DNA of 64,000 nucleotides. Origin: Candidatus Kerfeldbacteria bacterium (GTDB lineage Bacteria > Patescibacteriota > Patescibacteriia > UBA10025 > JAHIVO01). Under the pieces are notes generated by a model that saw only the letters and a list, made by a program, of their open reading frames with translations, did not search any database and had not been told where the DNA came from. The stretch spans positions 1,169,329-1,233,328 of the forward strand of contig CP181398.1 in the NCBI GenBank assembly GCA_047946875.1, given 5' to 3'. Positions 1 through 64,000 of this stretch are shown piece by piece (positions within the stretch are counted from its first letter, which is position 1; each line of letters opens with the position of its first letter). The position numbers and the translations under genes were made by a program.

Positions 1-1248
1 TGATAAGGATTTTATTTTATTCATTAATAATGAACCGTTTAATAAAAATCCAGCCGCAGTAGAACGTAACATTTGTTCATCATCTTCTTGCATAACTTCT
101 TTTAGTGCGTCAAAGGCCGTTTGTTCACCATCTAGATTTTCAAAATTTTGTTGATAATACCCCACCTTAATTTCTTCGGGGATAATTATATGTTCTGATT
201 TATTTTCGATAATCATATTTAATAATGTGCTTTTCCCAATACCATTAGGTCCGGAAACTAAAGCATGCATATCTTTTCGTAATAAAATATCAATTTTCTT
301 TTCTACAACCTTATTTTTTTTCATGGCTGTAATGGAGGTAATGTGTAATATTTTTCCATGGAAATGATCATCAAATTCTTGCATTGGAATTGTAAATGGG
401 CGAATTGTTTTATCTCCTTGTCGAACATCAACAAGATTTTCTTTTGCTTCAGCTGCTGATTCTCTCATGCGTTTTGCTACACCACGTAGTTTACCGCCTT
501 TGTGTGCGAACACTTCTGCTTGAGCTGTTTTTTCTTTTATTTGTCTTTGCATGCGTGCATTTAAAAGATTTTCTCTTTCTATACGTGCCTCAATTTCTTC
601 TACTACGTCGTTATAGTTTCCAGTGTATTGTTCAACTTTTTTTGTATGTACGTCAAGGTATAGAACACCATCAGAAAAAGTATTTAGAAATTCTGCATCA
701 TGTGATATTACTAAGACAGTTTTTTCATACATTATTAAGAAGGTAGTCAGATGGTCTATGCCATCTTGATCAAGATTGTTTGTTGGTTCATCTAATAGAA
801 GTAGGTCAGGTTCTTGGATCAAAGCATGAGCTAAAAGGAGTCTGGCATGTTGACCACCAGATAGTTCTTTAATATATTTTGTGATTGGTACTGATAAATT
901 CACTACTTCTAAAACGTCGTTAATCATTTTATCCAATGAGTATTGCTTATCTTCGAAGGCAGTAGCAAAATATTCTTGGATGGTTAGATCTAACATTTCT
1001 TTTGGCATTACTTGTCTTGCAATGGCGACTGTAGCATCTTGCGGTGAACGTGATACTTGTCCCTCGATAGGTTTGAGCTCTCCTGTGATTAATTTCAACA
1101 TAGAACTTTTACCAGCGCCATTTTGACCCATCAGAGTTATTCTATTTCCTGAGCGAACTGAAAAATTTACTTCATCAAGTAATTTTTTACCGTGTTCATA
1201 TTCAAATGTTACGTCTGAGAATCTAAGGACGACGTTGTTGTCTGCCAT
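1..1248 (-). CDS. ABC-F family ATPase (tandem ABC cassettes, no TM domain); 3' end lies beyond window start
   Basis: Own reverse-strand translation from ATG (rc) at 1246-1248: MADNNVVLRFSDVTFEYEHGKK... Walker A GQNGAGKSS, signature LSGGQ, Walker B LLLDEPTNNLD, second Walker A GPNGIGKST. Absent from the ORF track because it is open at the window edge. Confidence 0.85.
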   Translation of the reverse strand, partial: MADNNVVLRFSDVTFEYEHGKKLLDEVNFSVRSGNRITLMGQNGAGKSSMLKLITGELKPIEGQVSRSPQDATVAIARQVMPKEMLDLTIQEYFATAFEDKQYSLDKMINDVLEVVNLSVPITKYIKELSGGQHARLLLAHALIQEPDLLLLDEPTNNLDQDGIDHLTTFLIMYEKTVLVISHDAEFLNTFSDGVLYLDVHTKKVEQYTGNYNDVVEEIEARIERENLLNARMQRQIKEKTAQAEVFAHKGGKLRGVAKRMRESAAEAKENLVDVRQGDKTIRPFTIPMQEFDDHFHGKILHITSITAMKKNKVVEKKIDILLRKDMHALVSGPNGIGKSTLLNMIIENKSEHIIIPEEIKVGYYQQNFENLDGEQTAFDALKEVMQEDDEQMLRSTAAGFLLNGSLLMNKIKSLS

Positions 1249-1332
1249 ATTATTAATATTTTATGAAATTTATTCTATCATCTAGCTGATAATAATACAA
1301 GTATTATAATTATATATACTAGTAAAAAGGGT

Positions 1333-1384
1333 AAAAAAAAAGGGGCTTGAAGTATTAAATTATATACTTCTAACATTGTGCCCC
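1333..1384 (-). terminator. Rho-independent terminator (minus strand)
   Basis: On the minus strand, a GGGGC...GCCCC stem (1342-1384, inner stem GAAGTAT/ATACTTC) is followed by nine U (plus-strand A-run 1333-1341). Confidence 0.7.
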
Positions 1385-1605
1385 ATACAACGCCTGAGTG
1401 TTGGTGTGCTCAGGTGAGTAAATTTTATGTTTTGAGTATGACCACCTGGGTGGTCACCATAAAATCTTTAGCTTAATCTACTAGATTGGCTTACTTTGAG
1501 GGGTAAATACACCCAGATCAGAGATACCACCTCTGCTCAAAGCTGTTTCAATCAAGTGACTAAACCTTACGAGGGACTCATCAGCACCCCGGTTTATCTT
1601 ATGTA
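1385..1605 (-). ncRNA. Unclassified structured RNA region (structured 3' UTR of the 78-aa ORF, or an independent sRNA)
   Basis: Stems seen by eye: CCTGAG 1393-1398 / CTCAGG 1409-1414; ACCACC 1441-1446 / GGTGGT 1449-1454; CTTTGAG 1494-1500 / CTCAAAG 1536-1542 enclosing CAGAG 1519-1523 / CTCTG 1531-1535. Ends at the terminator at 1333-1384. No tmRNA, RNase P, SRP or 6S signature recognised. Confidence 0.3.
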
Positions 1606-1842
1606 TTACAAGTTAGAGTAAAAATGGTAGCGGTCACCAAATATATCAGTTAAACCTTGGTGATGTATTATCTTGAATAGACATATCAAGACCGCTTTAT
1701 CTGTCTTGTTAGTAGGGTTATCGCCTGGGATGTTTATCGGTTTGCCTTTTATCACTGTGGCATACGAATAACATCCATAACGGAAATTAACCTCTACCAA
1801 GCGACCACGAAAACGTACCGTTTCTTTATCATACCAAGCCAT
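1606..1842 (-). CDS. hypothetical protein (78 aa)
   Basis: ORF track. GAGGG lies a few nt upstream of the ATG. A minus-strand TTGACA(1912-1917)-17 nt-TAAGTT(1889-1894) promoter-like sequence is present. No domain recognised. Confidence 0.4.
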   Translation of the reverse strand: MAWYDKETVRFRGRLVEVNFRYGCYSYATVIKGKPINIPGDNPTNKTDKAVLICLFKIIHHQGLTDIFGDRYHFYSNL

Positions 1843-2056
1843 ATTAGACCCTCTTGTAATGCGTTAAATTAAAAATGAGCGATTGATCAACTTACATCAA
1901 AACAAAAATATTGTCAAGGGGGGGCTAAAGAAATATCTAAAGTTTCTGCAAGAAACTCCATGTCATAGGCACTATCTAATTTGTGGTAAGTCATTTTTTT
2001 GACAAAAAATATATACCTGATATATTATATAATTAGAATAAGTAAATAAATATCAT

Positions 2057-3847
2057 ATGAGATTAAGAATAATTTTATCAACATTAGTCATTATCTTATT
2101 TATAGGTTGGCCGTTGACCGCTTTTTTGCGTTCAGCGCCTAATCAACCAATAAAACAAAACCTTTTGGACTCAGAGGTTAGTATTGAAAAATATATACAG
2201 ACGATGTTATATCCAAACACGCCATTCAAGGATTTTAATTCTGATGCTCCTTGGGTACATAGAGGAGGTTTGGATGAACAAATACCAATAATTTCATTTA
2301 TCAAGGATGCACATCTTGATAGTATAGGTTTGGATTATGTGGCTTTTTATAGATTGAATCCAGAGCAATTAGTAGCTGTTTATAATCCATCTGGTCTGGT
2401 AACTATAGATTCCCCTTTTTGGTATATAAGTCTCAATAACTTGACTCCGAATGATTTGGGATTAAATTACGGAGATGATCTGCAAATACGAATTAATATT
2501 AGGTTTAGGGATCAACTAATTTATCATACTTATAAATATTATCTTTCAATAGCTATACGTGGATCATTACCACAGCAGGATGGATGGTATCGTGGAGATA
2601 TCCATCATCATACTTTTTTTACTTCCGATATTTTTGAATACGGAGGATTTCCGGAATTTGACGTGAAAGCTGCAAAAGACATCGGTATGGATTGGATTGC
2701 TTTCACTGATCACTCTTATGATGTATCGGCTTCGGAGTGGGAAAATTTGAAAACTACTGCTCAAGAAAATTCAACCGACGATTTTATTGTACTTCCGGGT
2801 ATGGAATTTTCAGTTGATAATAACAATTCAAATGATTTGGTGGATGATAGAGTTCATTTGTTAGGATTGGGATTTGACAGTTGGATATCAGGACCTGATA
2901 TTGTTCCGGGATTTGATGTTTTTGGTTCACAACCAAGGGTTATGACAGATATTTTGGATGATATAGAAACACAAGGAGGAGTTTCATATGCAGCTCATCC
3001 ATTATCAGAAATTACAGCATTGTCAAACTGGGGATTTATTAAGCCTTGGTCATCTACTAATTATACCGAAGCATTCGATTATGAATCTTTTGTAGGAATG
3101 GAAATTTTTAACAGACGTCAGACGTCATTTAATAACACGGGAATTACAACTGACAATGTAAATCCATTCCCATGGAGTTTGAATTCCAATTGGGATACGG
3201 AATGGCAGGATGGAATTACTAAGTTCAATCAATTAGTAGGAGATAATTTGGACAGGAAAATATTTTTTTCCGGTGGTGCTGATGCACATGGAGATGCGAA
3301 TTTTGAAACAAGTAATAATTATGGATTGGTGGATGTTGCTGCAAATAACAATGCATTAGGTAAGGTTCATACAGTAGCTTATTTACCGAACGGTTTGAGC
3401 CAAGAAAACTTGTTATATGCATTAAAAAACGGCCATTCTATAGTAAGTGACGGGCCGTTAGTAAATATGAGTGTCAGAAGATCAGGGGGGTGTAGTAGCT
3501 GGACAGTAGGAAATATTGGAGATCGTATTAATTATAGTGGTAGTGACAAGTTATTAATTAGTGGGAAATCATCAGATGAATTCGGAGGATTGGAAACTGC
3601 TACAGTGCATATAATCAATTCGCTCGGACATAGTACGGAAAATTTTTCTTTCTCTGGAAATTATGATTTCCAAACATTATTATTATTTTCATTAAACCAA
3701 ACTGACACTTTCGCAGTTTGGACAGAAGTGGAAACCTCTTTAGGTTATAGGAGTTTTTCAAATCCTATTTGGTTTAATTTACCGGATTCCGCATTTAATT
3801 ATGATATTGTGGATCCATATCCGGTTGTTAATCAAAATTGTTATTAA
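2057..3847 (+). CDS. membrane-anchored PHP-domain (CehA/McbA-like) metal-dependent phosphoesterase
   Basis: ORF track, 596 aa. N-terminal hydrophobic anchor. PHP-type metal-ligand motifs GDIHHHT, AFTDHSY, HLLGLG, AAHP, GGADAHGD. TTGACA-type promoter upstream (~2000-2035). Confidence 0.75.
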   Translation: MRLRIILSTLVIILFIGWPLTAFLRSAPNQPIKQNLLDSEVSIEKYIQTMLYPNTPFKDFNSDAPWVHRGGLDEQIPIISFIKDAHLDSIGLDYVAFYRLNPEQLVAVYNPSGLVTIDSPFWYISLNNLTPNDLGLNYGDDLQIRINIRFRDQLIYHTYKYYLSIAIRGSLPQQDGWYRGDIHHHTFFTSDIFEYGGFPEFDVKAAKDIGMDWIAFTDHSYDVSASEWENLKTTAQENSTDDFIVLPGMEFSVDNNNSNDLVDDRVHLLGLGFDSWISGPDIVPGFDVFGSQPRVMTDILDDIETQGGVSYAAHPLSEITALSNWGFIKPWSSTNYTEAFDYESFVGMEIFNRRQTSFNNTGITTDNVNPFPWSLNSNWDTEWQDGITKFNQLVGDNLDRKIFFSGGADAHGDANFETSNNYGLVDVAANNNALGKVHTVAYLPNGLSQENLLYALKNGHSIVSDGPLVNMSVRRSGGCSSWTVGNIGDRINYSGSDKLLISGKSSDEFGGLETATVHIINSLGHSTENFSFSGNYDFQTLLLFSLNQTDTFAVWTEVETSLGYRSFSNPIWFNLPDSAFNYDIVDPYPVVNQNCY

Positions 3848-3922
3848 AAATAGTAACTTTACGATATAAATTAAATATGATAAACTATTTTAAAACCAAA
3901 GAGTTTTTATAACGGAGGTATT

Positions 3923-4099
3923 ATGAAGTGTGGCAATTGTAGTGGGACGGGTAGAACATATTGGGGTACATGCAATAAGTGCCATGGAAAAGGAAGATGC
4001 GGAGGGAAAAGAAAAAGTAAATCCCGACGTGTTTTACGGGGAAAGGCCCGTAGACATCCGCTTTCAGTAGCTAAGAGGAAACGCCGTTGGGCGTTATAA
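3923..4099 (+). CDS. small DnaJ-type zinc-finger protein with basic tail (58 aa; below ORF-track cutoff)
   Basis: Own translation: MKCGNCSGTGRTYWGTCNKCHGKGRCGGKRKSKSRRVLRGKARRHPLSVAKRKRRWAL. Two CxxCxGxG motifs. GGAGG at 3914-3918, 4 nt before the ATG. Terminator immediately downstream. The antisense track ORF 3907-4107 is probably spurious. Confidence 0.55.
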   Translation: MKCGNCSGTGRTYWGTCNKCHGKGRCGGKRKSKSRRVLRGKARRHPLSVAKRKRRWAL

Positions 4100-4105
4100 A
4101 TTATC

Positions 4106-4140
4106 AAGCCCTGTCTATTGATAGGGCTTTTATTTATTTA
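4106..4140 (+). terminator. Rho-independent terminator
   Basis: AAGCCCT (4106-4112) / AGGGCTT (4123-4129) stem followed by a T-rich run. Confidence 0.65.
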
Positions 4141-4328
4141 TATTTGTTTTTTAAATTTTACGCTTCTGGAGCAATAAAATTACGAGCAATCCATTTGCAT
4201 GCTAGTCAGGTATATACTAGAGCACGAGTTGGTGAACATGGAGAAAAAGCATCCAGGCAATTTTTTACACAGGAGACTTTTACTCAGATATATCCTAAAA
4301 TAAATAAAATGATTAATTTGTAATAATT

Positions 4329-4454
4329 TTAGATTTTACCTTTTCTCTTTTTTGCCTTCTCTTCAAGCATAATCCTCTTTGCTTCGAGTCTTTTTGCTGT
4401 TTTGTGAGACTTAGTCTTTTTTTTCTTACCTACTCCCGTAGCTCTTTTTGCCAT
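4329..4454 (-). CDS. possible small lysine-rich basic protein (41 aa)
   Basis: Own translation: MAKRATGVGKKKKTKSHKTAKRLEAKRIMLEEKAKKRKGKI. No clear SD and no recognised family. Confidence 0.3.
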   Translation of the reverse strand: MAKRATGVGKKKKTKSHKTAKRLEAKRIMLEEKAKKRKGKI

Positions 4455-4522
4455 ATATATTTTATTTAATAATATTACTTATCGTATATCATTGGGTGAA
4501 ATAATGCAATAAAAAAGTTTTA

Positions 4523-4581
4523 TTAGATTATAGGTATATGATAAACTTAATGTAGGAGGTTAAGTTATTAATAGTATAAAT
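4523..4581 (+). promoter_or_regulatory. conserved promoter/5'UTR module, copy a
   Basis: ttagattataggtatatgataaacttaatgtaggaggttaagttattaatagtataaat then ATG. Contains an extended -10 (TGATAAACT). Nearly identical modules at 5148-5206 and 9041-9099. Confidence 0.6.
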
Positions 4582-4902
4582 ATGGAAGAACAAAACCAAA
4601 AACAACCAACTCAGCAGCAATCAGTACTGCAGTCCGAGGAACACAGAAAAGGAAAAATTAATTTTTCACAAGCATTCTCCAAGTTAAGTAAATATTCTAA
4701 AAGATTTTTTATTGTTTGTGAATTATTACTTGCTATAGTTGTAATATTATACTTAATGTATGAATATACCCCCTCCTGGTCTGGTTGGGTTGAATTTGTT
4801 CTGCTGTCGTATTTTTTATTTATTGTAAATATTATATATTTAATAGCAATTATTATTTTTCTCTTAACACATAAAAATTATAATGGATTGTGTGTGTGGT
4901 AG
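4582..4902 (+). CDS. small integral membrane protein (106 aa); N-terminus MEEQNQK paralogous to 5520-5951
   Basis: ORF track. Hydrophobic C-terminal half. Preceded by the conserved promoter module. Confidence 0.55.
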   Translation: MEEQNQKQPTQQQSVLQSEEHRKGKINFSQAFSKLSKYSKRFFIVCELLLAIVVILYLMYEYTPSWSGWVEFVLLSYFLFIVNIIYLIAIIIFLLTHKNYNGLCVW

Positions 4903-5071
4903 GTTTTATATACTATTTGTTAATACCTATTATTCTAATTACATCAGTGGTATTTTTTAACTGGTACTGGAACTATTTTTAAAGAATTATTTTTTTATAA
5001 AAAAATAAAAACACCTCACGAGAGAATAAGATGTTTTTTCTTGGAGAGACATCTAAATACTCAGTTATTTT

Positions 5072-5106
5072 CCCAGGTGGCTATCGTAAGATTATTCGAA
5101 CCCCAC
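5072..5106 (-). pseudogene. decayed tRNA-His-like 3' fragment
   Basis: cccaggtggctatcgtaagattattcgaacccc resembles the plus-strand text of the tRNA-His 3' part (tggggtggctagagggaatcgaaccctc). Followed about 45 nt later by promoter module b. Confidence 0.3.
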
Positions 5107-5147
5107 ATTCTGCGGGACAAGCCAATCTCAAAATCATTGAGGTTTTA

Positions 5148-5206
5148 TTGGATTTTGGGTATATGGTAGACTTAATATAGGAATTTAAGTTATTAATAGT
5201 ATAAAT
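5148..5206 (+). promoter_or_regulatory. conserved promoter/5'UTR module, copy b
   Basis: ttggattttgggtatatggtagacttaatataggaatttaagttattaatagtataaat then ATG. Extended -10 TGGTAGACT. Confidence 0.6.
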
Positions 5207-5509
5207 ATGAATTTAGGTACAACAAACATAATTTTTATAATTATATTATCATTACTTTCGATAGTTTTGGTTATATATATAGCATATTTATTTTTTAGAG
5301 TTAAAAAAGATGATAATAATAATCAAAAGACACTATATAGGTTTTTGAATTATAAACAAGTTATTACAATTGTTGTAATAGTATTGTTGGCCTTCACAAT
5401 AACAAAGGTGTCTAAAAGTTGGGAAAATTTTATATTACCATTTTATCTTCTTATTATTTTAATAATATTAGGAGTAATAGTAATTCCAAAATTATCAAAT
5501 AAAAAATAA
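5207..5509 (+). CDS. small integral membrane protein (100 aa)
   Basis: ORF track. Two or three hydrophobic helices. Confidence 0.55.
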   Translation: MNLGTTNIIFIIILSLLSIVLVIYIAYLFFRVKKDDNNNQKTLYRFLNYKQVITIVVIVLLAFTITKVSKSWENFILPFYLLIILIILGVIVIPKLSNKK

Positions 5510-5519
5510 AGGTGTAAAT

Positions 5520-5951
5520 ATGGAAGAACAAAATCAAAAACATACAACATTTCAGCCAGAAGAACCTAAGAATAAAACTTTTAAAAAAATAAAAATCTTT
5601 AGTAGATGTGTATGGGGATTATTTTCAGTTCTAATTGTTTTAAGGAATCTATTTGGCATCGAAATTCCTTTTATAATATTTCAATTTATTGCTTCTATTT
5701 TTTTTATAAGCGGGGTTTTTTCTTTTTGGGTGTTTGCTAACCGTGGAATTAAAGATGTTCGTTTACTTGTTAAATTTCAACTTTGGCAATATTTTTATAT
5801 TGCCTCTGTAGTATTACTAGGTATTTTTACTGCAAATCCTGATGTTAATCAGATGGATGTATTAATATTTTCTATGATTTTTGTTACGTATCTATTGGGA
5901 GAAGCGGCTAATTATTACGAAAAAAAGACTGAGGCTTCAGAAAAAAAATAA
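5520..5951 (+). CDS. small integral membrane protein (143 aa), paralogue of 4582-4902
   Basis: ORF track. Shares the MEEQNQK N-terminus. Ends in an A8 tract (5941-5948). Confidence 0.6.
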   Translation: MEEQNQKHTTFQPEEPKNKTFKKIKIFSRCVWGLFSVLIVLRNLFGIEIPFIIFQFIASIFFISGVFSFWVFANRGIKDVRLLVKFQLWQYFYIASVVLLGIFTANPDVNQMDVLIFSMIFVTYLLGEAANYYEKKTEASEKK

Positions 5952-6127
5952 AACAAAACTTTTTAAAGATTGGAAATTTTGGGTGTGGGTAATAATTGTC
6001 CTATTGGTTGCTGCTTTTATTATATATAGTAGTTGATAATTATAATGCCACAAAAGGATTTAATTAAAGTATATTAAAAAATTCTGCTTATCGGCAGGCA
6101 GGCACCTTAAGAGGCGGGATTTTTTGA

Positions 6128-6245
6128 TTGGGGTCGGATAGCCCGTCCGCCACAGCTTCGCCGTAGGCGTGCCGGGCGGGCTGTTTACCCCGTCCTTCAT
6201 GGAAGGCGGGGTAAATTTTAGAACTTATTTATTAAGAGGTGTTTT
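6128..6245. repeat. copy of the 11291-11335 repeat (tRNA-His 3'-end-like) carrying two GC-hairpin insertions
   Basis: ttggggtcggatagc + [39-nt GC palindrome 6143-6181] + tgttta + [~29-nt hairpin 6188-6216, ccccgtccttcatggaaggcgggg] + ttagaacttattta. The uninterrupted version at 11291-11335 reads ctggggtcggatagctgtttatcttagaacttattta. Confidence 0.7.
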
Positions 6246-6250
6246 ATTAT

Positions 6251-7048
6251 TTATTTTTTCAATTCAACTACATCAAGTGTGCGATTATAAATCGATGCTG
6301 TCTGGCCGGCATCAACATTCCAGCCAACCTGAAAAGTATGTGATCCAGCAGTAACATCTACCAAGGCATTGAAGGCCATGTTAAATGGACCGCCGGAAGA
6401 AGCGGCAGTTCCTCTTCTAATGGTGTGATCAACTATTGTCCCATCAACAATTAAAAAAGTCCTGGCTGAAACAAAGTCATTATTAATACTAAATACCCCA
6501 CTGAAATTAATTAATACGGTGCTGGCGCCAGTTGTAACAACAATAGTTTCATCTAAAATATCATAATTTGGGGAATTTTGTGTTGTTGTATCCGTAGTTG
6601 TTCCATAAGCTTCACTCGTTTGAGTTATGGCGCCGGCTGCAATATTGGTAGATGTTACTATCCCTGTCCCCATCAAACTTCCCACCGTCAATGATCCGAT
6701 TACTTCCATATTATCATTTACGATAAATGGCATGGTATCACTTGTCCCAGCTGTAGCACCACGCCAAACACGACCGTCTATTCTTACATTATCTCCAAAG
6801 GTCACAGGGTTATCAACACTATTGGTTGTTGTATCGTTTACAATAGAGCCGTTAAAGTAAGTTACTCCTCCAATATCCTGTTCCCCGATCATAATTGAAC
6901 GCATTTTCATAGTTCCATCAACTTGATAAATATCTCCTTCCGGTCCAAATTGGGAGGTGACATTGTGTGTGGCCGCAGCATTTACAATCCCCACCGTTAA
7001 TGCGATGGAAATGATCACTACCAACGATGTTATTAGTTTTTTGTTCAT
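6251..7048 (-). CDS. secreted fibre-like protein, paralogue A (conserved N-terminal half, C1q/TNF-like-looking C-terminal head)
   Basis: ORF track, 265 aa. Signal peptide ending VNA-A. About the first 130 aa align with 15173-16045 and 16160-17077. The C-terminus is unrelated to theirs. Confidence 0.8.
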   Translation of the reverse strand: MNKKLITSLVVIISIALTVGIVNAAATHNVTSQFGPEGDIYQVDGTMKMRSIMIGEQDIGGVTYFNGSIVNDTTTNSVDNPVTFGDNVRIDGRVWRGATAGTSDTMPFIVNDNMEVIGSLTVGSLMGTGIVTSTNIAAGAITQTSEAYGTTTDTTTQNSPNYDILDETIVVTTGASTVLINFSGVFSINNDFVSARTFLIVDGTIVDHTIRRGTAASSGGPFNMAFNALVDVTAGSHTFQVGWNVDAGQTASIYNRTLDVVELKK

Positions 7049-7066
7049 AAATTTTATGTTTAATGA

Positions 7067-7267
7067 TTATTTATCTTTACACTCTTTGAATATTGTGTCA
7101 CTAGTGCAATCAATATTAGTGCATGGCACCAGTACGCTTAAGCAACTGTCGTCCATTTTGCATTCTTGTTCATTTAATTCAGAGCAAGTTTTACTTCCGG
7201 TAAACAGTATCACGGCGCCAATGATTAATATGATTATGACAATTATTATAATTATATTTTTATTCAT
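7067..7267 (-). CDS. small membrane-anchored cysteine-rich protein
   Basis: ORF track 7067-7294. Probable start at the internal MNKNIIII (7267). Six Cys in the exposed part. Confidence 0.5.
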   Translation of the reverse strand: MNKNIIIIIVIIILIIGAVILFTGSKTCSELNEQECKMDDSCLSVLVPCTNIDCTSDTIFKECKDK

Positions 7268-7275
7268 ATTTTTTC

Positions 7276-7479
7276 TTATAAATCTAAAATCCATTCCAGC
7301 AGTTCAATTTGTTTTTCCAGTAATTTTTTCTTATATTTCATTTTAATTTTCCAATCTTTTTCGAAAGAATGGCTATCTTCATCAACTTCCTCTTCCATTT
7401 CTTCTACTTCCTCGTTAATTTCTTCCAGTTCTAATTCCAATTCATCTAATTTGTCTGTAATTTGTTCTTGATTTTTCAT
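7276..7479 (-). CDS. small acidic coiled-coil protein (67 aa)
   Basis: ORF track. E/D-rich heptad-like sequence. Confidence 0.45.
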   Translation of the reverse strand: MKNQEQITDKLDELELELEEINEEVEEMEEEVDEDSHSFEKDWKIKMKYKKKLLEKQIELLEWILDL

Positions 7480-7491
7480 ATTTTTTAAAAA

Positions 7492-8376
7492 TTAAAGCTC
7501 TGTAATATAGGTAACAAATATTTCATTATTATCAACTGGATTTATAATTCCTTGCACTATTACAGTTGAGTCTTCATCGAAGAGGTTATTAGTCATGGCA
7601 TCTGTACATTTTGGACGGCTGAAACCTTTTATACATGTACTAATAAAGTCCATAGTATCAAATGTCAATTTTTTATTTAAGGCTGGGCTACCTGGTTCAT
7701 CCCATACTAAGTTCCAATAATTTTCACCGGCTGGTTGAGATAGGTTTCCGCTTTGTTCAAAATCAGTTACCAAAGGATTAATAAATTCAAAATTATTAAG
7801 CATATTTTCTTGAATGTTTGAGTTAGTAGTATTAAGTTCTTGGGTAGTTGAACCCCAAGAAATGCGGTACATATAATTATTATTTGTGACATAGACTGTG
7901 GCACCTGTATCATTCTCATGAGTGTTTCTGGTTAATTTTATGCCATTTTCACCATCAACTTTAATATTTGTTTTTTGATAACCGTCTTGTTCTAACAATC
8001 CAATCTCTGACCAGGTTTCCAATGTTTCACCTGATAGGTCGGCTACATAAATAAAAAAACTGGAATATTTGTAGTCAGATATATCAGCTACACTGGCAAA
8101 TGAGTTGGTGGCGGGTGGAGGAGGACCAGTTACTGCGTCCGGTATATAAAACCAACTGGTTGGATAATCAACTGTGAAATGATAGTTATTGTTGATGAAA
8201 GTTTTCCATTCTGTAACTTTATTTGTATTATTATTGGATATAGGGGAAATGTTTAGATTGGTATTGTCTTCCACATTTTGATCTTGGTTTACTAGATACC
8301 AGGTGAGTCCCCCGCCTAGAATTAAGATTACGAGTATTATAATGAAAATACTACTAACCCCATTTTGATGTTTCAT
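7492..8376 (-). CDS. N-terminally anchored surface protein (294 aa)
   Basis: ORF track. N-terminus MKHQNG + TM helix + N-rich linker. Confidence 0.75.
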   Translation of the reverse strand: MKHQNGVSSIFIIILVILILGGGLTWYLVNQDQNVEDNTNLNISPISNNNTNKVTEWKTFINNNYHFTVDYPTSWFYIPDAVTGPPPPATNSFASVADISDYKYSSFFIYVADLSGETLETWSEIGLLEQDGYQKTNIKVDGENGIKLTRNTHENDTGATVYVTNNNYMYRISWGSTTQELNTTNSNIQENMLNNFEFINPLVTDFEQSGNLSQPAGENYWNLVWDEPGSPALNKKLTFDTMDFISTCIKGFSRPKCTDAMTNNLFDEDSTVIVQGIINPVDNNEIFVTYITEL

Positions 8377-8384
8377 ATTTTTAA

Positions 8385-8954
8385 TTAATTTAATAAATTA
8401 TCTAAGTTTGTACAGTCTAGATATTCATCGTCCGTACAGCAACTTACATTATCATAGGTGCCGTCGGCTCTGTTGCACCAAGGTTGGTCAGAAGAACACT
8501 TTATTATTACTTTTTTTGTATCTTTATAAATAATTTTTTGTGGCCAAGACCACTCACAATAAAATTCTGCAGTTTGATCAATTTCACTATTAATGTTTGT
8601 TGTAACGGTATTAGTGTTGATTGTAGTATTTACATTTATTATAGCCTTATTAACATTAGTAGTGGTATTAATATTTATTACTTTTTCATCATCCTCTTTC
8701 TCTATTTCAATATTTGTTATATCTGCGATGATTTCATCTAATTCTTTTTGGGTTGGATCAAATCCTGTATCATTAGTACATTGTTCTGGACAATAGGTTT
8801 TGGATGAATCCATTATTAGTAAGTCATAACAAACCTCCATACATTTGGAGAATTGTCCTTTTTTTGTTACTCCACCTTGGGACCAGATCAATAACAAAAT
8901 CACACCAGCTATAATCACAATACCTAGGCTGATGAATATTTTCTTTTTATTCAT
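8385..8954 (-). CDS. N-terminally anchored Cys-rich surface protein with N/T-rich linker (189 aa)
   Basis: ORF track. Confidence 0.7.
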   Translation of the reverse strand: MNKKKIFISLGIVIIAGVILLLIWSQGGVTKKGQFSKCMEVCYDLLIMDSSKTYCPEQCTNDTGFDPTQKELDEIIADITNIEIEKEDDEKVININTTTNVNKAIINVNTTINTNTVTTNINSEIDQTAEFYCEWSWPQKIIYKDTKKVIIKCSSDQPWCNRADGTYDNVSCCTDDEYLDCTNLDNLLN

Positions 8955-9040
8955 AGTATTATATGAAAATTATTAGATATCCAATGTTCACTTATTATTA
9001 TAGCTAATATTAGTAGATACTTAAAGGGGCTGAAATTTTA

Positions 9041-9099
9041 TTAGATTTTGGGTATATGGTAGACTTACTTTGGTAGGTTATATTATTAAGATATTTATT
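9041..9099 (+). promoter_or_regulatory. conserved promoter/5'UTR module, copy c
   Basis: ttagattttgggtatatggtagacttactttggtaggttatattattaagatatttatt then ATG at 9100. Confidence 0.55.
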
Positions 9100-10212
9100 A
9101 TGAAAAATAAAACAATATTTATTGGATTTATAATAGGTGTAGGTATTTTACTATTGGCTGTGATTGGGAATTATTTTAGTAAGGATAATATGACGAAGGA
9201 TGAAGGTATTTTTTCAAATGTTGTCCAAGATAACATAATACAAAGTAACATTAATATATTAGAGGTATCAGATGTGCCAGAAGACTGTGATGTTGTTTTT
9301 ACCCATCGGTTTACAGATATTACAAAAATCAATGCTATCCAGCCAATTGGCTCTATCACCGGCGCTTCTCCTGGTCGTAGTTATTTGGATATTAAAGAAG
9401 GAGAAACTGTCCCGGTATACGCCCCAATGGATGCCACATTAAAATTTATTGCATATTCATATCGTGGCCCAGAGGCGCCTTACCCAGAATATGGTTTTAG
9501 TTTTGATACTGGTTGTGGGGTAACTTTTATGTTAGATCATTTGGACACAATATCGGATGAATTAAAGCAATATGCGCCTATTGAGCCTTCACTAGCAACT
9601 GACGGTACTAATAATCTTTCGGTTGAGGTTGAGGCGGGAACACTTCTGGGATATACTGATGGAACAGAACAGGCTAAAACTTTTGACTTTTTGGTAATAG
9701 ATAAAAATACTGACGTTTTTCATATTAATCCGGAACGATGGGACTGGGATCAAGCGTTGCATGCTGTCTGTCCGTATGATCTATATACAGATGATTTGAA
9801 AAGTGAGTATTATGAAAAAATTGGGACATATTATTACACAGGATTTGTAAAAGCAGAGAGCTGTGGTAATCCATCATACGATATTGTTGGAACAATTTCC
9901 GGTGGGTGGTTTTTGGGAGAAAACGATACGATGATGACTGGTGAGTTTATGACAATTGGCGAGGAGGGTGGTAATGTGTACACAATTGTCAAAAATAATC
10001 TGGAAGATGTAATAATACGCGTGGATGATTACTGGACAGAAGTCATGCCAAAAGATGTTAAGGTTGGGAGTTCAGCATGCTATTTTGACAACAACACAGA
10101 TACTTGGATGTTTTTGAATTTAGTAAGTGAAGAAACCATCCAGCTTGCAAATGGAAATGGGAATTGTCCTGTAGAGTTTCCAGATTCTAATATAAAGATT
10201 TATTCGAGATAG
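9100..10212 (+). CDS. N-terminally anchored surface protein (about 370 aa)
   Basis: ORF track 9070-10212. ATG at 9100 (MKNKTIFIGF...) preferred by analogy with modules a and b. No confident domain. Confidence 0.75.
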   Translation: MKNKTIFIGFIIGVGILLLAVIGNYFSKDNMTKDEGIFSNVVQDNIIQSNINILEVSDVPEDCDVVFTHRFTDITKINAIQPIGSITGASPGRSYLDIKEGETVPVYAPMDATLKFIAYSYRGPEAPYPEYGFSFDTGCGVTFMLDHLDTISDELKQYAPIEPSLATDGTNNLSVEVEAGTLLGYTDGTEQAKTFDFLVIDKNTDVFHINPERWDWDQALHAVCPYDLYTDDLKSEYYEKIGTYYYTGFVKAESCGNPSYDIVGTISGGWFLGENDTMMTGEFMTIGEEGGNVYTIVKNNLEDVIIRVDDYWTEVMPKDVKVGSSACYFDNNTDTWMFLNLVSEETIQLANGNGNCPVEFPDSNIKIYSR

Positions 10213-10218
10213 TCTTTA

Positions 10219-10295
10219 TTGGGGTCCCTATCGGTCGGTTAATTTAACTAACCTGATGAAGGTTTTGGGTGATTTTAGGTATATGGTAGGAATAT
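10219..10295. repeat. tRNA-His-3'-end-like remnant plus orphan copy of the promoter module
   Basis: ttggggtccctatcggtcgg (10219-10238) then ggttttgggtgattttaggtatatggtagg. No plus-strand ORF follows. Confidence 0.4.
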
Positions 10296-10313
10296 TAAAG
10301 CAAGCCTCAGTAT

Positions 10314-11078
10314 TTATCTAAGGGACTCAATGCATCCTTCATCTGTTTCAATTGAACAAGATTCGCTTAATGTTGTTCCTCCACTAGTGATATCATATAA
10401 ATGTGTCCACACTGTACCGACGCCTGCATCACCAGCTGCGCACATATAGGTAATTACGTTAGTAGTAGACCAGTTTTTTATTGTGCTACATCCCTCATAG
10501 AATGATAAGCTGTGTTCTTCTGCTTTTGTGAAAGTATTTTCACTAATATTGTAAATTCCAAGTTGACTTGTACCGTATGAGTCCTTGTCAGGGTCGTAGC
10601 GATAGGGACTATCTTTTTGTGATTTTAAGTATATAGTTTTATTAAGCTCTTCATTAAAACATACAATATCAAGACCCCACCCTTCAATTATTTGGTCTGA
10701 GAATGTTTGATACCACAAATATTGATTAGTAAGTTCTCCTGGTTGTCTTGAACAACTAAGTTGATATGATGCTTCAGTAGCTTCAATAGAAAAGATGTTT
10801 GTTTCTGAAGTCGCATTTGTGTTTGTCGTTATCGGAGTAGTATTAGTATTTATTTCAGTATTTAAGTTAGTTGTGATATTTGCATTTGCTGTCGTATTAG
10901 TATTCAAATTTAGTGAGGTGTTTGTAACCGTATTTGTATTTGTTGTAGTAGTGGTAGTTGGTGTATTTGCTTCTTCCCTATTCTCCTCATAATACCAAGT
11001 AGCACCAACCAATCCTACGGCCATAACTGAGATTAGTATTACCACCACCCAACGCACATAACCTTTTTGATTTTTCAT
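10314..11078 (-). CDS. N-terminally anchored surface protein with long T/N-rich linker
   Basis: ORF track 10314-11099. Start at MKNQKG (11078) preferred, by analogy with MKHQNG and MNNQRG in the related genes. Confidence 0.75.
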   Translation of the reverse strand: MKNQKGYVRWVVVILISVMAVGLVGATWYYEENREEANTPTTTTTTNTNTVTNTSLNLNTNTTANANITTNLNTEINTNTTPITTNTNATSETNIFSIEATEASYQLSCSRQPGELTNQYLWYQTFSDQIIEGWGLDIVCFNEELNKTIYLKSQKDSPYRYDPDKDSYGTSQLGIYNISENTFTKAEEHSLSFYEGCSTIKNWSTTNVITYMCAAGDAGVGTVWTHLYDITSGGTTLSESCSIETDEGCIESLR

Positions 11079-11160
11079 AGTTATAAATTTAATATTCAAT
11101 AATTTAAGTATACCAAAAACGACCCTAATAACATATCTATAGGGTAACTTTTATAAAATG

Positions 11161-11335
11161 GGTGGTTAGACCTGCCTACCGGCAGGCAGGGGGAATTACG
11201 CGTCGCCTATTGGCTCGCTTCTACCCGTCCGATTCCCATTTTATCCCATATCAAAAAAAGTTCCACCATATAAATATGATAAAACTTTTTCTGGGGTCGG
11301 ATAGCTGTTTATCTTAGAACTTATTTAATGGATGG
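11161..11335. repeat. direct repeat of the tRNA-His downstream flank plus last ~12 nt of tRNA-His
   Basis: Aligns by eye (~80 percent) with 11720-11905, including ...catatcaaaaaaa...tttttctggggtNgg. Contains the GC hairpin cctgcctaccggcaggcagg (11171-11190). Confidence 0.7.
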
Positions 11336-11425
11336 ATTGGAGGTATATGGAGTGGTTAATAACATAGTTTAGTAGTTTGTGATATAATTAATACATAAAA
11401 AAGAATTAATATTAATTTTATTTAT

Positions 11426-11656
11426 ATGGGCGATCACGTAATTTTAAGATTTCCATTCGACGACCCTGACAATCCAGAGGTAGTTGATGTTCTGGCTAAT
11501 GTACCGGTTCATTGGAAAAAATATCTTAAAGAAATCGCACATAAGACAAAAAAACCAGGAAGATATATTGCGTCTAACATTCTTTATGATGACGAGTATT
11601 ACTATCCCGAGTCAATGGAAAAAAATCATAAAAAAATTGAAAAGGAATCAGAGTAA
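11426..11656 (+). CDS. hypothetical protein (76 aa)
   Basis: ORF track. Lies between the two tRNA-His flank repeats. No domain recognised. Confidence 0.4.
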   Translation: MGDHVILRFPFDDPDNPEVVDVLANVPVHWKKYLKEIAHKTKKPGRYIASNILYDDEYYYPESMEKNHKKIEKESE

Positions 11657-11719
11657 TTTTTGAATGATTCAAGACCAAATTATAGATAGTTACCAAAAAT
11701 ACCTCTTAATATTAAAGGC

Positions 11720-11892
11720 GTTTTTAGAAAAGCCGGCAGGGAGAATTTCGCGTCGCCAAAGGCTCCTTGTCCTGGGTAGCGACCCCGCGGTGCGGGGTCG
11801 ACTCTTGCCTTCGTCTCGCTTCTATCCGTTCGATTCCTATTTTGCCCCATATCAAAAAAATTTCATCATCTACAAGGGATAATAAAATTTTT
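11720..11892. repeat. tRNA-His downstream flank (master copy of the 11161-11305 repeat) with GC-hairpin insertion
   Basis: Carries an extra segment containing cgaccccgcggtgcggggtcg (11780-11800) that is absent from the 11161 copy. Track ORF 11664-11882 is probably spurious. Confidence 0.65.
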
Positions 11893-11968
11893 CTGGGGTG
11901 GCTAGAGGGAATCGAACCCTCATAGCTGGTTCCACAAACCAGTGCACTAACCGTTGTGCTATAGCCAC
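11893..11968 (-). tRNA. tRNA-His (GTG), CCA encoded, G-1 present
   Basis: rc: G-GTGGCTA TA GCAC AACGGTTA GTGC A CTGGT TTGTGGA ACCAG CTAT GAGGG TTCGATT CCCTC TAGCCAC C CCA. Confidence 0.9.
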
Positions 11969-12112
11969 CACGTTGATTTTACATTCCAGGTTACGTATCT
12001 CCGCATTCGCGAATTTACTCCACCTTTCATGTAAATCTGCCTTTCCTCACACATCTGTGCTCATTTTATTGCGCTCCTGATGTGTTCGGGATGTTTAATG
12101 TAAAAAATCAGT
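11969..12112 (-). ncRNA. tRNA-proximal structured spacer element, divergent copy L1 (tRNA-Leu to tRNA-His)
   Basis: GAGGAAAGG purine tract. P1 GATTTACAT / ATGTAAAATC. GGTGGAG...ACGTAACC core. Ends AACG before the tRNA. Confidence 0.45.
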
Positions 12113-12198
12113 TGGTGCGGACGGAGGGACTTGAACCCTCACGCACAAAAGTGCCTAGGCCCTCAACCTAGTGCGTATACCAATTCCGCCACGTCCGC
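12113..12198 (-). tRNA. tRNA-Leu (GAG), long variable arm, CCA encoded
   Basis: rc: GCGGACG...CTAGG TTGAGGG CCTAG...GGGTTCAAGTCCC...CGTCCGC A CCA. Confidence 0.9.
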
Positions 12199-12216
12199 CG
12201 GCCATTTATGTTAAAA

Positions 12217-12561
12217 CTATTTTTTAACTTTAGTCTCTTTTAGTCGTTTCTTATAATCTTTTAAGAAGTATAGTTTTGCTCGACGTACTTTAGCTTTTTT
12301 AACAATCTCAATTTTTGAGATTGAAGGAGAATTCAAAGGAAATATTTTCTCTACACCAATACCTTCGGAAATCTTTCTTACAGTAATAGTGGAAGTTAGA
12401 CCTTTACCACCGCGTCGTGATAGGACCATTCCTTCAAATTTTTGGATACGCTCTTTTTCACCTTCTTTAATTTTTTGATGAACAATAACGGTGTTACCAG
12501 CACTGATATCTGGCAAATCTTGTTTTACTTTTGATGTATTCAGTGAATATGCAGTTACCAT
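12217..12561 (-). CDS. rplS: 50S ribosomal protein L19
   Basis: ORF track. VRRAKLYFLKD and overall L19 pattern. Confidence 0.95.
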   Translation of the reverse strand: MVTAYSLNTSKVKQDLPDISAGNTVIVHQKIKEGEKERIQKFEGMVLSRRGGKGLTSTITVRKISEGIGVEKIFPLNSPSISKIEIVKKAKVRRAKLYFLKDYKKRLKETKVKK

Positions 12562-12626
12562 AGTTTCTATTTATCTAATAATTATAATTTAAGTAGTTAT
12601 AATAATAGCGATTACAAGCTTTATTG

Positions 12627-13610
12627 TCAAGACTTTTTGAGGTTATTTAGAATATTTTGAAGTTTTTCTGGTAAAGGGAGGGTAAATTCTACCCATTTAC
12701 CATCCAAATCTGTAAAACCTAAGTATTGGGCATGAAGAAAAATTCTACTCATCTTTATTTTGGTTTTAAGTTTTTTTGGTTTATAAACTAGATCCCCAAC
12801 TATTGGTAGGCCATAAGCATTAAGGTGAACGCGGATTTGATGAGTTCGACCGGTTTTTGGCATAATCCTTAATAATGTATAGTTGCCAATATTTTCCAAT
12901 ACTTCAAATCCAGTAATTGATTTACGTCCCCTCTCTTCATGTTCTGGGACAGCTGCCATTTTGAAATCTTTTGTTTCACTACGACTAATATTAAAATTAA
13001 TTTCATCTTCATTCTTTTGAGGTGTGCCATATACTAATGTGATATATTCTTTTTTTATAGTTCTTTCTTTGAATTGGGATTTCAGATGGTCGAACATGTC
13101 TTGTGTCTTTGCTACTACTATCAAGCCAGATACTTCCCGATCAAGCCTATGTACGATACCGGGGCGGATTGGGTTCTCTCCAACTTTTTTTATTTTGGGA
13201 TATTTTTTTACTAGTTGATCAGCAAGAGTTATTTCATTGGTACCATCTGCTTCATGTATCAATAGTCCAGCTGGTTTGTTTACTATTAAATAGTTTTCCG
13301 TTTCAGTAATGATATTTAATTTATGTTGAGCAGGTTTAAATATATTAGTTATTTTTTTTAAAGAGGAAGTAACAAAATTTTCTTGGGAAGTTGTGTTAAT
13401 ATCATTTGTTGTCGTAACTGGTTTATTATCTGTGATAATAATATCACCTTCTTTTAAGAATTTATGGACTACTGCTGACTTATTATTAACCAGGATTGTT
13501 TCATTTTTGATAAGTTTTTGAATTTGGGATCTTGTGATGTCTAATTTTCCTGTCAAAAATTTATCAAGTCTTTTGCCAGCATCATCTTTTGTGATTGAAT
13601 ATCTATTCAT
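12627..13610 (-). CDS. rluD: RluA/RluD-family 23S rRNA pseudouridine synthase with N-terminal S4 domain
   Basis: HRLDREVSGLIVVAKT catalytic motif. S4-like N-terminus. Confidence 0.85.
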   Translation of the reverse strand: MNRYSITKDDAGKRLDKFLTGKLDITRSQIQKLIKNETILVNNKSAVVHKFLKEGDIIITDNKPVTTTNDINTTSQENFVTSSLKKITNIFKPAQHKLNIITETENYLIVNKPAGLLIHEADGTNEITLADQLVKKYPKIKKVGENPIRPGIVHRLDREVSGLIVVAKTQDMFDHLKSQFKERTIKKEYITLVYGTPQKNEDEINFNISRSETKDFKMAAVPEHEERGRKSITGFEVLENIGNYTLLRIMPKTGRTHQIRVHLNAYGLPIVGDLVYKPKKLKTKIKMSRIFLHAQYLGFTDLDGKWVEFTLPLPEKLQNILNNLKKS

Positions 13611-15057
13611 ATTTTTTTATATAATCAAAGGATTGTTTTTTAGTTTTAATATTACCTTTGAGTTGTTCTTCTCTTAGAGCATTTTTAATCTTACCAATTT
13701 TGGCTCCAGGTTTTATTTTGAGTGCTTTCATTATTTCATTACCGTTAATTAATTCTTTTGGTAGTACTTTTTTGTTTCTAGAAATTTTTTCTAATGCTTC
13801 TACTTGTTTAACAATTTTGTTGAAATCTTTAAAATTTGGTTGGCCATCTTTTGGTATAGTAGCTTGTATATCAGCGAAAGTTAGTTTGAGTAAATTATGT
13901 CCAGGAACATTCTCATTAAAAAAGTATTTTTCGAGTGTAGTTTTTTTCATGGGAGATTTTTTTGTGTGGGTAGAGATCATATGTTTGCTACATAGCCACA
14001 CAATATTTTCTGCTTTGATTCCAGCGCTGGATAATTTTAATCTTTTTATAATTTCGTCGGTTATTTTTGCACCAACTGTATCGTGATTATTAAATCTAAG
14101 TCTATCAGACCTCTCTATAGTATAGGGTTTACCAATATCATGAAAAAGGGTAGCAAATACTAATTCAGCATCAAGTTTTTCATTTTTATATTTTGTAGTA
14201 AATTTTTTTGAACTTAGATTTTGTAAACATAATAAAGTGTGTTTCCATACATCACCTTCAGAATGGAAATTCCTTGGTTGGGGACATTTCTTCATTTTTA
14301 ACAATTCTGGCATTAGCGCTTTGGTTAAACCGCTCTTGTCATAAAGTTCAAAAGCTAAGGCAGGATTAGCGACGAAAGCTTTAGTCATTTCTTTTGCAAT
14401 AGTTTCTCTAGGAACTAAAAATTCTCCTTTTACTTTTTTATTAATTTGAGGAGTTAATTTTTTTATTGCTGACCAAGTAGCATTATCGATTTTGAAATTT
14501 AGTTGGCAAGCAAAACGAATAGCTCTTAATATTCTTGAGTAGTCTTCTTTGAACCGTTCAGTTGCTAATCCAACAGTTTTAATGTTTTTCTTTTTTAAAT
14601 CTTTGAGCCCATTAAATAAATCAATAATTTCTTTTTTATTAATGTCGTAAGCTAAAGCATTGATCGTGAAGTCACGCCTTTTTAAATCTTCTTCGATTGG
14701 CAGATTTGGATCTGATTGGATATCAAAATCTTTATAGCCACCAGTTAGGAAAGCGTGTTCAGTACGAGGTAGGGCAATGTCGAGAGGTTCTTTTAGAGTA
14801 GAGTTTTTGGGCATAAATTTAAGTACGCCGAATTTTTTACCTACTATATCTACCCAGCCAAGAGTTTTAAGAAATTTAAGAAGTTTATTGACTGATACAT
14901 TACGTATAACAAAATCATAGTCTTTTGATTCTCGCCCAATAAGACTATCGCGAACAATCCCCCCAATTAAAAAAATTTCGGCTTGTGGAATTTTTTTTTG
15001 AAGATGTTTAATAGAAGAAAGTTCTTTTTTTTGCAATAAAGATGTAATTTGTTTCAT
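13603..15057 (-). CDS. cca: CCA-adding tRNA nucleotidyltransferase with HD domain
   Basis: GGIVRD, RRDFTINA, ERF..RILRAIRF and HD motif LFHDIGKP. Consistent with four tRNAs here lacking an encoded CCA. Confidence 0.9.
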   Translation of the reverse strand: MKQITSLLQKKELSSIKHLQKKIPQAEIFLIGGIVRDSLIGRESKDYDFVIRNVSVNKLLKFLKTLGWVDIVGKKFGVLKFMPKNSTLKEPLDIALPRTEHAFLTGGYKDFDIQSDPNLPIEEDLKRRDFTINALAYDINKKEIIDLFNGLKDLKKKNIKTVGLATERFKEDYSRILRAIRFACQLNFKIDNATWSAIKKLTPQINKKVKGEFLVPRETIAKEMTKAFVANPALAFELYDKSGLTKALMPELLKMKKCPQPRNFHSEGDVWKHTLLCLQNLSSKKFTTKYKNEKLDAELVFATLFHDIGKPYTIERSDRLRFNNHDTVGAKITDEIIKRLKLSSAGIKAENIVWLCSKHMISTHTKKSPMKKTTLEKYFFNENVPGHNLLKLTFADIQATIPKDGQPNFKDFNKIVKQVEALEKISRNKKVLPKELINGNEIMKALKIKPGAKIGKIKNALREEQLKGNIKTKKQSFDYIKKYE

Positions 15058-15116
15058 ATAGGTTAAACATAGCTAAATTCATCTTTAAATACAAGTTTTT
15101 TATTATTTAATAGGTA

Positions 15117-15152
15117 TAAAAAATCACCCCATATTACAGAGGTGATTTTTTG
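15117..15152. terminator. bidirectional hairpin terminator after fibre paralogue B
   Basis: ATCACC...GGTGAT stem flanked by an A-run and a T-run. Confidence 0.6.
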
Positions 15153-15172
15153 AGTTTCTATATATCTAAATT

Positions 15173-16045
15173 TTAGTATATTGCCAGCATAAATACACCA
15201 TCGGCAGGATTTTCATCTTTATCATGTTCCCAAACTAAAACGGTATTTGGATCAGATGCATGAGGAGCAGCGCCAATTAATCTAATAGCAACAGCACCGC
15301 CTGTACCACTTGGAGTAGCGATGTAAGCTCTAGTTGGTGTACCTGAACCATTATTTACAGCAAAATTGAAAGTTACTTCATATCTACCATTGCCAGTATT
15401 TGTGGCAGCAGTAGCATTATATCCACTAGTTAACGTACCTCCTGAACTAACATAGGCCCATCCTTTTAATGCTCCTTCAGCAGATACGGCCTGGGTGATG
15501 TTACCAGTAGTAGTGACTGTGTCAATACTAAGATCGGCAGTTGAGGATATATCGCTTCCAGTGATGGTTCCATCGACAATTTTAGCTGAGGTAATTGCAT
15601 TATCAGCAATGTCAGCGGTGGCAATTGTAGCATCAGTAATATTGTCAGATGTTACTATCCCAGTACCAAGTAAACTTGCTACTGTTAATGATCCAGTAAC
15701 TTCCATATTGTCATTGACAATAAATGGCATTGAATCTGCAGTACCAGCTGTTGCTCCGCGAAAAACACGTCCATCTATACGGACGTTATCACCAAAAGTA
15801 ACGGGATTGTCTACTCCGGCGTTTGTTGTGGTATTGATTATAGATCCATTGAAGTAGGTTACTCCACCTACACCCTGTTCACCGATCATCGTTGATCTCA
15901 TTTTCATTGTCCCATCTACTTGAAATATGTCTCCTTCTGGTCCAAATTGTGAAGTGACATTGTGACTAGTTGCAGCATTGACTATCCCAGCTGTCAAAGC
16001 AATAGAAGCAACTACCACTACGAGGGTTAAAAGCTTTTTTTTCAT
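15173..16045 (-). CDS. secreted fibre-like protein, paralogue B
   Basis: ORF track, 290 aa. Signal peptide VNA-A. The N-terminal ~145 aa are almost identical to paralogue C. I-x-D-x-x-I-T repeat stalk. Unique C-terminal domain. Confidence 0.8.
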   Translation of the reverse strand: MKKKLLTLVVVVASIALTAGIVNAATSHNVTSQFGPEGDIFQVDGTMKMRSTMIGEQGVGGVTYFNGSIINTTTNAGVDNPVTFGDNVRIDGRVFRGATAGTADSMPFIVNDNMEVTGSLTVASLLGTGIVTSDNITDATIATADIADNAITSAKIVDGTITGSDISSTADLSIDTVTTTGNITQAVSAEGALKGWAYVSSGGTLTSGYNATAATNTGNGRYEVTFNFAVNNGSGTPTRAYIATPSGTGGAVAIRLIGAAPHASDPNTVLVWEHDKDENPADGVFMLAIY

Positions 16046-16114
16046 AGGCCTTTTCCTTGTTTAGTTGTTAAATTGATAAATAATCACGATTTTATTATAC
16101 CCTTTTTTTGATAA

Positions 16115-16151
16115 ACAAAAAACCGCCCTAGTTGATAGAGGCGGTTTTTTC
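16115..16151. terminator. bidirectional hairpin terminator after fibre paralogue C
   Basis: AACCGCC (16121-16127) / GGCGGTT (16140-16146) flanked by an A-run and a T-run. Confidence 0.65.
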
Positions 16152-16159
16152 AAAAGTTT

Positions 16160-17077
16160 TTACATTTCGTAAATTATAAAACTAAATGAAGTTTGGCCAG
16201 CTGACCCGGTAGATTCGTCTACAAAATCAACAGTAAAATGATCATTTACGCTATTTGTAGCCGGAATAAATCCAGAATTTATCGGTGTAACAACCGCTAC
16301 ATGAGTAAGATAAGAATAAGTTACCCCAGTAATAGTAATTTCATATTGATTACTACCACCGTCCCAGGAACAAGCTATGTTACTGGTACCACCTCTATCA
16401 GAGCCATCTGAATTACAATAACCATAGGCAATAGGCAGATTGGCACCGCCCGTACCATTGATCTTGTCAGGTGTTATAGCGTCATCAGCTACATCTGCTG
16501 TAGCAATAGTTCCGTCTGTAATTTTTGAACTAATTATTGAGTTACTGGCTAAATCTCCAGATACAATAGTTCCGTCTGTAATTTTAGCTGAGGTAATAGC
16601 ATCATCATCAATTTTTGCAGTTGTAATTACGCTATCAGCTATGTCTGCTGTAGCTATAGTAGCGTCAGTAATATTGTCAGATGTTACTATCCCGGTACCA
16701 AGTAAACTTGCTACTGTTAATGATCCAGTAACTTCCATATTGTCGTTGACGATAAAAGGTTGAGTGTCTCCTGTTCCGGCAGTTGCTCCGCGAAAAACAC
16801 GTCCGTCAATACGAACATTATCACCAAAAGTTACGGGATTGTCTACACCGGAGTTTGTAGTGGCATTGATTATAGATCCATTGAAGTAAGTTACTCCACC
16901 AACACCTTGTTCACCGATCATAACTGATCTCATGTTCATTGTTCCATCTACTTGAAATATGTCTCCTTCTGGTCCAAATTGTGAAGTGACATTGTGACTA
17001 GTTGCTGCGTTGACTATCCCAGCTGTCAAAGCAATAGAAGCAACTACCACTACGAGGGTTAAAAGCTTTTTTTTCAT
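16160..17077 (-). CDS. secreted fibre-like protein, paralogue C
   Basis: ORF track, 305 aa. Longer I-x-D-x-x-I-T repeat stalk. Unique Cys-containing C-terminal domain. Confidence 0.8.
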   Translation of the reverse strand: MKKKLLTLVVVVASIALTAGIVNAATSHNVTSQFGPEGDIFQVDGTMNMRSVMIGEQGVGGVTYFNGSIINATTNSGVDNPVTFGDNVRIDGRVFRGATAGTGDTQPFIVNDNMEVTGSLTVASLLGTGIVTSDNITDATIATADIADSVITTAKIDDDAITSAKITDGTIVSGDLASNSIISSKITDGTIATADVADDAITPDKINGTGGANLPIAYGYCNSDGSDRGGTSNIACSWDGGSNQYEITITGVTYSYLTHVAVVTPINSGFIPATNSVNDHFTVDFVDESTGSAGQTSFSFIIYEM

Positions 17078-17108
17078 AAATTTTATTCTTTCATTATTAA
17101 TATATTAT

Positions 17109-18332
17109 TTAAATAGTTGAGAATGAATTAACTACGGCTTCAAAATCTATAGAATCAGAACTACCTTCATCATATGGCCAATGAGAAAAATCAAAGTAAG
17201 TATTGCCGTTGAAATAATAATAGTTTAGAGTAGTGCCATCAGCTCCTGCCGCACTCATAGTAAAACGTGTCATATTCAATCCATTTCTAACAACATTTTG
17301 TTGAATAATCGGAACGTCATAGACATCTACGTCTTCTATCATAGCATTGAGAAATTCTTCAGCCGTGGTAGCGCCGGCATCTTCAGTAATATCACCACAG
17401 CGGATAAAAAATTGATGACCTAAGGCATATACTTCAGTTGCACCTATACTAGGAAGTGTGGCTGTTTTTAAGAAAAATATACTGGAAGTCATATCATGAG
17501 CGTACCATCCAGTAGGAAGATTTATATTATAACCACAGTCAGTATTCTCATATATTGAGCTCACTTCAACTTCATCAATTACTATCCATTCAAAAGTCGA
17601 AAGGATTGTTTTAGACGTATCAAATTCGGAAACTCCATCAAGTCCGGCCACATCATCTGGATCATCAAAAGCCGCATATATATCATGTCCATTAATTATG
17701 TTTGGAGATAAGCCAGTACTTAGATAAAAGATGTCTTGAATAATTCCATCATAAGTTATGTAGGTAATAGGTATTGATGTATCTCCTAGCATAGTACTGC
17801 CTTCATCAGTTATGTCCCCGGCTCCAATTCCACTGCGCCAAAAAGCGCCAACTTCTTCTCCTGTTATTCGGACGCCAAAATAAGTTATATATTCCCCGCC
17901 AGGTGAGATAAATTTAATATAACGATTTTGCCATCCACCAACCGAGTCTTCAGCTGAGATGTCGACTTCTTCAATCGTCCAGTCTGGTGGGTACATCATC
18001 TGATAGTTATACCAATCATTAGTATAAGTTAACCATCCAGAAGTATTATCGACGGCTGAATTTACGTTTGTTGTTGCATTTATATTAGTTGCCGGTTCGA
18101 GATTAGTATTAATAATATCAGTAGCCTCATTAGTTCCTACCGTTGTATTAATATTTAAAGCAGTGTTCGTGTTAATATTGCTAAATGTAACATTTGCCAG
18201 TGGAGCGGTATTGGTATTTATTGATTCATCATTATTGGCATAAAAATACCAAGCAACTCCCACTAATAAAATAGCAATAGCCAATATAGTAATGATTATT
18301 GTTGTATTAATAATCCCCCTTTGATTATTCAT
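17109..18332 (-). CDS. N-terminally anchored surface protein with N/T-rich linker (407 aa)
   Basis: ORF track. N-terminus MNNQRG + TM helix. Confidence 0.75.
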   Translation of the reverse strand: MNNQRGIINTTIIITILAIAILLVGVAWYFYANNDESINTNTAPLANVTFSNINTNTALNINTTVGTNEATDIINTNLEPATNINATTNVNSAVDNTSGWLTYTNDWYNYQMMYPPDWTIEEVDISAEDSVGGWQNRYIKFISPGGEYITYFGVRITGEEVGAFWRSGIGAGDITDEGSTMLGDTSIPITYITYDGIIQDIFYLSTGLSPNIINGHDIYAAFDDPDDVAGLDGVSEFDTSKTILSTFEWIVIDEVEVSSIYENTDCGYNINLPTGWYAHDMTSSIFFLKTATLPSIGATEVYALGHQFFIRCGDITEDAGATTAEEFLNAMIEDVDVYDVPIIQQNVVRNGLNMTRFTMSAAGADGTTLNYYYFNGNTYFDFSHWPYDEGSSDSIDFEAVVNSFSTI

Positions 18333-18431
18333 ATTTTTTTATATAAATAGTTATTTATATTATGTTTTTATTATACTATTTTATGGAAATAAAAACACCC
18401 CATTTCATTAGTGTTAAGGAAATTGGTTGTT

Positions 18432-18575
18432 TGGTGGGACGTAGAGGATTTGAACCTCTGACCGTTTGCTTCCCGCCTTTCGGACGGGACAAGTAAGAGG
18501 CAACTTTATCCCGCTAAGAATTGGCGGGATGCTCTACTTTACCCCGCCTATTAAAGGCGGGGCGAGCTGAGCTAA
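18432..18575 (-). pseudogene. decayed partial tRNA-Lys copy (nt ~8 to CCA) split by three GC hairpins
   Basis: ggtgggacgtagaggatttgaacctctgaccgtttgctt[cccgcctttcggacgggac]aagtaagaggcaact[ttatcccgctaagaattggcgggat]gctctac[tttaccccgcctattaaaggcggggc]gagctgagctaa, compared with the intact gene at 18843-18919. The 5' acceptor strand is missing. Confidence 0.8.
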
Positions 18576-18803
18576 TTTATTTTTATATTGATGATTTTTC
18601 TTTTTTAGCCACAATTCGTGCCTCCTTGCCTCTTTATAAGAATGGTGTTTTTTAAAATATACAAGTTTAAATAGTTTATATTTTGAACTGCTGTTGAGTT
18701 TTCCTTGGTTGTGTTCGTGAATACGTTTCCAAGGTTGTATAGAAATACCACAATAATATTTATTAAACTTATTACTATATATTAAGTACGTATAAACATT
18801 CAT
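18534..18803 (-). CDS. GIY-YIG nuclease superfamily protein (89 aa)
   Basis: YTYLIYSNKFNKYYCGIS...RIHEHNQG fits the GIY...YIG...R..H/E pattern of small URI-domain proteins. The C-terminal LAQLAPPLIGGVK is encoded by the dead tRNA-Lys copy plus a GC hairpin. Confidence 0.7.
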   Translation of the reverse strand: MNVYTYLIYSNKFNKYYCGISIQPWKRIHEHNQGKLNSSSKYKLFKLVYFKKHHSYKEARRHELWLKKKNHQYKNKLAQLAPPLIGGVK

Positions 18804-18842
18804 AAAATTTCCCTTTTATTATTTATTAGAAGGGAAGGTTTT

Positions 18843-18919
18843 TGGTGGGACGTAGAGGATTTGAACCTCTGACCGTTTGCTTAAGAGGCAACTGCTCTAC
18901 CAAGCTGAGCTAACGTCCC
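18843..18919 (-). tRNA. tRNA-Lys (CTT), CCA encoded
   Basis: rc: GGGACGT TA GCTC AGCTTGGTA GAGC A GTTGC CTCTTAA GCAAA CGGTC AGAGG TTCAAAT CCTCT ACGTCCC A CCA. Confidence 0.9.
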
Positions 18920-19041
18920 GCGTCGATATAATATTTTTGGTTACGTTTTCAGCTTTCGCTGCTAATTCCACCGCTCATATCATTTCTCCTTTCCTCGCAG
19001 AACGGTATCGTTCAGCTCGGTATTATTTATTATAGGAATGG
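18920..19041 (-). ncRNA. tRNA-proximal structured spacer element, copy L2 (before tRNA-Lys)
   Basis: rc: ...GAACGATACCGTTC..GAGGAAAGGAGAAATGATATGAGCGGTGGAATTAGCAGCGAAAGCTGAAAACGTAACCAAAAATATTATATCGACG then the tRNA. Confidence 0.55.
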
Positions 19042-19202
19042 TACCCTCGAGAGCCCCGCTTTGAGCGGGATCTTCGAGAATCTCCGCCCAAGGCGGATGC
19101 GCCTATGGCGCAGAACCTTAAGTTTAAAAGATTGTTTATCCACGGCTCCCGCCCGCAACGCTAAAGCGTAGCTTTGGCGGGCGTGGTAGAAGGCCGTTGT
19201 TC
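19042..19202 (-). pseudogene. old tRNA-Arg 3' portion (nt 22 to 3' end) broken by about four insertions
   Basis: Matching blocks taccctcgaga / ttcgaga / aacct / atccacgg / tagaaggccgttgttc are separated by GC hairpins (19053-19072, 19080-19113, 19146-19186) and an AT-rich 19-mer (19119-19137). Track ORF 19030-19251 is spurious. Confidence 0.75.
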
Positions 19203-19311
19203 CCCGTCTGCCATCGCCAATACCCTCGAGAGGAATCGAACCTCTATCCACGGCTTAGAAGGCCGTTGTTCTATCCGTTGAACTACAAGGGCAATGGCAA
19301 TGGCGGGCAGG
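19203..19311 (-). mobile_element. 109-bp imperfect-IR-flanked unit carrying a complete tRNA-Arg, nested in the older tRNA-Arg
   Basis: cccgtctgccatcgccaa / tRNA / aatggcaatggcgggcagg. The flanks are imperfect inverted repeats (13 of 18 by my alignment). Confidence 0.45.
19221..19292 (-). tRNA. tRNA-Arg (TCT), no encoded CCA
   Basis: rc: GCCCTTG TA GTTC AACGGATA GAAC A ACGGC CTTCTAA GCCGT GGAT AGAGG TTCGATT CCTCT CGAGGGT A. Two G-U pairs in the acceptor stem. Confidence 0.85.
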
Positions 19312-19362
19312 TATCCGTTGTCAGGCAGAGCCTGATCCGGCTTTGCCGGAAACTACAAGGGC
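19312..19362 (-). pseudogene. old tRNA-Arg 5' portion (nt 1-21) with a 30-nt GC hairpin insertion
   Basis: tatccgttg[tcaggcagagcctgatccggctttgccgga]aactacaagggc. Directly abuts spacer element L3, as intact tRNAs do elsewhere. Confidence 0.75.
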
Positions 19363-19478
19363 GCGTCTAAATAATATTTTTGGTTACGTTTTCAGCTTTC
19401 GCTGCTAACTCCACCATTCATATCATTTCTCCTTTCCCCGCAGAACGGTATCGTTCAGCTCAATGTTATTAAATAATA
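19363..19478 (-). ncRNA. tRNA-proximal structured spacer element, copy L3
   Basis: Near-identical to L2: ...GGGGAAAGGAGAAATGATATGAATGGTGGAGTTAGCAGCGAAAGCTGAAAACGTAACCAAAAATATTATTTAGACGC. Confidence 0.55.
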
Positions 19479-19515
19479 TTTCGAATATTAGCAATAAAAA
19501 CTATTTAAGTCAATG

Positions 19516-20397
19516 CTAATTGCTGGTATATAGTTTGGTTGTGGTAATAAAGTTATGACCAAGTATTGATTGGATAGATTTGATGTCATAGCCCTGTTTT
19601 TTTAAATGAACTGCATATGCTTGGCGGAGTTTTTCGGGAGTAATATTATTACCTAGATTTGTTTTTTTTGAATATTTTTTTATGATTCTTTGGATGGTAC
19701 GTGGAGTTAGTTGATAAGTTTCTTTTTTAACAGTACTTAGTTGTCTTTTCTTAGCTTTATCATGCCTAATAAATAATGCATTAAATTTATCATTTCTTAT
19801 TTTTAGATATTCATGGACTGCATAACTAGCTTGATTTGATAAATTTAGAGAACGAGATTTTTTCTTACGTAAAATATTGATTGAGTTTGTACTGAAGTTT
19901 ATGTTTTCTTTTTTTAATGAAGCAAGCTCTGATACTTTGAGACCAGAGCATAACAGGAGTTCTAAGATTGCTTTGTCTCTTTTTTGGATAATCCCAGGAT
20001 TTTTTTCATGCAAGGGAGAAGATAATAGTAGATCGATATCTGATTCTTCGAGTGGTTTATAATGTTTTTTTATTTGCTTTTTAAGAACAATTTCCTTGAA
20101 TGGCAATGAATGAATATTTTTCTTCTTTAAATATTCCAAAAAGGATCTTAGGGCTATTAAATGATAGTTTTGTGTATTTATTTTTAATAACTCTTTTTTT
20201 TGATTACGTATAGTGCTTAAGTAGTTTTTGAATAAATCAATTTTTTCTTTGGTAATATCTGAAGCTTGCCTAATGTTGGATTGATTAAAAAAACGGTGAA
20301 GGTAGAAACTATAGTTATTTACAGTTTGTTTCGTAGTTTTTTTCTTTTGCTGAAGATATTCTAAGAAATTATTTAAATTTTTATTAATGTCATTCAT
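19516..20397 (-). CDS. tyrosine recombinase (XerC/D / phage-integrase family), divergent active-site residues
   Basis: SAM-like N-domain. Box I CSGLKVSEL (Lys where Arg is usual). Box II EKLRQAYAVHL...LGH...TKLYTS (Arg, His and Tyr recognisable; other His positions substituted). Confidence 0.8.
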   Translation of the reverse strand: MNDINKNLNNFLEYLQQKKKTTKQTVNNYSFYLHRFFNQSNIRQASDITKEKIDLFKNYLSTIRNQKKELLKINTQNYHLIALRSFLEYLKKKNIHSLPFKEIVLKKQIKKHYKPLEESDIDLLLSSPLHEKNPGIIQKRDKAILELLLCSGLKVSELASLKKENINFSTNSINILRKKKSRSLNLSNQASYAVHEYLKIRNDKFNALFIRHDKAKKRQLSTVKKETYQLTPRTIQRIIKKYSKKTNLGNNITPEKLRQAYAVHLKKQGYDIKSIQSILGHNFITTTKLYTSN

Positions 20398-20516
20398 AGA
20401 TTTATTTTACGACACTTATAAAATTTGGTCAAAGGTTGGTTGACTGATAATATTTTTATTGATAAGGTATTTTAATAAGAAAAATAGAACCTTTATATAT
20501 AATAAGGAGCGTAGAA

Positions 20517-20879
20517 ATGGTAGATCAAAAGTGTTCAAAGATTAAAAAAGGATTTTTGATTTTCCTTTTTGGCGTAGTAATGGTTATTGTAACAAATATT
20601 TTCCGGGCTGTGTCTGGTGATGTCCCGAGCTTCATAGTCGGTAACGAAGGGCTCACTTGGGCAATTCTATTATTTGCCTTTGGGGCTGGTTTCATTGGCT
20701 GGTTTACTTCTAACCCAGATCGTAAAATTTTTGGCTGGTTTGTATTTACCATGGGCTTCTTTGGTGATTTATTCGTTTTTTTTGGATATGATAAAAGTGG
20801 TTCTGTATTAATTACTTTTTTCATACTGATTTTAGTGAGTAGCTTAAGTATCAGGCTTGTTGAAACAAAAGCACCTTAG
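20517..20879 (+). CDS. small integral membrane protein (120 aa)
   Basis: ORF track. Four hydrophobic segments. Terminator AGCCAT...ATGGCT+T5 at ~20930-20965. Confidence 0.6.
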   Translation: MVDQKCSKIKKGFLIFLFGVVMVIVTNIFRAVSGDVPSFIVGNEGLTWAILLFAFGAGFIGWFTSNPDRKIFGWFVFTMGFFGDLFVFFGYDKSGSVLITFFILILVSSLSIRLVETKAP

Positions 20880-21003
20880 ATAACAGTAATGAAGAACTTA
20901 TTGAGAGAATTAATCATTTTCTTAATGATTGATCAAATTTCAGCCATTGTGTTTTTACGCGATGGCTTTTTTATTATATTGAAATGCATTTTTTGGCTAA
21001 TCC

Positions 21004-21118
21004 TTGACAAATTATTAATAATACCTATAATAAGTATACTAATTAAATAGCTTACGAATTCTTGGTATTTGGAGTAGTTGACCATTAACTCAGAATTCGC
21101 GAATAAAGGAATAAAACT
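21004..21118 (+). promoter_or_regulatory. rpsO promoter and structured leader (candidate S15 autoregulatory site)
   Basis: TTGACA 21004-21009, 16-nt spacer, TATAAT 21026-21031. Leader stem CGAATTCT 21055-21062 / AGAATTCG 21092-21099 just before the RBS. Confidence 0.55.
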
Positions 21119-21385
21119 ATGTTAACAAAAGGACAAAAAGACAAACTAATCGAGAAATATAAGACACATGATACTGATACTGGCTCTTCAGAAGTCCAGA
21201 TCGCTATTTTGACAAGCGAAATAAAGATGCTTACAAAACATCTTCAGGATCATAAGAAAGATTTTTCATCACGACGTGGTCTTCTTAAGAAGGTTGGTTT
21301 AAGACGTCGTTTATTAAAATATTTAAATAAAGATAATGAAAAGAGTTATCTAGATTTAATTCAGAAACTAAAATTGAAGAAATAA
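21119..21385 (+). CDS. rpsO: 30S ribosomal protein S15
   Basis: ORF track. Canonical S15 sequence pattern. Confidence 0.95.
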
Positions 21386-21931
21386 ATGATAAATCGTAAC
21401 GATCAGAGAATTGGAGTATTTGTAGATGTTCAGAATCTATATTATTCTGCAAAGAATCTATATGGTCAAAAAGTAAATTTTGGAGAAGTTTTAAAAACCG
21501 TAGTTGGTAATAGAAAGCTAATACGAGCTTTTGCATATGTAGTAAAGGCTCAGAATGTTGATGAGCAGAAATTTTTTGAGGCTTTGGGTAGTCAGGGATT
21601 TGAAGTTAAGATGAAAGAGTTACAAATATTTTTTGGTGGTCATAAAAAAGGTGACTGGGATATTGGGATGGCGATGGACGCTATTCGCCTATCCCCTAAA
21701 CTTGATGCTGTGATTCTGGTAACGGGTGATGGAGATTTTATTCCCTTGGTAGAGTATCTTAGAAATCACGGTCAATATGTAGAAGCTGTGTCATTTGGCG
21801 AATCAACTTCAACACTATTAAAAGCAGAAGTGGATGAGTTTACTGATCTGAGTGCCAAGCGCAATAAATATTTAATGAAAAGTTCAATAAGAAGAAAGAA
21901 AATAATTAATAAGTCGAATCGGCCTGCTTAG
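21386..21931 (+). CDS. NYN-domain (LabA-like, PIN-related) putative ribonuclease
   Basis: RIGVFVDVQNLYYS...DWDIGMAMDA...VTGDGDFIPLV. Start codon abuts the rpsO stop. Confidence 0.85.
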   Translation: MINRNDQRIGVFVDVQNLYYSAKNLYGQKVNFGEVLKTVVGNRKLIRAFAYVVKAQNVDEQKFFEALGSQGFEVKMKELQIFFGGHKKGDWDIGMAMDAIRLSPKLDAVILVTGDGDFIPLVEYLRNHGQYVEAVSFGESTSTLLKAEVDEFTDLSAKRNKYLMKSSIRRKKIINKSNRPA

Positions 21932-22055
21932 ATATTTTTATAATGCTGGGGATTCGTAGACTTCTTGTTTAATAATAAATATTATTAAGAAACAAAAAGT
22001 TTATGAACTGGCAATGAGATATCCAACAAAGGAAGATTCGTTGAAAGGAAAAAAT

Positions 22056-24263
22056 ATGGAAAAAATCCAAAAGTTTACCACTGAAATAGATGGTAAAGAA
22101 TTAATTATCGAGACAGGAAGATATGCCGCTCAAGCTAGTGGTGCCTGCACAGTCCAATATGGCGGGACTGTTGTTTTAGCTACAACTGTAAAAAGTAATA
22201 CTATCAGAGATGGAATAGACTATTTCCCATTAATGGTTGACTACGAAGAGAAATTATATGCAGCTGGAAAAATAAAAGGATCTAGATTTATTAAACGTGA
22301 AGGCCGAGCTTCTGACGAAGCTGTTTTGGCTGGTCGTATGATTGATAGATCATTAAGACCATTGTTTGACCAAACAATTCGTAATGACGTTCAAGTTATT
22401 GCAACCGTTTTGTCTGTAGATATGGAGAATGGCGCAGACGTCGTTGCTTTATTAGCATCGTCAGTTGCATTGTTAATCTCTGATATTCCTTGGGCAGGAC
22501 CTATTGCTGGCGCTCGTGTTGGTAAGGTTGACGGTAAATTAATCTATAACCCTACCTACGAACAGAGAGAAGAAAGTAATCTAGATTTAGTAGTTGTAAA
22601 TTGTGGAGATAAAGTTACTATGCTTGAAGCTGGAGGTAAGCAAGTACCAGAAGAAGAAGTTTTGGAAGCTATTGAATTTTCACAAGATAAAATTTTAAAA
22701 ACTTTAGAATTTATCAATAAGATAAAAAGTAAAGTAGGAAAAGAAAAAGTACAAATCCAACCAGAGGAATTAACTGAAGAGGAAAAAGAAGGAATGGATA
22801 AAGTTGAAAGTAAAGTTAAGGATTTTGTTGGAGATAAAATAAACAAACTTTTTGAAATAAAAGGAAAAGCAGAACAGAAAGAAGCTATCTCACAACTACG
22901 TACTGATTTAGATAAAATGTTGAAAGATGATAATGAAGTAAGCAAAGAAGCTAGAGCAAAAGGAACATCTTTAGTTGAAGGAATGTTTCAAGATGCCGCT
23001 AGAAAATTAGTATTAGAGGATGATAAACGTGTTGATGGTCGTTCTCCAGATGAGATTAGAGAGATATCATGTGAGGTAGGTTTATTACCACGAACACACG
23101 GAAGTGGCTTATTTAATAGGGGTGAAACACAAGTATTGTCAGTAGTAACACTTGGTTCTCCTGGCGATGAACAGATAATGGATACTATGGAAGAGAGTGG
23201 AAAAAAACATTATTTACACCATTATAATTTTCCTGGTTTTTCAGTTGGTGAAGCAAAACCTTTGCGAGGTCCTGGCCGTCGTGATATTGGTCATGGTGCT
23301 TTAGCTGAAAAAGCATTGGAGCCAGTTTTACCTTCTAGAGAAGATTTTCCATATACTATTAGAGTAGTATCAGAAGTTATGTCTTCCAATGGTTCTAGTT
23401 CACAAGCTTCAATCTGTGGATCTTCCCTATCATTGATGAACGCTGGTGTACCTATAACTGCTCCAGTCGCTGGTATTGCTATCGGTTTAATTACTGATTA
23501 TGATAATCCAAAAAATTATAAAATATTATCTGATATTCAAGGGGTAGAAGATCATGATGGTGATATGGATTTCAAAGTAGCCGGCACTACTACAGGTATT
23601 ACAGCTATTCAAATGGATGTAAAGTTGGACGGTGTAAGTATAGATATTTTGAAAGATGCTTTTGTATCTGCTAAGAATGCTAGATTAAAAATTCTAGATG
23701 TTATGAAGGCTAAGATTGCAGAACCTAGTAAAGAGATGTCCCCTTACGCTCCTCGCATTACTTCTATCAAGATTGATCCAGAAAAAATCAGAGATGTTAT
23801 TGGTAAAGGTGGTGAAATGATCAATAAAATTATTGATGAGTGCGGTGGTCAAGATGTAACCAAGATTGATATCGATGACGATGGTCTGGTTATGATTACT
23901 TCTACCGACAATGTGCTAGGTAAAAAAGCTATTGAGTGGGTTGAAAATTTAACTCATCAAATTACTGTGGGAGAAGTTTATGAAGGTACGGTTTTAAAAA
24001 TTGTTGCAGATAGAAATAGCGGAACAGAGATTGGTGCTATTGTAGAATTATTACCCGGCCAAGATGGTATGGTTCATATTTCTCAATTTACTGCTGAGCG
24101 TATTGCTAAAGTATCTGATATAGTTAAAGAAGGTCAGAAACTGAAAGTAAAAGTAATGGGCGTAGATAAAGAAAGAGGAAGAATAGAATTATCTCATAAA
24201 ATTTTTAACGAGCCGACTGGTGCAACTAAGGGTAAAGATGATCGTCCACGACGTACCCGCTAA
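22056..24263 (+). CDS. pnp: polyribonucleotide nucleotidyltransferase (PNPase)
   Basis: ORF track 22014-24263. MEKIQKF start at 22056 preferred. Two RNase PH domains, KH and S1 domains. Confidence 0.95.
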   Translation: MEKIQKFTTEIDGKELIIETGRYAAQASGACTVQYGGTVVLATTVKSNTIRDGIDYFPLMVDYEEKLYAAGKIKGSRFIKREGRASDEAVLAGRMIDRSLRPLFDQTIRNDVQVIATVLSVDMENGADVVALLASSVALLISDIPWAGPIAGARVGKVDGKLIYNPTYEQREESNLDLVVVNCGDKVTMLEAGGKQVPEEEVLEAIEFSQDKILKTLEFINKIKSKVGKEKVQIQPEELTEEEKEGMDKVESKVKDFVGDKINKLFEIKGKAEQKEAISQLRTDLDKMLKDDNEVSKEARAKGTSLVEGMFQDAARKLVLEDDKRVDGRSPDEIREISCEVGLLPRTHGSGLFNRGETQVLSVVTLGSPGDEQIMDTMEESGKKHYLHHYNFPGFSVGEAKPLRGPGRRDIGHGALAEKALEPVLPSREDFPYTIRVVSEVMSSNGSSSQASICGSSLSLMNAGVPITAPVAGIAIGLITDYDNPKNYKILSDIQGVEDHDGDMDFKVAGTTTGITAIQMDVKLDGVSIDILKDAFVSAKNARLKILDVMKAKIAEPSKEMSPYAPRITSIKIDPEKIRDVIGKGGEMINKIIDECGGQDVTKIDIDDDGLVMITSTDNVLGKKAIEWVENLTHQITVGEVYEGTVLKIVADRNSGTEIGAIVELLPGQDGMVHISQFTAERIAKVSDIVKEGQKLKVKVMGVDKERGRIELSHKIFNEPTGATKGKDDRPRRTR

Positions 24264-24289
24264 TAAATAATTAATTTTATTTTGTCAGT

Positions 24290-24856
24290 ATGATAATAAG
24301 TCTTAGTGGCAAGCCAGGATCAGGAAAAAGTACCGTAGCTAGAAAATTAGCTGCGGATCTTGGTTATGAGAGAATATATATTGGTGGTATGCGTCGAGAA
24401 GTTGCCAGAAAGAAAGGGATGACTTTAGCAGAGTTTAATAAGTGGGGAGAAGAAGGTAATGATGCTGACGCAGAGTTTGAGAGGTATGTTGAAGAACTTG
24501 GTAAGACAAAAGATAATTTCATTATTGAAAGTCGAACAGCTTTTCATTTCATTCCTCGCTCTTTAAAAATATTTATAGATGTTAGTCCAGAAGAAGGAGC
24601 AAAAAGAATTTGGGGGGCTATCGAAAAAAATAGTCAGCCTAACCGCAATGAAGATAGTAATCTACAAAGTCACGAAGATGTTTTACAAAGTATTAAGGAA
24701 AGAATGAAGAGTGATGATTTTCGATATAAGAAGTATTATGATATCGATATTTTTGAAGAGAAAAATTACGATTTATTTTTAGATACAACAAATTTGAATC
24801 CAGAAGAAGAATATCAAGCAGTTTATGATTTTGTAAAAGAGAAATTAGTGAAATAA
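24290..24856 (+). CDS. cytidylate kinase-like (archaeal-type CMP kinase) P-loop NMP kinase
   Basis: P-loop GKPGSGKST. Overall similarity to short (d)CMP kinases. Confidence 0.75.
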   Translation: MIISLSGKPGSGKSTVARKLAADLGYERIYIGGMRREVARKKGMTLAEFNKWGEEGNDADAEFERYVEELGKTKDNFIIESRTAFHFIPRSLKIFIDVSPEEGAKRIWGAIEKNSQPNRNEDSNLQSHEDVLQSIKERMKSDDFRYKKYYDIDIFEEKNYDLFLDTTNLNPEEEYQAVYDFVKEKLVK

Positions 24857-25001
24857 AAACAAATGAGATGTCGAAACAAGTTCGGCATGAGGGGTAGTAT
24901 TTATACAATCTTCCTCATTCTGAATTTATTTCAGAATCTATAAGTAAAAAAACCGTTTATATTTATATAAACGGCAATTTTTTTAAATGGGCATGATTCT
25001 T

Positions 25002-25256
25002 TTACTCGCTTGTAGCTTTCGTATTGGAATTTTTTTCAAGCCACTCGACGATTGCACTCTCTGGTATTCGCCAGTCCTTACCTAGTTTGTAAGCTCGGAT
25101 TTCACCTCGTTGAACCTTGCGGGTGATGACCTGGACATTCATTTGAAGTCTACCGGCCAATTCTTTTGTCGTGAAAAACGTCTCTGCTGAGAAAGTTAAA
25201 GTGCTCACAATTTTTCCCTTCCATATTCTTCCAGTTAGCAAGTGAATTTGCTTCAT
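25002..25256 (-). CDS. excisionase-family / MerR-like helix-turn-helix DNA-binding protein
   Basis: TTKELAGRLQMNVQVITRKVQRGEIRAYKLGKDWRIPESAIVEWL. The true start may be an internal GTG. Higher GC than its surroundings. Confidence 0.7.
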   Translation of the reverse strand: MKQIHLLTGRIWKGKIVSTLTFSAETFFTTKELAGRLQMNVQVITRKVQRGEIRAYKLGKDWRIPESAIVEWLEKNSNTKATSE

Positions 25257-25685
25257 CCGTGATCAGTTAAACGGGTGTTAAAAAAGTGATTATCTCCTTT
25301 AAAGTACAATTCTCCTCCTCAAATAAGTATCATGATTAGATATTATAATACCTTAATACAATAGATATTTTCTGTCAATAAATTCATCACTAATTTTGAA
25401 TAAAGATATAATTATGTAGTTAACTAATCGTAACAAAATGATTTTTATTATCTAGTTAATTGTTAACACCTCCATAGGAGGTGTTATTGATAGGAATTAA
25501 CAGGAATTAACCCTTTATGGTTTTATTTAATAGCCTAAAGGTTGAATTCCTAAAAAAGTAAGTATATTTGCCTGTGGATAACTAAAATGGCATAATAATG
25601 GGCATTGTTGGAATTTTATAATTATTGCTAACTTTAGCATATATTTACTATTGACAAGAGGCTAAATACGTGCTATACTGTTTTT

Positions 25686-26079
25686 ATAAGGTATATTAAC
25701 ATTTTATCAACAGCAGGGAGTGATTTACTCTTAAATAAGGTTATTTAAGGCTAAATCGTTCTTTACTGCTAAATGGAGTGACTGGTACTCCGACTTCATT
25801 CTCTTGACGCGAGAGATATACGAAGTAATTTTGAAAAAATAATCAAAATAAAAAGGAAATATCCTAAATAATAAAATATTTGAGATGTTACCACGAAGTG
25901 GTGAAGAATTTAAAAGATTGCTTTTTGATCGCCAGTAACAAAAAGCTTAAAGATTATTCTTATAAATAATCTTGGCGCCTACCTATTTTATTAGGTGGAC
26001 ACCAGGTAATAGAATAATCCTAGGGTGGTTGACGCTCAATAAGTAATCTTTTAGGAGCGGTCAGACCGCCCTTTTTTTT
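25686..26079 (+). ncRNA. ~390-nt untranslated transcript unit / cis-regulatory leader upstream of rnhB
   Basis: Near-consensus promoter: TTGACA 25651-25656, 17-nt spacer, TGcTATACT 25671-25679. Several nested hairpins. Terminator 26054-26071 plus T8 at 26072-26079. An alternative pairing of 26030-26037 with 26055-26063 competes with the terminator. No convincing ORF. Confidence 0.5.
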
Positions 26080-26105
26080 ACAGAAATTTCTTCTATACTA
26101 TAGTT

Positions 26106-26714
26106 ATGGAATATCCAACAAAAAGAGAAGAGAATAAATTATTTAAACAGGGATATAAATATGTTGCTGGTATTGATGAAGCAGGGCGTGGTGCCTGGGC
26201 TGGTCCTTTGGTTGCTGCAGCAGTAATATTACCCAAAGATTTTAAACTGAAAGGTTTAAATGATTCTAAGAAATTATCCGCAAAACAACGAGATGATTTT
26301 TTTACAATTATTACTAAAAATGCACTTGCCTATTATGCCTGCATAATACCATCGAAAGAAATTGATAAAGGTGGAGTTGGTAAAGCGAACTTGTTAGCTA
26401 TAAAAAAAAGCGCTGAAGGATTGAAGATTAAACCTGATTATATATTAATCGATAGTTTTAAGGTTACTTGGAATGATATCCCTGCAAAATCTATTACTAA
26501 AGGTGATACCAAAGTGATAGCTATTGCAGCAGCTTCAGTAATTGCCAAAGTTACGAGGGATCGTATTATGGTACAATATCATAATAAATTTCCTAAGTAC
26601 GGATTTGATAAGCACAAGGGATATGGTACCAAAGAACATCATAATAATTTGAAGAGTTACGGCATAACCCCAATACATAGACAATCTTACCAACCAATTA
26701 AAGAATTAATGTAA
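26106..26714 (+). CDS. rnhB: ribonuclease HII
   Basis: GIDEAGRGAWAGPLVAAAV and the rest of the RNase HII pattern. Confidence 0.95.
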   Translation: MEYPTKREENKLFKQGYKYVAGIDEAGRGAWAGPLVAAAVILPKDFKLKGLNDSKKLSAKQRDDFFTIITKNALAYYACIIPSKEIDKGGVGKANLLAIKKSAEGLKIKPDYILIDSFKVTWNDIPAKSITKGDTKVIAIAAASVIAKVTRDRIMVQYHNKFPKYGFDKHKGYGTKEHHNNLKSYGITPIHRQSYQPIKELM

Positions 26715-26761
26715 AAACCTAGTAAATTAGCAGTTATTTTAATATATGATATAATATAACC

Positions 26762-27322
26762 ATGAATCATAAGCAGCCAGCTGGCCATACATTTTTACAC
26801 CCAGAGAATATTCTAAAAGAAATAGGATTGTCTATTGGTGAAACAATAGCTGATTTTGGTTGTGGTGGTGGTTATTTTGTAATTCCAGCCGCAAAAATAA
26901 TTGGTGACGATGGTGTAGCTTATGGTGTTGATGTATTAAAAAATGCATTATCTTCATTGGATGTTAAATCGCGAATGTTTGGGCTAACCAATGTTAAACC
27001 TGTTTGGGCAAACGTAGAGATTTTTGGAGCTTCTCGTGGTATACATGACAATATATTGGATATGGTTTTTTTGGTTCAGATAATGTCTCAATCAAAAAAA
27101 AGAAGAGAAATTTTCAAAGAGGTTGATAGAGTCTTAAAGCATAATGGTGGTAAGATTATGGTTATCGATTGGAAAAGTGATAAATTAAGCTTTAGTCCTA
27201 ATCCAGCTTCGATGACAAAACCTGAAGAAATTAAAGAAATAGCTAAGTCGTTCGGATTAATTTTAGAAAAAGAATTTGAACCAAGTGATTATCATTTTGG
27301 TTTATTGTTAAAGCGAGCGTAA
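26762..27322 (+). CDS. class I SAM-dependent methyltransferase
   Basis: Motif I DFGCGGGYF. Confidence 0.8.
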   Translation: MNHKQPAGHTFLHPENILKEIGLSIGETIADFGCGGGYFVIPAAKIIGDDGVAYGVDVLKNALSSLDVKSRMFGLTNVKPVWANVEIFGASRGIHDNILDMVFLVQIMSQSKKRREIFKEVDRVLKHNGGKIMVIDWKSDKLSFSPNPASMTKPEEIKEIAKSFGLILEKEFEPSDYHFGLLLKRA

Positions 27323-27354
27323 TAATTATTATAATTTAATAAAACCTTCCCTTA

Positions 27355-27735
27355 ATGAATAAGGGATTTTTTATTATGAATAATAACAAAAGCTTAGGTA
27401 ATTGGGGGGAGGATTTAGCCGTAAAATATTTATTACAAAAAAGTTATATAATAATGTATAGACATTGGCAAAAAAGAGAAGGTGAAATTGATATTGTTGC
27501 TTATGATAAAAATGATAGATATTTAGTTTTTGTAGAGGTTAAAACTAGAATAAGTTCTCAATTTGGTTCACCAGAAGAATCGCTAAGTTATAAAAAGAAA
27601 CAAAGCCTAGGTAATATCATTATGTTTTATTTACAGGAAGCTGGATATAAAAATAGATATAGATTTGATCTGATTACAATCAAAAAAACTGATCATGTTA
27701 AGATAACTCATTATAAAAATTTATCCTTAGAATAA
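27355..27735 (+). CDS. YraN-family (UPF0102) endonuclease-like protein
   Basis: GEDLAVKYL...GEIDIVA...VFVEVKTR. Confidence 0.85.
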   Translation: MNKGFFIMNNNKSLGNWGEDLAVKYLLQKSYIIMYRHWQKREGEIDIVAYDKNDRYLVFVEVKTRISSQFGSPEESLSYKKKQSLGNIIMFYLQEAGYKNRYRFDLITIKKTDHVKITHYKNLSLE

Positions 27736-27826
27736 ACTTGCCAAATTAAGTTATATAATATATACTCTAAATACTAAGACTAGTTTATCAAAACTGGTCT
27801 ATTTTATTAAATATTTAGACAATTAT

Positions 27827-29224
27827 ATGGCAAAAGAAAATGAGATAGTATTAGCAGTTAAGCAAATTTGTGAAGAAAAAAATATATCATTTGAATCAGT
27901 CATCGAAACAATTGAAGCTGCGTTGGCAGTGGCTTATCGTAAGGATTTTGGTGAAAAAAATCAAAATATTAAAGTTGAATTTGATATTGAAACTGCCGAT
28001 GCTAGTGTTTTTGATGTAAAAAAGGTAGTGACAGATGAAATATTTGAAGTATATGAAAAATTAAGAGAAGAAAAATTAGCAGAAGAAGCTAAAGAGGCTG
28101 CTGATGCTGAAAAAGGAATTGTTAAAAAGGAAAAAAAACCTACTAAAGTAGAAAAAAAAGAGGAAATAGATGATGAGGAAGAAGTAGAGAGATTTAATCC
28201 AAAAACTGATATTTCTTTATCAGAGGCCAAAAAAATTAAGAAAAGTATAAAGTTAGAGGGGGAAATCAAAACCGCTCTTACACCACCAGCTGCATATGGA
28301 AGAATGGCCGCTCAAACTGCTAAGCAAGTAATTGTTCAACGTTTACGTGAAGCAGAACGTGAGAATATTTATAAAGAGTTTAAAGATAAAGAAGGTGACG
28401 TAATAAACGGGACTATCCAGAGGGTAGAAGGAAGAATGGTGTTGGTTGATCTCGGTCCGACTACGGCATTATTACCTCCTCCAGAGCAAGTACCAATGGA
28501 AAGATATAATTCTGGTCAAAGATTTAAATTTTATGTAGTTGCAGTTAATGAGACTCCAAAAGGTCCAGAGATAATTTTGTCTAGATCTCATGTTGAAATG
28601 GTAAAAAAATTATTTATGTTGGAAGTACCAGAAATTGGTAACGGTTCAGTAGAAATAAAATCTATTGCAAGAGAAGCAGGCTCTCGTACTAAGTTGGCTG
28701 TTTTTACAACTCAGAAAAATATCGATCCAGTTGGTTCATGTGTTGGTCAACGTGGTGCAAGAGTACAAACTATAATTTCTGAGATTGGTGGGGAGAAAAT
28801 TGATATTGTTGAGTGGGATGAAGATCCTGTTAAATTTATTACAAATTCTCTATCCCCAGCTAAAGTATTAGGTGTTAATACAAATGAAGAAGAAAAAACT
28901 GCCAAAGTAGAAGTAAAAGAAGATCAATTATCTTTGGCTATTGGTAAAGCGGGTCAGAATGTAAGATTGTCTGCCAAATTGACTGGTTGGAAGATTGACA
29001 TAATTTCAGAAGCTGGTATACCGGCCATACCAAAGGAAGAATTAGATGATAAAGATGAAGATATTGAAAGTGAAGAAGAGATTGAAAAAAAAGAGGAGCC
29101 AAAAGATCTTGCAGCAAGCCTGCCTACCGGACAGGCAAGTTCAGAAGAAGTAAAAGAGGAAGAGAAGAAGGATGTTAAGGAAGAAGAGGTTGTAGAAGAA
29201 AAAAAGGAGGATAAAGAAAAATAA
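27827..29224 (+). CDS. nusA: transcription termination/antitermination factor NusA with acidic C-terminal tail
   Basis: S1 and tandem KH domains. E/K-rich insert and tail. Confidence 0.95.
   Translation: MAKENEIVLAVKQICEEKNISFESVIETIEAALAVAYRKDFGEKNQNIKVEFDIETADASVFDVKKVVTDEIFEVYEKLREEKLAEEAKEAADAEKGIVKKEKKPTKVEKKEEIDDEEEVERFNPKTDISLSEAKKIKKSIKLEGEIKTALTPPAAYGRMAAQTAKQVIVQRLREAERENIYKEFKDKEGDVINGTIQRVEGRMVLVDLGPTTALLPPPEQVPMERYNSGQRFKFYVVAVNETPKGPEIILSRSHVEMVKKLFMLEVPEIGNGSVEIKSIAREAGSRTKLAVFTTQKNIDPVGSCVGQRGARVQTIISEIGGEKIDIVEWDEDPVKFITNSLSPAKVLGVNTNEEEKTAKVEVKEDQLSLAIGKAGQNVRLSAKLTGWKIDIISEAGIPAIPKEELDDKDEDIESEEEIEKKEEPKDLAASLPTGQASSEEVKEEEKKDVKEEEVVEEKKEDKEK
29118..29136. repeat. GC-hairpin element (family cctgcctaccggcaggcagg) in frame inside the nusA tail
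   Basis: gcctgcctaccggacaggc encodes SLPTGQA within an otherwise E/K-rich tail. Related copies at 11171-11190, 48521-40 and 6084-6104. Confidence 0.6.
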
Positions 29225-29247
29225 TTTTAATAAGTAATAAAAATAAT

Positions 29248-29280
29248 TTCCGGCAGAGCCGGATCAGGCTCTGCCTGAAA
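29248..29280. repeat. 34-nt GC palindromic element (family tttccggcagagccggatcaggctctgcctgaaa)
   Basis: 9-bp stem GGCAGAGCC/GGCTCTGCC. Inverted copy at 34085-34120. Third copy inside the old tRNA-Arg fragment (19321-19350). Confidence 0.7.
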
Positions 29281-29305
29281 TTAATAACTAACTTTTTAAA
29301 AAACT

Positions 29306-31300
29306 ATGTCTACACCAATTATCATTGCGTTGGGATCAGCAGTAGTAGCTATTATTTATGGTGTGCTATTGAGCCGTTGGATTTTTAAATTACCTGCAGG
29401 TGATGAAAAGATGCAATCAATTGCAAAAGCAATTCAGGAGGGGGCAAAAGCTTATTTAAACAGACAAACAAAGACGGTTTCATTTATCGCTGTATTTGTT
29501 TTTTTGTTGTTAGGAATGTTAATAGATTGGACAACTGCAGCAGGATTTTTAGTAGGTGCATCTCTTTCAGCAATAGCAGGTTATATTGGTATGAATGTTT
29601 CGGTTAGAGCTAATGTTCGTACAGCAGAAGCTGCAAAAGAAAGTATGGCCAAAGCATTAAGTGTTTCATCAAAGGGTGGAGCAGTAACTGGTTTGTTAGT
29701 AGTTGGCCTTGGTTTATTAGGAGTCGCTGGGTTTTATGCTATCACTGGTGAGGTAAAACCGTTGATTGGTCTTGGTTTCGGTGGTAGTTTAATATCTATT
29801 TTTGCTAGATTAGGTGGTGGTATCTATACAAAAGCTGCTGATGTAGGAGCAGATTTAGTAGGTAAAGTTGAATCAAACATTCCTGAGGACGATCCTCGTA
29901 ATCCAGCTGTTATAGCGGATAATGTTGGTGATAATGTTGGTGATTGTGCTGGTATGGCAGCTGATTTGTATGAGACTTATGCTGTTACAGCTGTAGCGGT
30001 TATGTTATTAGCGCATTTAATATTTCCTGGTTTTGAGAATGCTTTAATGCTTCCTTTAATGATTGGCGCTCTAGCTATTATTAGTTCTGTTATTGGAGTC
30101 CTATTTATCAAATTGGGTAAAAATAAGAGTATTATGGGAGCTCTTTATAAAGGAATGATAGTAGCGGCGGTTTTATCTGCAGCTTCATTTTATCCAATCA
30201 CTAATTGGTTAATGGAGGGTAATGGAGTATATAGTATTAATAATTTATATTTAGCTTCTTTGGTTGGACTAGTAGTCACCGCTTTGATAGTAGTTATTAC
30301 AGAATATTATACCTCTACAAAATATGCTCCAGTCAGATCTATTGCAAAAAGTTCTGAGACTGGACATGGCACTAATGTAATTACTGGGTTAGCAGTTAGT
30401 ATGAAATCAACTGCCTTACCTGTATTAGTAATAGCTGGTGGTATTTTAGCTTCATATGCATTAGCTGATGTTTTTGGTGTAGCAATTGCAGCTATGAGTA
30501 TGCTTTCTTTGGCCGGTATTATTGTGACTATTGATTCTTATGGACCAATTACAGATAATGCAGGTGGTATTGCTGAGATGGCCAAATTACCAGAAGAAGT
30601 AAGAAAAACCACTGATGCTTTAGACGCTGTTGGGAATACAACTAAAGCTGTAACTAAAGGTTACGCTATTGGTTCAGCTGGACTTGCTGCTATAGTATTA
30701 TTTGCTTTTTATGTTCAAGAATTAGCTGATGCCGGTCAGGCTATCGTATTTATGTTAGATGATCCAAAAGTATTAGTCGGATTATTTATAGGTGGTTTAC
30801 TGCCGTATTTCTTTGGCGCACAAGCAATGCAAGCGGTTGGTAAAGTAGCTGGTTATGTTGTCGAAGAAGTAAGAAGACAGTTTAAAGAAAAACCAGGTAT
30901 TATGCAGGGTACTGAAAAACCAGACTACGCTAAAACAGTTGATATTGTAACTAAGGGAGCTATTAAGGAAATGGTTGTACCTGCCTTATTGCCAGTAGCT
31001 GCACCTATATTAGTTGGAGTTATCTTAGGTCCAGTTGCTTTAGGTGGTTTGTTAGTTGGCAGTATTATTACTGGAATATTTGTTGCTTTATCTATGACTA
31101 CTGGTGGTGCTGCATGGGATAATGCAAAGAAATATATTGAAGAAGGAAATCATGGCGGTAAAGGATCAATAGCGCATCAAGCAGCTGTCACTGGAGATAC
31201 AGTTGGTGATCCTTACAAAGATACTGCTGGTCCTGCTATCAATCCAATGATTAAGATTATCAATATTGTCGCATTGTTGATAATTGGATTAATTATTTAA
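29306..31300 (+). CDS. hppA: membrane-bound proton-translocating pyrophosphatase
   Basis: [28 protein letters not shown], multi-TM, 664 aa. Confidence 0.95.
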
Positions 31301-31310
31301 AAGATTAAAT

Positions 31311-31958
31311 ATGGCCTACGAAGGGTTTCGTCAAATATTAGGCCCTCTGATGAGAAAAAAGCGGGGCAATGTAACTGGGATAGAGAATCTTCCTGAACAG
31401 CCCCCTTTTATTGTTGCTGTAAATCATGAAGGGTTTTTTGATCCATTGGTATTGTTAACAGTATTATATAATAAATATAAGAGACAAATATTTTTTTTAA
31501 CGGCACAAAATATTTGGGGTATCTGGGGAGAATATTTAGCAATACATTGGTTAGGTATGATACCTCTTCATGAGGATAATCAGGAAAAAAAAGGCGCAGC
31601 CGTAAATGAGGCAATTAGCTATCTAAATAAAGGAGAAATATTTGGAATTTTTCCAGAAGGTTCTAGGAATTCAGATAAGAAAAATTTGTTAAAAGGAAAA
31701 ACCGGAACAGTGCGTATAGCAATTGGTAGTAAGATGAAAGTGGTGCCGATTGGATTGATTAATAATACTGGCTATAGAATTGGTGAGGCTATCAAAAGTT
31801 TATTTAACAAAGATAAAAAAGTTGAAATAAACATTGGTCAACCAATAGATTTTTCAGAATATTACGGAAAAGAGATCGATAAAAGCCTTTTAGAAGATGC
31901 AACTAGAAAGTTGATGAAAGAAATTGGAAAATTGTCTAATAAAGAATATAATTATTGA
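31311..31958 (+). CDS. lysophospholipid (1-acyl-glycerol-3-phosphate-type) acyltransferase
   Basis: H(x)4D motif NHEGFFD and FPEGSRN. Confidence 0.8.
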   Translation: MAYEGFRQILGPLMRKKRGNVTGIENLPEQPPFIVAVNHEGFFDPLVLLTVLYNKYKRQIFFLTAQNIWGIWGEYLAIHWLGMIPLHEDNQEKKGAAVNEAISYLNKGEIFGIFPEGSRNSDKKNLLKGKTGTVRIAIGSKMKVVPIGLINNTGYRIGEAIKSLFNKDKKVEINIGQPIDFSEYYGKEIDKSLLEDATRKLMKEIGKLSNKEYNY

Positions 31959-31959
31959 T

Positions 31960-32598
31960 ATGGTATATCCAATAGCAAATAGAACATTTTTACCTTTTAT
32001 TAGGTTTTTTATAAGGAAATCAGAAGGTTTTGAAAATATTCCCAAAGAAGGTCCTTATATTGTAGCTTGTAAACATCTTGCTTCATTGGATGGTGTTTTT
32101 TTAGCGGCGATTATGATTCCGATAATAAAGCAAAAAATACATTTTGTATCTAACGTAGCTAGATGGGGATGGTTGTGGGAAAAAATAGTAGCTGAGCAAT
32201 GGGCTGGAGTTATTCCTTTTTATAGGAAGCATCCACATATATGTTTGGATATCGCAAAAGAATATTTGAAGCAAGGTAAAATTGTTGGAATATTTCCTGA
32301 AGGATTATTAGAAAGAGATAAAAGCCAAAAGAGGGCAAAAACCGGAGTGGCAAGATTGGCAATATCTTCTAAAGTACCAATATTACCTATAAGTTTGAAA
32401 TATAATAATATGACTAGAGACATGTACGGGAATAGACATGATAGATGGAGAGTCATATGGAATACGATTATAAATCCACATTCTTTAGAAATCAAAGTAA
32501 GAAAAACTTTTGAAATAGATGAATATTATGATGAAGAGGTTGATAAGGAAATGTTAGTAGAGGCTACTAACAAAATCATGGATAAGATCGAGTTTTAA
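31960..32598 (+). CDS. lysophospholipid acyltransferase paralogue
   Basis: ORF track 31924-32598. ATG at 31960 avoids the overlap. KHLASLD and FPEG motifs. Confidence 0.75.
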   Translation: MVYPIANRTFLPFIRFFIRKSEGFENIPKEGPYIVACKHLASLDGVFLAAIMIPIIKQKIHFVSNVARWGWLWEKIVAEQWAGVIPFYRKHPHICLDIAKEYLKQGKIVGIFPEGLLERDKSQKRAKTGVARLAISSKVPILPISLKYNNMTRDMYGNRHDRWRVIWNTIINPHSLEIKVRKTFEIDEYYDEEVDKEMLVEATNKIMDKIEF

Positions 32599-32632
32599 AA
32601 TAAGTTTTTAATTTATTAATAATGATTAATAT

Positions 32633-34084
32633 ATGAAATGGTCTGAAATATCAAAAATGTCAAAAGAAGAAATAAAAAATCTTCAAAATAAACAATTAGA
32701 AAAAATGATCAGACATCAAATTCCTTATTCTCCATATTATAGTAAGATGTTCAAAGATAATAATATTAGTTTTAAAGATATTAAAAATGTTGACGATTTA
32801 CAGAAATTACCATTTACTTCAAAAGAAGATTTGTTAGCTACTAAAGAAGATCCTGCTAAGGCAAAGAAATTTATTTTACAACCGGATGAAAAACTAATTA
32901 AAAAACATGCTCCAAAAAGTAAGTTAGCAAAAATAATATGGGGCAAGCTAACAAAACAAGATGTAAAACGTGACCTTGAGTTAGAATATAAACCAATCCA
33001 TATTCACTTTACTACTGGACGTAGCACAGATCCTATTGCTTTTACTTATTCAGCAAGAGATATATATTATTTACGCGAAGCTGGAGAAAGAATGCTTGAT
33101 GTAGCTGGTGTTCCAAGAGATATCACAGCTATGAATGCATTCCCCTATGCTCCACATTTAGGATTTTGGCAGGTATATAATGCTTGTACCAAAATAGGAT
33201 TAACATCTATTCAAAGTGGAGGTGGTAAGATTATGGGAACTCAGAAGATAATTGATGCAATGGAAAGAATGAAGATTGGATTCATTGCTTTCATACCTGG
33301 ATATGGATATCACTTAATTCGTCAGGCAGTAAAGCAGAAAAGAGATTTTTCAGGTTTAAAAATATTAGCAAGTGGTGGTGAGAGAGCAAGTATGGGTATG
33401 AAAACAAAGACTAAAGAGTTGTTGAAGGAAATTGGAGCTGATGATGTTAGATTTGTATCAACTTACGCGTTTACAGAAGGAAAAGTAGCTTGGATCCAAT
33501 GTCATGAAAGTTCTGGTTATCACTTATATCCAGATTTAGAATATTTTGAGGTAATTGATAAGGAGGGCAATAGAGTCCCAGAAGGTGAACCAGGTGAATT
33601 AGTATATACTTCTTTAAATTGGCGCGGTACAGTCGTTCTACGTTATAGAACGGGTGATATGACTGAAGGTATAGAATATGAACCATGTACACATTGTGGC
33701 AAAACTGTACCAAGAATTAAAATGGATATTCAAAGAACTTCAGAAATTAAAGAATTTCATTTAACTAAAGTAAAAGGTGAATTTGTAAATTTGAATGATT
33801 TTTATCCCCTACTTACATCTATTGATGATGTAGAAGAATGGCAGGTAGAAATTAGAAAGAAGAATAATGATCCATTTGATGTTGATGAAATAGTATTGTA
33901 TATTGCCTCAAAAGAGGGTGTTAATTTTGAACAATTAGAGGCAAAATTAAATCACGAGCTTCATAGTCAAATGTTTATCAGAGCAAACATTATTCAAAAA
34001 CCATTACAGCAGATGTTGCAAATGCTAGGCATGGAAACTGAATTAAAGGAAAAAAGATTAGTTGATAGTAGACCAAAAAAATAA
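32633..34084 (+). CDS. phenylacetate-CoA ligase / F390 synthetase-like adenylate-forming enzyme
   Basis: Overall PaaK-family pattern (TSGRST-like TTGRSTDP, YRTGD). Confidence 0.75.
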   Translation: MKWSEISKMSKEEIKNLQNKQLEKMIRHQIPYSPYYSKMFKDNNISFKDIKNVDDLQKLPFTSKEDLLATKEDPAKAKKFILQPDEKLIKKHAPKSKLAKIIWGKLTKQDVKRDLELEYKPIHIHFTTGRSTDPIAFTYSARDIYYLREAGERMLDVAGVPRDITAMNAFPYAPHLGFWQVYNACTKIGLTSIQSGGGKIMGTQKIIDAMERMKIGFIAFIPGYGYHLIRQAVKQKRDFSGLKILASGGERASMGMKTKTKELLKEIGADDVRFVSTYAFTEGKVAWIQCHESSGYHLYPDLEYFEVIDKEGNRVPEGEPGELVYTSLNWRGTVVLRYRTGDMTEGIEYEPCTHCGKTVPRIKMDIQRTSEIKEFHLTKVKGEFVNLNDFYPLLTSIDDVEEWQVEIRKKNNDPFDVDEIVLYIASKEGVNFEQLEAKLNHELHSQMFIRANIIQKPLQQMLQMLGMETELKEKRLVDSRPKK

Positions 34085-34120
34085 TTTCAGGTAGAGCCTG
34101 ATCCGGCTATGCCGGAAATT
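34085..34120. repeat. 34-nt GC palindromic element, inverted copy
   Basis: tttcaggtagagcctgatccggctatgccggaaa equals the reverse complement of 29248-29280 with two substitutions. Confidence 0.7.
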
Positions 34121-34140
34121 AACAAATAAAATATAATAAA

Positions 34141-35427
34141 ATGAATGTAAAAGTAAATAAATTACCGAAAAGCGAAGTAGAATTGGTAATTGAACTAAGT
34201 CAGGACGAATTAAAGCCGTTTATCGAAAAAGCTGTTAAAGATATATCTAAAAAAACAGAGATTAAAGGATTTCGTCCAGGTATGGCGCCATACGAAGTGC
34301 TAGAAAAGCAGGTTGGTGCGATGCAAATTTATCAAGAAGCTGGAGAGAATGCTATTAGAGATACATATCCAAAAGCGGTTATAGATAATAAATTATTAAC
34401 TATTGGTCAACCAAAAATTGATTTAGAAAAAATTGCTCCAGAGAATCCATTTATCTATAAGGCAAGAGTATCTTTGGTGCCAGAAGTGACTTTAGGTGAG
34501 TATAAAACTATTAAGGTTGAAAAAAAAGAAGTAAAAGTTGAAGATAAAGATATTGAAGGAACAATAAAAAATATTCAGAAAATGTTTGCAAAAGAGACTA
34601 AGTCGGATAAACCTGTAACCATGGGCAATAAGATTGAAGTCGACATGGATACTTATGTAGATAAGGTTGCTATTGATGGTGGGCAAAGTAAAGGACAGCA
34701 AGTAATGGTCGGTGAGGGTCAATATATTCCCGGCTTTGAGGATAATTTAGTTGGCATGACTATAGGGCAGGAAAAAGAATTTCAACTTAAATTTCCAAAA
34801 GAGTATCATAAAAAAGATTTGGCAGGTAAGCCAGTAGATTTTAAAGTGAAAGTTAATTCAATATTTATAATGGAAGAACCGCCTGTTGATGACGCATTGG
34901 CGAAACAAGCAGGACAGTTTGAAACACTTGCTGATATGAAAAAACAATTAGAGAAAAACATTCTTCAAGAAAAAAATAACAAAGAGAAACAACGTTGGGA
35001 ATTGGGAGTGATTGAAAAGCTAATTTCTATTTCAAAATTTGGAGAGATTCCAGAAGTATTATTAGGTTATGAACTTAATAAAATGATACATGAGCTAGAA
35101 CATGAGGTTACTACTCAAGGGATGAAGTTTGAAGATTATTTAGCAAGTATCAAAAAATCAGCAGAGGACCTTAAAAAAGAATTCGTACCTCAAGCAGAGA
35201 AAAGAATAAAAACATCTCTCTCATTACGAAATATCGCGAGTAAAGAAAAGGTGGTTGTAGATGATAGTGAGGTAGCAAAAGAGATTGAAGCTGCAAAGGT
35301 ACAATATCAAAGTCAACCTGATATGTTGAAGCAATTTGAGACAGATGAATATAAAGAATACATCCGGAACATATTAAGAAGTCAGAAAGTGTTTAAGTTT
35401 TTAGAAAAACAGAGTTCAGTAAAATAA
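34141..35427 (+). CDS. tig: trigger factor
   Basis: N-terminal ribosome-binding GFRPG motif, FKBP-like middle, C-terminal arm domain. Confidence 0.9.
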   Translation: MNVKVNKLPKSEVELVIELSQDELKPFIEKAVKDISKKTEIKGFRPGMAPYEVLEKQVGAMQIYQEAGENAIRDTYPKAVIDNKLLTIGQPKIDLEKIAPENPFIYKARVSLVPEVTLGEYKTIKVEKKEVKVEDKDIEGTIKNIQKMFAKETKSDKPVTMGNKIEVDMDTYVDKVAIDGGQSKGQQVMVGEGQYIPGFEDNLVGMTIGQEKEFQLKFPKEYHKKDLAGKPVDFKVKVNSIFIMEEPPVDDALAKQAGQFETLADMKKQLEKNILQEKNNKEKQRWELGVIEKLISISKFGEIPEVLLGYELNKMIHELEHEVTTQGMKFEDYLASIKKSAEDLKKEFVPQAEKRIKTSLSLRNIASKEKVVVDDSEVAKEIEAAKVQYQSQPDMLKQFETDEYKEYIRNILRSQKVFKFLEKQSSVK

Positions 35428-35479
35428 ATTAGAGATTAGAAAAAGCGTCGATAATAATTCGGCGCTTTTTGTATATGTA

Positions 35480-35827
35480 TTATTCCCAAAAAAAATTCTT
35501 TAGCCAATTGACTATAGTTATAAGGAACGCACCCCCAACTAAAGCCCAAAAACCATTTATATCACAACCATCTACCCAGGCTGCTACCAAATATAGAACA
35601 ACGACATTGGCAAATAAAATTGCCAAACTCCAGCAGAAAATCCATAACGGTAGAGTTGCAATAAACAATAATGGTCTCACTACCCAATTGAGAATGGTCA
35701 GTATTATAACGCAGCAAATTGCTGTCCATAAGCCATCAACTTCAAACCCAGGGATCAGGTGTGCAATAAACATGAATATTAATGCATTGATGAACAATCT
35801 TATAATTAGTCCCACTTTTTCCTCCAA
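35480..35827 (-). CDS. phage-holin-4 / YvlD-family small membrane protein
   Basis: LPGFEVDG...VRPLL...LP...VDG..INGFW pattern. The overlapping plus-strand ORF 35469-35837 is rejected. Confidence 0.7.
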   Translation of the reverse strand: MEEKVGLIIRLFINALIFMFIAHLIPGFEVDGLWTAICCVIILTILNWVVRPLLFIATLPLWIFCWSLAILFANVVVLYLVAAWVDGCDINGFWALVGGAFLITIVNWLKNFFWE

Positions 35828-35942
35828 AAGATTTTAAACGAGCATCTTGATTCAATTAAATTATCTCAAATACCTTTCTTTGTCAATGAATAAAAAAACC
35901 GTATGTTTAAGTACGGTTTTATAATAATTTGGTTTGAATTAG

Positions 35943-36182
35943 CTACACTTCTGAATAACTAGAAATCATTGACTTTGAAGCAGCTCCAGCTGGTCCAACA
36001 AATTTGTCATTATCATATATGATTGTTTCTGTCCGGATATTTCCAGCAACAGATGATTCGCCTTTGATATTAGGATCACAGACTGCCATAAGCATTATTG
36101 TGCTACGAAATGCTGCCTCAAGTTTTGCGTCGTGGAGACGAGTAGTCACTTTTATAGTACGAGCAACTGTTTTCTTGTCCAT
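35943..36182 (-). CDS. hypothetical protein (79 aa), monocistronic
   Basis: ORF track. Own TTGACA-type promoter (~36240-36270, minus strand) and hairpin terminator (35895-35925). Higher GC. Confidence 0.5.
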   Translation of the reverse strand: MDKKTVARTIKVTTRLHDAKLEAAFRSTIMLMAVCDPNIKGESSVAGNIRTETIIYDNDKFVGPAGAASKSMISSYSEV

Positions 36183-36357
36183 GATTTTTCCTCCTAGAAA
36201 AATTATTGAATGTGCTTCTTAATTAAGTCAAATTACATTAAATACCTTTTTATGTCAATAAATAACTTAACATCAATTTTATTGACTAATCTACAATAAA
36301 AGTCTAAGATAATCAAACAAACATAGTTCTTTTCATAATATAGGGAGGTATAAATTA

Positions 36358-36987
36358 ATGTTTTTTTACAGTATTGCTTGGATATTATTCAGGATTATAG
36401 GTTTAATTTGCGGAATGAAAAGTAATGGTGCTAATAACATCCCAAAAACAGGGACTTATATTCTGGCATCCAACCATCAATTTAGTCTTGATCCATTTTT
36501 CCTTGGAGCATGGATTTGGCGGCCGGTACATTTCTTTGCCAAAAAAGAATTATGGAACAATAAGATTCAGGGATGGCTGATTTCAAGAATGCACGCTTTT
36601 CCTGTGAATCGTAACGCCGTGGACCGGAAGGTTTTCAGATTGATTTTCAAAGTATTTGATTCCGGACAAGGTTTGGTATTTTTCCCCGAGGGAACTCGAG
36701 GATCAGGAGACACTCTTCTACCTGGCAAACCGGGATTGGGATTGATTATTAAGTTGTACTGCACTAAGCCGAACGGCACACCGATGCCTATAGTTCCGGT
36801 TTATCTCCAAAATTCACATCAGCTTTCTGCTTGTTTTTGGAGAAAGGAAAAATTGGCATTAAGAATTGGTAACCCGATTCCCGCAGATGTGGTAGCTAGA
36901 TATCTTACCACCGGAAAAGATGGCTATCAAAAACTTGCAGATCTTATAATGCAAGAAATATTGAAACTTAAACAATTAGACGGATGA
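36358..36987 (+). CDS. 1-acyl-sn-glycerol-3-phosphate acyltransferase-like (third PlsC-type enzyme in the window)
   Basis: NHQFSLDP and FPEGTRG motifs. Noticeably higher GC. Terminator GACGGATG...CATCCGTC+T7 at ~36978-37005. Confidence 0.8.
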   Translation: MFFYSIAWILFRIIGLICGMKSNGANNIPKTGTYILASNHQFSLDPFFLGAWIWRPVHFFAKKELWNNKIQGWLISRMHAFPVNRNAVDRKVFRLIFKVFDSGQGLVFFPEGTRGSGDTLLPGKPGLGLIIKLYCTKPNGTPMPIVPVYLQNSHQLSACFWRKEKLALRIGNPIPADVVARYLTTGKDGYQKLADLIMQEILKLKQLDG

Positions 36988-37067
36988 CCCATCCGTCTTT
37001 TTTTACACAAATAAAAAAACCTTGCCTGATGTGGCAAGATTTATCAAAAAATTAAAAAGACGTCTGA

Positions 37068-37220
37068 TTAAAGAACGTCTTTAAATATAACTGGAGCATT
37101 TTCATCATCTTCTGTCTCTGCGTCGATCACTAGCCTTGGTGTTGTGTCAATGTGACTGTATGCTTCTAGAATCTCTTCCTCTTTTGTTTGGGTTGGATTC
37201 TTGATTGTTAAGAAAGGCAT
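37068..37220 (-). CDS. small acidic protein (50 aa; below ORF-track cutoff)
   Basis: Own translation: MPFLTIKNPTQTKEEEILEAYSHIDTTPRLVIDAETEDDENAPVIFKDVL. Strong SD AAGGAGG upstream. Terminator CTTGCC...GGCAAG+T7 downstream (37013-37045). Confidence 0.45.
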   Translation of the reverse strand: MPFLTIKNPTQTKEEEILEAYSHIDTTPRLVIDAETEDDENAPVIFKDVL

Positions 37221-37557
37221 AAAAGCCTCCTTTTTTATTATGAATTGTACATTAATATTATTTTTGTTTTGTTGATGATCCAGACAAATTAATATACTAA
37301 ATTTTAGCTTATTTTAGCAATTTGGTCAATATAATTTTAACATAGTTAGAAGATATTGATGTTGTTTATGAATATTATATACTCTATTGTAAATATAAAG
37401 TTCTTTAATAATTTAAAACAATTAGACTTTAAACACAAGAGAGCAATAATAGTGAGCACAGTAAATTATTAATATGATTACTCAATTCTCGTTATGAGTA
37501 TAAATATACGGAATTTTTTATTAAACAAATTACAATCTATGCTATAATTAGCTTATT

Positions 37558-38400
37558 ATGAGTAAAATAGGAGCACATGTATCAATTGCCGGAGGTATTA
37601 TTAATGCCCCGCTAAACGCCGCAGAACGACAATGTGAGTCTTTCCAGATGTTTACTAGATCGCCTCGAGGAGGTAAAGCTCAGTTACTTACAAAAAATAT
37701 TATTAAAGATTTTTTGGATAATTGTGATAAGAATGAAATAAGTAATTATTATATACATACACCTTATTACATTAATTATGCCTCTGCTAAACAAAGAATA
37801 TATAAAGGCTCTATAGAGGTGGTCAGGCAAGAATTAGAGCGAGGCACCAAAATAAAAGCAAAAGCTTTAATGACACACCTAGGATCTTCAAAAGATTTTG
37901 GCAAATCAAAAGGTTTAAAAAAAGTAATCCAAGGAATCAGAGAAACAATGAAGGGATATACAGGCACTACGCAATTTTTATTAGAAAACTCTGCTGGAGC
38001 CGGAGGCACAATCATTGGTAGTACTTTCGAAGAGTTGGGTAAAATAATCAAAGCTCTGCCGAAATATAATCTGGGAGTTTGCCTAGATACATGTCATGCT
38101 TTTTCCTCTGGTTATGATATTAGGGATAAAGTGAGTGTTAATAAAACTTTGAAAGAATTTAATAAACATATTGGATTATCAAAATTAGTTTTGATACATG
38201 CAAATGATTCTAAAACAGAATTTGGATCAAATAAAGATAGACATGAGCACATAGGAAAAGGTAAAATAGGAATTAAGGGTTTTACTGCCCTGATGAGCCA
38301 TCCTGCTCTAAAAAAAGTAGACTTTATTCTGGAAACTCCGGATGATAACTTAGGAAAAATTGATTTAAATAAACTTAAAAAAATAAGAAACAACAGATGA
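37558..38400 (+). CDS. nfo: endonuclease IV (AP endonuclease)
   Basis: IHTPYYINYAS, CLDTCH, HANDS and HEHIG motifs. Confidence 0.9.
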   Translation: MSKIGAHVSIAGGIINAPLNAAERQCESFQMFTRSPRGGKAQLLTKNIIKDFLDNCDKNEISNYYIHTPYYINYASAKQRIYKGSIEVVRQELERGTKIKAKALMTHLGSSKDFGKSKGLKKVIQGIRETMKGYTGTTQFLLENSAGAGGTIIGSTFEELGKIIKALPKYNLGVCLDTCHAFSSGYDIRDKVSVNKTLKEFNKHIGLSKLVLIHANDSKTEFGSNKDRHEHIGKGKIGIKGFTALMSHPALKKVDFILETPDDNLGKIDLNKLKKIRNNR

Positions 38401-39041
38401 TTATAAATGATAGCTCAACTAAATATGCAACAATAGGCTTATGGACAATGTTTGGCTTATCTGTTGTTTTAGCAATTTTTGTATTTACTGGTATTAATAA
38501 TTTATTTGTTATGCCTTTAGAAAGATCTGAGGATCCACAGTCCGCAGATGTAATTATTGTGTTAGGTGGAGGAGTGGTAAAAGAAACTAGGTCTTTACCT
38601 TGGAGTGTTCAAGAAAGAATGAGGCAAGGTATAGTACTTTATCGACAGGGCTATGCTACTAATATGATTTTAGCGGGCGGAACTGTATCAGGGGAATCAT
38701 ATACTGAAAGTGAAATTATGAAAGCATATGCTCAACTTTTAGGTATAGCACCAGGAGACTTATTTGAAGAAAAATCTTCCACAAGTACTTATGAGAATGC
38801 CACAAATAGTTTAGAAATTATGAATGATAAAAATTGGAAGTCAGCGCTGGTAGTAACTTCTGATTATCATACTAAGCGAGCTTGCAAGGTATTTGAAAAA
38901 TTAGATATAGAAATTATTTGTATATCAGCTTCACTGGATTCTATTTTTGAAAAAGATGGATTTAGACGCTTGATAGATGCTCGATCAATTTTTAGAGAAT
39001 ATATAGCTACAGTTTATTATTATTTAAGAGGATATTTGTAA
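38397..39041 (+). CDS. YdcF/ElyC (DUF218) family protein
   Basis: IIVLGGG...TSDYH pattern. N-terminal TM helix. Confidence 0.8.
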   Translation: MIINDSSTKYATIGLWTMFGLSVVLAIFVFTGINNLFVMPLERSEDPQSADVIIVLGGGVVKETRSLPWSVQERMRQGIVLYRQGYATNMILAGGTVSGESYTESEIMKAYAQLLGIAPGDLFEEKSSTSTYENATNSLEIMNDKNWKSALVVTSDYHTKRACKVFEKLDIEIICISASLDSIFEKDGFRRLIDARSIFREYIATVYYYLRGYL

Positions 39042-39042
39042 T

Positions 39043-39780
39043 ATGAAATTAACAATTTTAGGTTCTGGGACATGTGTTCCTTCAGTGAAAAGAGCGAGTC
39101 CCTCAATTTATTTGGAGATTAAAGATAAAAAAATATTATTAGATATTGGTCCAGGATCACTCCGACAACTTGCAAAAGTTAGTCCTCAGGCATATCAGAA
39201 ATTAGATATTGTATTTATTAGTCATCGCCATACGGATCATATTTCTGATTTACGACCACTTGTTCAGGCACTTAATTGGACTCCAGGTTTCACTCGAAGA
39301 AAAAAATTAAATATTGTTGCGCATCAAAAAACTAAACCATTTATTAATAGTACATTAAAGGAGTCAATTTATTTTAAATCAGTTTTTTATTCAATGAAAA
39401 AAACAAAACAAATAATTAATGGTATTAAGTTTGAAACAATACAAGGTAATCATAATGAAACAAGTTTAATTGTAAAAATTACATATAATAAAAAAACAAT
39501 TGTATATACTGCTGATACGGATTATAATCCGGATTTAAGTTTAATTGCTAATAAGTGTGATTTACTTATTACAGAGAACTCATTTCCGGCTCCAATGCAA
39601 GCGGAAGGACATTTAAATTCATTTCAGGCTGCGGAAATGGCAACATTAGTTGAGGCAAAAAAATTATTACTAACTCATTTTTATCCCCCTGCTGATACTG
39701 TTGACATTAGGAAACAAGTACAGTCAATTTATAAAGGACCTATTATCCTGGCAAAAGATTTATTGATAATTAAATTATGA
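39043..39780 (+). CDS. MBL-fold metallo-hydrolase (RNase Z-like)
   Basis: HRHTDH motif. Confidence 0.8.
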   Translation: MKLTILGSGTCVPSVKRASPSIYLEIKDKKILLDIGPGSLRQLAKVSPQAYQKLDIVFISHRHTDHISDLRPLVQALNWTPGFTRRKKLNIVAHQKTKPFINSTLKESIYFKSVFYSMKKTKQIINGIKFETIQGNHNETSLIVKITYNKKTIVYTADTDYNPDLSLIANKCDLLITENSFPAPMQAEGHLNSFQAAEMATLVEAKKLLLTHFYPPADTVDIRKQVQSIYKGPIILAKDLLIIKL

Positions 39781-40277
39781 AGATTGGAATAATATCAGAC
39801 TCACATGACAATGTGCCAAATATGGAGAAAGCAATATCTTGGATGAACGAAAATAATATAGAAGAAATTATTCATTGCGGTGACTTATGTGCGCCATCAA
39901 TATTGACTGCAATTTTAGCACCTCAATTTACTGGCCCCATACATATGGTATTTGGTAATGTAGAAGATAGGGATTTATTATCACAAAAAGTTTTAAATAT
40001 CAAACACGTTAATCATTACGGAGATTTGGGAAAAATTGAGTTAGATAAAAAAAAGATTGCATTTATCCATTATCCAGATAAAGCAAAAAAATTAGCTAGT
40101 TCTGGTATGTATGATCTAGTTTTTTATGGACATAGTCATAAGCCATGGGAGGAAAAAATTGGTAAGACTCGTGTAGTTAATCCTGGAACATTGGCAGGAT
40201 TGTTTTACAAAGCGACGTTTGCAGTTTATAATACAACAACAGAAAAATTAGAATTAAAAATATTAGAACAAATATGA
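39777..40277 (+). CDS. YfcE/MJ0936-family metallophosphoesterase
   Basis: DSHDN, GDL, GNVED and GHSH motifs. Confidence 0.85.
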   Translation: MKIGIISDSHDNVPNMEKAISWMNENNIEEIIHCGDLCAPSILTAILAPQFTGPIHMVFGNVEDRDLLSQKVLNIKHVNHYGDLGKIELDKKKIAFIHYPDKAKKLASSGMYDLVFYGHSHKPWEEKIGKTRVVNPGTLAGLFYKATFAVYNTTTEKLELKILEQI

Positions 40278-41062
40278 AAAAATTTAAAAAAGTAGCCATT
40301 CAGGCAGCCAAAGAAGCTGGAAAAATTATAACAAAGCATTATAGTAATCTTAAACCGAGTGATATCAAGAAAAAATCAGCTCATGACATAGTCACCAAGG
40401 TAGACATGCAAGCGAATAAGGTTATTAAATCACTTATACATAAAAACTTTCCTACTCATGATATTTTGAGTGAAGAAACTGGTTTGGAGGATAATGATTC
40501 TAGAGATTATTTTTGGACTATAGATCCGCTAGATGGGACTACTAATTTTTCAATTAATAATCCCCTTCATTGTACAGCAATTTCTCTATCAAAAGGAAAG
40601 AAAATATTATTAAGTATAATTTATTCACCCATATTAAGAGAAATGTATTATGCAGAAAGTGGTAAAGGGGCATATCTTAATGGAAAGAAAATTAGTGTTA
40701 ATAAAATTAATAAATTATCGGATGCAATAGTATTATTAGGAAGAACACATAATATTAAATCAAGACAAATATTTTTTTCAATGCAGAGTAAATTACAAAA
40801 GGAAGTTATGAATATGCGCTGGATAGGAAGTGGTTCTCTTGATCTAGCATATGTAGCTGCTGGTCGAGTAAGTGGATGTATTTTTATGCCACCAGAGTTG
40901 TCGAAGTGGGATTTATTGCCTGGAATATTATTAGTAAGAGAAGCTGGTGGTAAAGTATTGAATTTTAAAGGTGAAGAAGATAATTATTTTAATGGTGGTT
41001 TGATTGCAGGCAACACGGTTATTACAAAGAAACTTCAGAATAAAATAAAAAAATGGAAATAA
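40274..41062 (+). CDS. inositol monophosphatase family protein
   Basis: WTIDPLDGTTNF motif. Confidence 0.85.
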   Translation: MKKFKKVAIQAAKEAGKIITKHYSNLKPSDIKKKSAHDIVTKVDMQANKVIKSLIHKNFPTHDILSEETGLEDNDSRDYFWTIDPLDGTTNFSINNPLHCTAISLSKGKKILLSIIYSPILREMYYAESGKGAYLNGKKISVNKINKLSDAIVLLGRTHNIKSRQIFFSMQSKLQKEVMNMRWIGSGSLDLAYVAAGRVSGCIFMPPELSKWDLLPGILLVREAGGKVLNFKGEEDNYFNGGLIAGNTVITKKLQNKIKKWK

Positions 41063-41430
41063 TAAAAGGTAAAGTTATTCATGGAGAGCATCTAGGTAGG
41101 AAGCAGGGTTACCCAACTGCAAATTTATCAGACAGCGTCCTGGAAGGTACTAATATAGCTAAAGGTGTTTATGTAGCAGAGGTTTTATTGAAAGGTAAAA
41201 AATACCAGTCCGTTTTGATTATTGGTGTACCTGGAGTTAATATACAGAAAGAAGGAAAGGTAGAAGTATATTTATTATATTATCGAGGAAATATATATGG
41301 TAAAGAAATATCTATTACACCAATAAAAAAAATAAGACCTTTAATTATTATTAAGGACAATAAGGAGCTTATTAGTAGAATTAAGCAAGATTTAGAGGTA
41401 GTAAAAAATTATTTTGTTTCAGCTAAATAA
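41053..41430 (+). CDS. stand-alone riboflavin kinase domain protein
   Basis: GKVIHGEHLGRKQGYPTANL. Confidence 0.75.
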   Translation: MEIIKGKVIHGEHLGRKQGYPTANLSDSVLEGTNIAKGVYVAEVLLKGKKYQSVLIIGVPGVNIQKEGKVEVYLLYYRGNIYGKEISITPIKKIRPLIIIKDNKELISRIKQDLEVVKNYFVSAK

Positions 41431-43754
41431 GGAGGAAGGAATTTAATGGGCCATTGTTTTTCGTTACCGAGGTATTTTAGATCCATTATACCTATCTTAC
41501 CAACGTATAGCTTTTTTATTTCATTTTCGCCCTTGTCTTTAATAAGCTGAAGGATCATTCGTTGACCGTTGAAATATGCTAGGTCTTTTGTTAGTGCTCC
41601 GTGTTGGTTAGTATTTTGTAATCCCCTTTTTACTCGTAAACATACCCACCAAGCCTTTTCTTCTGGTATGTTCATATTCTTGATTAGGTAATGAAATAAT
41701 TCAACAAATGACATGCTGTTGGCGTGATGAATGGCAATAACATTTAGAGCTGGTCTAAGATATTTATTGCCAAGTGGAAGGCCAAGTTTGTTTTGATTAT
41801 AGATTGCCAAACCTTCTTCAGTGGTAAGGTAATTAGCAGTTCCTTGTTCAAATAATTTATATTTTTGTAATCTTCCATTCTCTAGACGGTATATATGAGT
41901 TTCAATTTCATGTGCTAATAATGCTTGAAATCTAAAGGCGGTTATTTTAGATTTTTTACTGATGAAAATTGTATTTTTTTTATTTATTTGCATACCAGAT
42001 GTAGAAGTTTCCAGTACTTTTATTTTCCATCTTGAAAGCTTCTTATCTATCAAAAATTTCTCAGTTTTTTTAACAATGTCATCAATTTTTAGTCTTTTGC
42101 TTGTATCTGGTGAGAATTCTGATTCTTTAATAAATTTAATGGCTTGCTCATATTGATGCTCATTAACTTCACCAAAAACTTTATGGCTATATTCTATAAG
42201 TTCAGGTTCGCCAACATGTTTTACAAGTAGTAATTTATTTTTTATTTCTTCAATCTTTTTTAGATAAAGAGGCATTAACGGGTGGTTTATAAGGCGAGGT
42301 ATTTTCTTTAACTCATTTAAATAATAGTTAATATCTAGGTCGTGTTTTTTATAAATAAATTTTGGTGAATGAGCAGGATTTTTTAGAAAGGTTTTTTGTT
42401 CATCTTCAATATTTATGGGTTTAATACGTGATAAAATTCCAATTTGTTCATTGATAGAACATATTTTTTTATCGATATTTAAAATAATTTTCTCTTCTCT
42501 AGTTTCCGAAGATGCAGCCGCTCTGTACTCAGGAACAGTTTTTGAAACATCTACCAAAAAATCAGATAAATATTTTCCTGATATTATAATTTTATAACTA
42601 TGATCACTAAGGTCTTCCCTAATAAAGGGTATTTTAATTTTTTTATTTCTTACAAGCAGAGTTAATAATTTTTTTTCTTCAGGGATAGATATTTTACTAT
42701 TTATGATATTTTTGGAACTATGCGGATCTATTTTTGCTTTAATTGGTCCACTATTAGTAGTAATAATGTTTACATATTCATAAAGGCCAATAACTGGCTT
42801 ACTAGTAGAAACAACTTTGGTATTTTCTTTTTTTATAATTTTTGTAAATAATGTTTTTCCTAATTTTACACCTTCTATAGGAGATAATACTTTTAAGTCA
42901 GAAATTTTATTTAATCTATTTCTTAACATGACATGATTTGAAATTTGAATTGCCAAGCCAGCACGAGCATTAATTTCTAATATTTTGATACCACTTTTTG
43001 CTAAGGCAATATCAACTGCAAGATAGCCTACTTGTGTCATATATTGTGTACGAGAAGCAGCTAGCAGTATTTCGTCCCAATGTGGTATTACTATACTGTT
43101 TACCATTAAGCCATTTGGAAGTTTTTTTATTATTTTATTATATTGAACACCATATGTAGTTTTACCTGTGCCAATATCTATACCTATACCAACAGCTCCT
43201 AGGTGAAGATTTGCTTTACCATGTGATTCCATTGTTGGTAATCGAAGCATAGCAATAACAGGTACGTATTTAAAAACGATAATTCTTATGTCAGGCAAAC
43301 CAGCTTCAATGTATTTATTAAAATATTCATTTGATATTAGTAGTTCTTCAAATAATACTTTGTCACGTAATCCTGATATAGCAAATTTACCATCTAAGAT
43401 GGAGATACAGTGTTGTACTAAATCATCCCATTTATATTTTTTGTCATTAACATCAGTATATGTACTACCTTGTGTTTTTTGGATGGCAATAATTCCCTCT
43501 CCACCATAACCACGATTTGGTTTGATAACAAAACTTTTTGGTAATGCTTTAGGATTGAAGTTTCTTAGCTCTGGTAATGATTTTAAACTAGCATAAAGCT
43601 TAGCCACGCCTAAACCACGGGCTTGTAAAAAATGCTTAGTCCCTATTTTATCATCAGCTAATTTCTTTTTTGTTTTAGAATTATATCGAGATAGGTATTG
43701 TAAATTTCTAGAGTTGATCCCGAGTATTCCAGCAGATTTTGCGAAAAATGACAT
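41409..43754 (-). CDS. fusion of alpha-L-glutamate-ligase-like ATP-grasp domain and DUF1704 / QEGLA-motif HExxH domain (781 aa)
   Basis: N-terminus GILGINSRNLQYL...DDKIGTK...FVIKPNRGYGGEGI (RimK-related ATP-grasp). C-terminus LLAHEIETH and TTEEGLA (QEGLA-like). Confidence 0.8.
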   Translation of the reverse strand: MSFFAKSAGILGINSRNLQYLSRYNSKTKKKLADDKIGTKHFLQARGLGVAKLYASLKSLPELRNFNPKALPKSFVIKPNRGYGGEGIIAIQKTQGSTYTDVNDKKYKWDDLVQHCISILDGKFAISGLRDKVLFEELLISNEYFNKYIEAGLPDIRIIVFKYVPVIAMLRLPTMESHGKANLHLGAVGIGIDIGTGKTTYGVQYNKIIKKLPNGLMVNSIVIPHWDEILLAASRTQYMTQVGYLAVDIALAKSGIKILEINARAGLAIQISNHVMLRNRLNKISDLKVLSPIEGVKLGKTLFTKIIKKENTKVVSTSKPVIGLYEYVNIITTNSGPIKAKIDPHSSKNIINSKISIPEEKKLLTLLVRNKKIKIPFIREDLSDHSYKIIISGKYLSDFLVDVSKTVPEYRAAASSETREEKIILNIDKKICSINEQIGILSRIKPINIEDEQKTFLKNPAHSPKFIYKKHDLDINYYLNELKKIPRLINHPLMPLYLKKIEEIKNKLLLVKHVGEPELIEYSHKVFGEVNEHQYEQAIKFIKESEFSPDTSKRLKIDDIVKKTEKFLIDKKLSRWKIKVLETSTSGMQINKKNTIFISKKSKITAFRFQALLAHEIETHIYRLENGRLQKYKLFEQGTANYLTTEEGLAIYNQNKLGLPLGNKYLRPALNVIAIHHANSMSFVELFHYLIKNMNIPEEKAWWVCLRVKRGLQNTNQHGALTKDLAYFNGQRMILQLIKDKGENEIKKLYVGKIGIMDLKYLGNEKQWPIKFLPPYLAETK

Positions 43755-43760
43755 ATTAAA

Positions 43761-45287
43761 TTATTCTTCAATATTTTTATCTTGAAAAAGACTGCGGAAT
43801 CTAAAAAATTCTGTTAATCGTAGTCCAGTGAATTTACCTAAAATAACTAGTCCAATAATTGGTAGAATAATCAACTCAGGCCATGACATAATAAGACTAT
43901 TGAAGGTATTCCATACAATTAGGTAATAAGCTACTATAGAGACAATAACGGTGGATAGTGCGCTCCAGAGAGCTTCTTTTAGCCCTGCTTCGCTTTGTGC
44001 TGATAGAAACTTCTCAGATAGTGTAGACATAACCAGCATGGGGAAAATCGCAATAGATATTGCAAGAGAAATTTGGTAATAAGATAAAAACCAGACAAAC
44101 CCTAAAAATGATAGTCCAATCAGCGATAAGACGATGCCGGTTTTTGGGATATATAATAATTTGAATTTGTTTAATAATTTACGTAATAAATAACTAACAA
44201 CTACAATGATTAATAGTATACCAATCCCAAATACAATTCCTAATATATAAAGTGAAAGTGAGATTACGAGTGGAGTAAAAATACCAAATGTAGACATGCC
44301 TACGAATTGTCTGGCTAGAGTAATAACAAAGGCAATAAAAGGAAATACTAATAACATATAGATAGTATTGGATGGGATTCCTTTTGTAATAAAATTTGTA
44401 ATTGCGTGTGATAGAAAAAAGATGGGAGATTTCTCACTTCTAGAATCAATAATTCTATATTCTATTGCTCTGTTTGTTAAATTAGTTGATAGAAGGTTAT
44501 AATCTTTTGTTTCAAATATTGGATTTAGTGATTCAGGTCTGGTAAGTAGAATAAAATTAGGTTGTATTACTTGAAATGATTGCTGAGTAAGTTTTGAGGT
44601 TATTCCAATATTTTGATCTGTAATTTTTATAAATAATTTATTGTCTGAGGTAATTTTTTTATCTTCTTCTTGATTTTGCCAATATCGACTAAATGCTTGA
44701 AGCCCAATTGATGCGTTAGTATAAAAAATTAATGAATCAGCATTTTTTATGAATTCACTTTCCTCAGTGATTAGAGGTAATAATTTTTCTTCTGTTAAAA
44801 AGCCCGTATCTTCTTCAACAGCAGATATTACTTTTAATTGAACTCCATTATTAGCAGCTTGATCTTCAATTAGACTAAATTCTTCGAAAATATTTTTATC
44901 TGTAATTAATAATACTTGTTTGTCATAAACAAATATATCTTTTTTTATTAATTCTTTTTGTTCTCGTTGTTGGATAGTAAGAGTAACATTATGTAATCCA
45001 TAACTATCAAATTCGTGAATTACTTCTTGTCCAAACTGAGCTGTGTTGGTATCAGAAAAATCCCAACGGTAGATTGGTGTGCCGGCATCTTTAATAGTTA
45101 TAGAGTCTGATGCATCGAACAATGATTTTTTGCCAAATTCAATATAATCTTCGGAAATAATTATTGGTTGGATTGTATTTATATCAATGTTTTCTTCAAT
45201 CAAAAACTCCTGAGCATTTGATTGTCCAGGTATAAAAATAAATATTATCAGTAGAGGGATTATAGCAAGAATTAACTTTTTCTTCAT
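43761..45287 (-). CDS. secreted PKD-domain protein fused to a C-terminal 7-TM module (7TM_transglut-like)
   Basis: Signal peptide. PKD-like IYRWDFSD...HNVTLTI. C-terminal GMSTFGIFTPLVISL plus about seven TM helices. 6-nt gap to the ATP-grasp gene. Confidence 0.7.
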   Translation of the reverse strand: MKKKLILAIIPLLIIFIFIPGQSNAQEFLIEENIDINTIQPIIISEDYIEFGKKSLFDASDSITIKDAGTPIYRWDFSDTNTAQFGQEVIHEFDSYGLHNVTLTIQQREQKELIKKDIFVYDKQVLLITDKNIFEEFSLIEDQAANNGVQLKVISAVEEDTGFLTEEKLLPLITEESEFIKNADSLIFYTNASIGLQAFSRYWQNQEEDKKITSDNKLFIKITDQNIGITSKLTQQSFQVIQPNFILLTRPESLNPIFETKDYNLLSTNLTNRAIEYRIIDSRSEKSPIFFLSHAITNFITKGIPSNTIYMLLVFPFIAFVITLARQFVGMSTFGIFTPLVISLSLYILGIVFGIGILLIIVVVSYLLRKLLNKFKLLYIPKTGIVLSLIGLSFLGFVWFLSYYQISLAISIAIFPMLVMSTLSEKFLSAQSEAGLKEALWSALSTVIVSIVAYYLIVWNTFNSLIMSWPELIILPIIGLVILGKFTGLRLTEFFRFRSLFQDKNIEE

Positions 45288-45318
45288 ATGCAGTTACAGT
45301 AATTAATTTTTTTTAAAT

Positions 45319-45377
45319 TGCCGCGAGCGGCCCCGCCTTGGCGGGATTTCGTCACTCCGTGTCTCAAGACTCTTAAT
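45319..45377 (-). pseudogene. decayed tRNA-Leu(TAA) 3' fragment with GC hairpin
   Basis: tgccgcgagcgg[ccccgccttggcgggat]ttcgtcactccgtgtctcaagactc versus the intact tgccgcgggtgggacttgaacccacaaggtcttgcaacc. Confidence 0.45.
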
Positions 45378-45432
45378 ATTTTAATATAATTAATCTTGAG
45401 TATTGTAATAGTTATTGTTTAAAAATATAAGT

Positions 45433-45516
45433 TGCCGCGGGTGGGACTTGAACCCACAAGGTCTTGCAACCACTGGATTTTAAGTCCAGCGCGTATACCA
45501 GTTCCGCCACCGCGGC
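45433..45516 (-). tRNA. tRNA-Leu (TAA), long variable arm, no encoded CCA
   Basis: rc: GCCGCGG...CTGGA CTTAAAA TCCAG...GGGTTCAAGTCCC...CCGCGGC A. Starts directly after the trmH-like stop codon. Confidence 0.9.
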
Positions 45517-45975
45517 CTATTTGTTTATAATGTTAAAGACAGTAATACCTAGAGCGACTGATACATTGAGAGATTCTTTTTTTCCATGCATTGGTATGTC
45601 AATTATAGTATGACAATTTTTTAGTATAGAGCTATCTAATCCCTTTACTTCATTGCCAACTACTAAGGCAATTGGATACTTTGGTTTTAATTTTGTATAA
45701 TCAATACTTTTTTTTGATTGTTCTAAGGCAATTATTTGAAATCCTTGCTTTGCCAGTTTTTTTAATAAATGATTCGTTTGAGTAATTTTTTCAAAAGGAA
45801 TATTTTTTTCTGCTCCTAAAGCTACTTTGTCTATTTTTGGATGTGGAGGAGCAGGAGTTATTCCAGTAAGGAATATTTTATCAATACCAGCAGCGTCAGC
45901 TGTACGAAATATCGATCCAACGTTGAATCGACTCCTGATATTTGGAAGGATTAAATAAAATATTTTATTATTCAT
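45517..45975 (-). CDS. TrmH/SpoU-family RNA 2'-O-methyltransferase
   Basis: SpoU motifs (NVGSIFRTA, LVVGNE..GL, IPMHG...SLNVSVA). Confidence 0.85.
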   Translation of the reverse strand: MNNKIFYLILPNIRSRFNVGSIFRTADAAGIDKIFLTGITPAPPHPKIDKVALGAEKNIPFEKITQTNHLLKKLAKQGFQIIALEQSKKSIDYTKLKPKYPIALVVGNEVKGLDSSILKNCHTIIDIPMHGKKESLNVSVALGITVFNIINK

Positions 45976-45989
45976 CTGTTGAATGTAAA

Positions 45990-46001
45990 TGGAGCGGCAA
46001 A
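45990..46001 (-). repeat. 12-nt duplicate of the tRNA-Gly(GCC) 3' end next to a GC hairpin
   Basis: tggagcggcaaa is identical to 46083-46094. Followed by ttccgctgagcgggat. Confidence 0.4.
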
Positions 46002-46082
46002 TTCCGCTGAGCGGGATGAGCTTTTAGTATTAAGTGAGATTAATTAATAATCTTAGAATAAAATTTATAAGTTAATTTGTAA

Positions 46083-46159
46083 TGGAGCGGCAAACCGGAC
46101 TCGAACCGGCGACCTTTTCCTTGGCAAGGAAACGCTCTAGCCAACTGAGCTACTGCCGC
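46083..46159 (-). tRNA. tRNA-Gly (GCC), CCA encoded
   Basis: rc: GCGGCAG TA GCTC AGTTGGCTA GAGC G TTTCC TTGCCAA GGAAA AGGTC GCCGG TTCGAGT CCGGT TTGCCGC T CCA. Confidence 0.9.
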
Positions 46160-46273
46160 GCGTCGAAATAGTTTTTCTGGCTCCGTTTCCAATCAAGATT
46201 GAAAACTGCACCATTTACACTATTTCTCCTTCTCCTCGTCCCGAACTGCGGGACTCGGTAAAGATTAATTTAG
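46160..46273 (-). ncRNA. tRNA-proximal structured spacer element, copy L4 (fills the tRNA-Cys to tRNA-Gly gap)
   Basis: rc: ..GTCCCGCAGTTCGGGAC GAGGAGAAGGA GAAATAGT GTAAAT GGTGCAGTTTTCAATCTTGATTGGAAACGGAGCC AGAAAA ACTATTTC GACGC. Confidence 0.6.
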
Positions 46274-46348
<75 letters not shown>

Positions 46349-46474
46349 ACAGCCAGATTAATAATATCTTATGTGCTGCTACGTAAAAATATAATACCAG
46401 AAAAATCATAATTTATCAAGAAGAATAGGTAATAAATATATGATTAAAAGTAAGTATTTAAGTAGTTAATTAAA

Positions 46475-46987
46475 TTATAATATTTCAATAGTGACATGTC
46501 TTATGCCCCATTGCTTTGCCTCTTCACGTGTTTCCATCCAGATGTCGGCTTTGTGCCAATATCTAGCAGCCATACGATCTTCTACAACAAATATTTTATT
46601 GCCAAAGTATTCAGGAAATCTAACACGAGTTCCAATTTTTAGGAAGTTAGCAGCGATAATACCATCTCTTACATGTGCTCCTGAGGCAGTTATAAATGGA
46701 TTACCCGATGTTTGGTCAGGTGTTGAAGAATATGCGGTCACAGGTATCACCATTGTTCTTATTGTTACTGGTTGAGGTCTATCTTCATTAATAGGTAGAC
46801 GGTTTAATGTATCAAATACATTAATTTCCCATTGTTTCGTAAATCTTGATTGGATTTCAGGATATTCAATCTCTATTAGGCTTGTTTGAGCTACTACCTG
46901 TTGAGGGAAGGAATATTGCCAAAATATGATAGTTAATACAGCAAAGATAAGTGCTTTAGTTTTTACTGAATTGAATTTTAATTTCAT
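46475..46987 (-). CDS. 3D-domain (MltA/RlpA-like) cell-wall-binding protein
   Basis: VTAYSS.PDQTSGNPFITASG...GTRVRF...VVEDRMA...ADIWM. Confidence 0.8.
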   Translation of the reverse strand: MKLKFNSVKTKALIFAVLTIIFWQYSFPQQVVAQTSLIEIEYPEIQSRFTKQWEINVFDTLNRLPINEDRPQPVTIRTMVIPVTAYSSTPDQTSGNPFITASGAHVRDGIIAANFLKIGTRVRFPEYFGNKIFVVEDRMAARYWHKADIWMETREEAKQWGIRHVTIEIL

Positions 46988-47193
46988 AGTTAATTTAGTG
47001 GTAATTTAAGCTAATTTTAGCCTAAATGTATATAATTAGACCTATTTAATATTTATTGTTTATTAATAAATAGGTATCAAAAAACACCCTAACATAGGGT
47101 GCGTTTGATGGATCATCTTAGCATATAGGTTTATTGTGTCAAGGGGTATAGAAACATTAATAAAAAAACCTAACATATAGTTAGATTCTTTTG

Positions 47194-47268
47194 TGGAGCG
47201 GGTAAGGGGAATCGAACCCCTGTTTTCAGGTTGGAAACCTGACATAATAGCCATTATACGATACCCGC
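47194..47268 (-). tRNA. tRNA-Gly (TCC), CCA encoded
   Basis: rc: GCGGGTA TC GTAT AATGGCTAT TATG TCAGG TTTCCAA CCTGA AAAC AGGGG TTCGATT CCCCT TACCCGC T CCA. Terminator CTAAC..GTTAG+T7 downstream. Confidence 0.9.
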
Positions 47269-47374
47269 GCGCGTCGAAATAGTATTTCTGGTTCCGTTTC
47301 CAATTAAGATTGAAAACTGCACCCTATGCACTATTTCTCCTTTTCTCGTCCCGCACTGCGGGACTCGGTTGAGA
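47269..47374 (-). ncRNA. tRNA-proximal structured spacer element, copy L5
   Basis: rc: GTCCCGCAGTGCGGGAC GAGAAAAGGA GAAATAGT GCATAG GGTGCAGTTTTCAATCTTAATTGGAAACGGAACC AGAAAT ACTATTTC GACGCGC. Confidence 0.6.
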
Positions 47375-47950
47375 CTAAGTTATTAAAGTTATTCCTTTTG
47401 AAGCAAGAATGGTTACCAATAAAGTGAATGACATATCTCCTAGAGTGATTATGATCAGCATCTTTTTAGGAGGATATTTTATAGCTGCAAGGAATAGTAT
47501 TAGAATGTCATTTGGTAGAGGTGTAAATCCAATATAAATATATGATATTAAAGGAATTGCTTTTTCTAACCATTTTCTTTTTTTAAAGAAGTGCGCAACT
47601 TTATCAATTCTTTCTGTCCACTTTTCATTTATTAGTTCTCGTCCTTTAGAACCTGCATAAAACATTATCATATCGCCAATTGCAAGTCCAATGCCAGATA
47701 CTAATCCCAAGTAAATTGGATCCATGCCTCCGACTACAAGTGTAATAATAAGACTAATGAAGGAGATTGATCCACCAGCAGAAAAACCACCAAACAATGA
47801 AACAAAGAATGCAAGGATGTATCCATTTTGTACACCTATTTTATCTACTATCTCTTCTGGACTGATAAAATATAAAAGGGCGGTCAGTAATATCAAAAAT
47901 ATGACTAGGATTGAAAAAATTATTATTTTTTTTCTATAATTTTCTATCAT
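47375..47950 (-). CDS. DedA/YqaA-like (VTT-domain) integral membrane protein
   Basis: ORF track. Multi-TM with G-rich reentrant-looking segments. Family assignment tentative. Confidence 0.55.
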   Translation of the reverse strand: MIENYRKKIIIFSILVIFLILLTALLYFISPEEIVDKIGVQNGYILAFFVSLFGGFSAGGSISFISLIITLVVGGMDPIYLGLVSGIGLAIGDMIMFYAGSKGRELINEKWTERIDKVAHFFKKRKWLEKAIPLISYIYIGFTPLPNDILILFLAAIKYPPKKMLIIITLGDMSFTLLVTILASKGITLIT

Positions 47951-47966
47951 ATTTTAATTAACATTG

Positions 47967-48293
47967 CTATGGTTGCCAGAGATACTTATTAAGATCTATA
48001 AAATAACTCTCCTCTTTCTTAATAACTTTTACATTTTCTTTTCTTAGAAGTGTTGCTTGTACATTAGCTGAATGTTCTCTACAAGTTGTACTGATTCTTC
48101 CTTCACGATTAATAATTCTTTGCCAAGGTGTTTCTTTTAGTAAATTGTCCGGTAATATATGTAGGGCCCAGCCAACTTGCCTGGCAGCGCGTGGAGAACC
48201 AATCAACGCAGCAATTTGTCCATAAGTAGCAACTTTGCCTCGTGGTACTTTTTTGGTTAGTCTGTAAACTTTTTGAAAGAAATTTAAGGACAT
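47967..48293 (-). CDS. alkyltransferase-like (ATL) protein, an MGMT DNA-binding-domain family member lacking the acceptor Cys
   Basis: Real start MSLNFFQKVY (48293); the track ORF is extended over tRNA DNA. VPRGKVATYGQIA...PWQRIIN (Trp in place of the PCHRV Cys). Confidence 0.8.
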   Translation of the reverse strand: MSLNFFQKVYRLTKKVPRGKVATYGQIAALIGSPRAARQVGWALHILPDNLLKETPWQRIINREGRISTTCREHSANVQATLLRKENVKVIKKEESYFIDLNKYLWQP

Positions 48294-48314
48294 AGATATT
48301 GTTTCTAAACAGTG

Positions 48315-48363
48315 TTGGGATGGCGAGACTCGAACTCGCGACCCCTCGCTCCCAAAGCGAGTG
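48315..48363 (-). pseudogene. old tRNA-Pro 3' portion (nt ~25 to 3' end)
   Basis: ttgggatggcgagactcgaactcgcgacccctcgctcccaaagcgagtg versus the intact tcggggtggcgagactcgaactcgcgacccctcgctcccaaagcgagtg. Confidence 0.8.
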
Positions 48364-48511
48364 ATAGTTAGTATTAATACATCTAAGTCGGGGTGGCGAG
48401 ACTCGAACTCGCGACCCCTCGCTCCCAAAGCGAGTGCGCTAGCCAACTGCGCTACACCCCGACACAGATGTATTACTAACTATTTTATTTTCAAGGTAAT
48501 GATTTTATTGG
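48364..48511 (-). mobile_element. 148-bp inverted-repeat-flanked unit carrying a complete tRNA-Pro, nested in the older tRNA-Pro
   Basis: IR-L atagttagtattaatacatct (48364-48384). IR-R agatgtattactaactat (48466-48483) is its reverse complement apart from a 3-nt indel. Confidence 0.5.
48388..48461 (-). tRNA. tRNA-Pro (TGG), no encoded CCA
   Basis: rc: CGGGGTG TA GCGC AGTTGGCTA GCGC A CTCGC TTTGGGA GCGAG GGGTC GCGAG TTCGAGT CTCGC CACCCCG A. Confidence 0.9.
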
Positions 48512-48549
48512 AAACTGCGCCTGCCTGCCGGTAGGCAGGCTACACCCCG
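48512..48549 (-). pseudogene. old tRNA-Pro 5' portion (nt 1-17) split by a 20-nt GC hairpin
   Basis: aaactgcgc[ctgcctgccggtaggcaggc]tacaccccg versus the intact ccaactgcgctacaccccg. Lies 25 nt after tRNA-Phe. Confidence 0.75.
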
Positions 48550-48574
48550 TAACTATATAGAAAGTTTGGTAAAA

Positions 48575-48646
48575 TGCCGCGGGGCGGAATCGAACCACCG
48601 ACGCAAGGATTTTCAGTCCTTCGCTCTACCCCTGAGCTACCGCGGC
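48575..48646 (-). tRNA. tRNA-Phe (GAA), no encoded CCA
   Basis: rc: GCCGCGG TA GCTC AGGGGTA GAGC G AAGGA CTGAAAA TCCTT GCGTC GGTGG TTCGATT CCGCC CCGCGGC A. Confidence 0.9.
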
Positions 48647-48758
48647 GCGTCGAAATGATACTTCAGGTTCCGTTTCCAACTGAAGTTGAAAACTGCACTC
48701 TTTATATCATTTCTCCTCTCCTCAATGAAGCTACGCTTCCTTTCGGTATAATTCTTAA
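48647..48758 (-). ncRNA. tRNA-proximal structured spacer element, copy L6 (fills the tRNA-Ile to tRNA-Phe gap)
   Basis: rc: ..GGAAGCGTAGCTTC..GAGGAGAGGA GAAATGATA TAAAGA GTGCAGTTTTCAACTTCAGTTGGAAACGGAACC TGAAG TATCATTTC GACGC. Confidence 0.6.
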
Positions 48759-48835
48759 TGGTGGGCGATCCAGGAGTTGAACCTGGGACCTCGTCATTAT
48801 CAGTGACGCGCTCTAACCAACTGAGCTAATCGCCC
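48759..48835 (-). tRNA. tRNA-Ile (GAT), CCA encoded
   Basis: rc: GGGCGAT TA GCTC AGTTGGTTA GAGC G CGTCA CTGATAA TGACG AGGTC CCAGG TTCAACT CCTGG ATCGCCC A CCA. Confidence 0.9.
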
Positions 48836-48882
48836 ATAAATTGTTAATTGTTATTTGTAAATGTTTTAAATATATCTGTATT

Positions 48883-48989
48883 CTAGGAGTTGATCAAATG
48901 TCGCGCTCCCCGCCCGTACCGAACGGGTACGTTCGGGCGGGTAACTTCATCCCGCCTGTTCTAGGCGGGGCAAGCTGAGCTAATCGCCC
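48883..48989 (-). pseudogene. decayed tRNA-Ile copy (5' third plus T-loop remnant) with two GC hairpins and an internal deletion
   Basis: ctaggagttga..gtcgcgctc[48908-48942 hairpin]aac[48946-48971 hairpin]aagctgagctaatcgccc versus the intact gene. The anticodon arm is missing. Confidence 0.7.
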
Positions 48990-49100
48990 TTATTTAGAAT
49001 AAATAATAAATAAAAAAACTACAGTATATATTCAGTAATTCTAGCTATAATAATATCAATTATGCTAAAAAAATCAAGTTGACTGTAGTAATTACATTGA

Positions 49101-49138
49101 TTGACAACCAAAAAGTAATAAGAAAGAAATACCGATTC
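49101..49138 (-). other. 3' half of the pre-16S processing stem
   Basis: ttgacaaccaaaaagtaataagaaagaaataccgattc is the near-perfect reverse complement of 50758-50794. Confidence 0.65.
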
Positions 49139-49203
49139 TTAGCTTGTATAAAAATACAAACTACCGACCATTTTTAAGAGTAGAACTCTTAAAATGTATC
49201 TCC

Positions 49204-50696
<1,493 letters not shown>

Positions 50697-50757
50697 AAAA
50701 TGTGTAAGTACTGTTTTCATAAATGAACCACAGTACTAAAAATTGTAAAAAATTTTG

Positions 50758-50794
50758 GAATTGATATTTCTTCTTATCACTTTTTGGTTGTCAA
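50758..50794 (-). other. 5' half of the pre-16S processing stem
   Basis: gaattgatatttcttcttatcactttttggttgtcaa pairs with 49101-49138 (a ~35-bp duplex, the usual type of RNase III substrate). Confidence 0.65.
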
Positions 50795-50975
50795 AGTTCG
50801 TTAATTGGTCTAAAAAATCCCGCAGCCAGCAGGATGTAAAAAACAAGTAAAGTATTAAATATTTTAGTTGTATTACATCGTTAGGCAAATTTCCTTTCGA
50901 ATTTTTTATGTTAACTTAGCTGAATATCTACCAATTATTTGGTATAGTGTATTTTATAGGTATTTTAAATATATG

Positions 50976-51659
50976 TCAAGCTTTTTTACGTATTCTAGAA
51001 TTATTAGTTTTCCAGGCCAAAATATCATTATGATTGCCACTTAATAGTACTTTTGGCACTTTTTGGCCATTAAAATTTTCAGGTCTGGTGTATTGTGGAT
51101 ATTCAATATATTTTTCGTCTTTTGTAAATGTTTCATCTTTTGAAGATTGGTCATCTCCAAGTACTCCAGGTAATAATCTAGTCGTTGCATCAATAATTGT
51201 CATGGCTGGTAATTCTCCTCCGGTCAAAACATAATCTCCTATGGAAATTTCTTCATCAATGTATTTTTTTATTCTTGCATCGTAACCTTCATAACGTCCA
51301 GCAATCAAAATTAGCTGATCATACTTTGTTAATGACTTTGCTTTTTTTTGATCAAACTTTTTTCCTTTAGGAGTTAGTAAGATGATTCTAGATTTCCCGC
51401 CAGAGGCGGGTCCGCCTTTGGAGGATTTTAATCGTTTAATTGACTTTAAACATTTGTATAGAGGTTCTATTTTTAATAACATTCCTGGACCACCACCATA
51501 AGGTTTGTCATCAACAGACTTATGCTTGTCAGTAGCGAAGTTTCTGAAATTATGGATGATAATGTTTATCTTTTTATTTTTTATTGCACGCTTAATAATA
51601 CTTTCTTTAAAGTATGATTCAAAAATATCTGGAAAAATTGTGAGAATGTCGAATTGCAT
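50976..51659 (-). CDS. trmD: tRNA (guanine37-N1)-methyltransferase
   Basis: GGGPGM, AGRYEGYDARI and GGELPA motifs. Confidence 0.95.
   Translation of the reverse strand: MQFDILTIFPDIFESYFKESIIKRAIKNKKINIIIHNFRNFATDKHKSVDDKPYGGGPGMLLKIEPLYKCLKSIKRLKSSKGGPASGGKSRIILLTPKGKKFDQKKAKSLTKYDQLILIAGRYEGYDARIKKYIDEEISIGDYVLTGGELPAMTIIDATTRLLPGVLGDDQSSKDETFTKDEKYIEYPQYTRPENFNGQKVPKVLLSGNHNDILAWKTNNSRIRKKA
51396..51425. repeat. GC-hairpin element in frame inside trmD (interdomain linker)
   Basis: cccgccagaggcgggtccgcctttggagg encodes SKGGPASGG on the minus strand. CCCGCC/GGCGGG stem. Confidence 0.55.
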
Positions 51660-51980
51660 GTCTTTATAATAGCAAAAAGAGTTGGATAAGGGTAATTTCT
51701 GTCACTTTTTTGACATCAAAAAAGTAACTGAAAAAAGTGTTGGGGGTTTCAATGCGCTTTATCATAATTCGAATATTTTTAGACTATAAGGGCTTAAAGA
51801 AACCCCCAAACCCTAAAGTTACAGCAAACTATAAATTTGTTTAATTTTTTATATGTATGAGTATTTTTTATCTTCGAGTGTATCCTTCTCTGGGTATGCG
51901 ACATTATAATATATATTTATTTAAACTAAAAACCGCATAATATATTATAGCGGCTTTTAGGTATTTTATTTTAAAAATTT

Positions 51981-52334
51981 TTAGATTTTGAGGTCGTCTA
52001 CAGCTGAGGTATCAGCTTCTTCCTCTCTAGGAGCGCCAGGAGCTTTTGGACCGCCTTTGCGGAAACCTTCTGGCTCATAAATCTTCAAGTTTACTCGAGC
52101 GTGATTTTTTGCACCAACCACTCTTAGTAAAGTTCTGATAGCCTTAGCGGTTTGACCTTGTCGGCCGATAACCTGACCTAAGTCAGCAGGATTTACTTTT
52201 AAAGTGATTAAAACGCCCATTTCGTCAACCGTTCTCTCTGAGGAAACGTCCTCTGGTCGGTCAACTAGACCTTTTACTACGTACTCGACAAACTCTTTAT
52301 CTCTTGTATCGTTTGTATTTGCTTCTTCTGTCAT
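51981..52334 (-). CDS. KH-domain RNA-binding protein (YlqC/UPF0109 family) with C-terminal extension
   Basis: GQVIGRQGQTAKAIRTLL. The extension contains the ccgcctttgcgg motif (52051-52062). Confidence 0.9.
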   Translation of the reverse strand: MTEEANTNDTRDKEFVEYVVKGLVDRPEDVSSERTVDEMGVLITLKVNPADLGQVIGRQGQTAKAIRTLLRVVGAKNHARVNLKIYEPEGFRKGGPKAPGAPREEEADTSAVDDLKI

Positions 52335-52461
52335 ATAGAAATCTTTCTGTTAGTTCATCTGTTTTACTTATTAATGTACCAGCACTGTCGACCTAAAATT
52401 ACAGACTGGATATTACTATTTTCAAAGATATCATATTGGTAGTTGAGTGTCAATCAATTTT

Positions 52462-54477
52462 TTAGTAACAATTAACTGGAATATAATAGCTGCTACAAAT
52501 CATTTCGCCCCATTTATTAATTTGACATGTATTTGCTACATTTATACTAACTGATTGACTAATCTCGTGGATACCATCAGTGACTGTAGCATTAACAATA
52601 TATGATCCCGCGCTATATTTATTTGTTACCCAGCGAAAGGCATGTGAATCTGGCCAACAACCTTCCATAGATAAGAAGTTAGTATTATCAACACTATATG
52701 TAAGTTCGTCTCCTTGAGGATCAGCTGCTATTATGTTAATAATAGCATTATTTAATTCGTTGATAGAAATATTTTCAATAGGCTCTAAGGTTGGTGCACC
52801 AGTAAGTGGGTAGTTATCAATATTACCACCAGTCCCATCGATTGCAGTATAAGGTAAATCACACTTTCCATCTTGATTTATATCATTACATCCTTCATTT
52901 AGTTCATCAAAATCACTCCAGAAGTTCCCATTAATTCCATCATTATACGTACTAGAGCTTTCGTCTGTTACTTGAGTAACATTATTTACAAAATTATTCA
53001 AAGTAAAAGTTGTTGAGTCGTTATCAGATCCGATGATGACACCAGCGTTAGTTCTATTTTTGATATGGTTACCTTCAATATTAGAATTAATTGATGAATA
53101 GGTCGCTAATTCAATTCCTATAGGCCCTGTCCCAATAATTTTGTTATTGAGTATTTGATTATTTTCTGCGGGAACATTAGTTGGTGTACCATCACTCCAT
53201 AACCATATTGCTCTATCAGTAGTATCTGTAAAAGTATTATTTGAGATTTCATGATTGTTTATGCCGGGTCCAATAACAATATCATGATCACTATTTGAAA
53301 AAATATTATTAGTAATTGTATTGTTATCTGGGTAGTTTGTGCCATTTGACCAAATTAGTAATCCGTTATAAATCGCACCATTAATACTATTTTCATAAAT
53401 TTCGTTATTGGATGTAATATCTGTTAAATTTATACTTATATAATTATTTGAGATGGTATTATTGTAAATTTTATTATTAATCGTATTTCCATATGTTGTA
53501 TTAGTATCACCATAGATTATAGTTCCATATAAACCAGTGCTTGAATTTTCAATTATTTCATTATCATAAAATTCATTATTATTAGCTCCTGCTCCTAGAT
53601 AAAAAGAAGCTGGGTAATCCTCATCACCATACTCTTCAGCATATGGTAAATAGCCTAACGAATTATCATGAACCATATTGAACGAAGAGCTGTACGAAAG
53701 ATTAATTCCAAAACTATGGTAAATATTATTATCATAAATATTGTTATAGTGAGAATTTGTTAGATGCAGACTTGCTATGTCGTTACTTCCGTCACTATCA
53801 ATCGGTTTGTTTAGATAGCTAAAATCACCATTATCAGAATTAAATATTACAATAGAGCCATAGTTATAAGTAATGTTTGATAGAGTGGCATAATCAGTAT
53901 TATTTATTTGGATTGGAAAGACAAATTCATTTATAACACAATTTTTTATTGTTACATTGTTCAAATCAGCCCCGCTATCACCTTCTACTACAATTGCCGG
54001 CCATCCGCCGACCTCATTGCCAGTAGTAGAAAGAATAGCGTCATCACAATCCAAAGTTACATTATTGGCTGTGATTTTAATAAATTGATAGGTTTCACCT
54101 GGGGTATAAATATGCTCACCTACACAAAAAGTTGTATTTTCAGTAATTTCCATTCCTGCAGTCGGTGTTACACAATCCTTAAGACTGTTTGTAGTATTGT
54201 TAATAGAAAATTTTTCATTAAATAATTTATCGATGGACAAATCAATAGGGATAATTATTATTGGTTTTATAGTAGGGAATTCAACGTGAGGCGCTTTACC
54301 AATAGGTATAAATCCAGGAGTTTTTATTGGTTTAATCTCCTTTATAATTATAGGCTCTTCTAATGTATGAGGTGTAAAGCTCAATGCTTGAACTGTATTA
54401 GCACTAATCGCGAAACATACTACTAATATAGTAATAATGATTACTTGATATTTTTTTTGATTAAGGATTGTTTTCAT
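52462..54477 (-). CDS. secreted right-handed parallel beta-helix (NosD/pectate-lyase-fold) repeat protein with Ca-binding-like DxDxDG loop and C-terminal Ig-like domain
   Basis: ORF track 52462-54531. Start at MKTILNQKK (54477) gives a signal peptide ending VQA. Many N-x-I/N-N-x-I repeat rungs. DINQDGKCD. Confidence 0.75.
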   Translation of the reverse strand: MKTILNQKKYQVIIITILVVCFAISANTVQALSFTPHTLEEPIIIKEIKPIKTPGFIPIGKAPHVEFPTIKPIIIIPIDLSIDKLFNEKFSINNTTNSLKDCVTPTAGMEITENTTFCVGEHIYTPGETYQFIKITANNVTLDCDDAILSTTGNEVGGWPAIVVEGDSGADLNNVTIKNCVINEFVFPIQINNTDYATLSNITYNYGSIVIFNSDNGDFSYLNKPIDSDGSNDIASLHLTNSHYNNIYDNNIYHSFGINLSYSSSFNMVHDNSLGYLPYAEEYGDEDYPASFYLGAGANNNEFYDNEIIENSSTGLYGTIIYGDTNTTYGNTINNKIYNNTISNNYISINLTDITSNNEIYENSINGAIYNGLLIWSNGTNYPDNNTITNNIFSNSDHDIVIGPGINNHEISNNTFTDTTDRAIWLWSDGTPTNVPAENNQILNNKIIGTGPIGIELATYSSINSNIEGNHIKNRTNAGVIIGSDNDSTTFTLNNFVNNVTQVTDESSSTYNDGINGNFWSDFDELNEGCNDINQDGKCDLPYTAIDGTGGNIDNYPLTGAPTLEPIENISINELNNAIINIIAADPQGDELTYSVDNTNFLSMEGCWPDSHAFRWVTNKYSAGSYIVNATVTDGIHEISQSVSINVANTCQINKWGEMICSSYYIPVNCY

Positions 54478-54617
54478 AGATTTGTTTATTATCGTTAAAA
54501 TATAAAAAATCTTCAATGTAAATTTATACACTCAAGTTTAAAATAAAGTTAGACCCTCCAATCAAACGTTTATACATATAATATATTTAGTGAAGGAATC
54601 TTTTTTATTATTTGGTT

Positions 54618-55049
54618 TTATTTTTTGTCGTCTTCTTCTGAACTTGTTTTAGGATCTATTATCTTTTCAGCTGGCTGTTCTTTTTTTTCTTCTGCTTTTG
54701 GAGTTTCTTTTACTTCAGGTTTTTTTTCGGAAGTTTCTGCAGCTGGTTTTGCTTCACCTTCTGCTTTATCGTCTTCTTTCTTCTTTTTAATGTTAGCGAC
54801 TTTAATTTTTTCTGCAGAAATAATTTTTTTATCTACCAAAAGATTATGAACAGTTCCAGATGTTTGTGCACCTTTACTAATCCAATATTTAATACGTTCT
54901 TCGTTCAATTCGGACGTATCTGTATGTGGGTTATATTGACCGAGTAATTCTAAATAGTTTCCGACTGTATCTTTTTGATGTTCGGAAATTACTACTCTAT
55001 AAACCGGATGTTTTTTCTTGCCGAAGCGAGATAATCTTATTGTTAACAT
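54618..55049 (-). CDS. rpsP: 30S ribosomal protein S16 with K/E-rich C-terminal extension
   Basis: MLTIRLSRFGKKKHPVYRVV... Confidence 0.95.
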   Translation of the reverse strand: MLTIRLSRFGKKKHPVYRVVISEHQKDTVGNYLELLGQYNPHTDTSELNEERIKYWISKGAQTSGTVHNLLVDKKIISAEKIKVANIKKKKEDDKAEGEAKPAAETSEKKPEVKETPKAEEKKEQPAEKIIDPKTSSEEDDKK

Positions 55050-55156
55050 AGTATTTTTGTATCTTGTATCTTAATTGATTCTTATTAGCTTGTCAACTTG
55101 TCTATAGCAGACAACCCTCTTTATTGATATATAATAGAGGTTTTTTAATAAATAGT

Positions 55157-57826
55157 CTAATTATTAGCTATTACTTGTTCTGCTTCTTGCATATTGATAG
55201 AAAGAAGCTTAGAAACGCCATCATCACCCATCGTAACTCCATAAAGAGTATGGGCTTCTTCCATCGTAGCTCGGTTATGAGTAATAACTATGAATTGTGA
55301 TTTTGTTGATAATTTTTTAACGATTGAAGCAAATCTGATTGAATTTGATTCATCCAAAGCAGCATCAACTTCATCTAAGACAACAAATGGTGAAGGATTG
55401 TTATGGATAATTGCACAAATTAGAGCAATGGACGTTAAAGCTCTTTCACCTCCTGACAACATGCTGATTCCTTGCATTTTTTTGCCCGGTGGAGTGGCTT
55501 TCATATCTATACCTGTAATTACTTTTTCTCCTCTTGATTGTTGTGGTACTTCTTTTTTGATTTCTTCTTCAGAATTTTCGGAATCATCATCTTCGTCTTC
55601 ATTATCATCTTCAGAAGATTCTTCCATTACTATTTGTTTATATTCTTTAATCAAATTGAGACTAGCGGCCCCACCATTAAATAATATCTTGAAGTATTCT
55701 GAAAATTGTTTGTTAATGTTTTCAAAAGCTATGCTAAATTGTTTTTTAATGGTTTCATCTAGACTATCTATTACTTGTTCCAAATCTTCTATCGCTTTAT
55801 TCAAATCTTCTGTTTGGTCTGATAGAAAATCAAATCGTTCTTTGGTTTCTTTGTATTCTTGGCTTACTTGAGGATCAATCCCACCAATTAGTTCTAATGT
55901 TTTTTTTAATTTTTGTATTTCAGAAAAAAGTTCCGTATTAACCGGAGGAGGGGTTTTTACTTTATAAATAACATTTCTTTCTTCATCATTTAGCTCATCA
56001 ATCATTTCTTTTTCTAGGTCTTCCAATCTTGTTTCCAGCTTAGCTAGTTCAATTTTAATATTATTAATGTCAGCAATAATCTTATTTAGCTCTTCTTGTT
56101 TTGATGAATATGTGTTTTGCAGTGAAAAAACCTTTTCTTTTTTATCTTGTTCAGCTTGATTAAAATTACCGAGCTGATTATTGATTTTTTGTAAACTAGC
56201 TTCAGTATTTTTTATCTTTTCATTTAGTTCTTGATCTTCTTTGGCTAGGTCAGTAGCAATTTCCTGAGGTGTTTTGTTTGATTTAGCCAAATCTAATTCT
56301 TTTGTAATTTTGTTTAATTCATCTTCTTGTTCAGAAATTGTATTTGTACTTAACAATTTCTTTTCCTTAGAAATTTGTAGAGCTACTTGTTTTTCATTAA
56401 TAATTGATACATAATCATTTTTTGAATTAAGTAGTTTGGTGATTTGATCTTGTAGGGAAATAATTTCATGAGGATCGCCAATGCCTGAGTCACTCAATTT
56501 ATGATTAAGTTGTGCTAACTTGCTGGTAATAATTTTCGCTTCTGCAATTATGGTTTGTAAATCATCAATATTTTGAGCAGCTTCAATTTTTTCTAAAATT
56601 ATTTTTTGTTCAAAGTAAATGCTTGCAATATTTTCAGCAACTTCGGGTATGGCAATAGTTTTATTGTTGGCTAATTTATTTTTTGCAACTGCCAACTTAT
56701 CTTCAATATCTTTGTATTGATTATCTAATTTATCTTGCTCACCTTCTGACTCGCTTAGTTCTTTATTTAATTTATTTATTTTATGATCTAAATTTTGATT
56801 GTCTTGTTTTGATTTATCAATTTCAGATTTTATTTGTTCTTGTTTTTTTTCTAGCCAAACTAGATCAAAATCACCTGCTTTTTTTCTGTCAATTTCTGTT
56901 CTACCTTTTACCACAGTCTGTTCGCGCAATAATTTATTTTTTTCTTCAATAATTTGATCATATTTCTTTTGTAGATTTTCAAAATCTTCTTGACGAGAAG
57001 TCCCCATAGCTAACTGTTGCATTTTTTTTTGAATTTCATTTAGTTCATTGTCTGTTTGTTTTCTTGTTTCTTCAATTTTTGAAAATTTTTCTTCTTCAAG
57101 TTTATGATTTTTTTTATGGTCATGCCATAGTCCCGCATAATATTTATGTTGAATTTCTTTGAGTTGCTTAGTAACTTCCTCTCTTTTTTCCAAACGGTTG
57201 ACTTGCCTAGTCAAAGATCGTAACCGTGGTTCAATCTCTTGCATTAACATATCTCCTTGTTTGAGATTTTCTTTGGTTTGTCGTAGTTTATTAATTGCTT
57301 GGTCTTTTTTTATTTGGAATTGTCGGACACCAGCCGCTTCATCAAAGTATTCTTTTCTTTGGGCAGGTGTGGCCGAGAGAAATAGATCTACTGTCCCTTG
57401 GCTAATAATACTGTAACTACGCTGTCCAAAGTTAGATTTAGCCAAAAGCATAAGGATGTCTTGTAATCGAACTTTATTTTTGTTAATAAAATATTCGCCA
57501 TTACCATCACGATAAATTCGTCGAGAAATTATAATTTCTGGGTAGTCAATTGGAGCTTGATGGTCTTGGTTGTCCAAATGCAAATCAACTTGGCAATAGC
57601 CAAGTCTAGTTTTTTTGTCTGAGCCAGCAAAAATGACATCACCTGATTTTTTACCACGTAATGTTTTTAGACTTTGTTCGCCAAGCACCCATCTGATTGC
57701 GTCAGCCGCATTTGATTTACCTGATCCATTAGGACCGACAATAGCAGTGATACCTGGGGTAAATTCAAGTGATGTTTTATTGGCAAATGATTTGAAACCT
57801 TGAATTACAAGTTTTTGGAGATGCAT
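55157..57826 (-). CDS. smc: SMC chromosome-condensation ATPase (short form, 889 aa)
   Basis: N-terminal GPNGSGKSN, long coiled coil, C-terminal LSGGE and VLDEVDAALD. TTACAC-17-TAGAAT promoter upstream. Confidence 0.9.
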   Translation of the reverse strand: MHLQKLVIQGFKSFANKTSLEFTPGITAIVGPNGSGKSNAADAIRWVLGEQSLKTLRGKKSGDVIFAGSDKKTRLGYCQVDLHLDNQDHQAPIDYPEIIISRRIYRDGNGEYFINKNKVRLQDILMLLAKSNFGQRSYSIISQGTVDLFLSATPAQRKEYFDEAAGVRQFQIKKDQAINKLRQTKENLKQGDMLMQEIEPRLRSLTRQVNRLEKREEVTKQLKEIQHKYYAGLWHDHKKNHKLEEEKFSKIEETRKQTDNELNEIQKKMQQLAMGTSRQEDFENLQKKYDQIIEEKNKLLREQTVVKGRTEIDRKKAGDFDLVWLEKKQEQIKSEIDKSKQDNQNLDHKINKLNKELSESEGEQDKLDNQYKDIEDKLAVAKNKLANNKTIAIPEVAENIASIYFEQKIILEKIEAAQNIDDLQTIIAEAKIITSKLAQLNHKLSDSGIGDPHEIISLQDQITKLLNSKNDYVSIINEKQVALQISKEKKLLSTNTISEQEDELNKITKELDLAKSNKTPQEIATDLAKEDQELNEKIKNTEASLQKINNQLGNFNQAEQDKKEKVFSLQNTYSSKQEELNKIIADINNIKIELAKLETRLEDLEKEMIDELNDEERNVIYKVKTPPPVNTELFSEIQKLKKTLELIGGIDPQVSQEYKETKERFDFLSDQTEDLNKAIEDLEQVIDSLDETIKKQFSIAFENINKQFSEYFKILFNGGAASLNLIKEYKQIVMEESSEDDNEDEDDDSENSEEEIKKEVPQQSRGEKVITGIDMKATPPGKKMQGISMLSGGERALTSIALICAIIHNNPSPFVVLDEVDAALDESNSIRFASIVKKLSTKSQFIVITHNRATMEEAHTLYGVTMGDDGVSKLLSINMQEAEQVIANN

Positions 57827-58003
57827 TTTATTTTTTAGATTTATTCTATCTTCGAGTATAAGAGAGTGTAATAAATATCTATGAGACCCTTCGCTTAATA
57901 CTCAGGGTTTTTCAGTAAATTTATTAATTTACTGAAAAAGATTTAAAGAGGTTTAACCCCTCATATTGCAAGATAATAACATAATTTAGACCTTTTTGCA
58001 AAT

Positions 58004-58034
58004 AAAAAAACCGCCGAAATATTGCTTTCGACGG
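58004..58034 (-). terminator. Rho-independent terminator after pyrB-pyrI
   Basis: CCGTCGAAA / TTTCGGCGG stem followed by U7 on the minus strand. Confidence 0.7.
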
Positions 58035-58058
58035 TAATAGTTGAGAAGTTTATTCGAA

Positions 58059-59540
58059 TTATGTAGCTGAGTGTGGAACTAAGCTTTCATGATTGAATAC
58101 CCTTTCACAGTAGTGACAACGACATGGACTAGTAGGATTATCCCGGTCATTGACAATAAAAATAGTATTGGCTTCTGGGTCATTATTGGTGATACAGTCT
58201 TCATTAGGACATCCGAAGACATTTTTGATATGAGATGGAGTTTTAAAGCTCTTCTTAATCTTCATATCATTACCCGGTAAAATATTGATTGATATTTCAG
58301 GATAAATGAATTGAGCAGTAGCCGCGACAATGTCGTCCATTGTTACTTCAGGTAATAGTAAGACATCTTTTTGGCCTTCATATTTACGTGAATTAACATA
58401 TTGAACTAATTGACGAGGATGTTCTCCTGTTATGCATGAGGTTGATTCAAGTAAATGAATTAGTTTGACCACTTCACCAGGAGGAATATGATCTATAACT
58501 GTACCCCGTTTAATGGGTTGAAAATACCTAACTGGTTTTTGAGAATCACCGACAGGTATTTCTTTTTCATTTTTTAGTAAGTCTACATCGATCACTAAGT
58601 CACCTAAGCCAAAGAATGGTTCCATTAATGATCGTACGCTTAGACTCATTCTGGCAGGGACGCCATTTTCTGCTTGCTCCCAAGCAACTAGACGAGGATC
58701 TGATTTTATATCAGGAGCAATTTCCTCGACCGAAGGAAGTGGGTGCATGACAATAACATCTTTTTTCCAGGAATCCAAGACCGCTTTGTTGATAATGAAT
58801 TGACCCTGGCAAGCTTTACGCAAGATTGGATCGATAATGCGTTCGAGTTGTGAGCGCTGGACATAAACAACATCACAAGATGCTAAGTCGTCCATTGAAT
58901 CACTTTCTGAAATAATATGGAGACCCACTTTCGCGTGATTTGGCATTTCCGCGCCTTTTGGTGATACCAAAACCGTTTCAATTCCTGAAAAATTACTTAG
59001 AGCTCTACTGAGAGAGGTACCAGTGCGCCCATTACCCAAATCTCCTAAGTAACCAATGCGGAAATTATTTAAACGACCCAATTTTCGTTTAATAGTAAGT
59101 AGATCAAGAAGAGTTTGTGTTGGGTGTTGATTACGTCCATCACCTCCGTTGATAACACACATATTTCTGCCATACTTTTCAACAATTTCGGCTATCCAAC
59201 GAGGACCGCCTTCAAGTGTAGTTCTGAGGACACAGATGTCAGCACCTTGTCCGGCAATCATTCTGGCGGTGTCGGCCAAACTCTCTTTTTTCATTAATGA
59301 CGTGCCTTCTGCACCTGAGAATTCATCAATTCGTAAACCCAAATTGAGAAAAGCTTGTTTAAACGATTTGTGAGTTCTGGTGCTTGGTTCAAAGAAAGCG
59401 AGAACGCCTTTTTTTTCAGGAAATTTTGCAGTATAGGTTCTATCCCTAGCGAATTGAACCATTTCATTAGCCTGTCTTACTAGAGCTAATATTTCGTCTG
59501 CATTTTTGAAATCATTAGTACTCAAAATATGCGAATTCAT
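58059..59540 (-). CDS. pyrB: aspartate carbamoyltransferase catalytic chain fused to regulatory chain (PyrB-PyrI fusion)
   Basis: STRT, HPTQ and HPLP catalytic motifs. The C-terminal ~160 aa match PyrI (KRGTVIDHIPPG...CPNEDCITN...CRCHYCE zinc domain). Confidence 0.9.
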   Translation of the reverse strand: MNSHILSTNDFKNADEILALVRQANEMVQFARDRTYTAKFPEKKGVLAFFEPSTRTHKSFKQAFLNLGLRIDEFSGAEGTSLMKKESLADTARMIAGQGADICVLRTTLEGGPRWIAEIVEKYGRNMCVINGGDGRNQHPTQTLLDLLTIKRKLGRLNNFRIGYLGDLGNGRTGTSLSRALSNFSGIETVLVSPKGAEMPNHAKVGLHIISESDSMDDLASCDVVYVQRSQLERIIDPILRKACQGQFIINKAVLDSWKKDVIVMHPLPSVEEIAPDIKSDPRLVAWEQAENGVPARMSLSVRSLMEPFFGLGDLVIDVDLLKNEKEIPVGDSQKPVRYFQPIKRGTVIDHIPPGEVVKLIHLLESTSCITGEHPRQLVQYVNSRKYEGQKDVLLLPEVTMDDIVAATAQFIYPEISINILPGNDMKIKKSFKTPSHIKNVFGCPNEDCITNNDPEANTIFIVNDRDNPTSPCRCHYCERVFNHESLVPHSAT

Positions 59541-59789
59541 AAAATACTCCTCCCTCCATATGGGGGTGGTTAAGTTGTTAATATTCTTTCTTTATTTTTG
59601 TATTATTTTTTGAATTCAAGCTTTATATCAGCTCAAATTATTAAAACATTACCATAAGCAATAACTATGGTCAAGGTTTTAGGTGTATTGAGGTTTATTT
59701 CATGATTTTTTTGCTAATATTAGCAATAATACTAAATAATAAAAAACCCGTTGTATTAAATACAAACGGGTATAATTTTTTGGTAAGTA

Positions 59790-60002
59790 TTAATCAAAAA
59801 ATACTTCAGTTCCTCCACCAAAGGAGTGCAATTTTCCACTAACAGTTGTGTGGATATAATTTTGTTGTTTGTGCTTTGTGATGAGTTGAGGACTGTCTAC
59901 CGCACTATTGTTTAAGAAGCCACTGTCTCTGACCACAACTCGTAACGTTTTGTTGGTATTAGTTGAAAGTTTGTCAGGTGTAAGCTAATTTACTTTTTCC
60001 AT
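59790..60002 (-). pseudogene. 71-codon reading frame interrupted by an in-frame TAG at codon 6
   Basis: Own translation: MEKVN*LTPDKLSTNTNKTLRVVVRDSGFLNNSAVDSPQLITKHKQQNYIHTTVSGKLHSFGGGTEVFFD. AAGGA upstream of the ATG. Flanked by a promoter-like TTGAC and hairpin terminators. Confidence 0.35.
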
Positions 60003-60134
60003 TTTACTATCCTTGTTTTTTTAAGGTTCAATTTGATTTTATATAAATTAGCATTAACTAAGTATATAGTCAAATATTTAGGTATAAAAAAACGAGGTTT
60101 AGAATATAAACCTCGTTATAGAACTGTAATGTAT

Positions 60135-60803
60135 TTAGTGCTGATTATCCGCGATGAATTTTTTTACATCTTCTAATTCATCTGCTGATATCATACCCTC
60201 GTTAAAGAACATATCCGCTACTTTCAAAATTGGAAAAAGCGATTCAGTTTGATAACCATCATTACTTAAAGATTTAAGGCCTCCTTGTTGCCTGTCAAAA
60301 GCAACTAGGGTAATGATTGATTCGGGTGGGAAACCACTGACTTCCAAACGACGAATAGCATCTCGTTTACTATCCGATGTAGTAATTACATCGTCTAGGA
60401 GATAGACCAGATCGCCAGGCTGATAACCTCCGATCACGAAGGTTTTACTGTCACCAGATCCATAAGCTTTTGGTTGATGACGTAACGCGATAAGTTGCCA
60501 GTCCCAACCGGATTCATGTGCCAACATAACTGTGGCAGTTCCTAATGGGTTTGCCGCTTCTGGAATTCCACAGATGAGCACGCGCCCGCTGTGGTCTTTT
60601 GGAATTAAGGATAGTATTTTATCCATAAATAATTTTCCAAAGCCATTCAGTAGTCCGGGAATAGCCCACATCTTGTCACGTAGATCTACGTAGATTGGTG
60701 ACATGCTACCATCTTTTAACTTAGTTAAGGTGCCAACCTTAATAAGGTTATCTTCTCGGAGTATTTTTAAAAACTCCAAATGTTGGGTAATGTCAAATGA
60801 CAT
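60135..60803 (-). CDS. pyrE: orotate phosphoribosyltransferase-like type I PRTase
   Basis: PRPP-binding motif VYLLDDVITTSDSK. Sits between pyrB and pyrF. Confidence 0.8.
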   Translation of the reverse strand: MSFDITQHLEFLKILREDNLIKVGTLTKLKDGSMSPIYVDLRDKMWAIPGLLNGFGKLFMDKILSLIPKDHSGRVLICGIPEAANPLGTATVMLAHESGWDWQLIALRHQPKAYGSGDSKTFVIGGYQPGDLVYLLDDVITTSDSKRDAIRRLEVSGFPPESIITLVAFDRQQGGLKSLSNDGYQTESLFPILKVADMFFNEGMISADELEDVKKFIADNQH

Positions 60804-60821
60804 AATTAAAGAACTCTCTTT

Positions 60822-61745
60822 CTATACCGATGGAGTGCGGTATTTGTTAATTTCGTTTTTGGTTTTTTCAGCTTCTGCGGCAGCGGCGGTGGCATAATCT
60901 TCACCGTTAGATGCGTAGAGGACTGAACGTGAGACGTTGATCATAGCGAGACCATCACCATTGTTTTCGACAGTTGCCTTTAGATTACCTTCTTGTTTAC
61001 CGATACCTGGTATTAGCAAGACAACTTCATTACCGACCAACTGTCTTACTTCGCCGAGTTCTTTGGGGTGAGTAGCACCAGTTACCAAACCTAGTTGGCC
61101 TTCCCATATTTCAGTACGTTTGAATTCGTAACCGAAGAAATTAATCCCTTTGGTCAGAACTTCGGCAACCCATAGGTAATAGGGAATTTTACGGTCGGCA
61201 CAATCACCCACTGAATCAGGAAGTAGAACTGATACGTTTTGAAAAATCGTCGCATCTTTATTTGAAGTGACACAAAGCGCAATTATACCTAGCCCAGCCT
61301 TCAGAAATGGTTCTAGGGTATGTGGACCGAGATACGGATTGACCGTAACCACATCGGCGCCTAACTCTTTTAGAGATAGGGCATAGTGATCGGCAGTGTT
61401 ACCGATATCACCACGTTTCCCATCAAGTACTAGGACGTGATCAGGATAGTTTTCTTTGATGTAAGCACAAAGTTTTGTGAGTACATCTGCCCCGGCCATA
61501 CCGAAGCTTTCGAAGAATCCCATATTAGGTTTGAAAGCACAACAGTGTTGAGCAGTGGCATCTACGATGTCGACACAGAATCTGTAGACTACCGAGAAGT
61601 CACGCCATTCTTCATTCTTGGCATATTTTTCAGGATACATATCCCAAAGGCAAGTCGGGATTTGTTTTCTGTTAGGATCTATTCCTACACAGACAAGGCT
61701 ATTATATTTTTCAATAGCCAGTTTCAGTTTTTCCGAAAAAGTCAT
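60822..61745 (-). CDS. pyrF: orotidine 5'-phosphate decarboxylase (long, type 2)
   Basis: VGIDP..., DGKRGDIGNT, overall type-2 OMPDC pattern. Confidence 0.85.
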   Translation of the reverse strand: MTFSEKLKLAIEKYNSLVCVGIDPNRKQIPTCLWDMYPEKYAKNEEWRDFSVVYRFCVDIVDATAQHCCAFKPNMGFFESFGMAGADVLTKLCAYIKENYPDHVLVLDGKRGDIGNTADHYALSLKELGADVVTVNPYLGPHTLEPFLKAGLGIIALCVTSNKDATIFQNVSVLLPDSVGDCADRKIPYYLWVAEVLTKGINFFGYEFKRTEIWEGQLGLVTGATHPKELGEVRQLVGNEVVLLIPGIGKQEGNLKATVENNGDGLAMINVSRSVLYASNGEDYATAAAAEAEKTKNEINKYRTPSV

Positions 61746-61882
61746 TAGAACCTCCGTATAAATTGTTAATGTTGCAGTTTTTTTATTTATTTAATTTAAA
61801 ATAACTTAACATTTTTTAAATTAATAGTCAATAAAGAATCCTACTAAATTAATTTAGTAGGATTAAATTTTCTCTCCCAATA

Positions 61883-62356
61883 TTACTCAGGAAGAACAAT
61901 CTTATTATCTTGTAAGATCTGTTCAATTTTTTGAAAATCATTTTCGGACAAGGTATTATCTTTCGTATGAATTTCTCTTCTATCCAAGAGAATGCGGGGA
62001 GTTTCTTCTCCTTCAAAGAGGACAACGTGCAGAATTTCCCTGCGAAGGGATTCCGCATCGATATGAATAATAAAGGCACTTGCCTTTATCTGATAATGAT
62101 GCCAATGTCCTTGTTTTCGGAAATCACTACCTTCTTCCATATCAGGAATATAAGGAAGATTTTTTGAAGGAATATCAACACCAAACATCAAAAAGATTTG
62201 TTCGGCTTTCTTTTCCCCGTCTGGCAATGGAATCATGCGTGCATTATCATTATTGCTGACACCGCGGAAACCAAGGCTTTCTGTTGGTGCACAGTAGTTA
62301 ATACCGGCTACTATGTTCATTGCAATATCTGCTGACATTATTAACTCCTTTTTCAA
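61883..62356 (-). CDS. hypothetical protein (157 aa), monocistronic
   Basis: ORF track. Own TTGACA promoter (~62430-62455, minus strand) and a 28-bp palindromic terminator (61838-61865). Confidence 0.55.
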   Translation of the reverse strand: MKKELIMSADIAMNIVAGINYCAPTESLGFRGVSNNDNARMIPLPDGEKKAEQIFLMFGVDIPSKNLPYIPDMEEGSDFRKQGHWHHYQIKASAFIIHIDAESLRREILHVVLFEGEETPRILLDRREIHTKDNTLSENDFQKIEQILQDNKIVLPE

Positions 62357-62507
62357 AAGAACATATTACTCAATATTCTTCTTACGTAAAAATGGTTTAT
62401 AAGGTTTAATCTCAAGTTTATTATCTTATCATAGGATTTTGGTTTGTCAATAAAAAGTCCTACTAATTAACTTAGTATCTCTTTCATATATTGTTAATTA
62501 TTTTATT

Positions 62508-63197
62508 TTACCAGTCTTTTGCTTTTAGTCCTGCCTCTGCTGCATCCATTTGTGCTTCTTGTTTTGAAGTGCCTTCTCCTTTTGCAATCAAATTGTTATT
62601 TAAGTAGACACCAATAACAAAAAGTTTGTTATGATCCGGACCATCTTCTGATATTACTTTATAGGCAGGAGTTGCTCCTTGTTTTTCTTGACTTAGTTCT
62701 TGGAAGCGACTTTTTGGATCAAGATATAATTGGTTATCTAGAATATTTTTTAATTTACTTATAATATGTTTATGGATAAATTTCTCTACTACATCATATC
62801 CTTGATCTAAATAAATAGCACCGATTAATGCTTCTGTCGCGTTAGCTAAAATATATTGTCTTGCCTTACTGTTTGTATCTTTAGACTCTCCTTTTGATAG
62901 AAATAAAAATTCATCTAGTCCTGTCTCATCAGCGATAGTGGCTAACATTTTTGAGTTAACTAGACTAGCGCGCCAGTTAGTGAGGTCGCCTTCTGGATTC
63001 TCAAATTTTTTGTAAAGATGATCAGTAACAATTAATTCTAAAACGGCGTCACCAAGAAATTCTAGGCGTTCATTATGATCCAATTTAAAATCAGAGTGTT
63101 CGTTTAAATATGAACGATGCACCATGGCTTGTTTAAGAAGATCTAGATTATCAAATTTTATATCTAGTTTGTCTCCCAGTTTTTTTATGTTATCCAT
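62508..63197 (-). CDS. rnc: ribonuclease III
   Basis: NERLEFLGDAVL signature plus a C-terminal dsRBD. Confidence 0.95.
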   Translation of the reverse strand: MDNIKKLGDKLDIKFDNLDLLKQAMVHRSYLNEHSDFKLDHNERLEFLGDAVLELIVTDHLYKKFENPEGDLTNWRASLVNSKMLATIADETGLDEFLFLSKGESKDTNSKARQYILANATEALIGAIYLDQGYDVVEKFIHKHIISKLKNILDNQLYLDPKSRFQELSQEKQGATPAYKVISEDGPDHNKLFVIGVYLNNNLIAKGEGTSKQEAQMDAAEAGLKAKDW

Positions 63198-63271
63198 AGG
63201 ATGATGTATTGATTACATCAGCTTGACTGAACACTTTCCTAAAATAGGCTTGCCTTCATTTAAGCTGATAA

Positions 63272-63757
63272 TTATTTAGTTGTTGAAGCTGCTTTTATTT
63301 CTTTTTTTGTATCAGACTCAGTAATTGGAGCATCGCCTATTTTTACCATGTCTTTGTAGATAGTCCCAAGGACTCCATTGATAAATTTACCTGATGATTC
63401 ACCACCAAATGTTTTGGCAAGTTCGATTGCTTCATTGATGGCTACTTTTGGAGGAATCTCACCTTTTGAAAATTTTAATTCATAAATACCGATACGCAGA
63501 ACGTTTCGATCTACCACCGTTATTTGATCAAGAGGCCATTCAGGAGCGTACTTAGTAATTAAGTCGTTAATCTCAACGATATTATTCGTAACACCTTTAA
63601 TTACATGAGTAACAAAACCGTTGTCCAGAAATTCTGGAGCAAATTCTTTAAGATTTTTTTCAGCAATTTTTTCTAATTTACTTTTATCAAGCTGATTAAA
63701 ATCCCATTCGTATAAAGATTGCATGGCAATAGTACGCGAAAGATGTCGATTAGACAT
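63272..63757 (-). CDS. nusB: transcription antitermination factor NusB
   Basis: [13 protein letters not shown]... NusB fold pattern. Confidence 0.9.
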
Positions 63758-63770
63758 AAGATTTTAAGGT

Positions 63771-64000
63771 TTATTTATTTTTTGCTTTATCTTCTTTCTT
63801 TTTTGTTTTCTTCTTTTTACGAGTTTCTTTGACATCCAACATCAAAATATCTCGTCCTTTGTAGTAGCCACATGATTTGCAGATACGATGAGTAAGAATT
63901 GGTTTTTTACATTTTGGACAGACAGAAAGCTGTTTTTTATCTAAAGCAAAATGTGATGCTCTTTCTCTTTTCTGTTGTTTAGTTCTTCTTTTTACTTGTA
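63771..64000 (-). CDS. rpmF: 50S ribosomal protein L32 with K-rich tail; N-terminus beyond the window end
   Basis: Own translation: ..VKRRTKQQKRERASHFALDKKQLSVCPKCKKPILTHRICKSCGYYKGRDILMLDVKETRKKKKTKKKEDKAKNK. Confidence 0.85.
   Translation of the reverse strand, partial: QVKRRTKQQKRERASHFALDKKQLSVCPKCKKPILTHRICKSCGYYKGRDILMLDVKETRKKKKTKKKEDKAKNK

What the first reader, a model, noticed from the sequence alone, without database searches (positions are those of the whole stretch)
25651..26105. Near-consensus promoter driving a ~390-nt non-coding unit with terminator/antiterminator alternatives just upstream of rnhB
TTGACA-17 nt-TGcTATACT (25651-25679) is the best promoter in the window. Yet no credible ORF follows for ~420 nt; the longest ATG ORF is 17 codons and has no SD. 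The transcript contains several nested hairpins: GGAGT..ACTCC at 25775-25791; ACTTC[CTCT..AGAG]GAAGT at 25793-25826; CTTGGCGCCTACCT..AGGTGGACACCAGG at 25971-26006. It ends in a terminator (26054-26071 plus T8) only 27 nt before the rnhB ATG. The segment TGACGCTC (26030-26037), preceded by GGGTGGT, can pair with GAGCGGTCA (26055-26063), which is the 5' arm of the terminator. A mutually exclusive antiterminator is therefore possible. Either this is an abundant stand-alone RNA of unknown class, or it is a long attenuator/riboswitch-like leader controlling rnhB, the methyltransferase, yraN and possibly nusA. I know of no regulatory RNA described for that gene set.
Basis: partly seen in the sequence, partly recalled or inferred. 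Interest (0 to 1): 0.6.

Follow-up and report, generated by a model that had tools for sequence, protein, structure and literature searches.

The report
Orphan pseudoknotted RNA gene beside rnhB
The stretch upstream of rnhB is a separate gene for a roughly 390-nucleotide folded RNA, conserved in one clade of ultra-small (Patescibacteria) bacteria and matching no described RNA family; it is not an on/off leader for rnhB.

Summary
A near-consensus promoter (25651-25679) is followed by about 394 nt with no conserved ORF and then a strong intrinsic terminator (U-run 26072-26079). I found the same unit in 16 loci of one Kerfeldbacteria-like Patescibacteria clade, always between a small kinase gene and rnhB.

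The fold is strongly supported. Of 86 proposed pairs, 92.5% of cells pair, against 81% after shuffling and 39-52% when the register is slid. 49 pairs show compensatory changes. Two long-range pairings covary:
- A 6-bp loop-loop contact (25781-25786 with 25931-25936) is intact in all 16 members, in five sequence versions.
- A linker (25911-25919) pairs with the terminator loop (26045-26053).

The proposed antiterminator is not an alternative structure. That pairing is the upper half of one long terminator hairpin, so both the long and the short forms abut the U-run.

Other points against a leader role: rnhB has a conserved -10 box 6 nt before its ATG, and the spacer to rnhB varies from 26 to about 200 nt.

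Rfam 15 and ARAGORN give no match. A perfect DnaA box and a palindrome are conserved upstream of the promoter.

Best reading: a stand-alone, trans-acting structured RNA of a new family. Its function is unknown. Expression is inferred, not shown.

The parts
25573..25581 (-). Perfect DnaA box. It reads TGTGGATAA on the + strand (TTATCCACA on the - strand), about 78 nt upstream of the -35 hexamer.
   Evidence: It is the only perfect 9-mer in the 64-kb window. A perfect copy lies 49-82 nt upstream of the -35 in 14 of the 15 loci where the -35 could be placed; the fifteenth has one mismatch. The surrounding DNA is not conserved. DnaA binding is inferred, not tested.
25627..25638 (.). Palindrome GCTAACTTTAGC, 12 nt upstream of the -35 hexamer. 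Candidate operator or activator site.
   Evidence: The (G)CTAAnnTTAGC pattern, sometimes with a single mismatch, is conserved in most relatives (alignments A1 and A3). It occurs 3 times in the window, where I estimate about 0.07 by chance.
25651..25679 (+). Sigma-70-type promoter: TTGACA, 17 nt, then extended -10 TGcTATACT.
   Evidence: 11/12 plus TG. TTGACA and TGnTATACT are invariant in 15 of 16 members while the spacer sequence varies. Ranks second in the window.
25686..26079 (+). The RNA gene. The predicted transcript is about 394 nt in the window and about 350-430 nt across family members.
   Evidence: nhmmer E-values run from 1e-52 to 1e-108 in 15 other distinct loci. Its DNA identity to close relatives is higher than that of rnhB. 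G-U cells outnumber A-C cells 126 to 37, so the + strand is the RNA strand. The transcription start is inferred as 7 nt after the -10.
25704..25712 (+). Conserved 5' single-stranded motif TTATCAACA, one mismatch from a DnaA box, at about +19 of the RNA.
   Evidence: A copy with at most one mismatch sits at the same offset (52-53 nt after the start of the -35) in 13 of 15 loci and is a perfect TTATCCACA in L007 and L010. Whether it acts as DNA or as RNA is unknown.
25712..25769 (+). P1, a long composite hairpin (25712-25734 paired with 25745-25769).
   Evidence: 23 pairs, 17 with changes on both sides, 89% of cells paired (helix 1).
25775..25791 (+). P2 hairpin GGAGU/ACUCC. Its loop carries ACUGGU (25781-25786), the 5' strand of long-range pairing PK1.
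   Evidence: The stem exists in all 16 members with eight different sequences, including GGAGU, GGAGA, GGACU, GGGCC, GAACC and GGAUC.
25793..25826 (+). P3, a variable hairpin with a UUGACGC loop.
   Evidence: Present in most members with different lengths. Absent in L014, L041 and L049. Not scored column by column because of alignment gaps.
25828..25849 (+). P4, a small A/U hairpin (AUUUUGA/UCAAAAU), followed by an A-rich linker with consensus AAACAAAACAAAAAGG.
   Evidence: The MFE fold shows it. An equivalent small hairpin can be drawn in relatives. The alignment is ambiguous in this A-rich stretch, so support is weak.
25854..25865 (+). P5 hairpin, AGG/CCU.
   Evidence: 96% of cells paired but nearly invariant, so it is uninformative for covariation (helix 3).
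25866..25881 (+). P6 hairpin. AAAUA/UAUUU in the window, UAGUC/GACUA in most relatives.
   Evidence: 3 of 5 pairs change on both sides (helix 4).
25890..25902 (+). P7 hairpin ACCAC/GUGGU with a 3-nt loop. Almost invariant in sequence.
   Evidence: 100% of cells paired. The only changes are A-U to G-U in L014 (helix 5).
25911..25919 (+). J7/8 linker UAAAAGAUU, the 5' strand of long-range pairing PK2 with the terminator loop.
   Evidence: the repeat finder pairs I3 and I23. On construct alignment A6, 81% of cells pair versus 65% shuffled and about 50% slid. 8 of 10 pairs change on both sides and the covariation score is 0.415 versus 0.152. Cognate duplexes are the best or near-best in most clades. 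The sequence is A/U-rich, so support is moderate.
25920..25946 (+). P8 hairpin GCUUUUUG/CAAAAAGC. Its loop carries GCCAGU (25931-25936), the 3' strand of PK1.
   Evidence: P8 is 96% paired, with only U-A to U-G changes (helix 6). PK1 is 100% paired in the 15-sequence alignment, with 3 of 6 positions covarying (helix 2). It is 6/6 paired in all 16 members, in five versions: ACUGGU/GCCAGU, GUUGGC/GCCAGC, GUUGGC/GCCAAC, GUUGGU/ACCAAC and GCUGAC/GUCAGC.
25950..26021 (+). The 3' domain. P9 (25950-25960 with 26011-26021) encloses P10 (25971-25984 with 25993-26006), which has an invariant CCUGCC/GGCGGA-type tip containing a U-G pair.
   Evidence: In P9, 7 of 8 scored pairs change on both sides. In P10, 10 of 13 change on both sides and 95% of cells pair (helices 7 and 8). 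Some relatives carry an extra hairpin inserted at the P10 tip.
26022..26079 (+). P11, the intrinsic terminator: one long hairpin (26022-26037 with 26055-26072), a loop carrying the PK2 3' strand (26045-26053), then the U-run 26072-26079. A shorter hairpin (26057-26069) is an alternative that also abuts the U-run.
   Evidence: One search finds the terminator. The long form appears in the MFE fold. 15 pairs, 9 with changes on both sides, 93% of cells paired (helix 9). The hairpin and U-run are present in all 16 members.
26094..26108 (+). Candidate promoter of rnhB itself: a -10 hexamer TATACT ending 6 nt before the ATG at 26106. This would give a leaderless or near-leaderless mRNA.
   Evidence: TATA[AC]T lies exactly 6 nt before the ATG in 13 of 16 loci and 8-11 nt before it in the other three, while the flanking spacer is not conserved. 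The same arrangement precedes the methyltransferase gene at 26750-26764.

Best explanation
The finding is an independent gene for a structured non-coding RNA of about 390 nt.

**Transcription unit (inferred from sequence).** It is transcribed from its own consensus-grade sigma-70 promoter and ended by its own strong intrinsic terminator.

**Fold (shown by comparative analysis).** The RNA folds into about eleven helices tied together by two long-range pairings:
- PK1 is a 6-bp contact between the loops of P2 and P8.
- PK2 pairs the linker just 5' of P8 with the loop of the terminator hairpin.

Because the terminator hairpin is part of the conserved fold, the terminated RNA itself is most likely the functional product.

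**Mode of action (inferred).** It most likely acts in trans as a folded scaffold. It would either bind one or more proteins as an RNP or assemble with copies of itself through the loop-loop contact. It would not act by deciding whether RNA polymerase reads into rnhB.

**Control (inferred).** Its synthesis is probably regulated at the DNA level. A perfect DnaA box lies about 115 nt upstream of the start, a second DnaA-box-like site lies at about +19, and a palindrome lies just upstream of the -35. This would tie RNA level to DnaA and the replication state.

The cellular target is unknown.
For: **Conservation as a unit**
- 16 distinct loci carry it.
- The invariant -35 and extended -10 and the terminator bracket the conserved block.
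- DNA upstream of the promoter is only about 50-70% identical, against 92% for the RNA in the closest relative.

**Structure**
- The fold energy has z = -7.1 against shuffles.
- RNAalifold predicts 65 pairs, 43 of them with compensatory changes.
- The manual model has 86 pairs: 92.5% of cells paired versus 81.2% shuffled and 39-52% slid, 49 pairs with double changes, and 0 of 500 shuffles reaching any observed measure.
- PK1 is intact in 16 of 16 members, in five sequence versions.
- PK2 is supported on alignment A6.

**Strand.** G-U cells outnumber A-C cells 126 to 37.

**Not coding.** No ORF is conserved.

**Not a switch**
- The long and short 3' hairpins both abut the U-run.
- The spacer to rnhB is 26 to about 200 nt and unconserved, and a -10 sits at a fixed 6 nt before the ATG in 13 of 16 loci.
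- The rnhB-methyltransferase-yraN cluster in Kuenenbacteria has no such element.

**Not a known family.** Rfam 15 is negative at gathering score and at E-value 1-10 on the window and on relatives. ARAGORN finds no tmRNA.

**Promoter-flanking sites.**

**Precedent.** Covarying loop-loop contacts in large orphan RNAs have turned out to be intermolecular (PMC12286853).
Against: - No transcript data exist. Promoter use, the 5' end, termination efficiency and abundance are all inferred.
- The RNA lies directly upstream of and co-oriented with rnhB in every one of the 16 loci. That is what a cis element would also show, although the whole S15-to-pyrophosphatase gene order is frozen in this clade, so synteny cannot discriminate.
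- All members come from one clade, and several are close relatives. Shuffle-based covariation statistics are therefore inflated by shared ancestry.
- PK2 is A/U-rich, imperfect in L012 and L021 and not evident in L063.
- GCUUUUUG (the 5' strand of P8) has a second conserved complementary partner in the terminator loop, CAAnAAGU. Some conformational switching therefore cannot be excluded.
- No protein partner, target or activity is identified.
Confidence: 0.65

Rival explanations
1. It is a cis-acting leader (attenuator or riboswitch-like) of the rnhB-methyltransferase-yraN-nusA operon. A signal would change the fold and so change termination at 26079.
For: - It lies immediately upstream of and co-oriented with rnhB in all 16 loci.
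- Only 26 nt separate the U-run from the ATG in the window.
- Alternative pairings do exist. There is a long and a short 3' hairpin. The 5' strand of P8 can pair either with the 3' strand of P8 or with the 5' half of the terminator loop.
- nusA lies downstream. NusA-dependent autoregulation through leader terminators is known in other bacteria (my own knowledge, not checked here).
Against: - Every alternative I found keeps a G+C-rich hairpin directly against the U-run, so none is an antiterminator.
- The proposed antiterminator strand covaries as terminator stem (helix 9).
- A weaker candidate, the 3' strand of P10 pairing with the 3' arm of P11, shrinks to 4-5 bp in L007 and L010 (read).
- The spacer to rnhB is unconserved, from 26 to about 200 nt, with a -10 fixed 6 nt before the ATG.
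- The Kuenenbacteria rnhB cluster lacks the element.
- No riboswitch, T-box or leader family matches.
- About 350 nt of conserved pseudoknotted structure is far more than an attenuator needs.
Confidence: 0.15
2. It is a highly diverged copy of a known housekeeping RNA of similar size or promoter strength: RNase P RNA, tmRNA, SRP RNA or 6S RNA.
For: - Its size (about 390 nt), single copy, very strong promoter and pseudoknots fit RNase P RNA or tmRNA in general terms.
- CPR (candidate phyla radiation, i.e. Patescibacteria) RNAs are often divergent.
- None of these four RNAs was detected anywhere in the 64-kb window, so none is shown to be encoded elsewhere.
Against: - No hit to any of these families appears even at E-value 10 with relaxed filters on a 900-nt query, nor at E-value 1 on six relatives.
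- ARAGORN finds no tmRNA.
- The covariation model has no helix joining the 5' and 3' ends. RNase P P1, the tmRNA acceptor stem and the 6S closing stem all need one.
- The long-range pairings join hairpin loops, unlike RNase P helix P4.
- There is no CR-I/CR-V-like sequence, no T-arm, no tag reading frame and no SRP domain IV motif (read).
Confidence: 0.05
3. The conserved feature is mainly a DNA-level, replication-linked element. It would be a DnaA-binding locus, or a transcript that forms an R-loop or primer in the manner of ColE1 RNA II, next to the RNase HII gene.
For: - A perfect DnaA box lies upstream and a near-perfect box at about +19, in inverted orientation around the promoter. Both are conserved across the family.
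- The adjacent gene encodes RNase HII.
- ColE1 RNA II is likewise a structured RNA of several hundred nucleotides made from a strong promoter (my own knowledge).
Against: - There are only one or two boxes, and no box cluster.
- Relatives have only about 100-170 bp between the kinase gene and the -35, so there is no room for an origin.
- There is no GC-skew turn at this position.
- Selection clearly acts on RNA pairing, including G-U pairs specific to one strand.
- A strong terminator releases the transcript.
Confidence: 0.05
4. The region encodes one or more small proteins.
For: - Gene callers placed 31-, 44-, 50- and 73-aa ORFs in the equivalent gap of some relatives.
- This organism rarely uses SD sequences, so the lack of an SD is not evidence against translation.
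Against: - The longest ORFs differ in position, frame, strand and start codon between members, and most start with TTG.
- The longest ATG ORF in the window is 17 codons.
- The substitutions are compensatory for base pairing rather than codon-periodic.
Confidence: 0.02

Closest known systems
Large 'ornate' orphan bacterial ncRNAs (OLE, ROOL, GOLLD, raiA-motif RNA)
   Same: - It is a stand-alone structured RNA of several hundred nucleotides with many helices.
- It has strongly conserved loops and linkers, and long-range loop pairings detected by covariation.
- Its biochemical function is unknown.
- Its phylogenetic range is restricted.
- In ROOL and GOLLD, such covarying kissing loops proved to be contacts between RNA copies (PMC12286853).
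- The raiA motif RNA also sits next to a particular gene yet is regarded as a separate RNA (my own knowledge).
   Different: - It has no sequence or structure match to any of these families in Rfam 15.
- It is smaller than OLE, ROOL and GOLLD.
- It is found in Patescibacteria rather than Firmicutes or phages.
- It has DnaA-box and palindrome sites around its promoter.
- Self-assembly is untested.
Transcription attenuators and riboswitch expression platforms, including T-box leaders
   Same: It lies upstream of and co-oriented with an operon, ends in an intrinsic terminator, and in the window contains a GGGUGGU string that recalls the T-box sequence.
   Different: - No mutually exclusive antiterminator exists.
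- GGGUGGU is not conserved and covaries as a stem strand.
- No aptamer family matches.
- The downstream genes are not of the kind T-boxes control.
- rnhB appears to have its own promoter.
6S RNA
   Same: It is a non-coding RNA made from one of the strongest promoters in the genome and released by a terminator. The 3' domain (P9/P10) is an irregular hairpin with an internal loop.
   Different: - It lacks a rod-like overall shape, a closing stem joining the 5' and 3' ends, and a large central bubble.
- It is twice the usual size.
- It has two pseudoknot-type contacts.
- It gives no Rfam 6S hit.
RNase P RNA and tmRNA
   Same: It has a similar length, pseudoknots, a single copy and a housekeeping-grade promoter.
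   Different: - It lacks a terminal P1 or acceptor stem, conserved-region motifs, a tRNA-like domain and a tag ORF.
- Infernal and ARAGORN are both negative.
ColE1 RNA II (structured replication primer)
   Same: It is a structured RNA of several hundred nucleotides from a strong promoter. The locus is linked to replication factors here through the DnaA boxes and the neighbouring RNase H gene.
   Different: It is chromosomal, it ends at an efficient terminator, there is no origin-like DNA downstream, and there is no antisense RNA I equivalent.

Membership tests
Sigma-70 promoter | -35 and -10 hexamers at 16-18 nt spacing, optionally with a TG extension | tested here: met
   TTGACA, 17 nt, TGcTATACT. 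Both elements are invariant in 15 of 16 members while the spacer varies.
Sigma-70 promoter | Transcription actually starts there | not testable with these tools
   No transcriptome data were available. The start at about 25686 is inferred.
Intrinsic (factor-independent) terminator | G+C-rich hairpin immediately followed by a U-run | tested here: met
   The long form is a 15-16-bp stem followed by U8. It is present in all 16 members.
Attenuator / riboswitch expression platform | A conserved alternative pairing that excludes the terminator hairpin | tested here: not met
   The proposed competitor strand is part of the same hairpin (helix 9). The long and short forms both abut the U-run. Other candidate competitors are not conserved.
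Attenuator / riboswitch expression platform | A recognisable ligand-binding (aptamer) domain | tested here: not met
   No riboswitch or leader family appears at E-value 10 or below on the window, or at 1 or below on relatives.
Attenuator / riboswitch expression platform | Read-through that responds to a signal | not testable with these tools
   This needs Term-seq or in vitro transcription.
T-box leader | A conserved T-box sequence with a UGGN bulge in an antiterminator, plus Stem I with a specifier loop | tested here: not met
   GGGUGGU appears as GGGGCGG, AGGAGCA or GGGCGCU in relatives and covaries with the 3' arm. There is no RF00230 hit.
6S RNA | Closing stem joining the 5' and 3' ends, with a large central bubble | tested here: not met
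   The covariation model contains only local hairpins plus PK1 and PK2. There is no Rfam 6S hit.
RNase P RNA | P1 and P4 helices with conserved regions CR-I to CR-V | tested here: not met
   No RNase P family hit at E-value 10 or below. The long-range pairings join hairpin loops.
tmRNA | tRNA-like domain and a tag reading frame | tested here: not met
   ARAGORN finds none in the window, and Rfam finds none.
SRP RNA | Domain IV (helix 8) motif | tested here: not met
   No SRP family hit.
OLE / ROOL / GOLLD / raiA-motif RNAs | Match to the family's covariance model | tested here: not met
   No hit in Rfam 15. I am assuming from memory that these families are in Rfam 15. The resemblance is one of kind only.
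OLE / ROOL / GOLLD / raiA-motif RNAs | Homo-oligomeric assembly through loop contacts | not testable with these tools
   PK1 covaries, but covariation cannot tell a contact within one molecule from a contact between two.
DnaA-regulated promoter | A consensus TTATCCACA box conserved near the promoter | tested here: met
DnaA-regulated promoter | DnaA binds and changes transcription | not testable with these tools
   This needs footprinting, EMSA or reporter assays.

The most novel reading that the evidence does not exclude
This would be a new class of large, pseudoknotted bacterial RNA confined to a clade of ultra-small Patescibacteria.
- The terminator hairpin is part of its tertiary fold.
- The covarying loop-loop contact builds either a compact catalytic or protein-binding core, or an RNA-only multimer of the ROOL/GOLLD kind.
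- Its production is gated by DnaA, which would make it the first structured RNA tied directly to the replication-initiation state of the cell.
Probability: 0.3. Interest if true: 0.8.

Novelty: categorically new. Interest (0 to 1): 0.66.

Why it matters
- Genomes of about 1 Mb in the candidate phyla radiation (CPR, Patescibacteria) have shed most regulators. Yet this clade keeps a 0.4-kb non-coding gene under one of its strongest promoters, and in close relatives it is conserved better than the neighbouring enzyme gene.
- New large structured RNAs are rare. Past examples (RNase P, OLE, ROOL, GOLLD) turned out to be ribozymes, RNP cores or self-assembling cages.
- This one comes with a well-defined covariation-supported fold and two testable long-range contacts. 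It also has an unusual candidate input, DnaA boxes around its promoter.
- It is therefore directly usable for structure work and for asking what essential RNA-based functions CPR bacteria retain.
- It also corrects a tempting misreading. A terminator just upstream of a gene, with extra complementarity nearby, is not by itself an attenuator.

Tried and rejected
1. **Known RNA families.** I ran Rfam 15 at gathering score on the whole window and on 12 related loci. I also ran it at E-value 10 on 25300-26200 and at E-value 1 on six relatives. Only scattered chance hits appeared (miRNA, snoRNA and sRNA models well below threshold), and none recurred between members. ARAGORN found no tmRNA.
2. **T-box idea.** This was prompted by AGGGTGGT. 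I rejected it because that string is not conserved and covaries as a stem.
3. **Cobalamin riboswitch idea.** This was prompted by GCCUGCC, which resembles the B12 box, and by the kissing loop. I rejected it because there is no Rfam hit and the gene context is unrelated.
4. **Replication origin.** There is only one perfect DnaA box, no box cluster, no skew turn and too little intergenic DNA in relatives.
5. **Antisense pairing to 16S rRNA.** No complementarity of 9 nt or more was found, which is less than the shuffled controls give.
6. **Repeats, arrays and paralogues.** There are no tandem or array-like repeats and no second copy in the window.
7. **Phage or mobile association.** The family pattern gave no hit in viral contigs.
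8. **Collection scans.**
   - The first protein-based scan of species genomes found nothing.
   - A DNA-pattern scan of genomes gave 34 hits, of which 5 were real.
   - The metagenome scan gave 13 hits, of which 6 were real. The remainder were two unrelated conserved sequences.
9. **A 5'-terminal hairpin (P0).** Its register differs between clades, so I left it out of the model.
10. **An alternative long duplex.** The 5' strand of P8 could pair with the 5' half of the terminator loop. This is less well paired than the local P8 hairpin, with mismatches at two positions in 5 of 15 sequences, so I keep P8 and note a possible switch.
11. **An argument I dropped.** I had considered that read-through transcripts could not be translated because rnhB lacks an SD. 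Most genes in this organism lack an SD, so the argument fails.
12. **Literature.** Eight full-text searches and two papers found no description of this RNA or of any CPR-specific structured RNA at this locus.
Full report
**What is in the window**

The window comes from a Candidatus Kerfeldbacteria bacterium (Patescibacteria, Parcubacteria group). Its RNase HII is 100% identical to an NCBI protein of that name found on a 1.31-Mb contig.

The local genes, all on the + strand unless noted, are as follows:

| Coordinates | Gene |
|---|---|
| about 21.0 kb | rpsO, inferred from its promoter and from synteny with relatives |
| 21386-21931 | NYN-domain gene |
| 22014-24263 | PNPase |
| 24290-24856 | small cytidylate-kinase-like gene |
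| 25002-25256 (- strand) | HTH_17 gene |
| 25257-26105 | 850-nt gap |
| 26106-26714 | rnhB |
| 26762-27322 | class I methyltransferase |
| 27355-27735 | yraN |
| 27827-29224 | nusA |
| 29306-31300 | H+-pyrophosphatase |

**Checking the observation**

The following points are confirmed.
- The promoter TTGACA-17-TGcTATACT lies at 25651-25679.
- No ORF of 30 aa or more follows on the + strand. The longest ATG ORF is 17 codons.
- A hairpin plus U8 ends at 26079, 26 nt before the rnhB ATG.
- The 395-nt unit folds at -114 kcal/mol against -77 +/- 5 for shuffles, z = -7.1.

Three details need correction.
- A 12/12 promoter at 21004 outranks this one.
- Only 7 of 53 ORFs of at least 100 aa in this window have an SD-like sequence, so 'no SD' is uninformative here.
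- The 'antiterminator' is not an alternative structure. This is explained below.

**Relatives**

A protein-based scan of species-representative genomes found nothing. I therefore fetched the contigs encoding RNase HII homologues of 50-91% identity.

Every one has the same gene order, with a 500-800-nt gap between the kinase gene and rnhB. In some, an extra gene is inserted in that gap.

The gap aligns from the promoter to the terminator. An nhmmer profile then confirmed further members among DNA-pattern hits in genomes and metagenomes, and rejected the chance hits.

In all there are 16 distinct members. They are about 350-430 nt long and all belong to this one clade.

A Kuenenbacteria locus (L062) has rnhB-methyltransferase-yraN but only 63 nt upstream of rnhB, and no trace of the element.

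The RNA is conserved at least as well as the neighbouring gene in the closest relatives.

| Relative | RNA identity to window | rnhB DNA identity to window |
|---|---|---|
| L001 | 92% | 87% |
| L002 | 91% | 82% |
| L003 | 73.5% | 67% |

DNA upstream of the promoter falls to background levels (50-70%) apart from two short motifs.

**Structure**

RNAalifold on the 15-sequence alignment A4 gave 65 pairs, 43 with compensatory changes. It also revealed an unexpected long-range helix.

I built a manual model of 86 pairs and counted it on A4.
- 92.5% of cells pair, against 81.2 +/- 0.6% after shuffling partners and 39-52% when partners are slid by 1-3 columns.
- 49 pairs change on both sides.
- The covariation score is 0.416, against 0.209 shuffled and about 0.1 slid.
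- 0 of 500 shuffles reach any observed measure.

The helices, in window coordinates, are listed below.

| Helix | Coordinates | Note |
|---|---|---|
| P1 | 25712-25769 | long composite hairpin |
| P2 | 25775-25791 | loop carries the PK1 5' strand |
| P3 | 25793-25826 | variable; absent in three members |
| P4 | 25828-25849 | weakly supported |
| P5 | 25854-25865 | nearly invariant |
| P6 | 25866-25881 | |
| P7 | 25890-25902 | nearly invariant |
| P8 | 25920-25946 | loop carries the PK1 3' strand |
| P9 | 25950-25960 with 26011-26021 | encloses P10 |
| P10 | 25971-26006 | |
| P11 | 26022-26037 with 26055-26072 | followed by the U-run to 26079 |

G-U cells outnumber A-C cells 126 to 37. Selection therefore acts on the + strand RNA, not on DNA or on the opposite strand.

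**Two long-range pairings**

PK1 joins the P2 loop (25781-25786, ACUGGU) to the P8 loop (25931-25936, GCCAGU).
- All 16 members keep 6 of 6 pairs.
- They do so in five versions: ACUGGU/GCCAGU, GUUGGC/GCCAGC, GUUGGC/GCCAAC, GUUGGU/ACCAAC and GCUGAC/GUCAGC.

PK2 joins the linker just 5' of P8 (25911-25919, UAAAAGAUU) to the 3' half of the terminator loop (26045-26053, AAUCUUUUA).
- It was first seen as an inverted repeat.
- In relatives the two strands change together. Examples are AUAAUAUAAUU/AAUUAUAUUAU in L013, AAUAAAUU/AAUUUAUU in L052 and GGAAUAUU/AAUAUUUU in L014.
- On a fixed-register construct alignment (A6), 81% of cells pair, against 65% shuffled and about 50% slid. 8 of 10 pairs change on both sides, and the score is 0.415 against 0.152.
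- PK2 is A/U-rich, imperfect in L012 and L021 and not evident in L063. I rate it moderately supported.

The neighbouring 5' strand of P8 (GCUUUUUG) could also pair with the 5' half of the same loop (CAAnAAGU). That pairing has more mismatches than the local P8 hairpin. I keep P8 and note a possible switch.

**Why it is not a terminator/antiterminator device**

However, GGGUGGU (26023-26029) pairs at the same time with 26064-26071.
- The result is one hairpin of 15-16 bp that still abuts the U-run.
- Its basal strand covaries with the 3' arm (GGGGCGG/CCGCCCC, AGGAGCA/UGCUCCU, GGGCGCU/AGCGCCC), which also removes the resemblance to a T-box.
- The short hairpin (26057-26069) is a second terminator form, not an anti-terminator.

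Further points against a leader role:
- The terminator-to-ATG spacer is 26 nt here but up to about 200 nt, and unrelated in sequence, in L008, L012, L013 and L021.
- A -10 hexamer (TATACT or TATAAT) ends exactly 6 nt before the rnhB ATG in 13 of 16 loci. The methyltransferase gene has the same arrangement. rnhB therefore probably has its own leaderless-type promoter.
- Because PK2 uses the terminator loop, the terminator hairpin belongs to the conserved fold. That fits a mature, terminated RNA as the functional product.

**Promoter surroundings**

- A perfect DnaA box (TGTGGATAA, 25573-25581) is the only perfect one in 64 kb. A perfect copy lies 49-82 nt upstream of the -35 in 14 of the 15 loci where the -35 could be placed, inside otherwise unconserved DNA.
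- A box with at most one mismatch (TTATCAACA, 25704-25712) sits at a fixed offset, about +19 of the RNA, in 13 of 15 loci.
- A palindrome, GCTAAnnTTAGC (25627-25638), is conserved 12 nt upstream of the -35. It occurs three times in the window, where I estimate about 0.07 by chance.
- These motifs point to regulated transcription, possibly by DnaA. They do not make an origin. There is no box cluster, no skew turn, and too little room in relatives.

**Comparison with known RNAs**

- Rfam 15 (4227 families) gives nothing at gathering score on the window or on 108 kb of related loci. At E-value 10 on the region and at E-value 1 on six relatives it gives only unrelated sub-threshold chance hits that differ between members.
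- ARAGORN finds no tmRNA.
- The fold lacks a helix joining the 5' and 3' ends, which RNase P RNA, tmRNA and 6S RNA all need.
- No ORF is conserved.
- The RNA has no 9-nt or longer complementarity to the 16S rRNA in the window.
- It has no second copy in the window and no viral copies.
- Eight literature searches and two papers found no description of it.
- The closest things in kind are the large orphan 'ornate' RNAs. In ROOL and GOLLD, covarying kissing loops turned out to be contacts between RNA copies (PMC12286853). PK1 could likewise be a contact within one molecule or between two.

**Verdict**

- Shown: a conserved, strand-specific, pseudoknotted RNA fold, bracketed by a conserved consensus promoter and a conserved terminator. 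It matches no described family, and no conserved antiterminator alternative was found.
- Inferred: that it is transcribed as a discrete abundant RNA, that it acts in trans as a protein-binding or self-assembling scaffold, and that DnaA controls it.
- Unknown: its target and activity.

The main caveats are three. No expression data exist. All members come from one clade with frozen gene order, so position next to rnhB cannot separate a cis role from a trans role, and shared ancestry inflates shuffle statistics. P3, P4 and PK2 have only moderate support.

Noticed in passing
window 25573-25581 and 25704-25712; equivalent sites in L001-L063: A perfect DnaA box lies about 78 nt upstream of the -35, and a near-perfect box in the opposite orientation lies at about +19 of the RNA. 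Both are conserved across the family inside otherwise variable DNA. This suggests DnaA control of a non-coding RNA gene.
   Followed up: partly
window 25627-25638, 47010-47021, 59713-59724: The palindrome GCTAAnnTTAGC occurs three times in 64 kb, where I estimate about 0.07 by chance. One copy is 12 nt upstream of the RNA's -35. One is 22 nt before the ATG of an unannotated 170-aa ORF (46475-46987, - strand). One is about 175 nt upstream of a pyrB-pyrI fusion gene, near a one-mismatch DnaA box (59849-59857). It may be the operator of an unknown regulator.
   Followed up: partly
window 26094-26108 and 26750-26764: Both rnhB and the methyltransferase gene have a -10 hexamer ending exactly 6 nt before the ATG. 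For rnhB this holds in 13 of 16 related loci. This suggests leaderless mRNAs, each with its own promoter.
   Followed up: partly
whole window (53 ORFs of at least 100 aa): Only 7 of 53 likely genes have an SD-like sequence in the 15 nt before the start codon. The upstream regions are A/U-rich instead. Translation initiation in this organism seems largely SD-independent.
   Followed up: partly
window 25002-25500: An HTH_17 (excisionase/MerR-like) gene on the - strand is inserted between the kinase gene and the RNA gene in this genome. None of the relatives whose contig spans this interval has it; L003 and L004 have a nucleoside deoxyribosyltransferase-like gene there instead. A perfect 10-bp inverted repeat (25464-25473 with 25477-25486) lies in the same insertion. 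It may be a remnant of a small mobile element.
   Followed up: no
window 45433-50698 (- strand): The 16S rRNA gene (49208-50698) is followed by tRNA-Ile, Phe, Pro and further tRNAs interspersed with ORFs. No 23S or 5S rRNA lies in the window, so the rRNA genes appear to be unlinked.
   Followed up: no
window 21004-21031: The only 12/12 consensus promoter in the window (TTGACA-16-TATAAT) lies just after a terminator-like hairpin (20942-20967). It sits upstream of the rpsO-NYN-pnp-kinase gene row.
   Followed up: no
window 58059-59540 (- strand): Aspartate carbamoyltransferase catalytic and regulatory chains are fused in one 493-aa ORF (PyrB-PyrI). It follows a non-coding region of about 590 nt and has one of the few strong SD sequences in the window.
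   Followed up: no
L013 about 3886-4000 and L021 about 2270-2455: Some relatives carry an extra G+C-rich insert of roughly 100-190 nt between the RNA's terminator and rnhB. The inserts in L013 and L021 share a 3' block (AGGATTCGGGATGATTC[AG]GAATTTGATATATA) that runs into the rnhB -10. This may be a second small element.
   Followed up: no
window 18843-20397: A tyrosine recombinase (phage-integrase family, XerC/D-like, 19516-20397, - strand) lies next to tRNA-Arg and tRNA-Lys. Gene orientation in the window also switches from - to + at this point.
   Followed up: no

What the first reader, a model, noticed from the sequence alone, without database searches (positions are those of the whole stretch)
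29118..29136. GC-hairpin elements sit in frame inside essential genes (nusA tail, trmD linker, probably the KH-protein tail)
In nusA, gcctgcctaccggacaggc (family cctgcctaccggcaggcagg) encodes SLPTGQA in the middle of an E/K-rich acidic tail. In trmD, 51396-51425 (cccgccagaggcgggtccgcctttggagg) encodes SKGGPASGG in the interdomain linker. In the KH protein, 52051-62 (ccgcctttgcgg) contributes RKGGP. The trmD and KH copies share the DNA core ccgcctttg and the same KGGP peptide. This points to a common inserted DNA rather than convergent protein evolution. In-frame tolerated insertion of palindromic repeats into ORFs is established for Rickettsia RPEs. I am not aware of it being described for this kind of genome.
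Basis: partly seen in the sequence, partly recalled or inferred. Interest (0 to 1): 0.65.

Follow-up and report, generated by a model that had tools for sequence, protein, structure and literature searches.

The report
Tiny hairpin DNA inserted inside genes
Two essential genes of this candidate-phyla-radiation bacterium (trmD and nusA) carry in-frame insertions of short GC-rich hairpin repeats, and the trmD one belongs to a 30-base element found in at least 120 genome stretches labelled as many bacterial phyla, where copies inside genes are nearly always read as Ser-Ala-x-Gly-Gly-Ser-Ala-x-Gly-Gly.

Summary
The window comes from a Candidatus Kerfeldbacteria (Patescibacteria) genome with 34% GC.

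**Confirmed.**
- trmD carries an exact 10-codon insertion at 51396-51425. 78 of 120 homologues, the closest one (81% identity), and solved TrmD structures all lack it.
- It is a double mini-hairpin of the type TCCGCCnnnGGCGGA x2.
- nusA 29118-29139 is a copy of the intergenic palindrome CCTGCCTACCGGCAGGCAGG plus one base, giving 21 nt in frame. Two relatives share it.

**Corrected or rejected.**
- The trmD site is a loop in the N-terminal domain, not the interdomain linker.
- The KH-protein "copy" is not an insertion. EPEGFRKG is conserved in nearly all 120 homologues, with synonymous DNA differences.

**Extension.**
- Hosts include RpoC, AtpD, TsaD, aminoacyl-tRNA synthetases, UvrB and a relative's NusA tail.
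- Of 70 copies inside long ORFs, 63 are in the phase reading SAxGGSAxGG.
- Stems change by compensatory pairs.
- One window copy sits in the T-loop of a tRNA-Arg-like duplicate without target duplication.

**Best explanation.** This is selfish palindromic DNA like Rickettsia palindromic elements or intragenic REPs, filtered by selection to harmless loops. The mobilising enzyme is unknown. I found no prior description.

The parts
51396..51425 (-). In-frame 30-nt double mini-hairpin in trmD. On the mRNA strand it reads TCCTCCaaaGGCGGA CCCGCCtctGGCGGG = S79-S-K-G-G-P-A-S-G-G88.
   Evidence: It is an exact 10-residue insertion relative to 78 of 120 homologues and to PDB TrmD 3ky7. The empty site in L003 reads AAG AAG AAA TCT AGA. 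It differs by 3 mismatches from the consensus TCCGCCnnnGGCGGATCCGCCnnnGGCGGA, with 0 matches expected by chance. It is 1 nt from the subfamily ...GGCGGACCCGCCTCTGGCGGG seen in L086 and L176. In the AF2 model, aa 80-87 is the only segment of 3 or more residues with pLDDT<50.
29118..29139 (+). In-frame family-B hairpin in the NusA tail. (G)CCTGCCTACCGG-A-CAGGCAAG encodes SLPTGQA(S), aa 431-438.
   Evidence: The first 13 nt are identical to the intergenic palindrome GCCTGCCTACCGGCAGGCAGGC. One extra A makes the element 21 nt, so the frame is kept. The same element lies at the same tail position in L001 and, with a nested insert, in L002. It is absent from P0003-P0007. It folds at -11.6 kcal/mol, z = -3.1.
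11171..11190 (.). Intergenic family-B palindrome CCTGCCTaccggcAGGCAGG.
48519..48540 (.). Intergenic family-B palindrome GCCTGCCTgccggtAGGCAGGC, between tRNA-Pro and tRNA-Phe.
6083..6102 (+). Diverged family-B copy (3 mismatches), intergenic.
29249..29278 (.). Intergenic double mini-hairpin TCCGGCagaGCCGGA TCAGGCtctGCCTGA, 25 nt downstream of the nusA stop codon.
   Evidence: It has 6 mismatches to the trmD-type consensus, and both 15-nt units still form perfect 6-bp stems. It folds at -25.8 kcal/mol, z = -7.4. In L002 another hairpin is nested in its loop.
34087..34116 (.). Intergenic double mini-hairpin TCAGGTagaGCCTGA TCCGGCtatGCCGGA, the same family as 29249-29278 in reverse orientation.
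19321..19350 (.). Intergenic double mini-hairpin TCAGGCagaGCCTGA TCCGGCtttGCCGGA, next to tRNA-Arg.
19083..19112 (.). Double mini-hairpin TCCGCCcaaGGCGGA TGCGCCtatGGCGCA, inserted in the T-loop of a tRNA-Arg-like duplicate.
   Evidence: It has 2 mismatches to the consensus, and they are a Watson-Crick compensatory pair. Alignment to tRNA-Arg 19220-19293 shows GGTTC|30 nt|GATTC with no target duplication.
19031..19219 (-). tRNA-Arg(TCT)-like duplicate interrupted by four GC-hairpin insertions. ARAGORN does not call it.
52051..52062 (-). KH-protein site ccgcctttgcgg (RKGG). This is NOT an inserted element; it is ancestral coding sequence.
   Evidence: EPEGFRKG is conserved in nearly all 120 homologues. 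L086 encodes RKGG as CGC AAA GGA GGT. The fold is no better than shuffles (z = -0.64).

Best explanation
**What it is.** trmD and nusA each carry an in-frame copy of a short GC-rich palindromic repeat that also occurs outside genes in the same genome.

- The trmD copy belongs to family A, a 30-nt 'double mini-hairpin': two 15-nt units of a 6-bp stem and a 3-nt loop, TCCGCC-nra-GGCGGA | TCCGCC-tyn-GGCGGA.
- The nusA copy belongs to family B, the 20-22-nt hairpin CCTGCCTACCGGCAGGCAGG.

**How it most likely works.**
- Shown: these are repeated DNA elements that are gained and precisely lost at specific sites.
- Shown: one family-A insertion in the window leaves no target-site duplication.
- Shown: family-A copies sit next to T-rich and A-rich flanks (TT | AA), and several hairpins are nested in the loops of other hairpins.
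- Shown: copies within genes are a multiple of three long. Family-A copies are in the one phase translated as Ser/Ala/Gly-rich peptide (S-A-x-G-G-S-A-x-G-G). Where mapped, they lie in a loop or a gap relative to solved homologues, or in a low-complexity C-terminal tail.
- Inferred: this pattern results from purifying selection acting on random insertions. The inserts are translated and tolerated, not useful.
- Inferred, untested: mobilisation is by a hairpin-recognising single-strand DNA enzyme acting in trans (HUH/Y1 type, as proposed for REPs).
- Either selection on the DNA/RNA hairpin or intrastrand templated repair keeps each 15-nt stem paired.
For: **trmD.**
- Exact 10-codon presence/absence in an alignment of 120 homologues.
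- Exact 10-residue gap against PDB 3ky7.
- Disordered loop in the AF2 model.
- From the peptide SAKGGSAFGG of P0177 I predicted the perfect palindrome TCCGCCAAAGGCGGATCCGCCTTTGGCGGA. Its DNA (L085) is exactly that, including every synonymous position.
- Other TrmD lineages carry, at the same site, variants with different loops or stems, always paired (L084, L004), or a single 15-nt unit (L086).
- NJ tree: the two filled genes with the same diverged copy are each sister to empty genes, which implies precise losses. P0126 is filled inside an empty clade, which implies a separate gain.

**Family membership.**
- Four family-A copies in 64 kb against 0 expected.
My composition-based estimate of the chance expectation for the whole collection is below 1 match.
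- Of 70 copies in ORFs >=150 aa, 63/3/4 fall in phases 0/1/2, although all phases are equally free of stop codons.
- Hosts are unrelated housekeeping proteins: RpoC, PheT (two copies), CysS, AspS-type, a class I aaRS, DnaJ, UvrB, Mfd.
- Exact 10-aa gap in TsaD against 4ydu and 9-aa gap in AtpD against 7xkh.
- The NusA tail of a syntenic relative holds an exact copy.

**DNA-level rather than peptide-level signal.**
- 5 of 6 two-mismatch copies are Watson-Crick compensatory within one mini-hairpin.
- Copies also lie in intergenic DNA and in a tRNA-like T-loop without target duplication.

**nusA.**
- 13 + 6 identical bases to family B with one added base.
- Shared by L001 and L002, with a 15-nt unit nested in the L002 copy.
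Against: - No transposase or other mobilising function was identified. Only 64 kb of the genome was available.
- Flanking direct repeats of >=5 nt occur in 18 of 123 copies against 3 expected. This does not fit a strictly duplication-free mechanism. Some of these sit in local 7-nt tandem repeats.
- Repeated occupation of exactly the same trmD codon boundary in at least 5 lineages needs either a strong target hotspot or many precise losses.
- Conserved, compensated stems could mean the hairpin has a function (rival 1) rather than being purely selfish.
- Translation of the insert is inferred from the phase bias, not observed.
- Because the NusA tail cannot be aligned, 'insertion' there rests on DNA identity to the repeat family.
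- Taxon labels come from MAG record titles and may include mis-binned contigs. The two 70%-GC hits (L141, L143) lie in Gly/Ala-rich low-complexity sequence.
Confidence: 0.8

Rival explanations
1. The hairpins are functional RNA or DNA signals (transcription pause, termination or processing sites, mRNA stabilisers, or protein-binding sites). Selection places and keeps them, including inside trmD and nusA mRNAs. The encoded peptide is a by-product.
For: Stems are kept by compensatory changes while loops vary. Intergenic copies sit directly after gene ends (29249-29278 after nusA; 34087-34116 after the ORF ending at 34084) and beside tRNA genes. The folds are strong (z down to -7.4).
Against: Close relatives do without the element at the same sites. 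Hosts and positions are unrelated. The strict reading-phase bias (63/3/4) is a constraint on translation, not on a signal. No U-run follows the hairpins. No Rfam family matches. Compensatory stems can also arise from intrastrand templated repair.
Confidence: 0.12
2. Convergent protein evolution: Gly/Ser/Ala/Pro-rich linker peptides are selected in loops and tails. The DNA looks palindromic only because GGN, GCC and NCC codons are mutually complementary.
For: G-G-P-A and G-G-S-A peptides are intrinsically close to self-complementary at the DNA level. This does explain the KH-trmD 9-mer: c-AAA-GGC-GG encodes K-G-G.
Against: Every synonymous position of L085 matches the predicted perfect palindrome. 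The same 30-mer occurs in intergenic DNA, in other reading phases and in a tRNA-like gene. Changes are compensatory at the nucleotide level. The insertions have a fixed length of 15 or 30 nt.
Confidence: 0.04
3. Assembly or library artefact: a palindromic oligonucleotide or fold-back chimera was introduced into metagenome assemblies.
For: All genome hits are metagenome-assembled genomes. The element contains a BamHI site (GGATCC). All literature hits for the core sequence are cloning primers.
Against: The insert lies at the same trmD codon in independent samples and assemblers, with diverged, orthologous copies (WIN and L083). There is a reading-phase bias. Loops vary and subfamilies exist. 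Copies are embedded in a 1.31-Mb contig.
Confidence: 0.02

Closest known systems
Rickettsia palindromic elements (RPE; Ogata et al. 2000, as summarised in PMC10969869)
   Same: Repeated palindromic DNA inserted in frame into many unrelated housekeeping genes. It is translated, and judged compatible with protein fold and function. It is interpreted as selfish DNA.
   Different: RPEs are about 100-150 bp, encode tens of residues and are confined to Rickettsia. This element is 15 or 30 nt and GC-rich within an AT-rich genome. It has no sequence similarity to RPEs and occurs in MAGs labelled as many phyla.
Intragenic REPs (GTAG- and CGTC-tagged repetitive extragenic palindromes; Di Nocera et al. 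2013, PMC3733652)
   Same: Short GC-rich stem-loops, mostly extragenic and downstream of genes, often as dimers. Some copies lie inside genes, including uvrA, uvrB and recB. They are hypothesised to be mobilised by HUH tyrosine transposases (RAYTs). Here UvrB and Mfd are also hosts.
   Different: There is no GTAG or CGTC tag; the flanks are TT | AA. The unit is only 15 nt, against 20-40 bp. No RAYT has been identified. The strict reading-phase bias and multi-phylum spread are new observations here.
Organellar GC clusters and repetitive hairpin-forming elements (yeast mtDNA GC clusters; sponge mtDNA RHEs, PMC2800124)
   Same: GC-rich hairpins spread through AT-rich compact genomes, mostly intergenic. 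PMC2800124 reports occasional insertions in rRNA and protein genes. Nested insertions are an own-knowledge parallel.
   Different: Those are organellar genomes with different sequences. No comparable reading-phase rule has been described for them.
MITEs
   Same: Small, non-autonomous, repeated, and sometimes intragenic with in-frame fusions (PMC10969869).
   Different: MITEs have terminal inverted repeats bounding an internal segment, and regular target-site duplications. Here the whole element is the hairpin, and duplications are absent or irregular.

Membership tests
REP (repetitive extragenic palindrome) superfamilies | Short (20-40 bp) imperfect GC-rich palindrome repeated many times per genome | tested here: inconclusive
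   The palindromic and repeated criteria are met: 4 family-A and 3-4 family-B copies in 64 kb, against 0 expected. The unit is 15 nt (30 as a dimer), which is shorter than the definition. The genome-wide copy number is unknown.
REP (repetitive extragenic palindrome) superfamilies | GTAG or CGTC tetranucleotide tag at one end (PMC3733652) | tested here: not met
   The flank consensus is T(-3) T(-2) T/C(-1) | A A A, with no GTAG or CGTC.
REP (repetitive extragenic palindrome) superfamilies | Association with a RAYT (IS200/IS605-type tyrosine transposase) gene | not testable with these tools
   Only 64 kb of the 1.31-Mb genome was available, and no genome-wide protein scan was possible.
Rickettsia palindromic elements | About 100-150-bp palindromic element with a conserved encoded peptide, in Rickettsia | tested here: not met
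   The elements are 30 nt and 21 nt, in a Patescibacteria host.
Rickettsia palindromic elements | In-frame insertion in unrelated housekeeping genes at positions compatible with the fold | tested here: met
MITE | Terminal inverted repeats plus a regular target-site duplication | tested here: not met
   There is no duplication at the tRNA-like T-loop insertion. Direct repeats of >=5 nt flank only 18 of 123 copies.
Intrinsic (Rho-independent) terminator | GC-rich hairpin followed by a U-run | tested here: not met
   The hairpins are followed by A-rich sequence (GGCGGA|AAA; GCCTGA|AATTAA).

The most novel reading that the evidence does not exclude
The 30-nt double mini-hairpin would be one of the smallest mobile DNA elements known (own knowledge). 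On this reading it is currently active, moves between distantly related phyla in uncultured groundwater and sediment communities (Patescibacteria, Omnitrophota, the PVC group, Ignavibacteriota and others), and is built so that one reading phase yields a harmless flexible peptide in either orientation. That would let it colonise even the most conserved proteins (RNA polymerase beta', F1-ATPase beta, TsaD, aminoacyl-tRNA synthetases). It would be driven by an as yet unidentified hairpin-specific enzyme.
Probability: 0.4. Interest if true: 0.9.

Novelty: new variant of a known kind. Interest (0 to 1): 0.8.

Why it matters
- In-frame selfish palindromes were described for Rickettsia and a few REP-rich bacteria. 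This result shows the same phenomenon with a far smaller element, in the reduced genomes of candidate-phyla-radiation bacteria and in many other uncultured lineages.
- The element gives a sequence signature (SAxGGSAxGG; TCCGCCnnnGGCGGA x2) that explains odd Gly/Ser-rich inserts in otherwise conserved proteins. Annotation and alignment pipelines could mask it.
- It provides natural 'linker-insertion scans' that mark tolerant loops in essential enzymes.
- It is a tractable system for asking how very short hairpin DNA is copied, kept paired, precisely excised and spread between phyla.

Tried and rejected
- **KH-protein copy:** rejected because the motif is conserved with synonymous differences.
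- **trmD 'interdomain linker' placement:** rejected.
- **Metagenome scan with TrmD:** it returned only one close relative (L003, empty site). The rest were <=60% identical, many from marine non-CPR lineages.
- **DNA for NusA P0009 (SAQGGLASGG):** could not be fetched.
- **Family B outside the window:** only one exact copy in 1.4 Mb of fetched loci.
- **Viral contigs:** only 2 hits, so phages are not the main carrier.
- **Rfam:** no family covers the hairpin-rich intergenic regions.
- **Long perfect 30-nt hairpin as the selected structure:** rejected. The middle loop positions are complementary less often than expected (29 against 50.5), and compensatory changes respect the 15-nt units.
- **Regular target-site duplication:** rejected.
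- **Synteny comparison with L209:** no further GC-rich in-frame indels in 11 neighbouring genes, so such insertions are sparse.
- **Literature searches by sequence, peptide and topic:** no prior description.
Full report
**Source and genes.** The window has 34% GC. Its NusA is 100% identical to a protein of a Candidatus Kerfeldbacteria (Patescibacteria) MAG on a 1.31-Mb contig. Pfam confirms three genes:
- nusA, 27827-29224 (+)
- trmD, 50976-51659 (-)
- a KhpA-type KH protein, 51981-52334 (-)

**Observation.**
- The nusA 19-mer encodes SLPTGQA (aa 431-437) in an E/K-rich tail.
- The intergenic 'family' is real. CCTGCCTACCGGCAGGCAGG occurs at 11171-11190 and, reversed, at 48520-48539, with a 3-mismatch copy at 6083-6102. 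No match is expected by chance.
- The 12-mer CCTGCCTACCGG is shared exactly by nusA and both intergenic copies. Allowing one mismatch there are 5 matches against 0.02 expected.
- A census of perfect GC-rich hairpins (stem >=6) finds 18 in the window. Fifteen are intergenic, and the trmD one is the only one in a solid gene.

**trmD.** An alignment of 120 homologues shows a minimal loop in 78.
- The window protein and P0122 carry SS[K/R]GGPASGG.
- P0126 carries SARGGSAMGG, and P0177 carries SAKGGSAFGG.
- Each is exactly 10 residues longer than the minimal loop, at the same point.
- P0123, the closest relative (81% identity), is empty.
- Solved TrmD structures show an exact 10-residue gap (3ky7).
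- An AlphaFold2 model places aa 80-87 in the only stretch of 3 or more residues with pLDDT<50, a loop between helix 64-73 and strand 90-96.
- The site is therefore in the N-terminal domain, not the interdomain linker.

**DNA behind the trmD inserts.** From the peptide SAKGGSAFGG I predicted a perfect 30-nt palindrome, TCCGCCAAAGGCGGA|TCCGCCTTTGGCGGA. The DNA of P0177 (L085) is exactly that. The other copies are as follows:

| Locus | Sequence at the trmD site | Comment |
|---|---|---|
| L084 | TCCGCCcgaGGCGGA TCCGCCatgGGCGGA | different loops, stems paired |
| L004 | TCCCGCgtaGCGGGA TCCCGTtttGCGGGA | different stems, still paired |
| L086 | single 15-nt unit | 5 codons |
| Window | TCCTCCaaaGGCGGA CCCGCCtctGGCGGG | diverged form |
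| L083 | TCCTCCagaGGCGGA CCCGCTtctGGCGGG | same diverged form as window |
| L003 | AAG AAG AAA TCT AGA | empty site |

In an NJ tree the two genes with the shared diverged copy are each sister to empty genes. P0126 is filled inside an empty clade. Both precise loss and independent gain are therefore needed.

**A family (A), not a one-off.**
- The window holds four copies within 6 mismatches of TCCGCCnnnGGCGGATCCGCCnnnGGCGGA, against 0 in shuffles: trmD, 19083-19112, 19321-19350 and 29249-29278. A fifth, more diverged copy lies at 34087-34116.
- In the 2-mismatch copy 19083-19112 the two changes form a compensatory pair. In the two 6-mismatch copies both 15-nt units still form perfect 6-bp stems.
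All are MAGs. Most are labelled as Patescibacteria lineages. Others are labelled Omnitrophota, Kiritimatiellae/Lentisphaerae/Verrucomicrobiota, Planctomycetes, Ignavibacteriota and others.
- My composition-based estimate of the chance expectation for the whole collection is below one match.
- Only two hits occur in 2.9 million viral contigs.

**Reading phase and hosts.**
- Of 126 copies, 70 lie within ORFs of >=150 aa, away from the ORF ends.
- Of these, 63 are in the phase that reads S-A-x-G-G-S-A-x-G-G, which is the same on either strand. Three and four are in the other two phases.
- All phases are equally free of stop codons.
- Copies in the other phases (FRxRRIRLRRK, PPxADPPxAE) are mostly in short ORFs, that is, intergenic.
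- Hosts identified by Pfam include RNA polymerase beta', PheT (two copies in one gene), CysS, an AspS-type and a class I aminoacyl-tRNA synthetase, DnaJ, an S41 protease, a type I restriction R subunit, UvrB and Mfd.
- Against solved structures the element is an exact 10-residue gap in TsaD (4ydu) and a 9-residue gap in F1-ATPase beta (7xkh).
- The NusA tail of a syntenic relative (L209) contains an exact copy, TCCGCCgaaGGCGGATCCGCCtctGGCGGA. The trmD-type element therefore also colonises NusA tails.
- Across 11 syntenic genes between the window and L209, the NusA tail is the only place with GC-rich indels. Such insertions are sparse.

**Anatomy and mechanism clues.**
- Flanks are biased: T at -2 in 86% of copies and A at +2 in 78%. 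Loops are mostly NRA and TYN.
- The commonest form has loops AAA/TCT (peptide SAKGGSASGG), the same loops as the window's trmD copy.
- The middle loop bases are complementary less often than expected (29 against 50.5).
- In 5 of 6 copies with two mismatches, the changes are Watson-Crick compensatory within one 15-nt unit. The unit hairpin, not the long 30-nt hairpin, is what is preserved.
- A subfamily ...GGCGGACCCGCCTCTGGCGGG (GGPASGG) recurs in L086 and L176 and differs from the window's trmD copy by one base.
- Window region 19031-19219 is a duplicate of the adjacent tRNA-Arg gene, interrupted by four hairpin insertions. The 30-nt element lies exactly within the T-loop (GGTTC|30 nt|GATTC) with no target duplication.
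- Elsewhere, flanking direct repeats of >=5 nt occur in 18 of 123 copies against 3 expected, several of them within local 7-nt tandem repeats.
- Hairpins nest in the loops of other hairpins (L002).
- These features fit REP-like, hairpin-directed single-strand DNA mobilisation better than cut-and-paste MITE transposition. No enzyme was identified, so this step is inference.

**nusA (family B).**
- Aligned with the intergenic copies, the nusA element is GCCTGCCTACCGG + A + CAGGCAAG. The first 13 bases are identical, one base is added in the loop, and 7 of the next 8 match.
- The added base makes the 20-nt core 21 nt, which keeps the frame.
- L001 (NusA 77% identical) has the same element at the same tail position (SLPTGQVG).
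- L002 (89%) has it with a 15-nt unit, TCTTCCAAAGGAGGA, nested inside.
- P0003-P0007 lack it.
- Because the tail is low-complexity and cannot be aligned, 'insertion' here rests on DNA identity to the repeat family. I could not scan the collections for family B.

**KH protein.**
- EPEG[F/Y]RKG is conserved in nearly all 120 homologues.
- L086 encodes RKGG as CGC AAA GGA GGT.
- The site folds no better than shuffles.
- The 9-mer shared with trmD is c-AAA-GGC-GG, and it also encodes a KGG in the ORF at 1-1260.
- KGGP is expected 0.24 times and seen twice in 17,121 residues. That is a weak coincidence, and it is explained once the trmD copy is recognised as an element and the KH residues as ancestral.

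**Comparison with what is known.**
- In-frame palindromic selfish DNA is established for Rickettsia RPEs (PMC10969869).
- Intragenic REP monomers and dimers occur in several bacteria, notably in uvrA, uvrB and recB (PMC3733652).
- GC-rich hairpin elements invade AT-rich organelle genomes (PMC2800124).
- This element shares the logic of those cases but fails their defining features: no GTAG/CGTC tag, 15/30 nt rather than 20-40 or 100-150 nt, and no terminal-repeat-plus-duplication structure.
- Searches by sequence, peptide and topic found no description of it or of such insertions in these lineages.

**Verdict.** trmD and nusA hold, the KH protein does not, and the structural position given for trmD was wrong. 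I class it as a new variant of a known kind. The main open points are the mobilising mechanism, direct proof of translation, and the true taxonomic range, which here rests on MAG labels.

Noticed in passing
window 19031-19219 (- strand): A duplicate of the adjacent tRNA-Arg(TCT) gene is interrupted by four GC-hairpin insertions: in the anticodon loop, the variable region, the T-loop, and before the 3' acceptor strand. It still ends in CCA, and ARAGORN does not call it.
   Followed up: partly
window 18925-19015 and 19365-19470: A direct repeat of about 100 nt lies beside the tRNA-Lys and tRNA-Arg genes. It may be a duplicated promoter/leader unit.
   Followed up: no
window 18540-18575 and 48951-48985: Two sites share AGGCGGGGC[G/A]AGCTGAGCTAA, joined to a CCCGCCT hairpin. 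The GCTGAGCTAA part resembles the reverse complement of a tRNA D-arm. One site is between the 16S rRNA gene and tRNA-Ile.
   Followed up: no
L002 1675-1735 and 1455-1512: In the closest nusA relative, an extra GC hairpin is nested in the loop of the hairpin downstream of nusA. A 15-nt mini-hairpin unit is nested in the in-frame nusA element.
   Followed up: partly
L091 4569-4752 and 6390-6572: In a Kiritimatiellae MAG the 30-nt element is part of a repeat of about 185 nt present twice, 1.8 kb apart. Related flanks are seen on two other contigs of the same MAG (L088, L136).
   Followed up: partly
L122, L145, L146, L147, L188 (flanks of the element): The element sits within short 7-nt periodic tandem repeats (e.g. 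AAATCTT, AAGATTG, AAAAGTC). These account for several of the apparent flanking direct repeats.
   Followed up: no
window 51660-51980: There is no rimM between the KH gene and trmD. The 320-nt gap contains an 11-bp inverted repeat, TTGGGGGTTTC ... GAAACCCCCAA.
   Followed up: no
window 6140-6215: A large GC-rich composite hairpin (AGCCCGTCCGCC...GGCGGGCTG, followed by CCCCGTCCTTCATGGAAGGCGGGG) lies in the intergenic region next to the diverged family-B copy. Rfam gives only sub-threshold matches.
   Followed up: partly
NusA tails of P0005, P0008, P0012, P0018, P0026, P0034, P0085, P0088: Many relatives' NusA tails contain other short non-E/K peptides (e.g. DPVRPASRSEAGE, EGPADSGPGE, SASTNVSVDKS, PPAGRPIAG). 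These look like further GC-rich inserts. In L001 and L002 the corresponding DNA folds no better than shuffles.
   Followed up: partly

What the first reader, a model, noticed from the sequence alone, without database searches (positions are those of the whole stretch)
46160..46273. Conserved ~110-nt structured spacer immediately 5' of six tRNAs, with compensatory base changes
Copies: 11969-12112 (before His), 18920-19041 (Lys), 19363-19478 (original Arg 5' end), 46160-46273 (Cys to Gly-GCC), 47269-47374 (Gly-TCC), 48647-48758 (Ile to Phe). In the transcribed sense each copy has, in order: a variable GC hairpin, the purine tract GAGGARAGGAGAAAU, the P1 5' strand, GGUG..long hairpin..ACGNARCC, an A-rich stretch, the P1 3' strand, GACG(C), then tRNA nt 1. 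P1 changes sequence but keeps pairing. It is GAAAUAGU/ACUAUUUC in both Gly copies, GAAAUGAUA/UAUCAUUUC in Phe, GAUUUACAU/AUGUAAAAUC in His, and GAAAUGAUAU/AUAUUAUAUC in Lys (one mismatch). The inner hairpin also co-varies: UUUUCAAUC-UUG-AUUGGAAA, UUUUCAAC-UUCA-GUUGGAAA, CAGC-GAAA-GCUG. Covariation across copies argues for a functional RNA fold placed 4-5 nt from the RNase P cleavage site. It could be a leader that guides or regulates tRNA 5' processing, or a stable spacer-derived sRNA released by RNase Z/RNase P. I cannot assign it to a known family.
Basis: partly seen in the sequence, partly recalled or inferred. Interest (0 to 1): 0.75.

Follow-up and report, generated by a model that had tools for sequence, protein, structure and literature searches.

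The report
Structured hairpin repeats abutting tRNA genes
The six spacers are copies of a real, previously undescribed ~100-nt double-hairpin RNA element of Patescibacteria. In related genomes it sits against either end of tRNA genes and behaves like a spreading repeat family, not like a dedicated tRNA-processing signal.

Summary
Six minus-strand copies of a ~100-nt element each end GACGN 0-2 nt before tRNA +1. All fold far better than shuffles, and no Rfam family matches.

I found about 45 homologues, all in Patescibacteria contigs. On 28 distinct copies, 92.8% of cells pair and 18 of 23 pairs show compensatory changes. The fold is a P0 hairpin flanked by tandem G.A pairs, plus a P1-P2-P3 rod with two symmetric 5'-GNA/5'-GNA loops.

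The "tRNA 5' leader" reading is too narrow:
- In relatives such as L239, the same element also abuts the 3' end of tRNA genes on the opposite strand. The GACG end always faces the tRNA.
- One copy forms the 5' UTR of rpmA, and two abut tRNA 3' fragments.
- Copies are present or absent at orthologous sites and cluster by genome, not by tRNA.
- Some are 100% identical within a genome, and new copies stack inside decaying older ones.

Best reading (about 0.45): a self-propagating or homogenised structured repeat that targets tRNA gene ends. In this window it is transcribed as a leader and removed by RNase P. A released functional sRNA or a cis-processing element remain live rivals. No mobilising enzyme was found.

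The parts
46160..46259 (-). Focal copy (the finding). Complete element between tRNA-Cys and tRNA-Gly-GCC, made of P0, a purine linker, the P1-P2-P3 rod and the GACGC tail.
   Evidence: Sequence. MFE -38.3 kcal/mol, z -5.66. Covariance model 88 bits. tRNA-Gly-GCC starts at 46159.
46234..46258 (-). P0 hairpin of the focal copy: CC-GA-[GUCCCG...CGGGAC]-GA-GG. The stem sequence varies freely between copies, while the flanking CC..GG and tandem G.A positions are conserved.
   Evidence: Folds of 30 copies.
46227..46233 (-). Purine tract (..AGAAGGA) just 5' of P1, part of the conserved RAGGAGAAAU. It resembles a Shine-Dalgarno sequence. Its AGGA can also pair with the 3' GACG as A.G, G.A, G-C, A.G, which would extend P1 (inference).
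   Evidence: Consensus of 28 copies. 16S 3' end is CACCUCCUUUCU. Only 4 of 46 window genes have an SD.
46165..46226 (-). Rod of the focal copy. P1 is 46219-46226 with 46165-46172. P2 is 46210-46213 with 46178-46181. The symmetric loop is GCA (46207-46209) opposite GGA (46182-46184). P3 is 46198-46206 with 46185-46193.
   Evidence: In the GNA/GN'A loop the middle N-N' positions co-vary as C-G, G-U, U-G and U-A.
46160..46164 (-). Conserved 3' tail GACGC, ending at tRNA +1. The tail is GACG in 27 of the 28 aligned copies.
46083..46159 (-). tRNA-Gly(GCC) abutted by the focal copy.
47269..47369 (-). Copy upstream of tRNA-Gly(TCC). It starts 6 nt after the stop codon of the VTT-domain gene and has 2 extra nt (GC) before tRNA +1.
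48647..48747 (-). Copy between tRNA-Ile and tRNA-Phe.
18920..19021 (-). Copy upstream of tRNA-Lys(CTT).
19363..19464 (-). Copy preceded by a promoter-like site (TTGACT-17-TAATAT, 19513-19485). It is followed by only the first 12 nt of tRNA-Arg and then GC-rich hairpin insertions.
11970..12091 (-). Most diverged window copy, between tRNA-Leu(GAG) and tRNA-His. It ends CAACGU just before G-1. This position is syntenic in five lineages.

Best explanation
WHAT IT IS (shown)
The element is 100-125 nt long, folds on one strand, and is restricted to Patescibacteria in the collections searched. Its parts, in order:
- a P0 hairpin closed by tandem G.A pairs;
- a purine tract;
- a P1-P2-P3 rod with two symmetric 5'-GNA/5'-GNA internal loops;
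- an invariant GACG tail.
The GACG end lies 0-2 nt from the end of a tRNA gene. It meets either tRNA +1 on the same strand, or the discriminator base N73 on the opposite strand.

HOW IT WORKS (inferred)
It behaves as a self-propagating, homogenised repeat family, not as a per-tRNA signal. New copies arrive exactly at tRNA gene boundaries with the GACG end inward. They push older copies outward, and those then decay. The conserved rod and tail would be the handle recognised by an unidentified trans-acting enzyme. The boundary of the tRNA, meaning the base of the acceptor stem or equivalently the mature RNA terminus, would define the target.

IN THIS WINDOW
All six copies are in the sense orientation inside tRNA transcription units. 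They are therefore transcribed as 5' leaders or inter-tRNA spacers. RNase P would cut them off at GACGN|+1, releasing a stable structured RNA as a by-product. This step rests on established bacterial tRNA maturation and was not tested.
For: - Both orientations occur, always with GACG facing the tRNA. L239 has 3 sense copies at tRNA 5' ends and 7 antisense copies at tRNA 3' ends. One tRNA-Val is flanked on both sides. Antisense copies also occur in L078, L084 and L101, where the N after GACG is the complement of the discriminator.
- tRNAs flanked at the 3' end lack an encoded CCA. In L239, the two tRNA-Gly genes with an encoded CCA carry the element only at the 5' end.
- Presence or absence varies at orthologous sites. 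L073 has gene-e-tRNA-Gly-TCC, while L087 and L036 have the same gene and tRNA without the element. The order is e-Ile-Phe in L087 but Ile-e-Phe in the window and L036.
- Copies cluster by genome, not by tRNA identity. Three L239 copies next to Arg, Ala and Lys are 100% identical. The L067 Gly-TCC copy is 95% identical to the window's Arg and Lys copies, while the flanking gene is only 78% identical.
- Copies stack and decay. Intact copies lie next to the tRNA, and truncated or degenerate older copies lie just outside them (L239 8810-8929, 11527-11691, 12592-12675, 9001-9073). L235 has a degenerate His copy at 25.9 bits beside a canonical Lys copy.
- Off-target contexts exist. One copy forms the rpmA 5' UTR. 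Two copies are joined to tRNA-Met fragments that begin at T-loop position 58.
- The fold belongs to the element strand: 36 G.U against 11 A.C in helices, with strong covariation.
Against: - No transposase, reverse transcriptase or other shared protein gene lies near the copies.
- I saw no terminal inverted repeats and no target-site duplication.
- No copies were found in the viral contigs searched.
- Non-Watson-Crick loop nucleotides and the GACG tail are conserved across lineages as distant as Jacksonbacteria.
- Leu-e-His synteny persists in five lineages whose L19 proteins are 68-79% identical. Both points fit a host function as well as, or better than, selfish DNA in roughly 1-Mb streamlined genomes.
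- Identity of 95% between genomes whose genes are 78% identical could reflect purifying selection rather than recent spread.
- Outside the L078/L084/L101, L237 and L239 contigs, every tRNA-adjacent copy found is sense and 5' of the tRNA.
- There are no expression data.
Confidence: 0.45

Rival explanations
1. The element is a functional trans-acting RNA, a multicopy sRNA gene that uses tRNA transcription units for expression. RNase P cleavage at the adjacent tRNA, or at an antisense tRNA cloverleaf, gives it a precise ...GACGN 3' end. The released rod binds a conserved protein through its G.A-rich loops. It would be analogous to spacer-derived RNAs such as 3'ETS-leuZ.
For: - Loop nucleotides and the tail are conserved, and covariation is strong.
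- At least one canonical copy is kept per genome while others decay.
- The position varies but always ends at a cloverleaf start, which RNase P could cut in either context.
- Two stable hairpins and a short 3' tail should resist exonucleases.
- Sequence conservation is much higher than in flanking genes.
Against: - Antisense-located copies, 7 of 10 in L239, sit inside same-strand tRNA clusters. They have no evident promoter of their own, so most would not yield element-sense RNA.
- After the proposed AGGA/GACG pairing, few conserved single-stranded nucleotides remain.
- The model does not explain how new copies arise exactly at tRNA boundaries, nor the stacked remnants.
- No expression data.
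Confidence: 0.22
2. The element is a cis-acting tRNA maturation or expression element. The structured module next to the acceptor stem would insulate the pre-tRNA fold or present the GACGN leader to RNase P, tuning 5' processing of the downstream tRNA.
For: - Spacing to +1 is exact in about 25 copies, and for tRNA-His the element ends before G-1.
- All six window copies are co-transcribed with their tRNA.
- Leu-e-His synteny is conserved.
Against: - The same tRNA lacks the element in close relatives.
- Only a varying subset of tRNAs carries it.
- Antisense copies at tRNA 3' ends keep the element-strand motifs, which would read as their complement in the tRNA transcript.
- A copy precedes an mRNA start codon.
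- Copies remain next to disrupted or fragmentary tRNAs.
Confidence: 0.15
3. The element is a ribosome-binding, STAB-SD-like leader. The exposed GAAAGGAG tract would pair with the 16S 3' tail so that a bound 30S subunit protects the downstream RNA or couples to it. In L092 it would serve as a split ribosome-binding site for rpmA.
For: - The tract has 8 nt of complementarity to CACCUCCUUUCU.
- It is predicted unpaired in MFE folds.
- In L092 the rod lies between AGGAG and GACGAC-AUG, and rpmA has no other SD.
- STAB-SD precedent in Bacillus (PMC4113751, PMC3997798).
Against: - Only 4 of 46 window genes have an SD.
- The tract can instead pair with the invariant GACG tail through tandem G.A pairs plus a G-C pair, which would explain why both are conserved (inference).
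- The antisense copies are not explained.
Confidence: 0.08
4. The element is a self-cleaving ribozyme, riboswitch or other known RNA class placed before tRNAs.
For: Conserved internal-loop nucleotides close to a processing site.
Against: - No Rfam hit even at E<=10.
- The architecture is a simple rod with 3x3 loops only 4 bp apart, with no junction or pseudoknot.
- There is no expression platform.
Confidence: 0.03

Closest known systems
REP/BIME elements mobilised by RAYT (TnpA-REP) transposases, and IS200/IS605-derived palindrome-associated elements
   Same: Both are short, non-coding, multicopy imperfect palindromes that act as single-strand hairpins. Both show compensatory stem changes, within-genome homogenisation, intergenic location and transcription with neighbouring genes. 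Mobilisation would be by an enzyme encoded elsewhere.
   Different: REPs are 20-40 nt with a GTAG head and are species-specific. Here the unit is 100-125 nt, with two hairpins and conserved G.A loops shared across deep Patescibacteria lineages. The position is fixed against tRNA gene ends. Both orientations occur within 5 kb, which a lagging-strand-specific mechanism does not predict. No HUH transposase was seen.
Bacterial MITEs such as Neisseria Correia elements (review PMC10969869)
   Same: Both are roughly 100-150 bp non-autonomous repeats that fold into hairpins in transcripts, can supply regulatory signals to neighbouring genes, and vary in presence between relatives.
   Different: I saw no terminal inverted repeats recognised as such and no target-site duplication. 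The target here is a structural or RNA boundary (tRNA +1 or N73), not a short sequence.
Mobile double-hairpin elements and GC clusters of fungal mitochondrial genomes (recalled from memory, not checked here)
   Same: Both are small two-hairpin repeats in compact, AT-rich genomes. Both often lie next to tRNA genes, are suspected of mobility, and may act as incidental processing signals. The window also carries GC-rich hairpin insertions inside tRNA gene copies.
   Different: The host is a different domain of life and there is no sequence relation. The strict orientation rule of GACG facing the tRNA is not described for those elements.
tRNA-spacer-derived regulatory RNAs (E. coli 3'ETS-leuZ and ITS metZ-metW; from memory)
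   Same: In both cases the RNA is excised from tRNA precursors by the tRNA processing nucleases, so it is made in step with tRNA.
   Different: Those are single-locus, unstructured sponge sequences. This is a multicopy, structured element that is mobile in position and is also found antisense.
Structure-targeted mobile elements: class C group II introns inserting after terminator hairpins, and integron attC hairpins (from memory)
   Same: The target or substrate is recognised as a folded single strand rather than as a sequence, which would explain insertion at the base of the acceptor stem on either strand.
   Different: There is no ribozyme or intron-encoded protein. No R'/R'' core sites (GTTRRRY) are present. 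Integron cassette arrays are unidirectional.

Membership tests
Any Rfam 15 family (riboswitches, ribozymes, leaders, sRNAs) | Covariance-model match at or near the family's gathering score | tested here: not met
   Gathering-threshold scan of the whole window found only tRNAs and 16S. The E<=10 scan of 46000-48900 gave no hit on the element apart from a 16.9-bit YrlA match (gathering score 69) that spans part of the Phe copy and its tRNA.
MITE | Terminal inverted repeats at the two ends of the unit | tested here: not met
   The 5' end (ACCGAG... or GGGGNCCCC...) and the 3' end (...CGACGN) are not inverted repeats of each other. The palindromy is internal, in P0 and the rod.
MITE | Short target-site duplication flanking each insertion | tested here: not met
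   Comparison of the filled site (L073) with the empty sites (L087, L036), and of the flanks of identical L239 copies, shows no duplication.
REP / RAYT system | A 20-40 nt palindrome with a conserved 5' GTAG, and a RAYT gene flanked by REPs | tested here: not met
   The unit is 100-125 nt with no GTAG head. No HUH or Y1 transposase was found among window ORFs or neighbouring ORF clusters. Whole genomes could not be scanned.
IS200/IS605-derived element / TnpB omega-RNA | Subterminal hairpins, one orientation per replichore, and an associated TnpA or TnpB | tested here: not met
   Both orientations are interleaved within 5 kb in L239. No OrfB or TnpA Pfam hits were found.
Self-propagating repeat family (generic) | Insertion polymorphism at orthologous sites | tested here: met
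   L073 against L087 and L036 at gene-tRNA-Gly-TCC, and L087 against the window and L036 at Ile/Phe.
Self-propagating repeat family (generic) | Paralogues within a genome are more alike than orthologous-position copies, with identical copies present | tested here: met
   Nearest-neighbour table. Three L239 copies are 100% identical.
Self-propagating repeat family (generic) | An identified mobilisation machinery | not testable with these tools
   Only windows of 20 kb or less around hits could be read, and no candidate gene co-occurs.
Structured functional RNA (generic) | Compensatory base changes that preserve the helices, on one strand | tested here: met
   18 of 23 pairs have double changes and 92.8% of cells are paired. 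G.U 36 against A.C 11.
tRNA-spacer-derived sRNA | Accumulation of a discrete processed RNA with a regulatory target | not testable with these tools
   No transcriptome data are available.
STAB-SD / ribosome-binding leader | An accessible tract complementary to the 16S 3' end that binds 30S subunits | tested here: inconclusive
   8-nt complementarity is present. However, the genome rarely uses SDs, and the tract may pair with the GACG tail instead.

The most novel reading that the evidence does not exclude
The element may be a bacterial retroposon-like RNA, a SINE analogue, whose copies are made through an RNA intermediate. Every junction type coincides with, or could coincide with, a mature RNA terminus or a classic reverse-transcription stop:
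- tRNA +1, the RNase P product, and G-1 for tRNA-His;
- the discriminator N73 of tRNAs without encoded CCA, with the last base of the element complementary to N73, as expected if the tRNA 3' end primed on the element's RNase P-generated ...GACGN 3' end;
- T-loop position 58, the m1A58 site, in two tRNA-Met fragments;
- 1-2 nt before the AUG of rpmA, which would be the 5' end of a possibly leaderless mRNA.

Reverse-transcriptase template switching between the released element RNA and mature tRNAs would produce exactly these chimeras. Such enzymes could come from DGRs or group II introns, which I recall as common in CPR. tRNA homology would then guide integration of the chimeras.
Probability: 0.12. 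Interest if true: 0.9.

Novelty: new variant of a known kind. Interest (0 to 1): 0.7.

Why it matters
- It adds a new conserved RNA fold to a phylum with almost no characterised non-coding RNAs. No Rfam family or paper in the searched library describes it.
- It reveals an unusual rule: a structured repeat whose GACG end is always placed against the boundary of a tRNA gene, from either side. Any mechanism that reads tRNA ends so precisely would be new for bacteria. That applies whether the mechanism is insertion into single-stranded DNA guided by structure, copying at mature RNA termini by reverse transcription, or selection for RNase P-defined ends.
- It would help explain the pseudo-tRNA fragments, split tRNA copies and tRNA cluster rearrangements seen in these tiny genomes.
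- In practice, these elements will confound tRNA and operon annotation in CPR genomes. They also offer a marker for strain-level variation.

Tried and rejected
- **Known RNA families.** Rfam scans at gathering threshold and at E<=10 found nothing on the element.
- **Small ORF behind the SD-like tract.** The reading frames (M-I-stop, M-stop, longer runs) are not conserved, and the SD-AUG spacing is only 2 nt (sequences).
- **Promoter inside the element driving leaderless tRNA.** There are no conserved -35/-10 hexamers at a fixed distance from +1. Promoter-like sites lie upstream of P0 or upstream of the preceding tRNA.
- **Phage origin.** Two IMG/VR scans followed by covariance-model checks found no copy.
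- **Linked protein gene.** Clustering of ORFs within 4 kb of 31 copies found only syntenic housekeeping genes. A XerD-like recombinase recurs next to the tRNA-Arg cluster, but it is a conserved housekeeping-type gene across the phylum. Pfam annotation of 40 window ORFs found no reverse transcriptase, transposase or HUH protein.
- **Other structural classes.** K-turn, BHB, sarcin-ricin, SRP and 5S resemblances were considered by inspection and dropped. The loops are symmetric 3x3 with no 3-nt bulge, and the flanking G-C and U-A pairs are Watson-Crick and co-vary.
- **In-place inversion.** Inversion of the spacer through acceptor-stem inverted repeats is plausible for L101 (Arg/Ala stems match at 6 of 7 positions) but not for L078.
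- **False positives.** Two pattern hits (L011, L019) turned out to be starts of coding genes.
- **Literature.** Six searches found no description of this element.
- **Source genome.** Attempts to read it beyond the window failed.

Full report
**1. The observation**

ARAGORN and Rfam place 11 tRNA genes and a 16S rRNA gene on the minus strand of the window. Reading the minus strand at the six quoted places shows the same module each time. Its parts, in order, are:
- a hairpin of variable sequence;
- a purine tract (GAGGARAGGAGAAAU);
- a long irregular hairpin;
- the tail GACGC, followed by the tRNA.

The tail is CAACGU before G-1 of tRNA-His, and Gly-TCC has two extra nucleotides.

Several results show this is not chance:
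- Each copy folds 4.8-5.7 standard deviations better than dinucleotide shuffles.
- Degenerate patterns that match five of the six copies are never found in shuffles.
- A covariance model built from the six (R1) finds only these six in the window, at 75-93 bits.

**2. Relatives and taxon**

One scan of the species-representative genomes and one of the metagenome contigs used tRNA-free patterns. Both were followed by covariance-model confirmation. They recovered about 30 true copies. Further loci reached through neighbouring proteins added about 17 more.

Named records carrying the element are:
- Patescibacteria group bacteria;
- Candidatus Jacksonbacteria;
- one 8-kb MAG contig labelled Gammaproteobacteria, which has the same gene order as the window.

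The window's L19 protein is closest to Patescibacteria and Kerfeldbacteria proteins. No copy was found in IMG/VR.

**3. Anatomy**

On 28 distinct copies, 92.8% of cells form standard pairs. Eighteen of 23 pairs have changes on both sides, and no shuffle reaches the observed scores. Registers slid by 1-3 columns pair only 34-46%. The alignment was fitted to the model, so these figures lean towards the structure.

G.U pairs outnumber A.C by 36 to 11, so the fold belongs to the element strand.

The rod consists of:
- P1, 9-10 bp;
- a 3x3 loop, mostly 5'-GAA/5'-GAA;
- a 4-bp P2;
- a 3x3 loop, 5'-GNA/5'-GN'A, in which N and N' themselves co-vary (C-G, G-U, U-G, U-A);
- P3.

P0 is a hairpin of free sequence bracketed by CC-GA...GA-GG.

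By inspection, the conserved AGGA just 5' of P1 and the invariant GACG just 3' of it can continue P1 as A.G, G.A, G-C, A.G. This holds in all lineages, including L057, L237 and L239. It would explain why both tracts are conserved. It would also put the end of the helix 1-2 nt from the acceptor stem. This is an inference, because the positions do not vary enough to test it.

The tract is also an 8-nt match to the 16S 3' tail. However, only 4 of 46 genes in the window carry a Shine-Dalgarno sequence.

**4. Context: the decisive part**

Most copies end exactly at tRNA +1. The tRNAs involved are His, Gly-GCC/TCC/CCC, Phe, Lys, Arg, Met, Ile, Gln and Val. Because the search patterns contained no tRNA sequence, this association is not a search artefact. 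The exceptions are what constrain the interpretation.

(a) Antisense copies at tRNA 3' ends.
- In L078, L084 and L101 the element lies on the opposite strand from the adjacent tRNA. Its GACG end sits against the tRNA 3' end, and the base after GACG is the complement of the discriminator.
- In L239, a 5-kb stretch holds ten intact copies. Three are sense copies at tRNA 5' ends and seven are antisense copies at tRNA 3' ends. One tRNA-Val is flanked on both sides.
- The tRNAs flanked at the 3' end lack an encoded CCA. In L239, the two tRNA-Gly genes with an encoded CCA carry the element only at the 5' end.

(b) In L083, two copies are followed by fragments of the neighbouring tRNA-Met genes that begin at T-loop position 58.

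(c) In L092, the element fills the 5' UTR of a monocistronic rpmA gene. A promoter-like site lies upstream, and the sequence runs GACGAC-AUG.

(d) Orthologous sites differ between relatives.
- L073 has gene-e-tRNA-Gly-TCC, while L087 and L036 have the same gene and tRNA without the element.
- L087 has e-Ile-Phe, while the window and L036 have Ile-e-Phe.

(e) Copies resemble other copies of the same genome or lineage, not copies next to the same tRNA.
- Three L239 copies next to Arg, Ala and Lys are identical.
- The Gly-TCC copy of L067 is 95% identical to the window's Arg and Lys copies, although the adjacent orthologous gene is only 78% identical.

(f) Truncated or degenerate copies lie just outside intact ones, away from the tRNA, on both sides of tRNAs. 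A degenerate copy also abuts a second tRNA-Arg in L239. L235 keeps a canonical Lys copy and a decayed His copy.

(g) Against a purely selfish reading, L19-tRNA-Leu-e-tRNA-His is conserved in five lineages (window, L008, L100, L234, L235). The loop nucleotides and GACG tail are conserved across the whole set.

**5. Interpretation**

A dedicated 5'-processing leader cannot explain points (a) to (f).

The pattern matches a repeat family that spreads and is homogenised within genomes. This covers the precise junction with tRNA boundaries from either side, the stacking of new copies over old ones, within-genome identity, insertion polymorphism, and occasional off-target copies. The family's target is the boundary of a tRNA gene.

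The constraint on fold and loops is then most simply read as the requirement of whatever machinery copies the element. That machinery was not found:
- No common neighbouring gene exists.
- No transposase or reverse transcriptase is encoded in the window.
- There are no terminal inverted repeats or target duplications.
- Whole genomes could not be scanned.

In this window all six copies are sense-oriented inside transcription units, judging by gene order and the promoter-like sites:
- promoter-Cys-e-Gly;
- promoter-Ile-e-Phe-Pro;
- rplS-Leu-e-His;
- promoter-e-Arg...e-Lys;
- VTT gene-e-Gly.

They must therefore be transcribed, and RNase P would remove them. This follows from established knowledge and was not tested.

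I put this reading at about 0.45. The main rivals are:
- a functional multicopy sRNA whose 3' end RNase P defines (0.22). It fits the conservation but not the antisense copies inside tRNA clusters, nor the way new copies arise;
- a cis-acting processing or insulation element (0.15);
- an SD-like 30S-binding leader (0.08).

**6. The most novel reading not excluded**

Each junction type coincides with, or could coincide with, an RNA terminus or a known reverse-transcription stop:
- +1, or G-1 for tRNA-His;
- N73 of CCA-less tRNAs, with one base of microhomology;
- T-loop position 58;
- the start of a possibly leaderless mRNA.

That is what reverse-transcriptase template switching would produce between an RNase P-released element RNA and mature tRNAs. 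I consider this speculative (about 0.12), but it can be tested by co-occurrence with reverse transcriptases and by end-mapping of transcripts.

**7. Comparison with what is known**

The element works most like REP/BIME elements, MITEs or mitochondrial double-hairpin elements. It fails the defining features of each family that I could test (see the membership table). No Rfam family or paper in the searched library describes it.

I file it as a new variant of a known kind, namely small non-autonomous structured repeats. It has an unprecedented targeting rule and unusually deep conservation.

Noticed in passing
window 19041-19362 (- strand): Downstream of the 'ArgOrig' copy, tRNA-Arg(TCT) appears as an outer copy broken into pieces by GC-rich hairpin insertions. 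The pieces are nt 1-12, a D-loop piece, the 5' half of the anticodon arm, and the 3' end CTCTCGAGGGTAC. An intact tRNA-Arg (19220-19293) is nested inside. A XerD-like recombinase gene (19516-20397) lies just upstream.
   Followed up: partly
window 48881-48989 (- strand): Between the 16S gene and the real tRNA-Ile lies a pseudo-tRNA-Ile. It has the first 19 nt (GGGCGATTAGCTCAGCTTG), then about 64 nt of GC-rich hairpins inserted in the D-loop, then a degenerate remainder. This is the same kind of insertion as in the Arg locus.
   Followed up: no
L087 1712-2029 (- strand): Between the element and the intact tRNA-Gly-GCC lie three tandem ~105-nt units. Each starts with the first 12 nt of the tRNA, followed by two GC-rich hairpins, the D-loop piece CAGTTGG, and unrelated sequence. 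L067 and L105 show similar partial tRNA duplications downstream of their copies.
   Followed up: partly
window 49208-50698 and downstream to 1: The 16S rRNA gene is followed by tRNA-Ile, tRNA-Phe, tRNA-Pro and protein genes, but not by a 23S gene anywhere in the 49 kb downstream. The rRNA genes are therefore unlinked. The 16S 3' tail can pair with the AAGGAG that follows it (49200-49214).
   Followed up: no
window, all ORF starts: Only 4 of 46 ORFs of 114 aa or more have GGAG or GAGG within 20 nt upstream of the start codon, although the 16S rRNA keeps a canonical anti-SD. Translation initiation in this organism is largely SD-independent.
   Followed up: partly
window 48315-48386 (- strand): A weak tRNA-like match (Rfam tRNA 29.1 bits, exactly at the gathering score) lies directly downstream of tRNA-Pro. 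ARAGORN does not call it. It may be another degenerate tRNA copy.
   Followed up: no
L036 7110-7330 (- strand): Two degenerate partial copies of tRNA-Ile (anticodon arm to 3' end) lie between the real tRNA-Ile and the element that precedes tRNA-Phe.
   Followed up: no
L237 7354-7408: A tRNA-like segment of about 55 nt (GGGGCCGG...two hairpins...CCGGTCCACCA) that ARAGORN does not call is flanked by inward-facing copies of the element (7273-7353 on +, 7413-7486 on -).
   Followed up: no
L239 8358-8384, 8810-8836 and other P0 regions: In this lineage the outer boundary of the unit is a GGGGNCCCC palindrome next to the P0 hairpin. Identity between copies stops right after it. One of the three copies with identical cores has a different P0, which suggests gene conversion or recombination between elements.
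   Followed up: partly
window 17109-18332, 9070-10212, 2057-3847, 15173-17077: Several sizeable ORFs (290-596 aa) have no Pfam match at E<=0.001, including the 407-aa ORF immediately downstream of tRNA-Lys.
   Followed up: no
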